Source of the DNA: Macrostomum lignano
Lineage: Eukaryota
Reading direction: 5' to 3'
DNA: 64,000 bases
Assembly (NCBI GenBank): GCA_002269645.1
Contig: NIVC01001545.1
Coordinates: 124,001 to 188,000 of the forward strand
Below the pieces are notes generated by a model, which searched no databases, was not told the origin of the DNA, and saw only the letters and a list, made by a program, of their open reading frames with translations. A program made the translations under genes and the position numbers. This document shows positions 1 through 64,000 of the stretch, piece after piece. How positions within the stretch are numbered: position 1 is the first letter of the stretch; every line of letters begins with the position of its first letter.

Positions 1-189
1 TTATACATATTGCATATATTTTCTGCATGCACAAATCATGCAACCAATAGAAAATAGGCGAAAACAAAACAAAGAAGCTTTGGTAAAACCACACGACATC
101 ACTACATTCTTACAGCTCAACAACAATTTTGGACGTAATGTGTCTTACCAGATTAACTCTGATGTCCTTAACATAATTTTTCACTTCAG

Positions 190-372
190 CTTCGAATCTG
201 CACTGGTGACAAGTCAAGAAAGAAGCTTGTTTGTGCTTTTTCGCTTGACCAGTTGCGATTAAAAGGATGCGAGAAGCTCGGCATTGCTGATGCGGATAAT
301 GTCCGGATTGTTACCGAAGATGGCTTCGAAATCGATGACGACGATTTAATACCAGAAATTGCAAAGGAAGCT
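190..372 (+). CDS. CIDE-N-like domain exon
   Basis: After the acceptor tttttcacttcag (ends 189) the frame reads LRICTGDKSRKKLVCAFSLDQLRLKGCEKLGIADADNVRIVTEDGFEIDDDDLIPEI. This matches the CIDE-N pattern (xRVxxxDRSxKKxVxAxSLxELxxKxxEKL...VxLVxEEDGTEVDDEE). The exon's 3' end is uncertain. Confidence 0.55.
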
Positions 373-612
373 GTAGCAGCACCAAAGCATTCATCATTTA
401 TTATAATTATTTCTTATTCCATATTCCAATCGCATTAGTTCACCCATAGACACTTCTGTACTATTTGTTCGCCCCAGCGCTAAATAGCCCCCAACGCAAT
501 GACAAAATATACTAAAAAACCTCCCGCTTTTGCTAGCTATCTTCGAAGTGCCACTTATACTCGTAAGCTTGTAGCGGTAACCTAACACTACAAAGCAAAG
601 TTTGTTTACTTT

Positions 613-2019
613 TTGCTTCAAGGTGAGCTTTTGGACTGTGTATCAAAGCCATCAAATGAGATGCTTTTCATGCCAAGCACTCCTGCCAGACAGCAAGCCA
701 GTAGCTCCGAACTTGTAGGATCTACTGGAGTGAGCATGCCAGGTGGAGCAGCTGCTGGTAGCTTACCGTGGCCTGAGGTCTATACCCTGCCTCGGATGGG
801 CAAATTGAGTGACGCTCTTCGCGAACTTCGGCTCAATCCAGAAAAGGGTGCAGAGTTCAAAGTTAACCCAACATTTGTAAACCGGTTTCTAAAGTTCATT
901 ATTGAGGACGTCTTTCAACAGTTCAAGTCTGAAGACAATCCATATTTGTCTGGTGTTGAAATTCGCGATATCTGCTGTGCCATAATTGCAACCTATTCTG
1001 GCCTCCGGGACGATTCGCCTGAAGGGTTCCATTTTTGGCAAATTAAGATTTGCCATCGCTTGAAGGACCTACGCAGCAGAAAGCTTACATCATTCACAAG
1101 CCCAATTGTTTTGCAAATGTGTGGCAAGCATGGGAGGAAGCGCAAAGTAACTGCTGCTGCTGCTGCATGTGCTCCCACTAGCGACACTTCAGCTGATGAA
1201 TTGGGTGATGATGGTGTTGATGAACCCATTGACGACTCTGGTGATGATGAGCAACCACCATTTGAGCATCGACCAGTCGAGCCCGACTGTCGAAGTGTAA
1301 TGAATAAAAGTGTAGATTTTGAAAATGATGGCACCGTACCCCCTAGCCATGAACAGCGACGAGAGCAACTGAATTCTGATTTTGGCAGAGTCAGTATTTT
1401 GGAAGTGCTGGATGAAATGCATGTGCTATTTCCTGTTCGAATTTCACGATGCCAGGATAAAACTGTTGCCGAGGAAGTTGAACTTTACCGACTGCTAACT
1501 TTATTGCTTGTCATTCTTCAAGAGACTCATCTGATGATTGAGGAGTACAATAAAAGCAAGACAGACTATATTTGTGCATCAGGTCCAAATGAGATTCGGA
1601 CTAACATTACGGCAGCGCTGATGAAAATATACAACAATAGAAAACACCTAAAAAACTACAAGTTCTGCAAAAAATATGTGGATGCTGTCGACTCTGATGA
1701 TGAAAAATTGTGTGCTGCAGTCTGTCTTCTTCTTGGTCGGCTGAAGATTGATGCCAAGAAGATTTTTTGCGATGGTCTTCCCGTAAGAATTGTCGAGAAC
1801 AGCAAGTGGTCTGGCGTTTCTGTCAATGGTGCTACCCTGGTGTTTGATAATGCAGTGGATACCGTCATTGTCTTCATCATCATGTATGTTGCTTTCAACC
1901 TACAGCATGTCCCCTTCCTGGAACCATTCCTCGAGACGATTGAGGTTCTGGCCAAGCTGCGCAGCCGGTCTGCTGTTTCACGTAGCTCCACCAAGACTGT
2001 TATTGTATCTTTTCTGTAG
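613..2019 (+). CDS. Uncharacterised transposon-associated protein with a SAMD3-like C-terminus
   Basis: 468-codon ORF, probably entered by splicing at the acceptor ending at 622. An upstream exon 499-562 (ATG ... C|gtaagc) would join in frame. The C-terminus (VFIIMYVAFNLQHVPFLEPFLETIEVL) resembles the YVFNLxYP...TFEFIQK motif of SAMD3-like repeat-borne proteins. No DDE motif recognised. Confidence 0.55.
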   Translation: MLQGELLDCVSKPSNEMLFMPSTPARQQASSSELVGSTGVSMPGGAAAGSLPWPEVYTLPRMGKLSDALRELRLNPEKGAEFKVNPTFVNRFLKFIIEDVFQQFKSEDNPYLSGVEIRDICCAIIATYSGLRDDSPEGFHFWQIKICHRLKDLRSRKLTSFTSPIVLQMCGKHGRKRKVTAAAAACAPTSDTSADELGDDGVDEPIDDSGDDEQPPFEHRPVEPDCRSVMNKSVDFENDGTVPPSHEQRREQLNSDFGRVSILEVLDEMHVLFPVRISRCQDKTVAEEVELYRLLTLLLVILQETHLMIEEYNKSKTDYICASGPNEIRTNITAALMKIYNNRKHLKNYKFCKKYVDAVDSDDEKLCAAVCLLLGRLKIDAKKIFCDGLPVRIVENSKWSGVSVNGATLVFDNAVDTVIVFIIMYVAFNLQHVPFLEPFLETIEVLAKLRSRSAVSRSSTKTVIVSFL

Positions 2020-2744
2020 TTGCTGTTTCATTGCATTGCCTTCATTTTCAAAAACCGATTAGTTGAGCTACTATCTGACTTTCTTGTGCTCGAGTAGTTT
2101 TATCCCTAGATATAAGATATTCCTACAGGATAGATAATGGAATAATGGAAATGGTATAATGGAATTATGGAAACGGTGTATTTTTGCAGACACAATATCA
2201 TAGTTTATTTAGTCCATTTTGTGTTCCAAATGTTCGATTTGCATTTTTAGAAATGAGAATGCATTTTTGTACTTTGCAGTTTTTCTGTCTGTGAGATAAT
2301 AAAAATGAAGGGTGCACAAAACAAACATTTAATTCAATGGGTATCCATTTGCCACATTATAAAGTCTGTTTAAATCCTTGTTGGAATGTTGTCAAATTGC
2401 AGCCGGGGTGTTCGTGCACTTTTACTTTTTGTGTGTTCTATAATGTGGCTTTCTGTGGAATTTTGTCCAGTCTTCTATGCTATACAAGGTGTGTTTTGTT
2501 AACTTTTTTGCACATCAAAATGGAAACTATATGCCTCTGCTTTTCATGTATGCATGCTAGAGCTTTTTACTTTACTGTTGCTAGTGTAAAGACGTTTATA
2601 ATGTGTACATTATATTTTATATGCAACTCATTACTTGCAAGTGATGAGTTGTTAATATTACAGAAAACATTCTTGGCCTTTAGTGACTTCCTTTATTAAT
2701 TCATGAAATCGACCCTCCAAAAGGGCATGCAATGATTGCAATCC

Positions 2745-3080
2745 TTAAAGCTCGGACCCCTCTAAAATGGAGCTTTTAATTTGGATCAAAAATGCATATT
2801 TTTTAGAGAGAAATGGTCTTTCAGAGGTCCAAAAATTGACGCTTTGGGCCCTTCAATTTGGACATTTTTCTAACAATTTGGACCTTAAAAAGTGGACCCT
2901 TTTTTAAAATGGACATTTGGAGGTCCAAAAATATCGACACTGCGGACCTTGCAATTTGGACCTTATTCTAACAATTTGGACCTCAAAAATGGACCTCAAA
3001 AATTGGACCTTCAGAGGTCCAAAAATATCGACGCTGCAGACCTTACAATTTGGACCTTGTGTGGACTTTTTATTGGACCT
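2745..3080. repeat. Subterminal repeat cluster (about three ~90-100 bp blocks built from ggacc/ggtcc motifs)
   Basis: gaggtccaaaaa(t)...caatttggac blocks recur near 2824, 2920 and 3014. Confidence 0.75.
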
Positions 3081-3095
3081 TTTTGCACCACAGTG

Positions 3096-4071
3096 TAGTA
3101 AGCAATTTAGTGCATTTTGTGAGTTGTACAATGTGAAGCATACTTTCACAACTCCATATCACGCTCAAAGCAATGGTTTAGTTGAGAGGTTTAACAAACA
3201 GGTCAAATCAATAATCACATGCCTGATAAAAAAGGATCACAGCAATTGGGATTTATTAATTCCAGCCGCCTTAGTTGCAGTTAGAACTAGCGTTAATCAA
3301 ACTAGAGGCTATTCGCCGCATTTCTTATTGTTTGGCAGAGAGGCAGTTTTGCCCATAGACAGCGAACGTAAAGAGCCAAATCAATATGCTAATTATCCGA
3401 CTTATGTAGCTGAGCATGCCGAAAGATTAGAGAGTGCCAGAAAAATAGTTAAAGGAAAGTTTGAGAAAGTACATGACAAGAGACAGATAGACGCTGAGAA
3501 TCAGAAGAAACCAAAGGTTATTAAAGTAGGAAGCCTAGTGTTGATTAATAATCCACAATTTAACATTGACGAGTCTAACAAGTTTCATAGGAAAAAGAGA
3601 GCCACCTTTAGGGTGCTTAAGCAAATTTCAGAAGTAGTTTTTAAGATTCAGAAAGAAGAAGGCAAGTTAGTAGGCAACAAGTTATTAGTACACAGGGATA
3701 ACATGGCCCCAGTGCCAAACTCTGTGAAAGAGCCAATAGATAAGGGAAGCCAGGAGAGCGCTGAGACAGTAGAGATTATTAATAAGGAAAGCCAGACGAA
3801 AGCTAAGCATTCAAATAAAAGAAATCAGCAGGAGGTAGGACAGTCAGGCAAGGGAAGCCACGCCAGAAAGAATAAACTAGAAGAACCAGCTATCGAATTA
3901 GAAGAAGAAAGCTCTGATGAGGAACAACCGAAGTGGTTTTGCAAGATTCGTGAAAATGAACAATCGGTACATGAGAATGAATCAGAATTGGAAGCGGAGT
4001 CAGAAGCTGGGATAGAAAATAATATGCAACATGAGAGCCTAGTGGAAGAGGAGATGGAGAGGTCAGAGTGA
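3096..4071 (+). pseudogene. Ty3/Gypsy integrase, C-terminal part of the core plus an acidic tail (5'-truncated)
   Basis: SKQFSAFCELYNVKHTFTTPYHAQSNGLVERFNKQVK...WDLLIPAALVAVRTSVNQTRGYSPHFLLFGRE is a classic rve core with the catalytic E (NGLVER). The first ~60 codons of the 2917 ORF are repeat-derived. Confidence 0.88.
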
Positions 4072-4499
4072 GAGGGAGGAGAAGTAACGATCAATAACAG
4101 ACGCGAAACAGAACAGGGGGAAGGAGAAGGCGCGCATGCGGGCCACACTGAGAATGGGGGTACGCTAGACAAAGAGGGTAATAAAATCAAACCATATAAC
4201 ACACGCAGCCATACTAGGCCACCAGTCAAATGCCAGTGTTATCTAAAAAAACTTGCTACTATATGGAGACTATTAGAGAAACTAAACTTTTAGCCAGCCA
4301 ATAGGAATCCAGTTGCGGTTTAAATCAAGTGTTATTGTGCAACAGCCAATAAGATAATTTGTACAGATTAAAACAAGTTAAGTTTGTTGAAATAAACTCA
4401 ATGGGGGGGAAACAAATTATATAAAAGGGACACACGGGGCCAGGAGAGGGACCAGAATAGAATCCAGAGTTAATCGGAATTTAGACCAAAGCAGCTATA

Positions 4500-5749
4500 A
4501 TGGAGGATTTTAAAGCATTTGATCAGTTACTAGCAAGTTTCACAGTTGATCTGTGCCAGGACCAGGAAGAGGAGGCAGTAGATGCCCGAATTCTAGATGG
4601 ACCGAAAGAGGCAGTAAACGCCCAGGTAGACAGCCAGCAAGAGGTGGTAAACGCCTAGCACCCTAGCAGTAGTCAGGCAGCACACACTCAGATGAGTAAC
4701 AGCAGTCAGAGTGAGGCGGTGTACGCCCACCAAGTCAGCGGCAGCCAGCAGGAGGCGGTGTATGCCCAACATCCCAGCAGCAGCCAGCAGGAGGCGGTGT
4801 ACGCCCAACATCCTAGCGGCAGCCAGCAGGAGGCAGTGTACGCCCAGCATCCCAGCGGCAGCCAGCAGGAGGCGGTGTACGCCCAGCATCCCAGCACCAG
4901 ACAAGAGGCAGTGTACACCCACCATGTCAACAGCAGCCAACAAGAGGCGGTATACGTTTCAATGACCGAAGCAACTGCCTCGCCGTCAAGACCAACTCAG
5001 AGGCTAAAATCAATAGTAATCAAACCGGCTAAACAGCCTGTGCCGCATGAACCAGGGGCTCGGGCCGCCTTGCTTAAAAGACAGGCAGAAAAGCCGGTAG
5101 AAGTCAGCCAAGCCCTCATCAAGCGGCAGCCTGAAGGTGCTACAGCTACCCAACATCTCATTGCCAAGCATCCGCGGATGATCCTCCCTAAGCGAGAGCC
5201 GCGGCAACAGCAGCAACAGATCCCTTCGGCAACCAGGCTCTCCGTGCCGCAGGTTGCTGTGTCGTCAACCTCAGCAATGCCATGGCAGTGGATGGAAGCA
5301 GCTGCTGAAAGCATTCAACAGGAACTGCCCGCCGCGCCAGAATATCGGCGAATGGCGCGACCAGCCTATCAACATCTGCAAATGCAGTTGGGCGCCAACT
5401 TTTCGGCTGTGCTGTCATCCATCCCCAGGCATCGTCATGAATACTATAAGTACTTGATCCGCCAACTAAAAATTATTTATGCCATGTAGCCATGCTTCGC
5501 CTGGATGGGCGAGGGTTTATGCCGCAGGCCACAGAACCAAAAGATGTGCTTAAAACGCTGCGCTGAGAATTTAGTCATGAGCAGAGCATAGCTGCCTGGT
5601 GCAGGGCGGTTTGGTACTCACTACAAACTATTCATCAGGCCGGCTGGGCCTATCAGCAGTTGCAACTCAGATTCGAGGTGTGCTGGATGGCCGCCGATCT
5701 CGGCTGGCCAGTCGAGGACAGCCTACCGCTGGAGTTCAACATGAACTAA
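4500..5749 (+). pseudogene. Extra ORF downstream of Gypsy pol, degraded; contains ~6 copies of a 39-bp repeat (QQEAVYAQHPSGS)
   Basis: ATG at 4500 is in frame with the 4692-5489 ORF, with TAG at 4656 where the repeat has CAG/CAA. An apparent frameshift in an A-run near 5470 leads into a frame (one TGA) ending at TAA 5749. Confidence 0.5.
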
Positions 5750-5844
5750 ATAAGTAGACACTAATTTCTTTTCTGGCTAAGCTTTAGTAATACTTTTAGT
5801 ACATAACATTGCTCATGCCTTAGGTTACTATGTTAAATATCTAT

Positions 5845-6000
5845 GTATACTTTTGCTCACAAGCTCATTACTTATACTTTGCTCACATGCTCATTACTTA
5901 TACTTTGCTCACATGCTCATTACTTATACTTTTGCTCACATGCTCATTACTTATACTTTGCTCACATGCTCATTACTTATACTTTGCTCACATGCTTGTG
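5845..6000. repeat. 26-bp minisatellite (ctcattacttatactttgctcacatg), about 5 copies
   Basis: Direct inspection. Confidence 0.9.
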
Positions 6001-6231
6001 TACATTATTTATATACTCACATGCTATCATTGTTTAATCATGTTTATTATGTCTGTACTTTAGTTCTGTATTCCTGTTCATCATAACTATCTTTAACATG
6101 CCACTACATGCCAAATTTTCTTCCCATTTGTTTAAATTCCCTAAACAAATCAAATTATTTTGTTATAATTTTAGTAATTGTTAAAATACATCTCACCTTT
6201 CCCAAATTTTTCTATATAAAAGAAATCAGGT

Positions 6232-6848
6232 TGACACTAAAAAATATAACCTTGGCGCTCATTCTTAATATTTGCTTTTAATTATTCTTGCGAGAATCTT
6301 TTAGCGAAACAAATCTAAATTTGGCTAAGACTTATCTTGGTATTTCTTTCATAAGATAGAAAAACTAGACGTCGTAAAGACCCAAAACCAGGATTCTAGA
6401 TAAGGAAACCAAAGGTCGTGGAGACCCAAAACCAGGATTCTAGATAAGGAAACCAGAGGTCGTGGAGACCCAAACCCAGGATTCTAGATAGGGAAACCAG
6501 AGGTTGTGGAGACCCAAAACCAGGACTCTAGATATCACAAGGTTTTCTAAGAAATCGCATGAGTTAGGAATTCCTAGGAAAAATTCATAGTTTAGAATAT
6601 TTAAAGTAGACATTGAGTAATTTTAGACAGACAACTAGGTCTGCAGCACGGTGAAATAATAGGATAGGAGTTTCCCCTGGAACACAATAATTATTATTAA
6701 TAATTTACTATTTGTTCATTTATCAAAGCCCTTGACAGTTTATCTTGAGTTATTTGCCTGTGGGGCATTAAACAACCAAACTCATCTCATCTCCGAACGA
6801 GCTCTGAGATCTCAACGTTCCATAATACGAAATTATAGTGGTGGCAGC
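6232..6848 (+). mobile_element. Possible LTR with an internal 44-bp tandem repeat (6379-6533), followed by a PBS-like TGGTGGCAGC (6839-6848)
   Basis: About 3.5 copies of gacccaaaaccaggattctagataaggaaaccagaggtcgtgga. TGGTGGCAGC matches the first 10 nt of the tRNA-Leu PBS at 43350-43367. LTR boundaries are a guess. Confidence 0.3.
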
Positions 6849-8233
6849 ACTATTCTACTAATAGTAATCAGCTCAATAACTCAGAAACAGATTTATGGTG
6901 TCTAGACCATTGAGTCTACAAATTTGAATGACTGGGCCACTATACAACCGCTTTGCTACGATTATGACTACCCTCCCTCCAGACTTGAGGACCTGGCTAT
7001 TAGAGTAAAAGGAGAAGAAATTCATTTTGATTCGTCTGCGCAATTTTCTGGCTTTATTTGTGCGAACTCAATGCTGGTGGCAATCCAAACAGGAATCCAC
7101 CCCACCTCATTGGTGTTAGCAAATTTTCAAAGCTGCCCATTCCAAGAAAATTCTTCTCCATCCCCACCTAAATAACTACGGCTATGGGAATCTATTTTAT
7201 ATTATATAAAACAAAGTAGAAGGCCCCGTGCTTATGTCATGCCAAAATAAAATCATATTGAACTTTAAGTATCGGGCCTACACTATATTGATATAATTGT
7301 AAACTGAAAACTATGAGTATAACACTTAATAAGTATTAAGAAGGTAAAATGTAATTTATTTATACATTTAAAGTTGGGCCTATGAATTTAGTCAATGAAA
7401 ATATCTCTAATATTTTACTTACCTAAAGACGTAAAGTGATATAACTTAGCAATACTAGAAATATGAATACATGTAATATACAAAAATATTATGAAAAGTA
7501 ATCAAACTGTTTATATTAAGGCCTATTTATAAAGAAAAATAATGTAATCAATACTATTTTAAATATCTAAAAAAAGAATTTAAAAAACTCATAAAAATTA
7601 TTTTAAAGATTCATTTTAAGACTTATAGTTTATTAAAAGCTTAGCCAGCCTTAGACTAGACCTAGAGAGAGGCTATATAATGCATATCTTGATAACAATA
7701 GTGTCTAACTCAATTAGGATTAGTTAAACTAGGCTAACTAGGCCTACTTAGGCTTACCTACGTATTTAGCCAATATTTTCTTAATAAAATATAAATTTAT
7801 AATATTGGAATATTTATTCCAATTCTTATTTAGGTCTCTCTTTTTCTTGTTTTTTTCTAACTAATACAAGCCTATCCTAATAGCCTAGCTAGCCCCACTA
7901 GTCCAACCAACAATATATTATATACTAGGTAATTCTACTAGTAGTACTAATTCAAATTTTAATAGGCCTTCTGATATTATAGGCCTTGATTAGGCCTATT
8001 TGTTTTTAGACACTAAAAAATATTATTTATATTATATACTTCAGATGTGTGCATAGTATTCATATGCAAACAAATGAACAACCATGGATTTGGAATATGG
8101 AGTATCTGTGGTACTAATTAGTTTTTAAAAGTAGATAAATAGCTAAAACTCAAAAGTAGGAATGCTGCTCTTACTAAGACTAAGACACAAAGAGGATCGA
8201 GGATATGATGTATTAAAAATGATATGAAAAATG

Positions 8234-8519
8234 GGCAAAGTCCTACTTTGCTGCGTTAAATTATTTTGACCTCTTTTTTCAAAGAGGTCATGATGTCTAG
8301 GCCTATCCTGCTGATATATAGACCTCATGATGTCTAGCAATGACGTTAAATTATTTTGATGACAAAAAGTTAATATCACGCTAATTAGAGTTACAGTTAC
8401 ACTGGAGTAGAGTTAGGAGAGTAGTTATAAGGACGTAGCCCGGCCATAGTAGTCACCAGTTCGGCTGAAATGAAAAAAAGAGGTCAAAATAATTTAACGC
8501 AGCAAAGTAGGACTTTGCC
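8234..8519. mobile_element. MITE with ~47-bp TIRs and an 8-bp TSD (Merlin- or hAT-like)
   Basis: GGCAAAGTCCTACTTTGCTGCGTTAAATTATTTTGACCTCTTTTTT at 8234 is inverted at about 8473-8519. Flanked by GAAAAATG at 8226-8233 and 8520-8527. Confidence 0.85.
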
Positions 8520-10439
8520 GAAAAATGCAATGTAGAAATGCGCCTGCATAAAAAAATTATTTCTACTCCATTTCCTGCAGCTGCATCGCAGTCCAGTCCG
8601 TCATTACCATCATTGAAGCCCTTACGGCAAACAGGGCATTATGCAGCTCGCCGACGCCCGCGGGGCATTGTTCAGCTGCACGATGCAACCCCAAGGCGCG
8701 ACACGCCGACGCGCACCATTGAGGGCCGAGCGTTTCTACGAAAATTTACTTCCAAAAAGTGTGTACGTTTTAAATAAATTTGACGTCGCAATACCACTTT
8801 TCACTTTCTCTAGCTGGTCTATAATAATCAGCTACAATTTGCTGAGTTGACGTCATGTCTGGTTGACAAAATGCCGGTTGACGAAATGTTTGGTCACCGA
8901 AAAATTGTATTTCGGGATCGATTGATTTGTATCTGCTGCTGAATTTCTGCGAACATTCCAATGATTTAAACAATTAAATTTGCTTCACTATGTCTGGATC
9001 TTCTCAGCCAACATCTTCTGAAAGCAGCCGCATGAGAGTCCGGTAACCTTTTCATCGACTGCAAATGGAGGCTGCATGCACAGCAGCTGCAGCGGCGCGG
9101 TGGCCCGCCAGTTTCCATCCAGAGACTGGGCAATGCAGTGGGAACCACGAGTTTCTGCGAGTTCCATCACGTGACCGACTGTTACACCATCAAGACGCTG
9201 CATGGCTCCACATACATTCAGATCACTACGTACCGCCCACCCAAAAGCGGGATCCTCGCTTCTTCTTTATAAGGGCCCAGGCCGTGAACGATGAAACTCG
9301 GACGACATTTGGCCCGTGCGCTCACGGATTTCATCAAAAGGATTAAGGCCATACATAACCGGCGATACCGAGATTTGCGCAGCCGTTCAATTGGCTGCCC
9401 ACTGGACACTGCCACTTACCCGTGAAGATTTTGATCGAGTGCAGGTGATCAGTCACCCGAAAACTCCCACTTCCAGACACTTAAGCCTGGGAACAAAATG
9501 CAGTGATCACTTACTGTTGCGGGCTCCTCTTCTTTGTCGCGCGTGTTTGAAGAGCTCGTCTCCGTAGAGCTGTTCCTCCCGGGGTAGTCTTCTTGAAGTC
9601 TAAAATCGGCCGAAAGTGAGAGCGTAACAATTTAATCCGGCCGTCGACGTCGCAGTATTCCTCGAATGCGGAAATCAATATGGGCCTCAGATTCAGAAAT
9701 CAATATCAACGATGCGCCCTAATAACAAAGTCGACTTTCTATAACAATAACGAAGTCCTCCAAAAGGGGCGTCTTCTTCTAGAAATAACGGAATCGGAGT
9801 GGTGTGCTCCTATCGGTTTCTCTAGGATAATCCAAATCAATAAATCGATAATCTTCTAAGGGTATCGGAATCGGTCCGCAGATCCTATCCAATCCCTTAG
9901 GAAAATGGGAGGCCTCAAATTCAGTGAACTCAGTTTAAATCAACTGATCAATAACGGCCGGCAATAAAATCGCTCTCAGTAATCCAAATAACAAGGGCTC
10001 GAACAAAGGCTCCCCAATTGGTTTACTTCTCCCTCAGAGATGTAGCCTCGATTAGCTTCTGCAGTCAGCTCAAGGTGTTTTGAGGCTGCTCCGAGTCTGA
10101 GATTTTTAGCTCGGATTTTGGCTTGTATTTATAGGAAAATTTCGTGAAAAACTGATTATTTTTAGTAGGGGACAGTTTTGGGTTTTGGAAATTTGACCCC
10201 TATAGAATCAAATACCATATTCAGAGTTCTAAATTTAAATGTTGCAAAAGATGATCATTTGTTGCTTTCGTGGTCTTAAAAATAGAGTGTGACAATTTGG
10301 AATCTTTAGCTTTTGAGTTTTTCGAATTTTTACGTTACTACTTTTAGTAGTTTACTTTGTACTGTGTTTTGGAGATCTCTACACCCGCGCATGCAGAAAT
10401 TAAAGTAAGCCAGTTTGGTAGGCGGACCTGGAGGAGCAG

Positions 10440-11168
10440 GCGGCACGGCTGGCGATGCAGAGACTTTGGAGAGCTGGACGAGTTGCAGAGGCGGATGAAG
10501 CAAAGGCGGTACTGGCGACCTCCTATACATGTAGATGGCTTAGCAAACCTAATGGGAAGAGAGGTCATCCAGTCTGTCTGGGGCACGACGCGAAACACAG
10601 GACTTGTGTGGAGCGCGGTGAGAATGAGCTCACAGGCCGCAGGCGCCGAGGCGTTTCTCAATCTAGCGGCGAGCGAGCTGACGAACGGCTGGCGGAGTTT
10701 TTTGTGAACGCTCTGGCCCCACCGCAGCTGGAAGACATCCCCGATGTGTCGCTGCCAGGATAGAGTGATTTCAACGCTTGACCTATCACCGTTTGACCGA
10801 GTTGCTAGAGGCGGTGAGCCGCTCTGCAGGAGGCAAGGCTACGGACAATATTCCCGGTGAGGCTCTGCGGATCAGGCAAGTGGCCGAAGGGGTGATGGTG
10901 AACACCATGCATGAACAGGGCTCTGGACGGAGACCCCGTTCCTGTTGAGTGGACGACCACCTACTGGTTGCGATCCCCAAAAAGCCAGGCAGCACGCGGA
11001 AGGAAGAGTACCGAGGCTTCTCCCTGACTTCCTGCGCTGCTAATAAGCTCTTCAACAAGCTGAGCCTACTGAAGCGGTTACAGCAAATGCTGGACCCATA
11101 CTAGGCTCTGGCCTGGCCACGTCGGGGCGTCGCCACCACCCAGATCCTCACCCTCCGACGTGTCATAG
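10440..11168 (+). pseudogene. Decayed RTE-like LINE ORF fragment (between endonuclease and RT)
   Basis: Frameshifted segments ELTGRRRR...ERLAEFF, GGKA..NIPGEALRI, EWTT, IPKKPGSTRKEEYRGFSLTSCAA.KLFNK and TQILTLRRVI align by eye to the LINE at 30257-34590. Confidence 0.85.
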
Positions 11169-12215
11169 TTACAATCAATCATGCTAGCTTTCTGCCATAG
11201 ACACAATCAATCATGTGGCTTGCTACCATTGACACAATCAATCATGTGGCTTGCTACCATTGACACAATCAATCATGCTAGCTTTCTGCGATAGACACAA
11301 TCAATCATGTGGCTTGCTGCCATTGACACAATCAGCCATGTGGCTTGCTGCCATTGACACAATCAGCCATGTGGCTTGCTGCCATTGACACAATCAGCCA
11401 TGTGGCTTGCTGCCATTGACACAATCAGCCATGTGGCTTGCTGCCATTTACACAATTAGTCATGAGGCTAATTGCTGCCATAGACACAATCAGTCATGTA
11501 GCTTGCTGCCATTGACACAATCAATAATGTGGCTTGCTGCCATTTACACAATCAGCCATGTGGCTTGCTGTCATTTACACAATTAGTCATGAGGCTAATT
11601 GCTGCCATTGACACAATCAATAATGTGGCTTGCTGCCATAGACACAATCAATCATGCTAGCTTTCTGCGATAGACACAATCAATCATGTGGCTTGCTGCC
11701 ATTGACACAATCAGCCATGTGGCTTGCTGCCATTTACACAATTAGTCATGAGGCTAATTGCTGCCATAGACACAATCAGTCATGTAGCTTGCTGCCATTG
11801 ACACAATCAATAATGTGGCTTGCTGCCATAGACACAATCAATCATGCTAGCTTTCTGCGATAGACACAATCAATCATGTGGCTTGCTGCCATTGACACAA
11901 TCAGCCATGTGGCTTGCTGCCATTGACACAATCAGTCATGTGGCTTGCTGCCATTGATACAATTAGTCATGTGGCTTGCTGCCATTGACACAATCAGTCA
12001 TGTGGCTTGCTGCCATTGACACAATCAGTCATGTGGCTTGCTGCCATTGATACAATTAGTCATGTGGCTTGCTGCCATTGACACAATCAGTCATGTGGCT
12101 TGTTGCCATTGACACAATTAGTCGTGAGGCTAATTGCTGCCATTGACACAATCAGTCATGTAGCTTGCTGCCATAGACACAAACTATCATGTGACTTTCT
12201 GCCATAGACACAATC
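11168..12215. repeat. 31-bp minisatellite (gacacaatcagccatgtggcttgctgccatt), ~33 variant copies with higher-order patterning
   Basis: Direct inspection. Confidence 0.92.
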
Positions 12216-13083
12216 AGTCTTGCACTCAGATTCAAATAAAAATGATATATTCCTGCACGGTCACGAGTGCACGATGTCCTTCACGCACGAGTGAACGTGA
12301 AGGAATTCCATTGTCGGATGATTCATCGTGCAGGAATGCACAAAACCGTGCAGGAATGCATTTCTGCGCCTAATGCTTTTTCAGTGAGATTTTACCATAG
12401 ACATCCATTCCTGCACGCAAAAGAGTGCAAGAATGCCATTCCTGCATGGAAAATCAGCCGACAATGAGTTGTCCCCCGTCTTACATTTTATATTACTCGA
12501 CAAAAACAAATACTTCTTAAACTCAGTTTGCTAACAAAGTTTCATCGCAACACCTACTTTAAACCTTTCAAATCGGAAGCATTAGTGCATTACATGTATA
12601 GTTGGGAGAGAGTTGTCAGCTCGCAGTGGCTTCGTAAAACACACCATATACTGATACTGATAGTTGCACTTAGACAAGCAATGTGCAAATCGATAGCTAA
12701 ATATGCATTTATCCTAACTAAGACATACAGGAAAGGGGGGCTTGAACGACGCGATTAGGATCAGTACATGTAAATCCTAATAGATTTTCACTTCTAGAGC
12801 GGGAAGAAATAAAAAAAAATAATCCAGAACATTTTTAAAATAATATACAGTAATCACGTCTACATAATAGATTCAGATTCGTCAACGAGAATTTGTTCCT
12901 TTCTGTCGGCTTCAGAAGTTCTTATTGACAGGTAAGAAGCATTTTTAGTGAGCGTGCGATTGCAGACTGTGTTAAGCATTGTTTTACTATCATGGTTCCA
13001 TTCAAACTCGCACCAGTTTTCTATCTAAGTTCAACCTTTCAACCAGAGAGTCTGAATGAAGCGATGCGACAGTTGGAGCCCAG

Positions 13084-15471
13084 CTAGAACACCGGCAGAC
13101 GATCGCGCTGTTTGCCCCTGTCATTCATATCGACGCAGAAGATAAGCATCAGCACGCAGAACAGGGCGCAGGCGCTCAGAAAGTGCCACACATCGTGCTT
13201 GTCGAACGCGTCGAACAGGATGCACTCGGTGTTGAGGACACGCGAGTTCGCCGGGCTCTGCGTCCAATCAGTTGGCGAGTTGACAAAGAAATGAAGAGCG
13301 AAGCCGCTGAGCACTGCGGACGCCAGAACCAGGAGCAGCACGAAGCCGACGCTGCGCCACTCGCTGCGCCTGGCGGTGCACACTTTCACAATTAGATAGA
13401 AGGCCAGGTACAATAGGAAGTTCATGATCATTACAAACAAGAAGATTTCGGCAAATTTAAACGGCATCAAACTATTGAGCATTCCGAAGCCATGCGCAAC
13501 GTAGAGGCAGATTGCGATCAAATTGAGTGCGACACCGACAGCTAAGAAGGCCAGCGTTTTCGGATACCTCAGCTGCCTGCAGCACCATCCGAAGTATCCC
13601 GTTGGCCTGCTGTCTGACGGGTAGGGAAAATTTGTTGGACCTGAACGAGTAAATAAGTAGCTTATGGCTTGACGGATGGATACTTCGCCAAGGTAGTATA
13701 CCTGGCAGGTAAGCTTGACAACAAGTAAAATGTGCACCACGGCCAAGCACAGGTAGACGACCCTGGCACTGGCTGGATATTGAGCCAGCAGAATGCCCAG
13801 AGTGTTGGCTAGAATGAAAGCGCCGAGTGCAAGATAAGCAACCTGAGCGGTGACGTTGGCGTCCGGGTGCCGCTTGCTGTAGATCAGCAGAGTCAGCAGT
13901 CCAGCGATCATCAGCATAAATGCGGTGTCGTACTGGAAGTTGTAGTAACTGGGACAGAGATGGTACGTAGCGGACATGACGCCCTCCATGAAGATGGCCG
14001 CACCGCAGGCGTAGTACAGGCCGTAGCAGTCGGGAACTCCGGTCCGGCAGTTCTCGTAGCGCTTCTTCTTTGCCCTGCACACGAGAATGAATGTTGCTCC
14101 GGCTGCCAGATAGCCAATGTTCGAAAATACGTTGTTGAACGAATAGATTGTAAAATTATAAGTCACTCTGAGCTTCACACTGCAGGCATAGTTGTAGAAG
14201 CACTTGTCCAAGTTGCCCCCATTGTAAATATTGTTGCTGAGCACCCACATGAGTTGCACGGCTGGCAGACAATAGAATACGCTGATGACGAACAGCTGCA
14301 GGAAATAGGCATGCCGATCTGCTGACCTTTTGTTGAGCAGAGCCACGGACATACGAGAGCCAATCAACGGTTCCGCATCCGAGTCAAAATCCGGGTCCTC
14401 TTCTGCACCTTGCTGCTCACCGTTCAACTGCGGCGGGAACCTTTTGAAAGCGCAGACAGCCGCTAGGACTACGGCAGTGCTGGCTACTAGCAGGACGAAG
14501 ACAACTCCTAAGAGTAGCAACGCATTTGGCTCTGGTGCGGAAATGAGTTTTAGTTTGATATGCTTTGTGAAATTATAGAACGGAAGGCCTTCTTCTGCAG
14601 AAGACGTGTCAAAATTTCCGTCACACTTTTCCGTACTTGGATGGCTGAGTAGCACTACAAAAAACGTTGGATACTCCGCCCTGGAAACGTAAATGTCTCC
14701 CAAGCTGAGAACTGTCTGAAACAGGCCCGTGTGGTCCACATTCTCGGGCTCGTCACCAACTGGACAATGCCCGCTGTGAATGGCCAAAGTCATGCAAGCC
14801 CTGGAGTCCTCGCTGTTGGGGTCAGACTGGGCGACAACCCGCACCGCTTTTGCTCCATTCAGCTGCGATTCGTTGTCGCTGAAGTTGAAGAAGTAATACT
14901 GCGGAGCGGAGGGCTGCAGCTGCACTAGCTGGGAACTGCCAACTGTCAGGGCAAAGTCTTGCACTAAAGTTGCCGATATGGTAAACTCTATTGGGTCCAG
15001 AGATGACGTGCTCAGCTCAACGATGGCCTCGTTAGTCATTCCCACGTTGTCTGACCTGACTAGTTGTGGCGGGCACACGGTTCGCGTTATGCTGCCGTAG
15101 TGCTCCGGTGCACCTTCGTGCGGTTTGCCGCCCTCAGAGTGCTGGGTGAAGAGAAACGGAAGCGTCAACGTTAGCACGGAGCCCCCTTGGTTGGCCACAG
15201 CCACCAATGGCCAACTTCGCGTTCGCGCATTGGGTGCAGACAAGTACAGTCGAAATGGCGTCAGTTCCGAACTGCTGTTGGACCAGGTAAATACGTACTG
15301 CCGCGAGACGTTTTGCGACACACTGCCCGAAAAGTTTGAGTTCAATGGAGCTGTATAGTCGAATCGAAGCATCTGAACTGCGCTCTTCGCATGTCGGTCA
15401 TGCTTTCGAGCGTCTAACCGGACAGACTTAAGCAGCAGAACTGCTATGATAACTGCGTAGCGGCTCTGCAT
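13084..15471 (-). CDS. sid-1: SID-1 family (SIDT1/2-like) dsRNA transmembrane channel, single exon, 795 aa
   Basis: Signal peptide (MQSRYAVIIAVLLLKSVRLDA), two-part ectodomain, CFYNYACS, FNNVFSNIGY, MEGVMSATYHLCPSYYNFQYDTAFM and FDKHDVWHFLSA. The CREST-type SxxxH and HxxWH zinc ligands are intact. First ATG at 15471. Confidence 0.95.
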   Translation of the reverse strand: MQSRYAVIIAVLLLKSVRLDARKHDRHAKSAVQMLRFDYTAPLNSNFSGSVSQNVSRQYVFTWSNSSSELTPFRLYLSAPNARTRSWPLVAVANQGGSVLTLTLPFLFTQHSEGGKPHEGAPEHYGSITRTVCPPQLVRSDNVGMTNEAIVELSTSSLDPIEFTISATLVQDFALTVGSSQLVQLQPSAPQYYFFNFSDNESQLNGAKAVRVVAQSDPNSEDSRACMTLAIHSGHCPVGDEPENVDHTGLFQTVLSLGDIYVSRAEYPTFFVVLLSHPSTEKCDGNFDTSSAEEGLPFYNFTKHIKLKLISAPEPNALLLLGVVFVLLVASTAVVLAAVCAFKRFPPQLNGEQQGAEEDPDFDSDAEPLIGSRMSVALLNKRSADRHAYFLQLFVISVFYCLPAVQLMWVLSNNIYNGGNLDKCFYNYACSVKLRVTYNFTIYSFNNVFSNIGYLAAGATFILVCRAKKKRYENCRTGVPDCYGLYYACGAAIFMEGVMSATYHLCPSYYNFQYDTAFMLMIAGLLTLLIYSKRHPDANVTAQVAYLALGAFILANTLGILLAQYPASARVVYLCLAVVHILLVVKLTCQVYYLGEVSIRQAISYLFTRSGPTNFPYPSDSRPTGYFGWCCRQLRYPKTLAFLAVGVALNLIAICLYVAHGFGMLNSLMPFKFAEIFLFVMIMNFLLYLAFYLIVKVCTARRSEWRSVGFVLLLVLASAVLSGFALHFFVNSPTDWTQSPANSRVLNTECILFDAFDKHDVWHFLSACALFCVLMLIFCVDMNDRGKQRDRLPVF

Positions 15472-16309
15472 TGCCAATGCAGAAGTACCTGCGCACTTTA
15501 CTCGTTTTGCTTCGGAGTAGCCGCTTTCGGTCCTCTAAAAATGTTCAACGCTTGAGAAGTATGCAAACAGTCACTTACTAATCTGTTATTTGAAACTATA
15601 CGAGCATATTTTTGGTTAATCGATCTGGTCAATTTTATGTCAAATAAATTCCAGCGTTACTAAATTCCAGCGTTACTAAATTCAACATTTACTAAATTTC
15701 GGTTACTGAATTCAAGGGCAACCTTTTAAATGACAGTCTACATGATAATGTATTACAGTACAGTACACTCAAGCGACAAGTAAATAAAAAACATTACTCT
15801 TAATAAAACTTACATTTTTAATCCTATAAAAAGATTAATTCGTCTTCTTTGCAGAATCCGTCTTTCCGTGAGATTGCGATGTTAAAATCTGGTTGTTTAG
15901 CTTTAGAATTAGTTTTTGTAGTCACACTGCAGGCAGTTTGTGTTTATGCTATGCATTTTACTAGCCATGAGGCTCTGTACTGCAGATCTAGCTGTGTTTG
16001 ATACAGCATTAAGGCTTGATTAGAAATGACAACATCATGTAGGTCCATTTTAGAAACTACGAGCATGTACATGCATGTGACGCAGCACACTGAACTTTCA
16101 CGTGGTGCTGCTGAATTTGGGGCTGTTGAAGTGTTATAAAATAAGCCAGGCCAGTTCGAAAGTCCATTTGCCATCCGCATGAGTCAAACAAAGTCTTGCC
16201 AGGCAGGTCAGCGTTTTACCCCGAATTTGCAAAGCGGCTAGTCGTGCTTCTACAGAGTGCATGTATAAACAAACAAGTACAGAAGCCTTTAAAACAACAG
16301 CAATAATAG

Positions 16310-16845
16310 GGGCGCCAACTACAGAGGGAGGCGCCAGCTACAGTGGAGGCGCCAGCTACAGTGGAGGCGCCAGCTACAGAGGGAGGCGCCAGCTATAGAG
16401 GGGTGCCAGCTACAGAGGGAGGCGCCAGCTACAGTGGAGGCGCCAGCTACAGAGGGAGGCGCCAGCTACTGTGGGGGTGCCAGCTACAGAGGGAGGCGCC
16501 AGCTACAGAGGGGGGACGCCAGCTATAGTGGGGGCGCCCTGCTAGAGGGAGGCGCCAGCTACAGAGGAAGGCGCCAGCTACAGTGGAGGCGCCAGCTACA
16601 GAGGGAGGCGCCAGCTACAGAGGGGGTGCCAGCTACAGAGGGAGGCGCCAGCTACAGAGGGGGGCGCCAGCTACAGTGGGGGCGCCCAGCTAGAGGGAGG
16701 CGCCAGCTACAGTGGAGGCGCCAGCTACAGAGGGAGGCGCCAGCTACAGAGGGAGGCGCCAGCTACAGAGGGAGGCGCCAGCTACAGTGGAGGCGCCAGC
16801 TACAGAGGGAGGCGCCAGCTACAGTGGAGGCGCCAGCTACAGAGG
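16310..16845. repeat. 18/19-bp GC-rich minisatellite (ggaggcgccagctacag[t/a])
   Basis: Direct inspection. The overlapping ORFs are repeat artefacts. Confidence 0.92.
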
Positions 16846-16929
16846 CGCAGACTATAGCAGAGGCCCAAGCTCTTACTGCTACTGGAAACTGGCTGCAGCG
16901 AGTGATGAAGCCTGCTGACAACCGTCTTT

Positions 16930-17110
16930 AGAAGATACTCAAGTGGTGGAAAATCCCCATGAGTGGGAGTAATCCACGGAGGGAAAGTGGTCAAGCAGCA
17001 ATTTTCACGCTCCCCATTTACGCATCTCCACGTTGACCGTACTCTCGAGACTTGACAGAGTTTCTTGGAAACTACGGGAATGCGATCATTTCTTTCGGCT
17101 TCAAAAAACA
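16930..17110 (+). pseudogene. Possible hAT transposase C-terminal dimerisation-domain remnant
   Basis: ILKWWK...P....VDRT pattern across frameshifts resembles LxWWK...YPxL...SxxVERxFS. Confidence 0.3.
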
Positions 17111-19027
17111 CTCTATTTAGCCTTTACAAAAGTTTGAGTGTGCGTGGCGCAAAAACCTGAACCAGGGAACACTTGAGACATGGAAGTGACATCCCCCAAA
17201 GATGCGGGCCAGCACCAAGCAAATTTAATCTCGTTTTAATATACTAAATTAATTATTTGTAAAACACGAGTTGTATTGGAAGATGAGCACTTCAATTTTT
17301 ATGCGGCTGGAAAGTTAAAAAAAATGATAGTGTATTTAAAAAGTGACTAAGAAACTGTTGTTATTCCTGATTGGATCTTAATTACTGATTTGTAATTTTG
17401 CTCCTGCGATCAAGTAACCAGTCTACTGGTGGCCTGGTACAGACAAAGCGATTACAAATCATGCAAAGTTCTGTGTTCTGTGCCAAGACAGCGCCAAGGC
17501 AGGGTCGATCAACTTGGTCAAAGTTGGCAGTTGACATTACTGGGGTCCGTTTTAGTGTGCTCAAAAGGGGATAACCGAAACATTGGATCGTTTCGGAACT
17601 CCTAACACCCTATAGCCTTTCTTACAATGGGAGCTGTTTTGTCTCCAGGGGGATGGAAGAATGTTTGGCTTTAACCAATTCTACCAATTCTAACCCAACA
17701 GACCGAGACGGAATGACCAAGTGGAGGTCTTAACCGAACGCCCAAGAATTCTGCGCAGACGTCCGAGGCAGATAGCAAGAGCTTCAAAGTTGGAATACAG
17801 AAAACGATATCCAGCTACCGCACAACACAGAATGAGGATCGGGACTCGTCAGGAAAGCTTTTGCTTGGACGGAACTTTCAACCAATCGCTTTACGCGATG
17901 TACCGCTTTGTGGCAATAAGCGAGACACGTGTACTAGCGAGACAATGTGCGGACAGCTCAACGCCTGGTACGATTGCGACGTCCTCCGTCACTGCGTCGA
18001 TCTGAGCGACGAAACAATTGGAGTCCTTGACCCAGCGTTGGATCGAGAAAATGTTTTGTCAGGAAATGTTAATTAGCAATCTGGAGTGGAAACGAGTTTT
18101 TCACTTTTACCAGTGACTTCTGCGATATACATTTACCATAGAAAGAAGGGAATGGAACTCGGTTTTGGTGGTTTTATTGAGTTAGAAATGTGGGGGGCTG
18201 GCTGATTTCAATGTTTGTGTGTATTTGTTAGCTGAAAGAGCTTAGTTAGCTCTGTTCTTCTCCCGCCTGACAGATTCTTGGATTTTTAACCAAGAATTGG
18301 TTAAAGAGTTGAGTCAGACAGATCGTCACAGACATTCAGTGCTGGCTCCTAATCTTAACAACTTGAGTGGCCTTCTTAGGTAAAACTCGTTTCCACTTCC
18401 AGATTGCTAATTATAGAACTCCTTGGATTGGTCCAGCAGTCTTTGACTGCAGGACCGGGGGCGAGAGGGATTAGGACACAAGCGTTGCGTTGCGACCGGA
18501 GTCTATCGCCATCACAAGAGGTCTCACACAGTGCCAAGTGAACCGAAATAAAATATACAGTACGTCTATACGAATATGTTCGGCCCGTCAAAGCCAAACT
18601 CACGAACACATCAAACTTCTTTTGTTTAAAGAAGTTAGCGCTTTCAACTGACTCAATTTTTTTTTCAAATTTGTCAAAAGCGGTTGTACATGTTTTGAAA
18701 CAGCCTGGCCCCATCTTGGGGCGGAGGAGTCGCTTCCATGCCTCCAGTGCTCTCTGTCTGAACCTACTAAACGACTGTTTGCTCTGACAAACTGTTTAAA
18801 AAGCATCTTAAGTTGATGAATTCGAAAATGATGAAAGGAAACGAAAGCTTGACTGTTTGCCAAGTGTCATCATGAGTCATGTCATCGTCTAGAGCTGCAG
18901 CCACGTGCTGCAACGCACAAAACGGGTCAGTTTGTTTAAACAAAAAATCACTTTAAATTTCTGCTAGAAACACATGTACCTCGATCTAGCTACAAAGAAA
19001 ATCTTGAATCGACTCATAATCATAATC

Positions 19028-19263
19028 ATGAGCAGAGTGTTAACTATCCTGGTGCTGCTGTGTTTGTGCCTGCTCAGGTATCTCAGGTGTCAGCTCAGAA
19101 ATCAGAGAAACCAGGAAACGATGGAGACCTGCAGCAGCCGACAGCGGAAAAATTGGCAGAGGAATTCGCCGATCTGGACGAGGAGACTGCGGAACTTCCG
19201 ATGGATCGCAAATGGTTTTTTACTAAGGGTCGTCACTCTACCTTCCTGTTTCGATTTGGCTGA
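19028..19263 (+). CDS. Candidate RFamide neuropeptide precursor (needs a 1-nt indel correction near 19070-19077)
   Basis: ATG 19028 gives the hydrophobic MSRVLTILVLLCLCL. The adjacent frame gives QVSQVSA-QKSEKPG...acidic spacer...MDRK WFFTKGR HSTFLFRFG-stop: a dibasic site, with RFG immediately before the stop. Confidence 0.55.
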
Positions 19264-19990
19264 TTTAGAACTATTAAATACTTGCATTATTGCGTGGACA
19301 GCTGCATGCAGGTTCTCGGAAAATGTAATGCATGTTTTATTACATTTTCAGCGGGAACTATATCATTACATCTCATACAGTTAGAATAAGCTTATTGAAC
19401 AACTTAATGGTGTGTGGTTATTATTTTTTTCTTCTGTCTCGCGCCACATGCGATTTAGGAATTATATGGATTTTAATATATTGATTAAAATCGATTTAAT
19501 TTGTTTTAATCTTTCAATCGATAATGGTAATGGTGTCTGTTATAGCAGTTCAATAATCATTCAATATTAAATAAACAAGTTTAATATTAAGGCCAATGCA
19601 CAATAGTTAGGCGAATGTTATTACGAGCGTATATTATTACATTGATTCGCTTTGCTGTCCTTGTCAGCACCAAAGTACATAAACGGAATTCGCTTGAATG
19701 ATTGAAAGTTGATTTTGGTCATGTTACAGACAGAAAGGTTTTATTTTTGTGTCATATAGCGTATCATGACGCATCAATTTTATTTTTTTTTTGCATTCAG
19801 TGGAGAATTTAGACAAATTGTTACACTATTTTCTTAGCTGTATATCAATAAATTAAGCTCTTTACTTTCTGTAGCTCATTTAATTTCATTTGATGTATCA
19901 ATATCTCTTTTGTAAATCAAGTTAGGATTTAAGAAGTTCAATTTACGGTAGAACTTTCGTATTTAACTTCGAAATTTAACTTGGTGGACT

Positions 19991-20119
19991 TCAATCAAGG
20001 GGTTCGTCTGCGATGCAGCGAAGCATGTCTTCTCCACGATTGCATGCCTCAATCAGTTGTGCACGAACTTCTGGCACCACCTTCTGGTAGGAACCTCTAA
20101 CGTTTCCAGCTTGAGCCAT
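19991..20119 (-). pseudogene. Possible N-terminal HTH fragment of a Tc1/mariner-type transposase
   Basis: MAQAGNVRGSYQKVVPEVRAQLIEACNRGEDMLR resembles the paired-like HTH start of such transposases. Very short. Confidence 0.3.
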
Positions 20120-20624
20120 CTTTTATGGCAAGAAGTCCTTTATCGATATCCTTAATTATTAATTTGACTTCTCTAACGCGTTGAATTTTTTCCATGGCCA
20201 AGATTTTTAGCACAGCCATGCACAATACGAAAGTTCTTCCCTAAATTGAATTCCTTATCTAATCTTAACTTGATGTACAAAAGCGATATTAATTATTTAG
20301 CAATTATTAGGATTATTAGAACTTAAGTAAATTCATCACTAGTTGCCCCCATGTTAGCTCGATCTGATAAATGTCAAATCCTACTGGACATGTAGTTTAT
20401 TTAAAATGTATTACTTTCTTTGTTGCGTCCCCAACGGGGGGCGAAGATTGCCAGTCCAGTATACTAAATTCAGTATACTAGAATTCCAGCTAAAATGTGC
20501 GAGGTGTATACCAGTATATTGAGTGTGCTTTTACCAAGATAATTCAAAAAGTTAATGGTCATCTTTTTTATATTGTTTCAGTTATTTTTACTTTCCTCTA
20601 TACTGCTAATACAGTAGTTAAGAA

Positions 20625-20930
20625 CTTATCGAGTGGTTGGCCAGGCCGAGAATTGATCGGACCTCCTTGACAGACTGTGAGTCCTTGACTGCTTGCAGCT
20701 CTGCGATTTTCTCCTTTGATAGCTGGAGACCGTATTTGAACAGCGTCATCACCATGAACTTGGCATTGCCCCATGCCCCATGTAGTGGCGCATTTCGGGC
20801 GTTCAGGGTGATACCGTGTTGGCGCAGTTCAATCAGACAGGCTGAGTCACATGCTTTTGGTGAGCCTCTGGGTCCTGGCTGTGGATGATGATGTTGTCAT
20901 GGATCCCTTCTGTTGATATCTTTAATAACT
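20625..20930 (-). pseudogene. Decayed Ty3/Gypsy reverse transcriptase fragment
   Basis: Minus strand with frameshifts: HDNIIIHSQDPEAHQKHV (YxDDI region), ELRQHGITLN, and EKIAELQAVKDSQSVKEVRSILGLANH. Confidence 0.72.
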
Positions 20931-21209
20931 GAGGCAGTAGTGTGGAATTGCAGGAGTGAGAAAAGTGCTCACTTGAGAGCTAGGCTGACAATATTTATTT
21001 GTTAGCAATGAGGTGGAGGGTGCAGACAGATACAAGCGCGCATGGGGTGGGGTGAGTATAATACCATTCAAATCACTAAGTCGGTCAATAAAAATCGGTC
21101 GATCTTGCTAGTGAGTCAACAATTCAGTGCACGCAACCTATTGCAAAGTTCATCGTTGTCACTATGTCACCATTGACGCAATTTTCGAGTTTGTTGAAGA
21201 TGTCGCGTC

Positions 21210-22550
21210 GCTGGTTGCCATGTCATTGGTTGCCATGTCACTGGTTGCCATGTCACGGTTGCCATGTCACTGGTTGCCATGTCACTGGTTGCCATGTCAC
21301 TGGCAAGGACTACTTAAGAACACAGGACGTTACACTTGCAAATATTGGCAGAATTCTAAAAGGCCGCTTTGAATGCATGTGTCTATGGTTTTAGTGGCCT
21401 TTTTGCTATTTGAAGCAATGTGTATAATACATGAATTGAAATTAAAGCCTAGTGAATAAAGCTTTTTATATGCATGTATACCGACAAAATATTTATATTT
21501 TCTCCAAAAGGTGATCGTGAACAGGGTGTAGAAGTTTAACAAAAAACGAAGAAATACCCAAAAATAACAAGAATGACAATATTGAATGATAGGAACTACA
21601 CAGATTCAGATTCCTTTCTTACTAAACCCTTGTAAAAGGAATTTGCAAACCGGCGAGATATTCTTATAAGTAGCTCGTTGCCAAGTGCAATATCCAAAAA
21701 AGAGTCGAAAATTCTCAGAAGCACATTAACTGAACTGTTAACGCAACGCTGTCCGGAGCCGAGAAAGAAGACGTAGCAGAAACTAGCATGTGGAAGGCAC
21801 ATTATTTCTCTTGCCATTCTATAGCCGAATCGGCCAGCAAAGTAGACTTTAGCAGCCATCAAGATGTCCTTACCATCATAGCGAGCACCTCCAGGGGACA
21901 CAAAACTGAGTTGAAGCTGTCGCAATAGAAACTGTTGGCGTGGATCGGGAGAATTTTCTAAAATGGACGCAAGTGCCTCAATATGAGCGGCTGCAGCTGT
22001 GGTTGCTGGCAGTTGTTGGAAGTTTTTTACTCTGTTGGCAATAGCTTCTATAGTTGACTGTACCGCTCAAGTCGCCGTTGAAATCCCAGCATCTCTGCGA
22101 CGGGAACCATCACGTCACGCACGTCACGGCATTGAATGCAACGATCTCGTCAGCTCGTCTGCTTGGTGCTCTAACGTAGACTTATGGGTTATGAGTATCA
22201 TGCTACGCTGCGATGCGAATTACTAAGCAAAAAGGCCACTAAAACGATAGACACATGCATTCAAAGCGGCCTTTTAGAATTCTGCCAATATTTGCAAGTG
22301 TAACGTCCTGTGTTCTTAAGTAGTCCTTGGTCACTGGTTGCCATGTCACTGGTTGCCATGTCACTGGTTGCCATGTCACTGGCTGCCATGTCACTGGTTG
22401 CCATGTCACTGGCTGCCATGTCACTGGTTGCCATGTCACTGGTTGCCATGTCACTGGTTGCCATGTCACTGGCTGCCATGTCACTGGTTGCCATGTCACT
22501 GGCTGCCATGTCACTGGTTGCCATGTCACTGGTTGCCATGTCACTGGTTG
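21210..22550. repeat. 15-bp minisatellite (gtcactggttgccat) split into 21210-21303 and 22330-22550 by a TIR element
   Basis: Same unit and same orientation on both sides of the insertion. Confidence 0.9.
21304..22329. mobile_element. Non-autonomous DNA transposon, ~105-bp TIRs, CAAGG...CCTTG ends, 8-bp TSD (P- or hAT-like)
   Basis: 21304-21408 is the inverse of 22226-22329. GTCACTGG lies at 21296-21303 and 22330-22337. No transposase seen inside. Confidence 0.85.
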
Positions 22551-22931
22551 CCTCCCCGAAGGTTGGTGCCTCAGAGCCGTCTTGTTCAGGTCCTGCAAAC
22601 CCAGATGCACCTGTTAAAGATCTATTCCACCCCTATCTTCATTATTCTCGACTCAACCCGCCTGCGTTAGTTTTATAAATAATAAACGCTGCATGGAGGG
22701 CTGGCTCTCAGGCAGGCTGGTCCTTTCCCTTTTTCTATTCAATTCAAAATCATCAGTAATTCAATCGTTAGTTTTTCTACAGTAGGTGAGACAAATAAAC
22801 TAGGGATTGCAATCCCGGGATCCCCCCGCGGACACTTTTTGGCCTGACGGGATCCCGGGATCGGAAACTTTTAGATAAAGTGGGTGATCCAGGAAATATC
22901 AAAATGTTCTTATTTTAAATACATTACATAA

Positions 22932-23996
22932 TGATGGGTTTCGACCTTCGGGCCTCAGGCCTCAGAAATAAATCAATTAGAGTCCTGGCCCCCCACTCCT
23001 GTCAGATGGTCAGCCCCATGGTAGCTTGATCGTGTGGCGAGCAGTCTAGGTCCTATAGCTAAGAGAGGGACAGCGAGAGACAAGCAGGGAGAATTTTGAA
23101 GGTAGAGATCAGCTAATCCGCAGATTAACTAACCCGCTGCCACCAGCCCGTGCGTCCTGGCTCACCAAACCGGAACTTTCGAAATCGGGCTTCCGACTAG
23201 AGGGGGCTTAGCACTTTATACCTGCCAACTAGTGTCTTTTTGCTGTCAATCTCGAAGTCATAGCCGATGATAAGGGACACTGCTGGGACTAGATCGCATT
23301 GGCCATGCAGGTACAGAGGGGACTTGTGCAGGGGTTTCTTGCAGTGGTTACATGTACTATTTCATTGCTAAATACGAGGAATTGAACTTTTGGCCTTCAA
23401 CGCGCCAACTAGCCTCTCATAGCGCTGATGATAGACTAACTCGAACTTCAGAGACCGCATGATTCATTAACCGAGCCGCTTGGCTAACCTAGAGTGCACA
23501 GAGTACATCTCTGACGCCGTTTTTGCACTATTGGCAGTTTTGCTCACTGATTTGATAGATTGATCGATTGAGAATCGCCTTGCCATTGGTTCACTGTAAC
23601 CGGCGCCTACTAGCTTAGCTACTCATCTGAGCCATCGGCGAACAAAGAAATAAAACCGATAAAAATAACTGTCAGATTTAACCCTCTCCTTAAATCACTT
23701 CACACTACTAGAGTTTCAGACTACTAGCAGTATTATTGAATGATTTCTGCCTCAGTAACAGCACTACTGAACAAAATGAGCAAAAGTGTGCGCCTAATTC
23801 AGCTACTGAAACAGGGGACAGATAAGGGATCACCCAATCAAGCAAGTCTAGGTAGCCTCTCACCCAACCAATCAGAAACTCAACAGCCGGAGACCAGGTA
23901 ATCCACAGTGACCGAATCGGCTTGATGCTCTGTAGCCGTAGACTCGGGATGATGCTGTCACAGTCTTCGCAGATAGCTAGCAGGTGATGATCTTAA
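22932..23996 (-). mobile_element. Diverged partial solo LTR of the family at 29915-45319
   Basis: Starts TGATGGGTTTCGACC and follows the first ~1.05 kb (+ strand) of the 43370 LTR, with many substitutions and small deletions. Confidence 0.9.
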
Positions 23997-24018
23997 GCTC
24001 GTCGATTAATGCCTCAGG

Positions 24019-24358
24019 CCAGAGTGTACATGCCAGGGTGTACATGCCAGGGTGTACATGCCAGAGTGTACATGCCAGGGTGTACATGCCAGGGTGTACA
24101 TGCCAGAGTGTACATGCCAGGGTGTACATGCCAGGGTGTACATGCCAGAGTGTACATGCCAGGGTGTACATGCCAGGGTGTACATGCCAGGGTGTAAATG
24201 CCAGGGTGTACATGCCAGAGTGTACATGCCAGGGTGTACATGCCAGGTTGTACATGCCAGGATGTACATGCCAGAGTGTACATGCCAGGGTGTACATGCC
24301 AGGGTGTACATGCCAGGGTGTACATGCCAGAGTGTACATGCCAGGGTGCACATGCCAG
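24019..24358. repeat. 14-bp minisatellite (ccagggtgtacatg), ~24 copies
   Basis: Direct inspection. Confidence 0.92.
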
Positions 24359-25676
24359 ACAATTAGAAAGTCAGGGCCGCTGTACACCCTGTGTGAGCGA
24401 GTGTAAGTACAGCATTGGCGCCCCATTTTATTCAAGATAGCCCTCCCCCACAGCAGGTTTTGCTCCCAATTTCAGTAGCTACATGAGTTTTGCATTTACG
24501 AGTATACCATAAAATCCAAGAAACTTTAATCCCCTACTCATGCTAAAACCCGATTCAGGTATTATCTATCAACGTGAGCAGCGAATGCATTAACTTAATT
24601 CCCATATACCTTCCCAATGACTGTAGGTGATCAGACAAATGAACTCGATTTTAAACTGCCGCCATGCATCCCACTTCTCCTACAGGCGCTCTCGCAGCGT
24701 GTGATCGACAGATGGCACCGAAGAGCCAATTAAAAGGATCAGTAATGGATTAGATAAATCCTCTGTAGCTGAGCAGCATCACGGTGTTCAATAAAACACT
24801 CTTCTCCACTTTCCATTTAGATTTTAGACAAGCAAAAGCAATTATGATTTGAAAGCTTGCAAAGCAAATTTAAAAAAAAATTATCTTAATCCCATCATAG
24901 AGCTAAAATCTATCTATCTGGCTTTTATTGCAATTTAAAGCAGAAAATTTCGTGAAATTCTCGACTAAATTTTAGCTATTGTCGCTTTTTTATTGGGCTG
25001 AAAAATCTCAAGTCAACCGGCTTAATTTAAGGATATTTATTAAATCTTTTCGTTTAGAAAATTAGAATTCAATGACTATATGTGTTAATTTTTGTTCTGC
25101 GTAAACTTCCTGTACCTAAAAATCATTAAAATACATGGCACAGCTTGAATCTTTGGTTTTATGAATCAATTTTATCATCTCCGCTACACATGATGTTTTA
25201 CAGCCAGCTAAGACTGACAAAATAGACACATATATAAAACCAATTTGAGCTGAGCCGTTGCCATTTTAATGGTTTTTAGGCACAGGACATGTACATACGT
25301 AGAATAAAAGTCCTTTTTGGTAGGCTTTTGCCTGATGCTGTACTGAATGTGTTAAGCTAGCTCCAAAATATCAAATATCATCTAACGAGCACATTTGATT
25401 TGTAAAAATGGCTCACAATTTCTCTTTGAAGAGCAGAGGGGCTTTGATAAATCAGGTAGCTACCTGAACAATAAAAGCACTTAAGTCCCTTCTCAGTGCG
25501 TTGATTGAATTGAAAATTAATTGCAAAAAAACACTTTTGACTGTTTGATCTTAACGGTTGCCTAGTAACGCGTAGATATTTCTCGATACATCGAGTTGCC
25601 GATAAATAGCAAGGAGTAAAAGAGCCGGCGACAGAAGCACGCGGTCTGACATGCTCGTGTTCGCCTTGAGACAGAC

Positions 25677-26429
25677 ATGTCTCTGGGAGTCCCGCTAAGT
25701 CTGCTGGTCCTGCTACTCGCTGCTCTGCCACCGCTGAGCAACACCTCCGACTACTTCAGCCTTATCAAAGGCTACCTGTGCATCAGGAGTGAGTTCACTG
25801 AAACTGCTCCGGAGGCCGGCTCCGTGACAGCTTGCGCCATTCGATGCCATTTTAGCCCGCGCTGTCAGGCGTTCAGCCTGGCTGACGGTCCATGCCAGCT
25901 GTTCGTGTTCGACAAGTGCAGTAAGTCGGTGAGGAGCTGTGGCTGCTCCAGGAGAGGCCGGGTGTTTGTGAAGCAGCGGCCGGGACTCGAGCTGGGAGCG
26001 CTGTGTCCGTCTGGCTACGGAGACGACCTGTGCGGGGTGAAGTACAAGCTGCTCAGTGAACCGGACTTCTGGTGGCCGAGCAGACAAAAGTGCGAGTCGG
26101 AGAGCGGTCTGGTGATCATGACCGACGTGATGGACGCCACCGAGATGAGCCACGTGGAGATGATCTACAGCAAGTACAGCGCTGGATCCACGATGTGGCT
26201 TGGAGGCCACCAGTCGGCTGGCAGCACTGAGAAGCGAGGCGGCTGGTACTGGGCCAGCTGCAACATCACCCTTGACGACAGCCTGTGGAACGAGGTGGAG
26301 CCGAACGACAGTGGACTACAAGGCGAAAATGTGATCGGCCGATTTGTCCATTGGAACAAGCTGTCCGACTTCTGGGAATCGGTGGACAGATATCGAGTCC
26401 TGTGCGAGTGCGCGTCACCGTTTGTTTGA
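25677..26429 (+). CDS. Secreted PAN/Apple + C-type lectin domain protein, single exon, 250 aa
   Basis: Signal peptide; CAIRCHFSPRCQAFSLADGPCQLF (PAN-like); CTLD with W..SRQKC, MWLGG, WYW, WNEVEPND (EPN motif) and a terminal VLCEC. Confidence 0.85.
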   Translation: MSLGVPLSLLVLLLAALPPLSNTSDYFSLIKGYLCIRSEFTETAPEAGSVTACAIRCHFSPRCQAFSLADGPCQLFVFDKCSKSVRSCGCSRRGRVFVKQRPGLELGALCPSGYGDDLCGVKYKLLSEPDFWWPSRQKCESESGLVIMTDVMDATEMSHVEMIYSKYSAGSTMWLGGHQSAGSTEKRGGWYWASCNITLDDSLWNEVEPNDSGLQGENVIGRFVHWNKLSDFWESVDRYRVLCECASPFV

Positions 26430-27365
26430 GCTGTCGAGAAGCCAGTGAAGTCGCGCAATGATACGGATTTGAAGAAATCTGCAGTTTACTAATTATTAAA
26501 ATCTTTGAAAGAGAAAACACTAACGTACTGTAAGCTTGTTAATAAGTTTTATTTTTACCACTAACGGATCAAAACAGCTCTATCGTAGCAGTACTGGAAC
26601 CGGTTTTTTTCTCAGCAAACAGAAAGTATATTACCTGATTCTAAAGTTGCTCTCTGAGATACATGTAATTAAAAAAGACTCTTGATTTTTTGTGACTAAG
26701 TTCTGAAAAAATCGATCTTTAAGCTTCACTCGTAAACTTATATTATCAGAAAAGAATTGCTGAAAATGAAATATCAGAAATTCATAATTTTTATCAGCCT
26801 ATATTATATCCCTAGGCTTTATTATTACCGGCTGGCCCACCATGCAAATTTTATCCATTTTTCGTGGTTCGGGGTTGACCCCGATCCTGAACACCTTTCG
26901 GGGAACCCGAACACCCCTTCGTGTCTACATGTGTAGTACATGTAATATTTCTGGAATAGATTTCTGACGAGTTCAAGTCTCTCGTGTCTAATTTCATGCA
27001 TCAGCAAGAAGGTTGTGCCGGATATTCCAGAAGATCCCACGAGAAAGCGGTGACTAAGAGAAGCTCCGGGTAATCCCGGTCGGACGCATGCAGTGGCCGG
27101 ATCTTGTTGCTGCTGCTTTTCTTCGAGAAGTAGGCCCTATGGCCCTGAGAGCGCATGAAGGACCCCCAAGTTGACATCGTCCGATCTGTTTTCAGATGAT
27201 GTTCCTCGACTCATTACCAAATTTATGTTTAACCTTTGTATCAAAGTATAAATTTAATTTCGCATTGGACAACCGGCCTTACATGTATATTAATTAGTAT
27301 ACATGTAATAATTTAGTATATAGGATTTTGTTGAAGCCCAGCCATCATTTTATTATCGCTGTCGA

Positions 27366-28370
27366 TCACTGAACAAGGTCGAAGAATTCGCGAATCTCCT
27401 GCTCCGTGAGGCTCCCACTGGCGAAGGCCACCACCCTCACGGTGCCCTTGAAGAACTGGTCAGTCGGTTGGTTAACACGCAGGTACAGGCAGAGGTTGCC
27501 GTTCTGCACGGAGCAAAAGTCGTTGTCATCGAACGGCCAAATCATGTTGGGCGGCAGGAAGGCGTTCATCACAAAGAACTTGTAGGAGCCACCGACTGTG
27601 GTGAAGCCAAGATTCAGCCACTCGTTCGGGTCGCCGGACAGCTGGTCGATGGCCGAGTACAAGTAGGGCTGCGGGCTGCCCGTGATCCGGTTGGCGTGGA
27701 CGTACAACTTCCTGGGCGCATCCCACTCGACCATGTGGATGCCTTTCCAGGAAACCATACTCGAGTCGTTGCAGGGAAAGAACTCCAGAATTGGCTGAGT
27801 CTGGGGCAGGCGCTTGAATCTTATCAGCCAGGTGGCACCGGCGGAGAAGTTCAGGCTGGATCTGTTCAGCACGGCGTGGGACGAAAGACCGTCGAAAACG
27901 GCGCCCTCGCTGGACCACTCAATGTTGAATGGCATCAGCCTGTTGGCGTCCTCGAACGCCTGGCACACCAGGTTCTCCAATCGAGTCGCGGGGTCGCCCA
28001 GCCAAACATTTTTGAGCTTCGGGTTCAGCTGCACCAGGTCGATGGGAAACCTAAAGAACACCACACAGTCGGTTGGTTCTCCGGACACAAAATTTTGACA
28101 GATGGACTGGTACTTGAAGACGCAGCAGGTGAGAGTGGCCTTGTTGAACTGCGCCACCAGAACACCAGGGTTGGCCTCCTCCGAGGCGATGATGGCGCAG
28201 TGAGTCTCCGAGTAGACGGTGAGGCGAGCGATGGCGGACGGCGAATCGCCCGGGGCGCAGAGCACATCGGCTTGCCGAAAAACCTGACCGCTGGTTTGAG
28301 CCTCGCACCTGGCCAGAGTCACCAGGTTCACAGCAGTGACTGCCAGTAGCCACAGCCTGGCCGGAGGCAT
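27366..28370 (-). CDS. Secreted PAN-like + ConA/LamG-like domain protein, single exon, 334 aa
   Basis: Real start is ATG 28370 (MPPARLWLLAVTAVNLVTLARCEA). HCAIIAS...FNKATLTCCVF is PAN-like. AVFDGLSS...WLNLGFT...FFKGTVRVVAFASGSLTEQEI is LamG_3-like. Confidence 0.75.
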   Translation of the reverse strand: MPPARLWLLAVTAVNLVTLARCEAQTSGQVFRQADVLCAPGDSPSAIARLTVYSETHCAIIASEEANPGVLVAQFNKATLTCCVFKYQSICQNFVSGEPTDCVVFFRFPIDLVQLNPKLKNVWLGDPATRLENLVCQAFEDANRLMPFNIEWSSEGAVFDGLSSHAVLNRSSLNFSAGATWLIRFKRLPQTQPILEFFPCNDSSMVSWKGIHMVEWDAPRKLYVHANRITGSPQPYLYSAIDQLSGDPNEWLNLGFTTVGGSYKFFVMNAFLPPNMIWPFDDNDFCSVQNGNLCLYLRVNQPTDQFFKGTVRVVAFASGSLTEQEIREFFDLVQ

Positions 28371-28384
28371 GACTGTAAGGAGCG

Positions 28385-28408
28385 AGATAGATAGATAGAT
28401 AGATAGAG

Positions 28409-28494
<86 letters not shown>

Positions 28495-28520
28495 ATAGAT
28501 AAATAAATAGATAGATAGAC

Positions 28521-28559
<39 letters not shown>

Positions 28560-28572
28560 CAGATAGATAGAT
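28385..28572. repeat. (TAGA)n microsatellite
   Basis: Direct inspection. It produces the false SIYL N-terminal extension of the 415-aa ORF. Confidence 0.95.
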
Positions 28573-28644
28573 ATTGCGAAATGAAACCACGCATACAGTT
28601 GAAGCAAATTCACAATTTCTTTAATTCAAAGAAAGGAACCAAAT

Positions 28645-28671
28645 TTTCGACCCGAACAGGGTCTTCGTCAG
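28645..28671 (-). ncRNA. Hammerhead-ribozyme-like core typical of Penelope-like element ends
   Basis: Minus strand reads CTGACGA-A-GACCC-TGTTC-GGGTC-GAAA (CUGANGA, stem II, GAAA). Stems I and III are not convincingly intact. Confidence 0.4.
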
Positions 28672-30300
28672 GGTATATTGTAAATAAAAAGATAGATAGA
28701 TAGATAGATACATAGATACTAGTATAGTAACATTAGTAATACAAGATAATAGTAACATACCCCCAGATGTGTCTCGTATGAGTTGTACGATCAGGAGATC
28801 AATCACCGATTCCGTGCGCGATTGTCAGGCATAAATACGAGCCTGACAATAAGCTAGAAGCAGCCAGCTTATTTCAATTTGTCGCTAAAGCAACCGAAAA
28901 GCAAACAAAAGGAAAAGGCAATTCTTTCAGAGGGATCCTCTGGTAAAAGCCTGATTTCAAATCCCTGGTAAAAGCCTTCCTCCACCTTTCTAATTCAAGC
29001 TATTGCCCCCCTACCACCACGATAACGAGTTGAAACCAATTACCGAGAGAACAGTGTTTGATGACTTGAAGCATTGGGGTAGCTGGGAGGAATACGGAAA
29101 TACATCCCCCCCCAGTTCGGAAAAAGTTGGGATTTTTTAAGCTTTGATCTTAACAAATGATTCAAGGTTTCTAGGATTTTTCGACATAATAATGTTTCTA
29201 CGACGTATTTCGACGTATGTTTGCTCTTGACCAAGTCTTTCGGGCGCTCTTTTGAAGTCTTGAGGTTTGTTTAGGATATTTTTTGTTTTGCTTTGTATTA
29301 TTAGTATCATTTCCAGGAAGCCTGTGGGAGAACTCATACCACACGCTTTCGAATCGCCCAGGCGGATGTAGACTCACTGCGCCTTGGCCATCATAGGTGC
29401 ATGCATCGCCCGACAGCCCCCTCATAGCCATGCAAGTTTCTCACACAAAGCCCGAAATGAATGTCGTCGGCCGGAAGTGGTCGGAAGTACATCTAGTGCT
29501 TTTCGAATTTCGAACGACAAACAAAAAACTCACACTGCATGATGCATGATGCAGTTTAGATAGAAAAGCTACATTCTGCAGCATGTTCAAGCACGTCTCA
29601 ACTGTACATGTACGTGAATGGGTTGATGCAATTTTAGCCTGGCTCCAGGCCCCAGTTTAGTCTGGTGAGGAGAGTGAAGAGTTATGGCTTAAGATCATTA
29701 CTACATACCGCGTAGTTAGAGCTAAGTTTTCAGATGTTTTGACGCAAAAACGCAAATTATACTACTATCTGAAAATAAAGTAATTAGTAGTAGTATATGA
29801 AAATGCTATCCTAAGCGTGATGTATAAGCATACTTCAATATGTATATGTACTACATTAATCCCATGTATGTACATTAATCCCTATCTATCCCCAATTGTA
29901 TATGTACATTGTCTTGATGGGTTTCGACCTTCGGGCTCCTTGTTAGGGAAGCCTTCGAGCCTCAGGCTCAGAAATAAATCAATTAGAGACCTGGCCCCCC
30001 ACTCCTGTCAGATGGTCAGCCCCATGGTAGCTTGATCGTGTGGCGAGCAGTCTAGGTCCTATAGCTAAGAGAGGGACAGCGAGAGACGAGCAGGGAGAAT
30101 TTTGAAAGTAGAAATTAGCTAATCCGCAGATCAACTAACTTGCTGCCACCAGCCCGTGCGCCCTGGCTCACCACACCGGGACTCTCGAAATCGGGCTTCC
30201 GACTAGAAGGGGCTTTGCACTTACCTGCCAACTAGTGTCTTTTTGCTGTCAATCTCAACAACAACAACAAAATACGCTGTCATGATGGTAAAAGTCAGCG

Positions 30301-33300
30301 TCACAGGGCGCGCTTCATGGCTTGGGCGCGAACAAAGGCCGCGCCACCGGCAGTCAGCCAGCAGACAGTCGACATAACGCCGAGTTCGCGCTTGACCTCG
30401 ACGGTAGGGTGCCTGCAGCGTGAGCAGCAGCACCTCCTGCACCGGCTGTGGGCAGTACGACTCGGCGCGGATGAGATGGCCTGCGAGCTGGAGTCGCCGA
30501 CGGCGCAGTAGATCACTTGGACGTGGCAGGCCAGCGCGGCGATAGAGTGCCGCGTTGGTGACTCGCTCGACGCCGATGTTGAAGGCGGCGCGCAGCAGAC
30601 CAGCGTGCGCCGCATCGACTTGCTGTTCGAGTGAGTCCGTCAGCGTCCAGGTCTCGGCGTTGTACAGCAGGACGGTCTCGATTACCGCCTGGAACAGCGC
30701 CGCCCTCTGGCGGTCCGGTAGGGCCTCGGACTGCAGGACTGCCCTCACAGAACGAAAGGCAGCCCAGGCAAGCCCGCGGCGGCGTCGCAGGTCCTCGCGA
30801 GCGTCTGGAACCAGACCGCCGAGGTAGACGAACTGCTGACATCGCGGGAGTTCGGTCGCCTGCCCGTCAGCGCCTCGGCAAAATATTGCAGCCTCGATGT
30901 CGTCCGGCACGCAGAGCACAACGGTCTTCTGCGTGTTGACCACCAGGCCGACACTCGCCGCAACGGCAACCAGCCTGTCCAGCTGCCGTTGGGCGCCCTC
31001 GACGGTCGAGGACAGCAGGGCGAGGTCGTCGGCGTAGCCAAGCACGCTGAGCCGCTTCTCCGGTTGACGTCGACCCACGCGTCGCTGCAGCAGAAAACCG
31101 TCGTCGTCGGTAGGAAGAGCAGTCCGCAGCACCCAGTCAAGCACCAGGACGAACAGAAACGGCGCCAGCGTATCTCCCTGAAGCACTCCGGAGGATGTCT
31201 CAAAGGAGTCCGATAGGCCGTCCGGTGTTGTCACAGCAGCTGTCGTATCACGGTACATCGCCATGACGGCGGAGATCAGCTGCTCAGGCACGTTGTACGC
31301 GCGGAGCACCATTGGAAGCACGGCTCTGACAACCGAGTCGAATGCCTTCTTGAAATCAATAAAGATTAAAATCAGTATCGACTGACGAATCCGCGCCTCC
31401 TCGATGACTCGGCGAAGAGCCAGGATCTGCGCCACTGTGCCGCGATGGGGCCGGAACCCGTTCTGCTCTGGGCGCAGGTACGGATCCAGCACGGGCTGCA
31501 ACCGCGAAAGCAGCATCCGGTTGAACAGCTTCGCTGCACAGGACTGAAGGCAGATGCCTCGATGGTCTTCAAGCCTAGTGGTGCCCGGCTTCTTTGGAAC
31601 AGCGACGATGTGCGCCGTGGTCCATTCGTTGGGCGCCGCCTCACCGAAGAGCACGCGGTTCATCACTCTGGCGACCTCAGCGGCCACACAGGGGATGCGC
31701 AGCGCCTCGATGGGCACCTCGTCCGGACCCAGCGCTTTCCCGCCCGGTGACTGCTGGGCGAGCTTGACAACGTCGGCTGCGTTGACTGGGGCTACGCTGA
31801 AACTCTCCTCTGCCGGCAGCGGCGTCTCCGGCGGCAGCGTCAGACTGTCTGGCAGCGGGGGTGGCGGCGCGTTGACGATGGCGGCGAAGAACTCGCGCAG
31901 CTCGTTCCTACGCTCGTCCGGCGTGTCACCAGCCAGGTTCAGCGGATTGCGCCGCTTTCGTCCCGTCAGAGCGTTGATGGCGGACCAGGCCACGCGCCCT
32001 CTGGCATCGGGCCCAGCGGCAGAGACAGCCTGAATGGCGTCATCGACAGCCGCTTGTTGGCGCTGCAGGTAGACAGCTGCCAGAGCTGCCTCTGCCTCGC
32101 GGGTTGGTCGCCTGCTCAAGCGGAGCTTCTCCAGATCTTCCCTCGCTGCCTGAATCGCGGGGTCGTCCTGCCAGACCGGCTGCCCACGTTGAGCCGGCTG
32201 CATCATCGGGACTGCTTGCTCCGCGGCGGTTCTGATTGCAGCGCACACTTCCGCATACTCGGCACTTCCACGCTTGTCGCCCAGCGCGGTGTTAAAGGCG
32301 CTAGCAAAGCGACGCTGCGTATCGGTGGCTCTGAGCGCGCGGTAGTAGCGCCGCGGTGGCCGCTTCGGCGGACGGTAGAGCGGATCGCGAAGGTTGAGGT
32401 CGCAGATGAGGAGCCGGTGATCGGACCGCAGAGCCAGCGGCGTGATGGTGCGGCAGTTGACGGCGCGACGACGCTCACGGAAACGCACGAGCACGTGGTC
32501 GAGCTGTGCTTGTCTCCGGGTTGCGTTCCTGCCACGCGCGTTCCGTCGCCTCCGCTTGCAGCCCACGAAGGTTGCGAGACCGCTCAGTGGCTTGCGGAAG
32601 CGGGTGTTGGCCGACACCATGTCCTGCCTCTCCAGGAAGTCCTCTAGTGCCTCGGTGTTGTTGTTCCCGCGTGGCGTCACGAACAGCGACCTCTCGGACC
32701 TACGCAGGACTGCGTTCAGGTCTCCGAGGGCGACCGCTGTGTCACGCTGCGCCGTCGCCTCTACCTGCACTGAGAGCTGCTCGAAAAACTCTTGAGCCTC
32801 GTCAGGGCGTGTGGCAGGGGGCGCGTACGCGCAGAACAGGCGAGCATTCCGACCGCGTAGCCGGACGTCGATCCGAAGCAACCGGGGGACAGGGAGATGC
32901 AGCGACAGCTCTGCTGCAGCCTCGGCCCGATCAGCGCTCCAACTCCTCCACGGCCTCGCTGGTCCGCAGAAGTATAGTAGAGGGTCCACCCGGCGCCCAA
33001 GTCCTCACAATGAAGTCCCGGGTCGGCCTTGATAGACACCTCCTGCAGCGAGATGATGTCGCAGCTCAGGTCGTACGCCAGCTTCGCCAGCACCCCTCTA
33101 CGCCAAGCAGCCTTGAGAGTGCGGCAGTTCAGCGTCCCGACCCGAAGCATGCCCTGTGGTACGGCTGGGGCTCGATGCAGTTGAGCCTCACGGTCCCCGG
33201 CGCCACCCGGAGGATCCGAGTGGACCCGCGCGGCAGCTCGACGGGCGGCGCCACGCAGCCGGCCTCGTCGGTTCCGCTCACGCCGGCGCTCAACACGCCG

Positions 33301-33396
33301 ACGGGCGCTCCGCTGCCCTCGCTTGGTCCTGCCGCATTTGGCCGCCGCAGCAGTTAAGCGCGGCTCTCCGCTCTGACCACGAGGAGGTAGCGGCAT
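30301..33396 (-). pseudogene. LINE APE endonuclease + reverse transcriptase ORF, frameshifted near 32885
   Basis: LRVGTLNCRTL...LQEV, AYAP, LGDLNA, LDHVLV, SDH (APE); FRPHRG, FIDFKKAFDSV, GVLQGDTLAPFLF, YADDLALL (RT). The 211-aa and 922-aa ORFs join by a 1-nt indel. The C-terminal end is uncertain. Confidence 0.92.
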
Positions 33397-33411
33397 TTAT
33401 CTGCACCATGG

Positions 33412-34586
33412 TGCAAATAAATTAAGACTGCAAATAAATTAAGACTGCAAATAAATTAAGACTGCAAATAAATTAAGACTGCAAATAAATTAAGACTGCA
33501 AATAAATTAAGACTGCAAATAAATTAAGACTGCAAATAAATTAAGACTGCAAATAAATTAAGACTGCAAATAAATTAAGACTGCAAATAAATTAAGACTG
33601 CAAATAAATTAAGACTGCAAATAAATTAAGACTGCAAATAAATTAAGACTGCAAATAAATTAAGACTGCAAATAAATTAAGACTGCAAATAAATTAAGAC
33701 TGCAAATAAATTAAGACTGCAAATAAATTAAGACTGCAAATAAATTAAGACTGCAAATAAATTAAGACTGCAAATAAATTAAGACTGCAAATAAATTAAG
33801 ACTGCAAATAAATTAAGACTGCAAATAAATTAAGACTGCAAATAAATTAAGACTGCAAATAAATTAAGACTGCAAATAAATTAAGACTGCAAATAAATTA
33901 AGACTGCAAATAAATTAAGACTGCAAATAAATTAAGACTGCAAATAAATTAAGACTGCAAATAAATTAAGACTGCAAATAAATTAAGACTGCAAATAAAT
34001 TAAGACTGCAAATAAATTAAGACTGCAAATAAATTAAGACTGCAAATAAATTAAGACTGCAAATAAATTAAGACTGCAAATAAATTAAGACTGCAAATAA
34101 ATTAAGACTGCAAATAAATTAAGACTGCAAATAAATTAAGACTGCAAATAAATTAAGACTGCAAATAAATTAAGACTGCAAATAAATTAAGACTGCAAAT
34201 AAATTAAGACTGCAAATAAATTAAGACTGCAAATAAATTAAGACTGCAAATAAATTAAGACTGCAAATAAATTAAGACTGCAAATAAATTAAGACTGCAA
34301 ATAAATTAAGACTGCAAATAAATTAAGACTGCAAATAAATTAAGACTGCAAATAAATTAAGACTGCAAATAAATTAAGACTGCAAATAAATTAAGACTGC
34401 AAATAAATTAAGACTGCAAATAAATTAAGACTGCAAATAAATTAAGACTGCAAATAAATTAAGACTGCAAATAAATTAAGACTGCAAATAAATTAAGACT
34501 GCAAATAAATTAAGACTGCAAATAAATTAAGACTGCAAATAAATTAAGACTGCAAATAAATTAAGAGACTGCAAATAAATTAAGAC
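33412..34586. repeat. Homogeneous array of 69 x 17 bp (tgcaaataaattaagac) at the LINE 5' end
   Basis: 1175 bp equals 68 units of 17 bp plus one 19-bp variant near 34563. Confidence 0.95.
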
Positions 34587-36339
34587 TCGATCAATCTCGA
34601 AGTCATAGCCGATGATAAGGGACACTGCTGGGACTAGATCGCGTTGGCCATGCAGGTACAGAGGGGACTTGTGCAGGGGATTCTTGCAGTGGCGAGACTA
34701 TGGGGTAGCTACATGTACTATTACATTGCTAAATACGAAGATATGTACTTTTAGCCTTCAACGCGCCAACTAGCCTCTCATAGCGCTGATGATAGGCTAA
34801 CTCGAACTTCAGAGACCGCATGATTCATTTACCCGAGCCGCTTGGCTACCCTAGAGTGCACAAAGTACATCTCTGGCGCCGATTCTGCACTTTTGGCAGT
34901 TTTGCTCACTGATTTGCTAGATTGGTCGACTGAGAACTGCCTTGCCATTGGTCCACTGTAACCGGCGCCTACTAGCTTAGCTACTCATCTGAGCCATCGG
35001 CGAACAAAGAAATAAAGCCGACAAAGATAACTGTTAGATTTAACCTTCTCCTTAGTTCACTTCACACTTTAGATTGAATTGGAGTCTTAGACTACTAGCA
35101 GTATTATTGAATGATTCCTGCCTCAGCAACAGCACTACTGAACAAAATGAGCAAAAGTGTGCGCCTAATTCAGCTACTGCAACAGGGGACAGAAAAGGGA
35201 TCACCCAATCAAGCAAGTCTAGGTAGCCTCTCACCCAACCAATCAGAAACTCAACAGCCGGAGACCAGGTATTCCACAGTGACCGAATCGGCTCGATGCT
35301 CTGCAGCTGTAGACTCGGGATGATGCTGTCACAATCTTCGCTGTTAGCTAGCAGGTGATGCTCTTAACTGGATGTTCGCTGCTGTCGACCGGGGGACTCG
35401 TCCTTGATGATGATGGGGGAAGTTGCAATCCGGGGATCAAGAAACGACGGTCGTGCTCCGGGAACCAGAAGTTGCGCGCTGGGCCCGAGCCAAAGTAAGT
35501 AGAAGTTGCGTCCGAGCGGGCCAAAAACTCCGGTTTAAATAGCCGCCAACTGGACCGCAGTTTGTTATAACGGAACACGTCGATTCTGATTGGCTGAGCC
35601 GTTTTGTTAAAATGAGCGCCGAATTTTCTGATTGGCTAAGCTCGTTGCTAACCAGAATCACGTGACCGAGAGATCCTATCAGTTCCCACAGGGTCGTAAA
35701 AAGATGACAGGTGCGGCCATAAATCACTCAAAATCGCAACAAAATGATTTATGACTTTTCGCGTAGGATTGACAGAAATTAATGAAAAAATATACATTAG
35801 AAAGCTCTTATTTAATAGAAAGTGAAGATAATGAAGAGAAATCGCTAATCGCTAATCCCAATGTACTTTTAGGGGTAAAACGCATAGCTGTCAAAGCTGT
35901 CACATGCTTGAGTGAATCCGAACAATAGGCTCTGACCTCATAAATCTTGATGGCCTGTCAAAATGATGAGAAAAAAGCTACCGCCCGCATCCTCTCAGAC
36001 CATCTGGCGCCCGCTTCAACACTGAGTGAGGCGCAGGTGGCTGTCAGATCAGCTTCGAAAGCGATGATTTATGACCCAAAAAGCTGCGCCTATGTTATTA
36101 TGACTACTAGTATGGCCAGACATTATATCTAGTATAGATTCTATGAAAATTCGCAGAAAAAGGATAAAAATGCCCACTGCCCACTGTTAGTAGGCAAGTA
36201 AGTTTAAGTTTAAAGCTGAACATATAAATATAGGTACTGTTCGCTAACTAATCACTTGAGCCGAACGACTTAATCGAAAGATTACGTAAAATTTTCCCTA
36301 ATTAAAAGATTGTCCACATCAGTCCCTCCCTTGGTCTTC

Positions 36340-37497
36340 TCACTCTTGGTTGGCATTCTGGCTTCGCTGATGCCTCACCGCCCGGCTCAACTCCCAAATC
36401 TTCTGGGCGGCTTCAAGAGCAGCAGACCTCTTGAGGACTGAACGCGGGGGGTCCTCGCCGCGGTGGAAAACGTCGTTGAGCAGGTCGTAAGCGAGCCTCA
36501 AACGGGGGTACCCGGCCCCGCGCACCAACTCATTGTAAAGCTGGTTTCGCTCGAGCTGCTCGGGCGAAAGCAGCCAAAACCGCTCGTTAGCCGGGACCAC
36601 GATCAAACGCTCGCGCAGGCGCTGGGGGCAGGGCTGCAGGAGCGGCAGGCCGCCCCAGTTCTCGGGGGCCTCGCCGACTGCCAATATCAGCACCGTCGAC
36701 TCTAGACAGTCTTGCAGTGCGGCCCATTCGCCCGCTTGGTGAGGCGCGTAGATGAGCAGCGCTGGCGTGAGGTCGGTAGCCAGCGCAAACAGACCATCAT
36801 GGAAGACAATAGTATCGGCGCCGCGTAAGCCTAGCACTAGTCGGGCGTACATGACCATCTGTAGAGCCGTCAGATGAACTTCGTGCCGGCTCAACATGGA
36901 GATGATGTTCGCCGCTGCAGCCGGAGTCAGGCCACGATCGACCGCCGCCGGGTAGGGGAAAGCGAGCAGCTGGGCCAGGTACATGACCGCCCGCCCCGGG
37001 TTGCTCAGCTGTAGCGGGGCCAGCCGCTGGATTAGATTTGGCCACCTCGTCGCCATCAGCCATGGGCCCGCACTTTCAACCTCGCGGAAGTGTCGGCTCA
37101 GCGCGTCGTAGGCCTCGCCGAAGATCACGCGCCATAGGCTGTTGTCGACGTCGGCCCAGGAGTAGGCCAGCTCCGTGCCCATCAATGTTGCCGTTCGAGC
37201 GTGGGCAGCTCTTAAGGAGTGTCTCTCGTCGATAGCTTGCTGGGCAGCGGGTAGCAGGGTGTAGTGCAAGGGGCCCTCTCCATGAAGGCGGGTGCCCAGC
37301 TGTCCCAGCACTCGCTCCTTCGCATTTTGCTCAAGCTGTTCGTGTCTCTCTTCGCCTTCCAGGTGCTGTAGACCACTCAGGATGGCCGGACGCTCTCCCG
37401 TGCTCCCCAGCCCGCCTCGGCTGTGCGGACTGGTCGCGCCGGACGACAGCGGTGAGTGCACTTCTTCTTTGATAGCGCTAACCAAGAAGGCTTCCAT
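36340..37497 (-). CDS. Orphan ORF (385 aa from ATG 37497) inside the LTR element, just before the 3' LTR
   Basis: Uninterrupted ORF with ordinary globular composition. No env-like signal peptide or transmembrane anchor seen, and no family recognised. Confidence 0.7.
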   Translation of the reverse strand: MEAFLVSAIKEEVHSPLSSGATSPHSRGGLGSTGERPAILSGLQHLEGEERHEQLEQNAKERVLGQLGTRLHGEGPLHYTLLPAAQQAIDERHSLRAAHARTATLMGTELAYSWADVDNSLWRVIFGEAYDALSRHFREVESAGPWLMATRWPNLIQRLAPLQLSNPGRAVMYLAQLLAFPYPAAVDRGLTPAAAANIISMLSRHEVHLTALQMVMYARLVLGLRGADTIVFHDGLFALATDLTPALLIYAPHQAGEWAALQDCLESTVLILAVGEAPENWGGLPLLQPCPQRLRERLIVVPANERFWLLSPEQLERNQLYNELVRGAGYPRLRLAYDLLNDVFHRGEDPPRSVLKRSAALEAAQKIWELSRAVRHQRSQNANQE

Positions 37498-37993
37498 GTC
37501 TTCGCAGATGCACAAAGCTCTCACTTACAAACAGAGGATCACAGCTAGCAGAATGCTTTTAGCTCGCAGAAAGTCAAATTGAATTACAGTCAAAGTTTTC
37601 CTTTTTGTATTCGGAGAAAATCAGATAACAGTAAACAGAGGGTGGGGCGACTCCACGTCAGAGTCACCCTCAGATTGATACAAATCATTTGGGGCGCATA
37701 GTAGAAAAAACTCATTATGAGGGCCAATAAAACATTTGAGCTCAACAGACCGTCAACTTTTAGCAAGAGGAACAAAAAAACGAGGGTTACAATGGGGGTC
37801 AAAATGTGCATGGGGTGCATGGGGGGGGAGGAGAACGGGAGCGGGGACCAGAGGAGGGAAGAGATGAGGGATCCCTGCAGACTAGCTGGGGGGCTAAAAA
37901 TAGCTACGGCGGATTTCCCCAAGTGAAGAATTGGCTCCTCTAAGTTATGTTAATTGGACTATGAACTCAAAGCGATTCAGAATTTCAAGCTAA

Positions 37994-38590
37994 TCCCAAT
38001 CCTGGCAGCTTCACTCCCTCTCTACCCCTAACCTGCGTCTACCTCTCCACCTCACACCCGCAGAGGGCGCGCTAATTCTACAACAGAGCCTTATCCTGGG
38101 CAAGAAGCTCATTCATGGCGCATTCTCAGTCCTGCCAACAGAGGTGATAGCCCATGGAGACGGCCAGCTGACACTCCGGCCCCGAGCCGGGACTGCTACT
38201 CCGCCTCTAATAGAGGCCACCTTTGCTAACCGCGGCGTGGCTGGACCCGCCCGGAGTGGAGGAGGTCGCAGCCGCGGTCGCAGTCGGGGTCGGGGCACGC
38301 CCAGTAGCGGCGGCACCCGCCCAACTACCGCGGGCACCTCTACCCCCATCGGACACCACAGTGCTAGCACACCGGAGGCCTCATCAATTTCCGCCTTGGA
38401 CTCCATTCAAGAGGAGCCCTCAGGTGCGCCTTCCGGTGCTCAACCTGCGGCACCTGACCTCACCTGAGCAGCTGACCTCTCGGTGCGGCTGCAGCAACAC
38501 GCTAGCGCCCTGCAGGCCTCTGACCATGGCTGCCCTGAACACGACCGCACCGTCGAGTTGTTAATGCAGGCGGCCGCCCAGCTCAGCGGT
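37994..38590 (+). other. Antisense reading frame inside the LTR element (RG-rich), one in-frame TGA at 38465
   Basis: The frame is open 37994-38464 and continues 41 codons after the TGA to TAA near 38590. No ATG start identified. Confidence 0.3.
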
Positions 38591-38986
38591 GCCAACTAAT
38601 TCTCTATTCATGTGCCTAAGGGTTTCTGCCCTTTACTACACCACTTTCACCTTTCATTTGTCCATAAAATCATTATTGTATTAATTGCTTCTAAATAACT
38701 TCCTAATGCCCTTCTTAATTATATAACCGCTGCACCAGTCTATAGTAGCTCGTATCTGTTCCTACCATTAATTCTATTAGCTATTTTAAATATACTATTT
38801 CAGCGTTAACTGCTTTATTTGTAATTTGTTCTAAGAGCTTCCAGTTGCTCCCTCTTAACTGATTTCATCTATTTCCTCTATACGTCCAACCTGTCATAAT
38901 ACTTTCACGAAATAAACCGGATCTAGCAGAGGATAAGCAAGGGGAAAAGCGACTCGGGCCCCCGACCTTCAGAGTTCTCAAGGAAG

Positions 38987-39481
38987 TCAACAAAATGGGA
39001 GCATTTGCCCCAATACTAATAGATTTCTAGTGTGGTAATCCAACACAGCAGGTGCTGCTGCGAGGAAAGAGTTGCCCAACAGAGGCCTCGTGCCGGGGTC
39101 ACTGGCAATCAGGAACATGACAGGCATGGTCTCACTGCCTAAGATGACTGTCAGCTTAGATTGACCCACAATCTCCAGTCTATGCCCGCTATAGGAATAG
39201 ATAGAAACTGTAGGGGGCTCCAACCTGTCCATATCATCGTTAGTGGCCGCCACGAAGTCTTTGAAGGGTAAGATGGAAACTGCCGACCCAGAATCGATTA
39301 AGATTCGGACTGGCAATCTCTCTACTTGAACTTTTACATAAACATCAGCTCGAGAGCTTCTAAATGTTACAGACTTCCTAGGGACAATGAAATCGGGTAC
39401 AAGATTCATTTTCCTTTTGCCACTGTTTACTAAATTTGCCCTTAAAAGTCCAGAAGAGGGGTGAGTGCGGGCGCCACCCAT
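38987..39481 (-). CDS. Retroviral-type aspartic protease ORF, in the -1 frame relative to gag
   Basis: VRILIDSGSAVSIL and PLLGNSFL motifs. It ends in a stop with no RT following. Confidence 0.9.
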   Translation of the reverse strand: MGGARTHPSSGLLRANLVNSGKRKMNLVPDFIVPRKSVTFRSSRADVYVKVQVERLPVRILIDSGSAVSILPFKDFVAATNDDMDRLEPPTVSIYSYSGHRLEIVGQSKLTVILGSETMPVMFLIASDPGTRPLLGNSFLAAAPAVLDYHTRNLLVLGQMLPFC

Positions 39482-39489
39482 CCCTACTC

Positions 39490-40847
39490 TCAGTTTTCCG
39501 AACCGGCTGGCCCAGACGGAAGATAGAAAGAGGGCCGCTGTCTCTGCGCTCCAGGCGCCGGGGTTGGCGGGGGGCTCCAGCTTTCTTCTCCTACTCTGCT
39601 CTCTCCCTGGGTAGGAACACGCAGGGGAGGCGGGCGCGCGCGTGCACTGTTGCGCAACTGCGGGGGCCGGTAAATCTCAGTTTTTTCAATCTGCTTGGCC
39701 GGGTCACCATAAATCGCATTCTGCCTCTGTAGCGCGGGCTTCTCTGACAGATTTTGAGATGAGGGGGGCGGGGACTTGCCCTCAGGCGGTTGGCTAGCTC
39801 GCTCAGTATCTTCTACCACTGTGAGGTCTCCCTCACAATGATCTGAGTGGCTTATCATGGCCCGATCGATCTTCTCCGCTACCTGACTCATAGCGCCGTA
39901 AATCTTGCCGACGGTTTCATCAAGGCTGTTTTGGCGCTGCTGTAAATCTGTCAATGCCTCTTCTACTTCCCTTCCTTCCTCCGACCCTAGCATGCGGACC
40001 CACCTGCGTTGATATTCTCTGTCGCTGGGGCGATTCTGATCTCTGTTTCTATCGTCCCTACGCTGATCATACCTGGGCTGGTCTCGCGCTAAGCGCCGGG
40101 AAATCTCATCTGCCTCTTGGAGATTCTGCTGTGCTGCCAGCACTTCATCAATGCTGCGAAACTGTTGCCCTAGCAGCGACTTGCGCACATCTGGGGCGAT
40201 GTCAGCTGTTTCCAAGTAGGCAAAGATCACCTCCGACTCTAACTGTCTAGGACTCATGTCGGGGTAAGCAGAAGCTATCACACTACGCACCATGGCCGAA
40301 TAGGCGTGGTGATTCTGGCCTGCTTTCTGTTTCAAATTCCGGACTTTGTTCCTCTTCGCTAATTCTGAACTGGCCTCTCCTACCTGGCGACCTAACCTTT
40401 CTATGAATTCTTCGAAGTCAAGGCCGGGATGGAGGGCAATAGCAAGACTCTGCAGATCTGGGGGGAGGAGCGAGATTACTGTGCTCTTCTTCTGCTCTCT
40501 GTCCCTAATCTCTTCAGATCTGAGTTTGTATTTGACTCTGTCAACCCACTGGGGAAGCAGGATTCTGCTGGGTTGAATTTCTCAACGCTAATCTTGACAC
40601 TCTGTGTCTCTCTGCCCAATCCAATAGCTGCAAGGGCTTGCGCTAATTGGGCTGCCATGTCGGCGGCTTGGGGTTGAGGTGGGGCTCTCTGCGGTGATGA
40701 TCCGCACTCTGATCTCTCGGGGGAGCCTGAGCCCTGGGACGAAAAATCGCAGGCGGCTGCGGCGGCGGCTGCTGATCCGTTCCTATTTCCTCTACCTCTT
40801 CTGCCTCTACCTCCTGACTTACTGGTACTGGAATTACATGTTTCCAT
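39490..40847 (-). pseudogene. gag (capsid-like) with one frameshift near 40550
   Basis: The 123-aa ORF (…ISVEKFNPAESCFP) joins the 281-aa frame through EWVDRVKYKL...LLPPDLQSLA...FEEFIERL. Confidence 0.8.
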
Positions 40848-43349
40848 AGTTCGGGCACAACACCAGTTGCCGGGACAGAACTAAAGGATGAAAATCTGAA
40901 CCGGGGCGGATAAAATGAATGCAATTGGCTATTAGCCGAATTTGGGTGTCTGCTTCACAGCAAGACAATGGCAATGAATCGAATCGAATGGGGAAGGGGG
41001 GAGATTGTGCAAAAAGCCTAACAGGGGTAGGGTTTTGACACAAGTAAGCAATGGGGGGTTGAGCGCCGCGAGTTGGGGAGCTCAAAGCAAAAACAATAAA
41101 TTACAAGCAAAAATAAGCAAAAAGCATAAAACACGCAAATAAGCAAAAGATACGCGATCTATATACAAAAAAGCGTACAATACGAGCGCGGGGCTTGCGA
41201 TAATGATCGCAAACACAGCACAAAAATGGAAAAAATATGCAAAAACCAACGAAGCGGAAACTTCACTTATTCCACTCGCACCGCAGTCACACTTGACTCA
41301 AATTTTTTCACACCTAAAATCCTTCTGTCTCTGCCTTGAATCCGATCTCGGATTTTCTCGAATTGCTGCTTTTAAACTCACTGGTTCTCAACTGGGCTAA
41401 GGCCACAGCTTTCCGCAGGCTACTACAGTCTCAGTCTCTCTTTCTCTCTGAGCGGCTCTTTTTGCTTCCGAATAATTTTAATGGGCTAGTAAATCATGGA
41501 GGGTCTCATCAGCTCTCATTAGTCTAAATTGCAGGCGCCAATATGTGGGCACCTCATGTGTAGCAGAGCTCTCCTGCGTGGTATCGCCACTAGGAAACCG
41601 TCCGGGTGCTGCTACGGCTAGACAGATTCACAATCCCCATCAAGGCTGATCTTTTAGCGGAACTTGGACGTCTGACCCAGCGCGCCCAGTGGCCCCTCTG
41701 TGTAGCTTTCGTCAGCATTGACCGGTGAGGGCGGATTACACCTAATATACGATACTCGCGAACAGACAGATAATACACAAGGAGTTAAGCAGGTCCGTAG
41801 TGTAGTGTTCACTCCGCAACAAAACCTTATGGCACGGTCCCTAAGACTTTTGATCATAGAAAAAGCTATGGGCAGCAGGAAAGTTTGTCAAATATTATGA
41901 CCCTACGTTATCGGGTCGGGTATTTTTATAGCGGCGAACCACAGAAGACATCTGTGTCTTGAGTCAGTAGAGTCTGTCCAGACAAAGCTGCGCTCCCCTC
42001 CTCTTGCTATCATAAAAATGAATAGCCACGGCGTTTTCTGCTCTCTGCAGAATCGTTAACCAGAGCGGTAGCTGGAATTCGCACATACTACCATGGCACC
42101 GTGTGGGTAATTCTCTCGCTTTCCTTACTGTATTTACACTAGATACCCCTCCGATTCTAAGAAAGAACCAAAAGAGCAAAAGCAAACTTCCAAACCCTAA
42201 ATTCCGCAACCAGGAAAAATTACTTGTGCACTGGCAAACTGTATTACTGAAAGTAATACCTACACACTTCCCAGACTCCTAGGCTAAGCAGATGGTAAAT
42301 GTGCGAACTTAAAGTAACTTCAGACCTCACAATTCTGTACCCAAACCCAAAGTAGCGTGGCTGTTCTCGCGTTCCGGTAGCCATCAACCCCAGACATATT
42401 TTTCAGGACATGGATGTCTGACCCAGCGCATCCAGAGGCCCAACGGCACAGCACTTGCCATTGTTAGCCGGAATACCGAGAATTGCGGTGGGAATTTGAG
42501 CTCTCCGTTGCCACTTAAGGCGATTTATACCACCAAAGCCCGAATAGCGGACAACAATTCGTGAGAAGCACTCAGATAGAACACCCCGATTTAAATCGAA
42601 ATGATACTATAATCACACAGTACGCTAATCCGACTGTCCCGTACTAATCTGCTCCAGAGTATAACCTTTGAACCCAAAACCCGTGAGGCCCTGCGTATGA
42701 AACCAAGGCTTCGCACATCCAAAAAGCTGCCTGATTCTAAATTTTGCAAACAAGACAAAAACTACGAGCGCTGTCAGCATTCTATAATGAACGTTTTGGC
42801 CGAGGAAGCATTATCATTCGGATAATGGCCTCTTGTCTACACGACAAAAATTAATAGCTTAATTTCGAGTGATCAGTTCGAAACTTTTCTGTTTAGCAAA
42901 AGTACAAGAACTATCCTAAGTCTCTATTTTCCACATAATTAGCTGGCTGAAATCAAAACTGGAGAACTAAGCAGAGAGCCTAGATAACTGATCAAGCTGA
43001 GAGAGTTATATGTGCGGGGTTGATTTTTTTTTATATGCTCTGGCTTTTTGAATTTTATAATTTTTTTTGGTTGATTTTTTGAATAGGCATGCATTTAATG
43101 ATAAGCAATTCATACTAGTAATTTTTTTGGTTCCAGTAGCATAAATTTTTTGTGCATTTTTGGACTCTCATAACTCAGACTTGAAAAGCTATCGCAACTG
43201 ACTACTTACAGTAATTTGAAAGAAACCTAAATTCCCTATTTTGAAATCTAAACGGCGCAACTCGATTTTATTATTGTCACAATTTGCCATTTACCAGCCA
43301 TCACTACCGGTGAGCACTTTACCACTTCTTACCGGCTAGTGTTTACCAT

Positions 43350-43367
43350 ATCCCACCGCTGCCACCA
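43350..43367 (-). promoter_or_regulatory. Primer-binding site, tRNA-Leu
   Basis: TGGTGGCAGCGGTGGGAT is complementary to the eukaryotic tRNA-Leu 3' end ATCCCACCGCTGCCACCA and lies 2 nt from the LTR's terminal CA. Confidence 0.9.
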
Positions 43368-43369
43368 TT

Positions 43370-45319
43370 TGATGGGTTTCGACCTTCGGGCTCCTTGTTA
43401 GGGAAGCCTTCGAGCCTCAGGCTCAGAAATAAATCAATTAGAGACCTGGCCCCCCACTCCTGTCAGATGGTCAGCCCCATGGTAGCTTGATCGTGTGGCG
43501 AGCAGTCTAGGTCCTATAGCTAAGAGAGGGACAGCGAGAGACGAGCAGGGAGAATTTTGAAAGTAGAAATTAGCTAATCCGCAGATCAACTAACTTGCTG
43601 CCACCAGCCCGTGCGCCCTGGCTCACCACACCGGGACTCTCGAAATCGGGCTTCCGACTAGAAGGGGCTTTGCACTTACCTGCCAACTAGTGTCTTTTTG
43701 CTGTCAATCTCGAAGTCATAGCCGATGATAAGGGACACTGCTGGGACTAGATCGCGTTGGCCATGCAGGTACAGAGGGGACTTGTGCAGGGGATTCTTGC
43801 GGTGGCGAGACTATGGGGTAGCTACATGTACTATTACATTGCTAAATACGAAGATATGTACTTTTAGCCTTCAACGCGCCAACTAGCCTCTCATAGCGCT
43901 GATGATAGGCTAACTCGAACTTCAGAGACCGCATGATTCATTTACCCGAGCCGCTTGGCTACCCTAGAGTGCACAAAGTACATCTCTGGCGCCGATTCTG
44001 CACTTTTGGCAGTTTTGCTCACTGATTTGCTAGATTGGTCGACTGAGAACTGCCTTGCCATTGGTCCACTGTAACCGGCGCCTACTAGCTTAGCTACTCA
44101 TCTGAGCCATCGGCGAACAAAGAAATAAAGCCGACAAAGATAACTGTTAGATTTAACCTTCTCCTTAGTTCACTTCACACTTTAGATTGAATTGGAGTCT
44201 TAGACTACTAGCAGTATTATTGAATGATTCCTGCCTCAGCAACAGCACTACTGAACAAAATGAGCAAAAGTGTGCGCCTAATTCAGCTACTGCAACAGGG
44301 GACAGAAAAGGGATCACCCAATCAAGCAAGTCTAGGTAGCCTCTCACCCAACCAATCAGAAACTCAACAGCCGGAGACCAGGTATTCCACAGTGACCGAA
44401 TCGGCTCGATGCTCTGCAGCTGTAGACTCGGGATGATGCTGTCACAATCTTCGCTGTTAGCTAGCAGGTGATGCTCTTAACTGGATGTTCGCTGCTGTCG
44501 ACCGGGGGACTCGTCCTTGATGATGATGGGGGAAGTTGCAATCCGGGGATCAAGAAACGACGGTCGTGCTCCGGGAACCAGAAGTTGCGCGCTGGGCCCG
44601 AGCCAAAGTAAGTAGAAGTTGCGTCCGAGCGGGCCAAAAACTCCGGTTTAAATAGCCGCCAACTGGACCGCAGTTTGTTATAACGGAACACGTCGATTCT
44701 GATTGGCTGAGCCGTTTTGTTAAAATGAGCGCCGAATTTTCTGATTGGCTAAGCTCGTTGCTAACCAGAATCACGTGACCGAGAGATCCTATCAGTTCCC
44801 ACAGGGTCGTAAAAAGATGACAGGTGCGGCCATAAATCACTCAAAATCGCAACAAAATGATTTATGACTTTTCGCGTAGGATTGACAGAAATTAATGAAA
44901 AAATATACATTAGAAAGCTCTTATTTAATAGAAAGTGAAGATAATGAAGAGAAATCGCTAATCGCTAATCCCAATGTACTTTTAGGGGTAAAACGCATAG
45001 CTGTCAAAGCTGTCACATGCTTGAGTGAATCCGAACAATAGGCTCTGACCTCATAAATCTTGATGGCCTGTCAAAATGATGAGAAAAAAGCTACCGCCCG
45101 CATCCTCTCAGACCATCTGGCGCCCGCTTCAACACTGAGTGAGGCGCAGGTGGCTGTCAGATCAGCTTCGAAAGCGATGATTTATGACCCAAAAAGCTGC
45201 GCCTATGTTATTATGACTACTAGTATGGCCAGACATTATATCTAGTATAGATTCTATGAAAATTCGCAGAAAAAGGATAAAAATGCCCACTGCCCACTGT
45301 TAGTAGGCAAGTAAGTTTA
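43370..45319 (-). repeat. 5' LTR, probably truncated by ~110 bp at its outer end
   Basis: It ends ...CCCATCA on the minus strand. Identity with the 3' LTR stops at 45319/36206, and no TSD was found. Confidence 0.88.
44647..44748 (-). promoter_or_regulatory. Putative LTR promoter: two CCAAT boxes and TATTTAAA
   Basis: Minus strand has CCAAT at 44744-44748 and 44702-44706, then TATTTAAA at 44647-44654, oriented towards the PBS and gag. Confidence 0.5.
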
Positions 45320-48300
45320 GAGCCCATGTGCTAGCGCGGGATTTGGGAAAAAGTGCGTCCTCACCAGTCTACTACTATGTCTACTTGTATATAAATTAAT
45401 CCCCTATCTAATTTTCCCCAATGTGCATCTATATGTACACACTGCATACTTCTATATGTACTTGCGCATTAAACTACTTCTGTGACAATTTCTATTTACA
45501 GGGTCATATAATATGCACATTAATCCACAATCTACACGACAGTCCCGCTGCATTTGAATCCCTCCATACAGCAGCCAACCCCCAAAACAAGAGTATAAAT
45601 GTATGGTTTAATTTACAAAAATATACCTTTGCAGCTGCACTGTCAACTGGCTGATAGCGAAAACCAGCTTAAGCGTTAGAATCGAGTCAGCAGGAAGAAT
45701 TAGGGGCCCGAGTGGGGTTGGGATTGCATCTTTTGTTGTTGTTGTTGTTTCTGACACTTGAGTTGACGACAGCTAGCCCTTTAATTTACTGCCGGCGGTG
45801 CAATCACAGAAGCCTACAAGGAAATTGCGAAGAACGCACACACAACTGAAAAGGAAAAATGCATGGACTAAACCGGAAATTATCAATTTAAACAAATCAC
45901 ACTATACGTCCGCATCGTCACCAGAATCTTCATCTTCCCAGATAAATGCTTTTTAACCGCATCCAACGGTCCAGCGATCTCCGAAGAATATGCTGCAGTT
46001 CAGCAAGCAAATTAAATGTAAAGGCTTTGAAAACTTTGTCATCTAGCGATTGCTGCAGCCGCTCCAATATTTTTGGGTCAATTATCCTCGGCAATTGTAT
46101 GGCTGCTGTCAGCTGCCATAATCCATGTACACATGTGCATGGCAAAGCCATATATGAGGCCAGCTGCGGCCTAAACCATGCGAGTTTGATTTCACTGTAT
46201 GGCCTGACACACACATGGCCTGGCGGCAGCTGAGCCGCAAACGAACAATCGCTGAGGCTGTCTAGCGTAGTACGCGTGCGGTCTGTCCAGCCCAATAGCT
46301 AAAAGGCGACAGCTGCGCTTGCACCAATCGAAACTGGTAAATGTAGCAAGCACGTCAACTTCGTGCAGGTGCGAAGCATCGAGAAGAATAAAATAAACCC
46401 AATCTAGGAGCCAGCTGGAATAAAGCTGACATCTAACCATGCACTGTATACAGCAGTGTATAGAATGAAGATTTTAGATTTTATTATTTTTACATGTACT
46501 ATCTGTACGTATGCAAGCTTCTGAGACGTAGCCCTGCAAGTAGTAGCTCGTAGGTAGAGACCCAAGCAATTAATGCTTGCACATGCTTGACGTCACTTTC
46601 GACACTTGGCTGAATCCGGGTCTTAGGGATGAGAGTTGTGACGTTGTCCCAAGCCATATAAATTTTTAATGACTTGGTTTAGGTTAGGATTTATAAAAGT
46701 GTTTAACTAAAGTTTTAAATTTTATTGATAAGCATTGTACTGATGGTAGTGATTATTTACTTTACCTTTTGCCTTTTTTATATTAAAGTGTAAATTTTAT
46801 CTTAACTTTATTCTTAGAAAGAGCAGTCCGCGAACTCAATTTAAGCACTTTTGGGGGAAAAAATTGCATGCCCGCGCGCGCGTGTGCGGCGCCCTCCTCC
46901 CGCCTTCAGCAATCGTCTCAAATTTTGTCGGAAAAATATCTAAGGATTTTAAGCTAAATTTTTGCTAAGCCTTTTTAAACAGTAATCTCTCGGTATGACT
47001 TTATTCTGAGCATATAATTGTGATGTACAGTAGAGCTTATGTAGACTAGGTCACAGTCACAGTGACTCGTGACCGTGAGTACGAGTCTACGATATAACGA
47101 CTATAGGCCTAGCCTTGTATATCTTTGTCATTGTCAACTTCGTAATTGGCTGTTACAGTTCGGATACTATACTACAAGCTAAGGCCTAAGTAGTACACGT
47201 CCACGACATACGATCTGGCGACAGCAGTCAAAGTGGCGACAGACGATCCGGCGACAGATTTTGTATTGTAGGCCTAGATTTAACGAATTTTAGATGCAAA
47301 AAGAATACAACTTTACATCACGTGTAGTTTTTAATTTTACAGTAGAGAATTCACTTTAGGACAGCATCTTTTCAAATAAAAATTGTACATTATGACTGTC
47401 TGTACTTCTGTCTGAAATAATTTCAGGGTCACATCAAACATTTTAATGTAGGCCTAATAGTGTATCTGAATATAAAACTAGCCTATTCTAGGGCCTAACC
47501 CTTTATTAAATTAAAGAATGCATAAATTTAATGCAGTTTCCCTTTTTTGAAAGCAATTATCATTATAAAAAAGCTATTATTATTAAACCCTCAGATTTTG
47601 CACCTACTAAATTCTAATTATTAAAACAATTTTTGTATTGGGCTTACATTCCATTAATAAAAAAATAATAGGTCTGCTACTACTACTACTAATAATAATA
47701 GTAGCCTAATAATAATAATATTCATAATAACAATAATTGTAACAGCAAAAGAAAGACTAATTAGAATAATAGAATAGGCATAGCACATAGAAAAATAATT
47801 AGAATAACAATTAAATAACTAGAATAACTTATTATACTCATAATAAATCTAATAAAAGCTCTCTAATCTGTTAAAATACCAAATAGCTAGGGGCCTAACT
47901 TAATAGCTTTTTACTATACCTTGTTGCTGGATTGTCTGTTGTCATTTTGATTATCATTAGATATAGATTGTTAGTCATTGGATTGTATTTTTGCTGGCTA
48001 GATTGATTGGATACCTAGTATAGTATAGTACTAGGCTAACTAGACCTAGGCTGTCTACATTATGTAGAAGTGTAGCTTGACTAGTGTTTGACATTGTAAA
48101 TATAAACATATATTTAGGAATATTTTATTAAAAACTAAGGCCTATTCATTATAAAAATCAACAATATTTAGGCCTACTTTAAAATTTAAAGTAAAGAAAA
48201 GGTAGAAGCATTGCCTATATTGCCACTTGTTGTTTGGCATTATTAGGCAATATCTAGTAGGCCTAGTTTTTTTAGACTTAGGGGCCTAGTAAAATTTATA

Positions 48301-48644
48301 ATAAGTCCTAAAAAAGTTAAACTTTATGAAAATGGTTTTTTCTATTTTTTAAAGTGGTTTATTCTTATCTATAAAATCCTTTGCCAAAATTGGCTACAGC
48401 AAAAAACCATTTGTGTCCAAAGGAATAATAGTAAAATAGTTGTCTGGTTTTTGTCTTAGGTTGTCTAGAGATGGCCTAGCAGGTCTTGAATCCCACTGCT
48501 GCCATTAGTGAAGTACAGACTGTTGATTGCTTCCCAATCAGTCGCTTAAGCTGTTGGCTGACTCTTCTAGGAAGCCTTCTAAATGCTCTTAGTAGCGTTG
48601 GTAGATGCTGCCACCAGCTTCAGCTTGTGCAGATCTTGTCCTTT

Positions 48645-48862
48645 GATGAGAGAGACTCTAGGCTGAGCAAAATAAACAAGACTCAGGAACTCAGCACACC
48701 ATGTAGATTTGATAGATCACACCGGTGCACACCTCGTCAGCAGTCCTACCAAGGATGAGAGAGACTCCGGGCTGAGCAAAATAAACAAGACTCAGCAACT
48801 CAGCACACCATGTAGATTTGACAGATCACACCGGTGCACACCTCGTCAGCAGTCCTGCCAGG
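48645..48862. repeat. 109-bp tandem duplication
   Basis: gatgagagagactc...cagcagtcct occurs at 48645 and 48754. Confidence 0.85.
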
Positions 48863-51800
48863 CTCAAGTGCAGGGATTGGGAATTGTGCTAGCTTCTCAT
48901 TAGCTTGATTGAGATTATCTGCATAAGCTCAGTCACACAGTCAATGATGGGTCCAAAGTTAGAATGGAGTTTGCAAAGACTAGTGCGAGATGTGTGAATG
49001 CTTAGTCCAGACTTAAAAACAAAGGGCAGTCAAGTGAGAGGTTGCCAAACGGAGGCACATGAGGCCCATACTTATAGGATAGCGGATCAATTTCACCATA
49101 CCATGCAATCCCTGAATCTCTTATTGCACCAGAGTGCGCAAGGCCATTCTCACTGCACCTCCAACTTGGTGTGATTCAGTTCTATTTTTAGAAACAAGCG
49201 CGGAGCCCTGCCAGAGAGGCAAAGACACTGTTCTTAATTTAGAAACTGATACACGAGATTGCACAAGGCAGTGCAAGAAAAGGACAGAGCGCTTGAGGCA
49301 TCTGATCTGCTACTGTACAAGCTGGAAAGAGAGAATAGCCTGAGTGCTGAACTTAGACTAAATGAACACAGCCATACAAAAAAGGGGGAGAGAGGCCAGA
49401 CAGACAATGAACCAAGAGCAGGCTGAGTGGAGAAGACATTGGGAAGGCAGAGGAACTAGAAAAATGGGGGCAAGGGAGGAAATTCAGGCAGCCAAAAAGA
49501 CAAACGGGGCCTAGGGAAAAGGAAAGGGAGAGGGAGAGCTGTGACCAGCAGCAGTCAACAGCTCAAAAGGGTTCAAGAAACTATTGACATAAGTGGGGCA
49601 CCTAACTAAACTAGTGCTCACTTCAATAGGCATCTAATAGGTTTAGGCCTAGCCTAACTAATTTTAAGATCTAATGGAGAGTTTATTAATTTAATATTTG
49701 TCAGTGTCTAATTTAGTATAGTTAATAAAATTAGTAAAACAAAAGGCCATGGTTATAAACTTAGTTATCAAAAAAATTATTATCTTGTGTTTTTATAAGT
49801 ATATAAAACTCTGGTTTTTTAGTAATAGACATAGACAATGTAATTTAGAAAATTCTAAATTTTATCCTACTTTTAAGTTTAATAACCATTTTTAAAGATA
49901 GTTATTTAAAATGATTTATAGTACAAGTAGGCCCCATTCAATGATGCATAAATAGTGACATCTAAGATGAAACTTGGCCTATAGTTAAAGTCTGCTTTAA
50001 GGCAAGAAGTTCAATTTGATTTTGAGTGCCTTAGATCATATAGACCTTAGATCAGAGGTTAAAAAGCTTTTTAATATCAAGGGCTAAATAGAAAATCTAT
50101 AGGCATATGACTATATATACATGTACAATCTCCCTGATTTATACTGGCCATGCAACTTATTTTTTGACCAAAAATATGACTTATCTATAAAAGACCTTGA
50201 AGCAAAAATTAATAGAATTGTAGGTATATGGCAGGAGTAACAATTAATATATTATTATGGCTAAATGTACTGTTCCGCTATAGCTATGGCTATGGCTATG
50301 GGATCCTACAACAAATATGGTAAATAGGTGCCTACAGTAGCTATGGATACACCTATGTAGCTAGCTGCTCTTATAGCTACAAATATGGAAATATGGTAGT
50401 TGTTATCATATTATGTAGATTCTCGTAGCCATAGTTATTAATTTAAAAAAATTGAAAGAATATTAGAAACAGGTAGACTAAAACAAAGATGCTTTAGTAA
50501 ACTGTATTATCAACTTAGAAACTTATAGAATATACCTAATAAAGTACAATAAAACATTAGCAAACTATAATTTTTATTAATGTGAAAAAGTTCAGCATTA
50601 GTACTTTCAGTAGTGATTAAGTATTGTTGCTTTGTAAAAAGACAAAATATAATCTTACAAAGGCAATCAAGTGTTTCTTTTATTTTCTAACTTAATTCGC
50701 AGTTGTTTAAGCACCAGGTTATCTTGATTCAAAATATTTTGTTTTCTAGATTTTTTGTTAAAACTATGGCTATGGCTATAGGAACTACAGGAATATGGTA
50801 ATATTAGGGTCCCTATGGCTATGGAATACAGAGAATTGGAATAAGCCATAGTTTTGCTTATGGCTATGGCTACGGTACATGGACCCTCCTTACGCCAGAA
50901 GACTAGCTAAATGAATTGTTGTCATCTAAATCTAATTAGTACTATGTCTGTTAGTTTTTGGCCCTATTGGAATAAGTGGTATTTTCGCGGACGGCGTCCG
51001 GCGCACTTTTTCTTTTTCCTCATAGTCATGGCGCATGGCGCGCGTAGCCTGTGACGCACAGCAGCTCACAGGTAAGATGCAAGGAGGACATCACGCGCTA
51101 CATACAGCAGCGTTACCCTTGTGGCGATCCCATGTAACGATGTAAGTCGTTACTTGTTACAGTACACTATTCACTGTTCTATCTAATGTAACACTGCATT
51201 CTACCAAAAAATAAAAAATAAAATAAAATATTTTCCTTTTCCTTTTTACCTTTGTTTTTGCCATTTGCTTACTTTTTATGTTTGTTTTGTTTTAAAAATT
51301 AGAAATTTAATTAAAAATTTTTTAAATTTCTATTTTCGGTTTAACGATCTCAATTTCTCATAATATAATATAGATAGCCCGTAACCGTCCCGTATATTGG
51401 CGCACAAAAATTGTTGCTATGTTGTAAAAAAAGGTCTTTTATTGTCGCAAGGCAGGTAGTGGCGGGCGCACAACGGCGCACACGAGGGTTTTTGTGTCGG
51501 CGCACGGCGCACAATTTTGGGAGAGGCCAAAATTTGTTCCGGCGCACACTCTGCCACCTTCCTGACTATGGCGTCCATACCACCTTAGGATTTGAAGATT
51601 GTCATGACGCACCGTCCAGGCCACTTTATGATTGCCATGGCGCACTAGATGCACTGTCCACAGTGTCTGAAAACTTATTCCAATAGGGGTTTTTGGTTGG
51701 ACCTTAGCTAGGCCCCTCTAGTACTACATGTGCTGCACATGTAAATGACTGCATGCTAGAGGGAAGGAGGGAGGAGAGCAAAGAGAGATATAAGAAAAAG

Positions 51801-52219
51801 TGAAGAAATAGAAAAGAAGAAATTAGAGAAGAGAGTAAAGAAGGGAGATAAAAGACAGAGAAATGAGAAAAAAGAGGAGAGAAGAGAAAAGATTAGAGAG
51901 GAGGTCGTTGAGAAGAGACATATACTTTGAGCAGGCTGAGTTGCTATTGTGAAGTTTCAAAAGACCCAAGGGCTGGATAGCGAGGCTCTGCTAGGCTGTC
52001 CTAGCTAGTAAAGTTCATATAGGCCTATATAAGTCACACATTTGAAAAAACAATCGCAGATAGTTACTAAACTTGCGAAAGACTACTTAAAATATTCCAT
52101 AAATGTCATTATAACCATTGTAGTAAGTGTAAAGTGAAAATTTCAGTTCTAAATTATTTATGTACTCCCATGCTGTCAAACTGAACACTGACTGCCTCAC
52201 AGAAACGCACAGAATAGAA

Positions 52220-55200
52220 ATGCACGGGGATCAGGCCTCATCATCATCTGGCGGTCGCAAAGGACGCTTGGATCACAATGTGCTAGCTTATTACAGAGAA
52301 ACTCTGCGCAATCTCGACGAGATGCGCTCACCTAGTTGGGGAAATCCGGACGATTATGGTGAGATCAATATGAGTAGACTCAATTATTCCTAAGTTTGGA
52401 GATTTGGAATTTTTACTGAGATTAGCTAGATATGGATTATCCACTCGCCGACTTCCAACAGAGCAGCTTCTGAGCACGGCATTTGATAGCCTGGCCAGGG
52501 AGGGCCGCCAGCTGGCTCAGAACCAGACTGGCTCTCGGCTTGCCGAGTCCCTCATCAATCTGGCCGACTGGCCCCGGCTGGCCCGCCTGCTCAACAACTT
52601 CGCCGCCAACTGGCCTGCAGTTGTTGGCGACAGGTTTGCCCACCGGGTGCTGCAAACCGCTATTAGGCGGTACCTGACGCTGCGGCTTGAAGGTTTGTGA
52701 GCTTTTAACTGAGCTGTCAACCTTCTGGATTCTCAAATGAGTGGCATTTGACAGTTTCCCAGATCCTCAGTTGCTGGGCCAGCCTTCCAGATCCTCAGTT
52801 GCTGGGCCAGCCCTCCAGATCCTCAGTTGCTGGGCCATCAGCCTTCCAGATCCTCAGTTGCTGGGCCATCAGCCTCCCAGATCCTCAGTTGCTGGGCCAG
52901 CCTTCCAGATCCTCAGTTGCTGGGCCACCAGCCTCCCAGATCCTCCTTTGCTGGGCCAGCCTCCCAGATCCTCCGTTGCTGGGCCAGCCTTCCAGATCCT
53001 CAGTTGCTAGGCCATCAGCCTCCCAGATCCTCAGTTGCTGGGCCACCAGCCTCCCAGATCCTTAGTTGCTGGGCCACCAGCCTCCCAGATCCTCCTTTGC
53101 TGGGCCAGCCTTCCAGATCCTCAGTTGCTGGGCCATCAGCCTCCCAGATCCTCAGTTGCTGGGCCAGCCTCCCAGATCCTCAGTTGCTGGGCCAGCCTCC
53201 CAGATCCTCAGTTTCTGGGCCAGCCTCCCAGATCCTCAGTTGCTGGGCCAGCCTCCCAGATCCTCCGTTGCTGGGCAAACAGTCTCCCAGATCCTCAGTT
53301 GCTGGGCCAGCACCGCCGTCTCCAGATCCCCGGTCGGGATCCAAAGTTGAACAGAGCCCCAACCAAACAACCAAAAATCCCCAGGCAGGGGTGAAGCGGA
53401 CGCCGCCGGCAGCGCAGACGATGACGGAGCAGTGGACGGCGAGCCGTTATCAGTCGAGTCCGACCCGAGCCGGCTGTGGGGAACCTTCGCTGCTCACATG
53501 CGCCTGCACTACCCCGAGTACCTGGAGCACCCCTACGCTTGTCACACTCTGCGCAGCTACCTGCTGCTTATTGGTGGGGTGCTGGTCTCTGCCAACCCCA
53601 CTGCACCATCTGGCTCTTCGTTTAACAAGCACGGTGTGTGTGTGACTCATGTAGCTCTTTGTTGTAGGAAGGTTGTTGTAAAAACAAGTGTCCATTGCGT
53701 AGGCAATAGGTATGGTGTAATCGTGTAGAGATGGCTGGGGACTGGGGTGTATCAGGATAGAAATGGGGTAGGGTGTGATGGGGTAGATAAATGGGTAGGG
53801 TGTGATGGGGTAGATAAATGGGTAGGGTGTGATGGGGTAGATAAATGGGTAGGGTGTGATGGGGTAGATAAATGGGTAGGGTGTGATGGGGTAGATAAGT
53901 GGGTAGGGTGTAAAGGCGTAGATAAATGGGTAGGGTGTGATGGGGTAGATAAATGGGTAGGGTGTAAAGGGGTAGATAAATGGGTAGGGTGTGATGGGGT
54001 AGATAAATGGGTAGGGTGTAAAGGGGTAGATAAATGGGTAGGGTGTGATGGGGTAGATAAATGGGTAGGGTGTGATGGGGTAGAGAAATGGGTAGGGTGT
54101 GATGGGGTAGATAAATGGGTAGGGTGTGATGGGGTAGATAAATGGGTAGGGTGTGATGGGGTAGATAAATGGGTAGGGTGTAAAGGGGTAGATAAATGGG
54201 TAGGGTGTGATGGGGTAGAGAAATGGGTAGGGTGTGATGGGGTAGATAAATGGGTAGGGTGTGATGGGGTAGATAAATGGGTAGGGTGTAAAGGGGTAGA
54301 TAAATGGGTAGGGTGTGATGGGGTAGATAAATGGGTAGGGTGTGATGGGGTAGAGAAATGGGTAGGGTGTGATGGGGTAGATAAATGGGTAGGGTGTGAT
54401 GGGGTAGATAAATGGGTAGGGTGTGATGGGGTAGATAAATGGGTAGGGTGTAAAGGGGTAGATAAATGGGTAGGGTGTGATGGGGTAGATAAATGGGTAG
54501 GGTGTGATGGGGTAGAGAAATGGGTAGGGTGTGATGGGGTAGATAAATGGGTAGGGTGTGATGGGGTAGATAAATGGGTAGGGTGTGATGGGGTAGATAA
54601 ATGGGTAGGGTGTAAAGGGGTAGATAAATGGGTAGGGTGTGATGGGGTAGAGAAATGGGTAGGGTGTGATGGGGTAGATAAATGGGTAGGGTGTGATGGG
54701 GTAGATAAATGGGTAGGGTGTGATGGGGTAGATAAATGGGTAGGGTGTGATGGGGTAGATAAATGGGTAGGGTGTGATGGGGTAGAGAAATGGGTAGGGT
54801 GTGATGGGGTAGATAAATGGGTAGGGTGTGATGGGGTAGATAAATGGGTAGGGTGTGATGGGGTAGATAAATGGGTAGGGTGTAAAGGGGTAGATAAATG
54901 GGTAGGGTGTGATGGGGTAGAGAAATGGGTAGGGTGTGATGGGGTAGAGAAATGGGTAGGGTGGTTCAAATGCGGGTAACCACAGAAAACTGACAATAGT
55001 ATGAATAGATTCCGATTTCACCTGCCATATCAATAAGCTGCTAATCCGCCCGCATCATTGCAGACTCCTACGATCCCAGCAGTTCCGTTCTGGTCGATCC
55101 GCCTCTTGAATTCGATGGCATTTCGCTCACTGAAGAATTGGATGGCTTGTGCTCACGGTTCCTGGAGAACAAGCACGTTCTGTGTGAGTTGCGGGGGTTG

Positions 55201-58200
55201 AGGCTTGTTGGTTCATAAATTGCCAAGTCATGCCGTGATATGATCTTTCAATATTGGGTCATTGACCCTCTGAAGTGAGTCATGAGTTTTTAATGGATCA
55301 TTGATTTTTTGAAGTGAGTAATTAATGGATCATTGATTCTCTGAAGTGAGTCATTAATGGGTCATTTATTCTCTGAAGTGAGTCATTAATGGGTCATTTA
55401 TTCTCTAAAGTGAGTCATTAATGGGTCATTGATTCTCTGAAGTGAGTCATTAATGGGTCATTTATTCTCTGAAGTGAGTCATTAATGGGTCATTTATTCT
55501 CTAAAGTGAGTCATTAATGGGTCATTGATTCTCTGAAGTGAGTCATTAATGGGTCATTGATTCTCTGAAGTGAGTCATTAATGGGTCATTTATTCTCTGA
55601 AGTGAGTCATTAATGGGTCACTGATTCTCTGAAGTGAGTCATTAATGGGTTATTCAAATTTCGACATAACTGCAAGTCATAAGCTTGATAGTATGTACAT
55701 CAGTACATGTTAAAGTTGTGACGTAATAAATATAATATTAATATTGTAGCAAGACAGCAATACAATATAGCAATACAATGGTTTTGTTATAAATCGCTCA
55801 TCTGCCAGTGATCACCTGTTCATCAACATTCCAGCCCTGATTGACAGCGAAGTGACGGGTCCTTTTCTTCAGGTGCTCATGCTGGTGCTGAAGCTGCGGT
55901 TGCCAAAGCGATTTAGAAAATTTATTAAGCACCTGAATAAGGCGTCCGGACTCCTTGATGCCACCTGCAAGATAGAGGCATTGGGGGAGAAGTACAGGTG
56001 AGTGTGTTTTGTGAGATTTTGAGATGTCTGAGCTTTTGTGAGATTTCAAAAAACTACAGGTGTGAGATTTTGAATCAAATAAGCTACAGGTGTGAGATTT
56101 TGAATCAAATAAACTGCAGGTGTGAGATTTTGAATCAAATAAACTACAGGTGTGAGATTTTGAATCAAATAAACTACAGGTGTGAGATTTTGAATCAAAT
56201 AAACTATAGGTGTGAGATTTTGAATCAAATAAACTACAGGTGTGAGATTTTGAATCACATAAACTACAGGTGTGAGATTTTAAATCAAATAAACTACTGG
56301 TGTGAGATTTTGAATCAAATAAACTACAGGTGTGAGATTTTAAATCAAATAAACTACAGGTGTGAGATTTTGAATCAAATAAACTACAGGTGTGAGATTT
56401 TAAATCAAATAAACTACAGGTGTGAGATTTTGAATCAAATAAACTACTGGTGTGAGATTTTGAATCAAATAAACTACAGGTGTGAGATTTTAAATCAAAT
56501 AAACTACAGGTGTGAGATTTTGAATCAAATAAACTACTGGTGTGAGATTTTAAATCAAATAAACTACAGGTGTGAGATTTTGAATCAAATAAACTACAGG
56601 TGTGAGATTTTGAATCAAATAAACTACAGGTGTGAGATTTTGAATCAAATAAACTACAGGTGTGAGATTTTGAATCAAATAAACTACAGGTGTGAGATTT
56701 TGAATCAAATAAACTACAGGTGTGAGATTTTGAATCAAATAAACTACAGGTGTGAGATTTTAAATCAAATAAACTACAGGTGTGAGATTTTGAATCAAAT
56801 AAACTAAAGGTGTGAGATTTTAAATCAAATAAACTACAGGTGTAAGATTTTGAATCACATAAACTACAGGTGTGAGATTTTGAATCAAATAAACTACAGG
56901 TGTGAGATTTTGAGATGGCTAAGCTTTTGTGAGATTTGTGAGATTTTGAATCAAATAAGCTACAGGTGTGAGATTTTGAATCAAATAAACTACAGGTGTG
57001 AGATTTTGAATCAAATAAACTACAGGTGTGAGATTTTGAATCAAATAAACTACTGGTGTGAGATTTTGAATCAAATAAACTACAGGTGTGAGATTTTGAA
57101 TCAAATAAACTACAGGTGTGAGATTTTGAATCAAATAAACTACAGGTGTGAGATTTTGAATCAAATAAACTACTGGTGTGAGATTTTAAATCAAATAAAC
57201 TACAGGTGTGAGATTTTGAATCAAATGAGCTACAAAGAGATTTTGGTTTCAAACAAATTTCCCCAAATGCTCAATGCTTTCCCATGCCCGCAGCGTCCCC
57301 TCCCTGCTGTGCAGCAGCACCGGCTGCTACTTCCTGGAGCAGCTGGTTTCTCTGCTCTCACCGAAGCAGCTCCGCAAATTCGCCTCCGCCCACATCGCCG
57401 GCAAGGAGGCTGCGCTGGCCCTGCATCCCAGCGCCAATTTCGTCCTGCAGCGCCTGGCGACAGCGGACCCTCCGCCTGGCGACTGGCTTGCCAAGCTGGT
57501 GGCCTCGGCAGTTGGCGACTCGCCCGGTGCCGGCTGGCTGTCCGAGGCGATGCGGCAGTCGCCTGGCAGACAGCAGCAGCTGCTGGTAGGGTCTCCGCTT
57601 TCAATTCCTGTTCATGCGCATCACGTGACTCAACACTCCATTATTCAAGCAGACTAAATTGAGTTGTTATAAATGCTAAATGCGATTCTAATTCATAAAC
57701 TGACGCAGAGTCGTAGACAGTCAAACGCCTCAAATATTGATTCTTTGACGGCTTTTGCAGGCGACTTGTACCGTGATATCTTGTTTTTGGGTCGTCTAAG
57801 AGTCCCTTCTTTCCTATTTTACCTGTGTTACCTGCAGTGACTCCTAGGTGACTCAAGTGATTCTTGGACGCCTCTTGGCCTGGGTGCAGTTTTCATCGGG
57901 TGAGACAATTCTGCTCATTCCCCTGGCTCCTGAGCACATGCTGCGCCAATGCTGTGCGCACGCATACACACGCTCACACAGGGTGTACATGTACAGCGGC
58001 CTGACTTTCGGTCTGAGAGTCAGGCGCCCCCCCCCTGACTATCGCTGCCCCTTCAACACCCCTTCAAAATCACTCAGTATTCTCTGGGCAAAGTGCTTTG
58101 CATCGAATGGGATTTAACTACCGGAGACAATATTTGAGATTAGAAATTAGAATCAATTATAGCCTAGGTTGTAGCCTAGTGAGGGGTTGTAGCCTAATGG

Positions 58201-58942
58201 GGGGTTGTAGCCTAGTGTGAGTTGTAGCCTAGTGGGGGGTTGTAGCCTAGTGAGGGGTTGTAGCCTAATGGGGGGTTGTAGCCTAGTGTGAGTTGTAGCC
58301 TAGTGGGGGGTTGTAGCCTAGTGAGGGGTTGTAGCCTAATGGGGGGTTGTAGCCTAGTGTGAGTTGTAGCCTAGTGGGGGTTGTAGCCTAGTGGGGGTTG
58401 TAGCCTAGTGGGGGTTGTAGCCTAGTGGGGGGTTGTAGCCTAGTGGGGGTTGTAGCCTAGTGGGGGTTGTAGCCTAGTGTGAGTTGTAGCCTAGTGGGGG
58501 GTTGTAGCCTAGTGGGGGGTTGTAGCCTAGTGGGGGTTGTAGCCTAGTGGGGGGTTGTAGCCTAGTGGGGGGTTGTAGCCTAGTGGGGGGTTGTAGCCTA
58601 GTGGGGGTTGTAGCCTAGTGGGGGTTGTAGCCTAGTGTGAGTTGTAGCCTAGTGGGGGGTTGTAGCCTAGTGGGGGGTTGTAGCCTAGTGGGGGTTGTAG
58701 CCTATGGGGGTTGTAGCCTATGGGGGTTGTGGCCTAGTGGGGTTGTAGCTAGTGGTTAGAGCGTCAGACTCACGACTTGAAGGTCAGGGGTTCGATTCTT
58801 GACTCACTCGAAACATTTTGGTGTCTTTGAGCAAGACACTCAGCTCTGCATTGCTGCAGTTCACTCGGCTGTAAAATGGGTGCCAGCATTAGCTGGGGTA
58901 ATTGGGGATGTGTGGCGAGCCCCCAGACCTGAGGTGTAATCA

Positions 58943-58983
<41 letters not shown>

Positions 58984-60859
58984 AAACCTCAGGTAGTGCT
59001 AGCTAGGCAGTGCCGAGCTGCTCAGCCTCTGCCCCAAGATGAAGCTCGCCGTCTCCAAGCCCAGCTGATGCGCAAATTCGATTCGATAGCTGCATCATCA
59101 TGAAAGTCTGCAGACTCCTCATCGGCGCTGTTCGACACTGTTGCAGCTGTGGGCGCCGGCGCAGACGGCGGCGTGGGCGTTGCCGGCGGCCAGCTGCTGG
59201 AGGAGCTGCTCCGCTTTGCTGACACGAAGCTGCTGTGCACCAGCCTGATGCACTCTCAACCGCTGCGGCTTGCCCTGCTGTGCCGGTGTCCGCGCGGCAA
59301 CCGGGTGTTTGAGGCCTGTTTGAGCAGCTCCACTGTGCCAGCCGACATCAAGCTGGGCCTGTGCGATCGGCTGCTGGTGAGCTGCGGACTGTTGCCCTTG
59401 CTTTTATTGTATCAGCAATTCTGCTTATTGGCTGTGTGGGAGAAATCTGTTTTTGTTTTAATGCTGTTAAAGTTAAAGCCGGTGCGTTTCTTAGAATCGC
59501 CCTCAGCCTCATTCTTAGAATCGTCTTAGAATCTCATTCTCAGAATCTCGTATCTCATTCTCAGAATCTTGTATCTCATTCTCTGAATCTTGTATCTCAT
59601 TCTCAGAATCTTCTATCTCATTCTCAGAATCTTGTATCTCATTCTTAGAATCTTGTATCTCATTCTTAGAATCTAGTATCTCTTTCTTAGAATCTTGTAT
59701 CTCATTCTTAGAATCTCCCTGTATCTCATTCTCTGAATCTTGTATCTCATTCTTAGAATCTTGTATCTCATTCTTAGAATCTAGTATCTCTTTCTTAGAA
59801 TCTAGTATCTCTTTCTTAGAATCTCCCTGTATCTCATTCTTAGAATCTCATTCAATCTCATTCTTAGAATCGCCCATAGTCTGATTCTTAGAATCGCCCA
59901 TAGTCTGATTCTTAGAATCGCCCTCAGTCTGATTCTTAGAATCGCCTTCAGTCTGATTCTTAGATCGCCTTCAGTCTGATTCTTAGATCGCCTTCAGTCT
60001 GATTCTTAGAATCGCCCATAGTCTGATTCTTAGAATCGCCCTCAGTCTGATTCTTAGAATCGCCTTCAGTCTGATTCTTAGAATCGCCCTCAGTCTGATT
60101 CTTAGAATCGCCTTCAGTCTGATTCTAAGATTGGCCCTGTATCTCTGGGTGTTTAAGAGTCCACCAGGTCTTGTAGTCGAGCAGGAAAAAGTAATGAGCA
60201 ATAAAAGGCTCAAGTGATTTAATATTTACGCCTCCTAGACTGGTCCACCTTAAATTAATAAACTCTAAAGTTTATGTCTAAAGTTTATATTATAACAAAC
60301 ATCTTTGCGTTACTGATGCAATATTGCGTGTAAAAAGTAAAAAAAATACTAAGCGTTTATTAAGTATCCTACTTACAGTAGAAATATAAGAAAAATATTT
60401 TTAAAAGCCGTCTTAGCTCAAGAAATGCCTGATATGTTAAATTCGAAAAAAATCAATCCCCAGGACAACCTGGCGGAGCTGAGCTGCGACAAGCACGGCA
60501 GCCGAGTTCTGGACGCCTTCTGGGCTGTCGGCGATCACCGGCTGCGCGAACGCGTGGCCCGCCAGCTGGCCGCCGGCGGCCGGGCAGCGCTGGAGCGGCT
60601 GCGGCTTGACCGGTTCGGCAGATTCGCCTGCCAGAAATTTGCACCCGAGCTGCTGGCTGCCCGGCCAGGAGACTGGAAGCGGCTGCAGCAGCGGCTGGAC
60701 GAGGCCCAGAAGCAAAAGCAGAAACAGCAGGACCAGCCAAAGCGTCCCCGCGAAGATGTAACAGCTGCGGAAGCAGAAGACAGTCAGCAGCCGAAGTCTA
60801 AAAGGCGACATAAAATGTGGCCAAAGAAGCAGAAAAAACCGCCTGCCAAGAGCCAGTAG
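52220..60859 (+). CDS. NOP9: NOP9-like Pumilio-repeat nucleolar protein, 8 exons: 52220-52358, 52426-52692, 53385-53633, 55064-55183, 55835-55997, 57294-57585, 58993-59376, 60464-60859
   Basis: All introns are GT-AG and phase-compatible. Motifs include LAQNQTGSRLAESLI, DRFAHRVLQT, HPYACHTLRS, LALHPSANFVLQRL, GNRVFEACLSSSTV and LSCDKHGSRVLDAFW. One in-frame TGA at 59101. An alternative ATG lies at 52160. Confidence 0.88.
52755..53310. repeat. ~28-32 bp minisatellite (cagcctcccagatcctcagttgctgggc) in NOP9 intron 2
   Basis: Direct inspection. Confidence 0.92.
53764..54962. repeat. 27-bp G-rich minisatellite (gggtagggtgtgatggggtagataaat), ~44 copies, NOP9 intron 3
   Basis: Direct inspection. 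Confidence 0.95.
55285..55650. repeat. 32-bp minisatellite (gaagtgagtcattaatgggtcatttattctct), NOP9 intron 4
   Basis: Direct inspection. Confidence 0.9.
56050..57235. repeat. 30-bp minisatellite (ggtgtgagattttgaatcaaataaactaca), ~38 copies, NOP9 intron 5
   Basis: Direct inspection. Confidence 0.95.
58160..58740. repeat. 20/21-bp minisatellite (ggttgtagcctagtggg[g]) directly upstream of a SINE, NOP9 intron 6
   Basis: Direct inspection. The unit equals the SINE 5' end. Confidence 0.92.
58741..58982 (+). mobile_element. tRNA-derived SINE with a V/Nin-like central domain and an (ATT)n tail
   Basis: A box TAGCTAGTGG (58746), B box GGTTCGATTC (58789), then gtgtctttgagcaagacact and cactcggctgtaaaatgggtgcc, then (ATT)n. 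Confidence 0.75.
59530..60125. repeat. Two adjacent related minisatellites (21-bp ttagaatcttgtatctcattc; 24-bp ttagaatcgccttcagtctgattc), NOP9 intron 7
   Basis: Direct inspection. Confidence 0.9.
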
Positions 60860-61079
60860 TCTGGATAGCCAGTTGACTCCTGTCTCTGTGGCGCAGTTTT
60901 GGTTGCCAATATGAAATACAATACACCAGTTTGAAAGGCCCACTGCCTGCTGCATTTTTATTGTTTGTGCAGATTGACAAATTCTTTATGGAATCCCTTG
61001 CTGTGTTCGTGCGCCTTGTCTTCTTGCCTTCTAGCAGCAGGCTCCCTGCTCCCCATCAGCAGTCTCAGTAGTAGGGGAA

Positions 61080-61590
61080 ATGTGGACTCTGCCGCAGGAA
61101 TTTCCGTGGGAAAACCACGGGCCTATAGTGTGTAAACATAGCGCCTATGTAAATGCATTGGTGGACTCTGCCGCAGGGAAAGCCACGGAATTTCCATGGG
61201 GGGGGTCGGAGAGCGAAATATACGGGCTTTTCATATTACCGATTCCAGAACCAGAATCGGTTCGAAGCTTTTCATATTGTCTGTTCCGTCTTCATAGTCG
61301 GTTCCAGAACCGTGATCCGATTCTGGAATTCGGTTCGAGAAATTTTCTCGATCTTTTGTCATATTTCTATAGAAACGAAAGGACGAATTTGAAATAACAT
61401 TTCAAACATTTCAAAAAGAATACTAGTTTCTAGATTTTAGATAGACATGTTTTTATCCTTTAAGAAGTAGACAAAAATAGAATAGAAAAATTCGACGCTT
61501 TTCATTTTCCTACTCGATCTTCAATGAAAAGCCGAATAGAGCTCTATGTAAATGGATTGGTGGACTCTGCCGCCGGGGAAAGCAGCATAA
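61080..61590. repeat. Three spaced copies of gtggactctgccgc; two are preceded by ctatgtaaatg(c/g)attg
   Basis: Copies near 61082, 61162 and 61560. Possibly subterminal repeats of a DNA transposon. Confidence 0.55.
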
Positions 61591-62166
61591 GTTCCTGGGA
61601 AGCCCAAAACTGATTCTCTAAAAATAGTAAAAAACTTCTCTAGTGTACATTAGCCATAGTTAATTGAGAATTGGGTGAACCTGGCTTCCGATCTCCACAA
61701 TATTTAAACTTTGTTGGCAGTGGGAATACATAGGCCTATGTTCATGAGTTCCTCCGCACTTTTTTACGAGTCTCGCAAATTGGACTGAATTTGTTGTGAA
61801 AGTGAGCTTGCAAAGAGCCGTTTATTGCCTTGTTATGGTGTTTTCTTGATACTGCTGATTTGGCCGCGGGGAAGTGGGGTGCAGGTCTGGGGTGGAGGTC
61901 TTTAAAACTAACTGATGCACGCGACGGGGGGAATGTTATCAGTTTTATTATTATTATCGTTCAATAACGGTAAGAAAATAATTAGTGCATACACATATGT
62001 AACGTGTAAACGTATCTGTGTGTGTGTATATAGGCGATATTGCCTGGTGATTTGGATATAAGGACTGAAAAATTCTACTGAGCCATTAAAAATAGATTTT
62101 GTTGATATTTAAACGGACTTCGAAATTTCAAATTTTCACAAAAAACCCTTGATTAAATTTTAAACC

Positions 62167-63708
62167 ATGAGCCATTCTCGGTGCCCATCCTACGTTCATG
62201 AGGTGTGTGTCACCTGCAATATTAGTATGCTCGGTGGACTAAAGCACCATGTAGCGAATGAAGGCTGCAGTGTCACCTGATGGCTACTATGCCATGAATG
62301 CCAGTCCGTTGAGCTCTTCACCGTTAGAGGCCAAATCAAAAGGCATAAAAATCATTCGACTGTTAATTGGAGCTCTGCTGAAGACCGCGAGCAGGCACGC
62401 ATTACTGCTCTGGAAGTTGCACGTCAAGAGGAACGCAACAGGGCGGCAGAACGCATTCGAGAGCCGGTGAGCACTTTGAGTCAAGTTATCACAAGCTTAT
62501 GCGGCCGAGTAACGAACACTGGTGACCAGCCCAACGCCCAGCCTGCTGCTGCTTCTGCTGCTCTACTCGACGGTGATGTCGGAGCTCCCCTGCTTGATGC
62601 TGCTGATGGAGGTGGCACCCCTGACTTCGAGCTGAATGTGCTGGACACCGCTTTCTTCGAGAACCTCGATGGTGAGCCTGAAGCACAGGAGCAGCAAGAA
62701 ATGCAACAGCAGCAGCAGCGGCGTGCAATCCCTGTTCCCGGAAAAAATATGGAGCGTGCCAGGATGCTGGCAGAAGTCAGCCTGTCCGACATGATTCGCG
62801 ATATGGACTCGGGCCCTGCGCCTCCACCACCGCCACCACCGACTGAGGTTCAGCCTGCGGTCGAAGTCAGCCTGTCCGACGTGATTCGCGATATGGACTC
62901 GGGCCCTGCGCCTCCACCACCGCCACCACCGACTGAGGTTCAGCCTGCGGTCGAAGTCAGCCTGTCCGACGTGATTCGCGATATGGACTCGGGCCCTGCG
63001 CCTCCACCACCGCCACCACCGACTGAGGTTCAGCCTGCGGTCGAAGTCAGCCTGTCCGACGTGATTCGCGATATGGACTCGGGCCCTGCGCCTCCACCAC
63101 CGCCACCACCGACTGAGGTTCAGCCTGCGGTCGAAGTCAGCCTGTCCGACGTGATTCGCGATATGGACTCGGGCCCTGCGCCTCCACCACCGCCACCACC
63201 GACTGAGGTTCAGCCTGCGGTCGAAGTCAGCCTGTCCGACGTGATTCGCGATATGGACTCGGGCCCTGCGCCTCCACCACCGCCACCACCGACTGAGGTT
63301 CAGCCTGCGGTCGAAGTCAGCCTGTCCGACGTGATTCGCGATATGGACTCGGGCCCTGCGCCTCCACCACCGCCACCACCGACTGAGGTTCAGCCTGCGG
63401 TCGAAGTCAGCCTGTCCGACGTGATTCGCGATATGGACTCGGGCCCTGCGCCTCCACCACCGCCACCACCGACTGAGGTTCAGCCTGCGGTCGAAGTCAG
63501 CCTGTCCGACGTGATTCGCGATATGGACTCGGGCCCTGCGCCTCCACCACCGCCACCACCGACTGAGGTTCAGCCTGCGGCCGCTAATGAAGTGCAGCAG
63601 CCAGCACCTCTCTGCATCCAGCTGGTTCTGCCCAACAGTGTTACGGGTGAATATTGGATTGACTTGGGAGGGGCTTTCCGTATTCGCCTGAGCAATTCTC
63701 AATTCTAA
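62167..63708 (+). pseudogene. Cys/His (zinc-finger-like) N-terminus plus 9 x 90-bp poly-proline repeat protein; one in-frame TGA at 62278
   Basis: ATG 62167 is in frame with the 413-aa ORF: MSHSRCPSYVHEVCVTCNISMLGGLKHHVANEGCSVT*WLLCHECQSVELFTVRGQIKRHKNH... followed by (VSLSDVIRDMDSGPAPPPPPPPTEVQPAVE) x 9. Confidence 0.6.
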
Positions 63709-64000
63709 ACTAATAACTCTAATGTACCAGTCGTTAAATATTAAATTAGCAAACATTCTGTGTTGAATTAAATTGCGAGATGATTATCCGTATATTGAAA
63801 AAGTGAATAATGTTTATTTTTCTTTTCAACATCTCATTGCTATTTTTAAAGTTCATATTTATGCACGCAGTGCGCGTTGATCAATTGCAAGCTGTGCTTG
63901 GGTGTGAATGCAGAATGGGTTTGATTCTGGTTGGGTTTGTAATCTCCTTCTTTAACTTGTGCTTCTAATAATGTAGCGTATCATTGCATTTTTAAAATAT

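Follow-up and report, generated by a model that had tools for sequence, protein, structure and literature searches.

The window, a 64-kb stretch of contig NIVC01001545.1, contains a Macrostomum lignano element that by its sequence is an RTE-like LINE, full-length but with frameshifts, and the array at its 5' end is identified on the same grounds as tandem copies of the element's own first 17 nt and as a trait of the element. We consider it fairly probable that the structure as a whole represents a miniature 5' monomer array of an RTE-like LINE, which grew by slippage and which could serve as a promoter. RTE-type LINEs have almost no 5' UTR, and both their transcription and the upkeep of their 5' ends are poorly understood. 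The elements described here would provide a whole sublineage with two coupled devices, a hairpin at the start codon and a reiteration of the first 17 nt.

The insertion is delimited by an 8-bp target-site duplication (TSD), TCAATCTC, with identical copies at 30249-30256 and 34591-34598 that enclose both the LINE ORF and the array, in agreement with the original prediction. The chance expectation of an exact 8/8 match at fixed junctions is roughly 1e-4. The 3' copy directly adjoins the (TTG)n tail, and the 5' copy is separated from the first unit by 4 nt (TCGA, sense). Without the array the LINE occupies 30257-33411 on the minus strand (3,155 bp). The features of the locus are as follows.

30249-30256: TSD, 3' copy, TCAATCTC on the plus strand and GAGATTGA on the sense strand of the element; identical 8-mer at 34591-34598.
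30257-30272, minus strand: 3' microsatellite tail, (TTG)n on the sense strand; also in L001, L002, L003, L005, L009 and L011.
30273-30300, minus strand: short 3' UTR (28 nt) beyond the ancestral TGA stop (30303-30301), by alignment with L005.
30301-33396, minus strand: single LINE ORF of ~1,030 codons, APE followed by RT, broken by two frameshifts.
30818-31597, minus strand: RT domain (Pfam RVT_1, E 6e-28).
32390-33150, minus strand: APE-type endonuclease domain, limits approximate; 59-72% identity to homologues with PF03372.
33394-33396, minus strand: ORF start codon, within the 3' arm of the hairpin.
33395-33422, minus strand: 5' hairpin in the sense RNA, AUUUAUUUGCAC / loop CAUG / GUGCAGAUAAAU; 12 bp with one U-G pair.
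33412-34587, minus strand: array of 69 units, sense unit GTCTTAATTTATTTGCA, with joints TTGCAG/TC (here and below, a slash marks the joint).
34588-34590, minus strand: TCG (sense), three additional bases that separate the TSD from the A preceding the first unit.
34591-34598: TSD, 5' copy, identical to 30249-30256.

The RTE-like assignment is based on ORF layout, size and 3' end, the database names of the homologous sequences indicating no clade. The element has one long ORF with an N-terminal APE endonuclease followed by RT, and its 3,155 bp, 28-nt 3' UTR and (TTG)n tail compare with the ~3.2-3.9 kb and the very short 3' UTR of 3-5-nt repeats expected for this group (PMC1291365). The ORF product shares 57-90% amino-acid identity with homologues P0001-P0032, and the Pfam search gave no direct match for the APE stretch of the window copy. 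One frameshift is a 1-nt loss in a C run (plus strand, 32884-32888), and the second, a deletion of 17 nt at 30354/30355 by comparison with the related element L005, removes the stop codon, so that the frame reads on into the flank. Neither frameshift had been mentioned in the original prediction. As to the surroundings, a SID1-like gene is shared with the duplicate contig NIVC01003024.1, whose retrieved locus ends ~3.3 kb short of the LINE; the ORF at 25677-26429 lies nearer to the LINE than this gene.

Tandem Repeats Finder reports the array at 33412-34587 with a period of 17, 69.1 copies, 99% matches and a score of 2334, and a pattern search for the unit returned 69 matches against 0.37 expected by chance; both counts bear out the 69-copy, 17-bp array that had been proposed. 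The units comprise 67 perfect 17-mers and one 19-mer, which is the second from the 5' end of the element, reads GTCTCTTAATTTATTTGCA in sense and differs from the 17-mer by a simple CT duplication. The unit consists of a 6-nt leader segment and 11 of the 12 nt of the hairpin 5' arm; it starts at the 5'-terminal G of the element, invariant in all seven related elements (the window copy and six relatives), and ends one base short of the hairpin apex. Joints read TTGCAG/T in the window and TTTCAG/T in L008, L003 and L011, and the last unit has CAC beside the hairpin loop. The 5' junction of the insertion (...TCG-A-GTCTTAA) falls at a unit boundary, as expected if the RNA starts at a CA/G joint. 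The AATAAA present on the antisense strand of every unit was rejected as a conserved feature, since it is missing in L008.

The six hairpin-bearing relatives (L002, L003, L008, L009, L010 and L011) come from other assemblies, and four of them carry tandem homologous units of 16-17 nt at the same position. The contig of L008 begins inside at least 8.5 perfect 17-bp units (GTCTTAGCATATTTTCA), followed by the hairpin and the ATG; L003 has at least about 1.8 units of GTGCCATGATATTTTCA, L011 at least about 1.9 units of 16 bp, and L010 about two diverged units, while L009 and L002 have one unit each. Together with its position inside the TSD, these homologous arrays uphold the earlier view that the array belongs to the element and not to the flank. 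Units are identical within an element and different between elements, and their number ranges from 1 to 69 across the related elements; thus, tandem 5' monomers lie inside the TSD of the window copy and vary in number between relatives. Only 1-2 units are present in the three relatives whose sequence extends into unique flanking DNA, which indicates that a copy can be full-length without a long array. The 3' tail also varies, being (ATT)n instead of (TTG)n in L008. In the viral and genome contig collections neither the exact dimer pattern of the unit nor protein-guided scans for the family gave a match, and the protein-guided scan of metagenome contigs yielded only two loci, one of another 5' subfamily and one 5'-truncated.

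The hairpin places the 5' arm within the unit and the ORF start codon within the 3' arm. In the window its predicted MFE is -13 kcal/mol (z -3.7), and all seven elements fold into hairpins of 11-15 bp with z from -3.3 to -4.4. Over these elements 92.9% of stem cells are paired, compensatory changes occur in 5 of the 12 pairs, and the covariation score was reached by none of 500 shuffles, in an alignment built around each sequence's own hairpin, which favours structure. G-U wobbles occupy 11 cells of the stem alignment, and in five of the seven elements the fold of the sense strand is more stable than that of the antisense strand (summed energies -98.8 vs -79.5 kcal/mol). The wobbles and the greater stability of the sense strand point to a conserved structure of the sense RNA, which probably regulates translation initiation or RNA recognition. 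Fold-back self-priming by the cDNA is a disfavoured role, because G-U wobbles worsen antisense folding. The N-terminus MP(L/P/R)PP is kept in L009, L010 and L011.

The apex of the hairpin is the palindrome TGCACCATGGTGCA, located at 33402-33415 as had been reported, and the distance of 13 nt between the ATG of its CCATGG and the ORF ATG (33396-33394) is likewise correct. The suggestion that CCATGG provides a strong initiation context did not hold: it coincides with the hairpin loop, and its reading frame differs from that of the ORF. It opens a 39-codon overlapping uORF, and as a candidate for a functional strong start it was rejected. Since CCATGG is missing in all six relatives, we treat it as specific to the window copy.

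We infer that the array most likely grew by slippage, either of the reverse transcriptase or during replication. At the 5' end of the RNA the nascent cDNA, or a strand under replication, would re-anneal with a shift of one unit, presumably in parallel to what the same reverse transcriptase does at the (TTG)n 3' tail, and the product would correspond, on a miniature scale, to the 5' monomer arrays known from mouse L1. Alternatively, one or a few units may have been present at insertion and have then reached 69 by host replication slippage or unequal exchange, a functionless expansion in place that we rate as unlikely. About 30 distinct tandem arrays (50 TRF rows) occur in the 64-kb window, and simple and tandem repeats make up 15% of the M. 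lignano genome (PMC5730564); with tandem arrays so abundant in this genome, the 69-fold expansion could to a large extent postdate the insertion. The sole variant unit lies at the array edge, as expected of homogenised arrays, and the copy is already disabled by frameshifts. Less easily explained by such an origin are the homologous arrays that occupy the corresponding position in three or more other elements of unrelated datasets, a unit boundary that coincides exactly with the terminal nucleotide of the element, which suggests an event at the RNA end, and the 99% identity between units, which makes this the most homogeneous of the window's arrays with more than 10 copies.

Mis-assembly of the array length or of the junction with the LINE is a very improbable explanation. 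Tandem arrays are error-prone, and the assembly includes a second version of the contig at 96-98% identity. However, the contig belongs to Mlig_3_7, a long-read assembly of PacBio reads made with Canu (PMC5730564), and the 1.2-kb array is well within read length. In addition, a perfect TSD spans the whole structure, and the independent short-read assemblies of the relatives share its architecture.

A promoter or translation role of the array is plausible. Each joint would form an initiator-like site, a T-rich stretch followed by CA/GT, so that whichever joint served as the transcription start, the next copy could still receive the hairpin and one unit or more. Initiator motifs at +1 are typical of the internal promoters of non-LTR elements (PMC2861651). 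Besides being initiator-like, the joint TTNCAG/T fits [T/C]TNCAG, the motif that ranks first at the trans-splice acceptors of M. lignano (PMC8629364). Every joint might therefore be a 3' splice site that receives the host spliced leader, by which read-through transcripts would lose their upstream RNA, gain a cap and become translatable, a role like that of HDV-like ribozymes at other LINE 5' ends; we assign this a rather low probability. Both joint variants, TTGCAG in the window and TTTCAG in L008, L003 and L011, fit the motif, the last unit next to the hairpin loop ends in CAC and not CAG, and ~30% of M. lignano genes are trans-spliced (PMC8629364). On the other hand, a trans-spliced template would bring a 35-45-nt leader into new copies, whereas the sole complete 5' junction reads TCGA followed directly by a unit, and no leader is present there or elsewhere in the window. 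Moreover, CAG arises automatically from the CA at the unit end, which is part of the stem, and the invariant first G, and the same hexamer doubles as the initiator-like site.

The published spliced leader of M. lignano is CGGTCTCTTACTGCGAAGACTCAATTTATTGCATG (PMC8629364), and the leader sequence that the original prediction had quoted when it likened the unit to the leader end is correct. Scored against the leader, the unit surpasses 98.6-99.85% of shuffles of matched composition and 98.5% of AT-rich 17-mers of the window (p 0.010-0.014 for the gapped local score, 0.0015 for an ungapped 13/17 and 0.0035-0.013 for long-gap alignment); it is thus closer to the leader than both kinds of control. 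The resemblance stands to the extent of this excess over shuffles (p about 0.0015-0.014). The claim is weakened in that the best alignment, CTTAATTTATTTGCA against CTCAATTTA-TTGCA, is an imperfect 13-14/17 with a gap, and the homologous units of the relatives are unlike the M. lignano leader (p 0.15-0.99, the leader compared being possibly not that of their own hosts).

This resemblance is most likely an inherited coincidence. Every segment of the unit is common to some relative (GTCTTA with L008, TTTATTT with L002, TTTGCA with L009 and L010), and where the unit resembles the leader, its bases are under constraint from pairing with the region of the start codon. It is quite unlikely that the units derive from the leader, as relics or a mimic of its 3' part produced by template jumps or by rounds of trans-splicing followed by retrotransposition of the kind known from dinoflagellate retrogenes. 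Besides the match of the unit itself, such a derivation could draw on the 19-mer variant, which aligns with the leader at 18/19 positions with a 13-nt skip (p about 0.0005), and on the leader segment past the internal AG, which is also 17 nt in the published sequence (PMC8629364). Against this, the comparison was picked after the fact, the 19-mer is a 17-mer with a simple CT duplication, and the match falls short of perfect despite the youth of the array, which has 67 identical units. The units are not exact or near-exact copies of the leader 3' part, and no full or partial exact leader heads the array, the junction consisting of TSD, TCGA and unit. Repeated template jumps onto SL RNA, as originally envisaged, would leave exact 35-45-nt leader copies; none occurs at the junction or in the window. 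A leader or SL RNA gene in the window was ruled out by a search allowing up to 3 mismatches, which found no leader match anywhere in the window, 5' junction included, and by an Rfam scan of the whole window, which found no family at its gathering score. Taken together, a link between the array and SL trans-splicing, either through 69 TTGCAG joints that work as acceptors or through a unit that long ago derived from, or that mimics, the 17 nt past the leader's internal AG, is fairly improbable.

If the units act as a promoter, they would be the smallest LINE monomer known, and the solution of mouse L1 would have arisen independently in invertebrate RTE-like elements. If the joints are trans-splice acceptors, they would constitute a new mode of retrotransposon 5'-end formation, and either SL-linked case would reveal a mechanism, not described so far, that sets the 5' end of a retrotransposon in a trans-splicing animal. 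The LINE array also illustrates one route by which minisatellites originate in a genome of which 15% is simple and tandem repeats. Direct testing is possible, since transgenesis and datasets of 5' ends and SL reads exist for M. lignano.

Several known systems share parts of this architecture. SLACS, CZAR and NeSL-1 insert into SL RNA genes by a restriction-like endonuclease, and SLACS has 5' repeats; the window LINE differs in its APE endonuclease and in a target site that is not an SL gene. HDV-like ribozymes (drz-Agam, R2, L1Tc) are LINE 5'-end devices that define the RNA terminus. A ribozyme of this type was rejected for the window LINE: the Rfam match to drz-agam-1 at 33332-33405 (minus strand) scores 28.8 bits against a gathering score of 37, its P1 is unformed (2/7 pairs), and a search of 11 related loci gave no drz-agam-1 match. 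In dinoflagellate retrogenes, tandem near-exact truncated leaders are headed by a full leader. Like these relics, the array has short tandem 5' units in a trans-splicing organism, with a length equal to the leader segment past the internal AG; unlike them, it matches at 13-14/17 with gaps, has no full leader and is homologous to units that are not leader-like. Leader remnants at the 5' ends of retrogenes are mentioned in one report (PMC12014239).

The LINE body resembles the RTE clade (C. elegans RTE-1; schistosome SR2, SR3 and SjR2), whose members similarly have ~3.2 kb, a TSD, a single ORF of ~1,000 aa with N-terminal APE and RT, and a very short 3' UTR with trimer repeats at its end (PMC1291365). 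A 5' tandem array and a start-codon hairpin, both present in the window LINE, are not described for RTE elements in that source (PMC1291365). Drosophila jockey, I factor and Doc and rotifer Hebe begin, as the window LINE does, at an initiator-like CA/GT or CATT, and an element that begins at such a motif keeps its promoter in a full-length copy (PMC2861651). These elements have a single initiator at +1, whereas in the window LINE the motif is repeated at every joint. In mouse L1 (A, Tf and Gf monomers), head-to-tail 5' repeats of variable number are carried by retrotransposition and act as a promoter. The mouse monomers are ~200 bp long and number 2-10 or so, compared with 17 bp and up to 69 in the window LINE, and unlike them the putatively promoter-active unit of the window LINE doubles as an arm of an RNA hairpin.

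The feature is most aptly characterized as an RTE-like LINE in which a miniature 5' monomer array is coupled to a start-codon hairpin. It comprises the following parts.

33411 to 30257, minus strand: LINE body of 3,155 bp, downstream of the array on the minus strand, with a single long reading frame
33412-34587, plus-strand coordinates: 17-bp tandem array (TRF: 69.1 copies, 99% matches, score 2334)
30249-30256: target-site duplication (TSD) octamer TCAATCTC, adjoining the (TTG)n tail
34591-34598: second copy of the octamer TCAATCTC, 4 nt upstream of the first array unit

An RVT_1 domain was detected in the LINE reading frame at E 6e-28, and homologues with an Exo_endo_phos domain match the N-terminal half of the frame at 59-72% identity; the element ends in a 28-nt 3' UTR followed by the (TTG)n tail. 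Because the octamer flanks both the tail and the first unit, the TSD encloses the reading frame together with the array, as the original prediction had stated; its assignment of the array to the element is supported and holds as a family trait too. The palindrome at 33402-33415 and the 13-nt distance to the ATG of the reading frame likewise match that description.

On the minus strand the array unit reads GTCTTAATTTATTTGCA and is perfect in 67 units; a pattern search of the window returned 69 matches versus 0.37 expected. The sole variant described is a 19-mer, GTCTCTTAATTTATTTGCA, the second unit counted from the 5' end, which differs from the 17-mer by a plain CT duplication. Since Mlig_3_7 (GCA_002269645.1) is a Canu assembly of PacBio reads with subsequent Pilon polishing (PMC5730564), the 1.2-kb array is not a short-read artefact, its copy number being that of the assembly. 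This copy of the LINE is damaged at two points: a C run at plus-strand positions 32884-32888 is short by one C, which shifts the frame within the endonuclease and could be a residual long-read error, and at 30354/30355 the loss of 17 nt, seen by comparison with L005 (a relative of 90% identity), takes away the stop codon.

By protein search, members of the family were detected in M. lignano (UniRef entries sharing 56-89% identity) and in 3-4-kb contigs of ENA, JGI and Logan assemblies, and the 13 loci compared include two groups. The first (L001, L004, L006, L012 and L013) is characterized by a 150-700-nt 5' UTR and a different N-terminus, YSR..LL..RR.LW; none of its members possesses the 17-bp array or the start-codon hairpin. 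The second (L002, L003, L008, L009, L010 and L011) shares the architecture of the window element, with a short hairpin 5' end and a basic N-terminus. The occurrence of similar endonuclease/RT bodies behind two different 5' modules suggests module swapping. The tail of L008 is (ATT)9 (positions 3365-3391) versus (TTG)n in other family members, thus the tail repeat changes between lineages. Relatives with up to 90% amino-acid identity come from a Tara Oceans contig (L001) and JGI metagenomes (L005, L006, L007), which implies either macrostomid-like animals in the samples or a wider host range of the family. Scans of viral, prokaryotic-genome and metagenome collections for additional copies gave nothing more of use.

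Within the window, a diverged second RT fragment of the family (45-54% amino-acid identity) lies at 10796-11167 on the plus strand and ends 4 bp from a satellite of 33 31-bp units (11171-12219), which forms three blocks in the duplicate contig NIVC01003024.1 (96-98% identical to the window's contig). Other features are as follows.

13084-15477, minus strand: intronless SID1-like channel gene (PF13965), 795 aa
2917-4071, plus strand: LTR-retrotransposon remnant, integrase-like ORF with weak rve_3 and Integrase_p58_C matches
38987-40335, minus strand: LTR-retrotransposon remnant, gag-aspartyl-protease-like ORF
53761-54963, 56046-57234 and 62773-63580: large minisatellites/repeats

The SID1-like gene is found on both contigs (NIVC01001545.1 and NIVC01003024.1, 96-98% identical), and among other M. 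lignano homologues the nearest has just 36% identity. The window matches NIVC01001545.1 at 100% identity over 22.4 kb, and adding 124000 to a window position gives the contig position; the duplicate contig carries an additional 1,318-aa gene call that is missing from the window's contig. Two of the large minisatellites consist of 44.5 copies of 27 bp, with extreme G skew, and 39.5 copies of 30 bp. A 90-bp repeat present in nine copies is in frame throughout and codes for a proline-rich repeat protein.

In the second group, an 11-15-bp hairpin is located directly upstream of a conserved MP(L/P/R)PP start, its 3' arm containing or abutting the ATG. Fold z-scores are between -3.3 and -4.4 in all seven sequences (the window element and six relatives). 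A 12-pair structural alignment, which was centred on each sequence's hairpin and is thus biased towards structure, has 92.9% of its cells paired and compensatory double changes in five pairs; its covariation score was reached by 0 of 500 shuffles, and sliding the register brought pairing down to 30-55%. The presence of G-U wobbles in 11 paired cells and the greater stability of the sense fold (5 of 7 cases; sums -98.8 versus -79.5 kcal/mol for the antisense) identify the hairpin as a structure of the LINE sense RNA. Most likely it would act in translation control, or let the element's own protein recognize the RNA.

In the window unit, a 6-nt leader (GTCTTA) is followed by 11 of the hairpin 5' arm's 12 nt, the last of them one base short of the stem apex. 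Corresponding units were found in six relatives.

Terminal units of the window element and its relatives
Window: GTCTTAATTTATTTGCA (17 bp), 69 copies
L008: GTCTTAGCATATTTTCA (17 bp), at least 8.5 copies, perfect throughout; contig begins within the array
L003: GTGCCATGATATTTTCA (17 bp), about 1.8 copies; contig begins within the array
L011: GTGTTGGCTATTTTCA (16 bp), about 1.9 copies; contig begins within the array
L010: GAAGTAATATATTTGCA (17 bp), 2 copies, diverged
L009: GTTCCTATATATTTGCA (17 bp), 1 copy; contig reaches unique flank
L002: GAGCCACTTTATTTATA (17 bp), 1 copy; contig reaches unique flank

These units can be aligned with one another, and their first G is invariant (7/7). As homology of the single-unit copies (L009, L002) ends at this G, the repeated segment begins at the terminal nucleotide of the element. 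Read on the strand opposite to the LINE (plus), each window unit includes an AATAAA, for a total of 69 hexamers resembling polyadenylation signals; this hexamer is not preserved in the unit of L008.

The original prediction had likened the unit to the end of the spliced leader (SL), published for M. lignano as CGGTCTCTTACTGCGAAGACTCAATTTATTGCATG (PMC8629364), the last 43 nt of which are identical in M. cliftonense and M. hystrix (PMC10468722, supplementary table). The top local alignment pairs CTTAATTTATTTGCA with CTCAATTTA-TTGCA. Its gapped score was equalled by 1.0-1.4% of composition-matched shuffles and by 1.5% of AT-rich window 17-mers, and the best ungapped match (13/17) by 0.15% of shuffles; with one long gap allowed, 0.35-1.3% of controls did as well as the 17-mer and about 0.05% or less as well as the 19-mer. 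The likeness, which was spotted post hoc, thus nominally exceeds chance in shuffled and AT-rich controls, but is far below the near-identity of a recent copy. The units of L008, L002, L009 and L010 are not leader-like (p 0.15-0.99, using the Macrostomum leader, which may not be that of their hosts). Segments of the window unit recur in these relatives (GTCTTA in L008, TTTATTT in L002, TTTGCA in L009 and L010), so family descent would suffice for the unit sequence without leader capture, an argument that is not airtight. The proposed template jumping onto SL RNA is unsupported, as the leader occurs neither at the 5' junction (TSD-TCGA-unit) nor elsewhere in the window. We consider the spliced-leader link weak and probably coincidental.

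That the array was repeatedly regenerated from the unit at the 5' end is suggested by three features: within any one element the units are identical, but they differ from element to element; the final, hairpin-forming unit is the same as the others; and the boundary of the unit falls at the RNA terminus. By the simplest route, the 3' end of nascent cDNA on a two-unit RNA would re-anneal one unit downstream and recopy the terminal unit, mirroring at the 5' end the slippage presumed to generate the (TTG)n tail. Slippage during host replication may contribute to array growth, since the M. lignano genome is very rich in minisatellites (TRF on the window; PMC5730564).

Each unit joint reads TTGCAG/T or TTTCAG/T, and the final unit continues into CAC. 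The joint hexamer exactly matches [T/C]TNCAG, the leading motif of M. lignano trans-splice acceptors (PMC8629364), and the joints could be read as such acceptors; however, a trans-spliced template should import the leader, and the insertion has none. The joints also contain an initiator-like CA/GT, the type of motif found at position +1 of non-LTR internal promoters (PMC2861651). We favour the joints as initiator-like sites, because the insertion starts at a unit boundary (TCG-A-GTCTTAA) without leader, which would fit an RNA start at a joint.

A candidate HDV-like ribozyme of the RTE-associated drz-agam-1 family (33332-33405, minus strand), with a sub-threshold score of 28.8 bits versus the Rfam gathering score of 37, was rejected: helix P1 has only 2 of 7 pairs, and the relatives have no match. 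The match is centred on ACCUCCUCGUGGU, a stretch that also codes for the N-terminal Pro-Pro-Arg-Gly.

The hairpin loop of this copy contains CCATGG, whose ATG (33407-33409, minus strand) starts a uORF of 39 codons, overlapping the main reading frame out of frame. CCATGG is present in this copy only, and the uORF shows no conservation among the relatives. An overlapping first ORF of 43 aa has been reported for C. elegans RTE-1 (PMC1291365).
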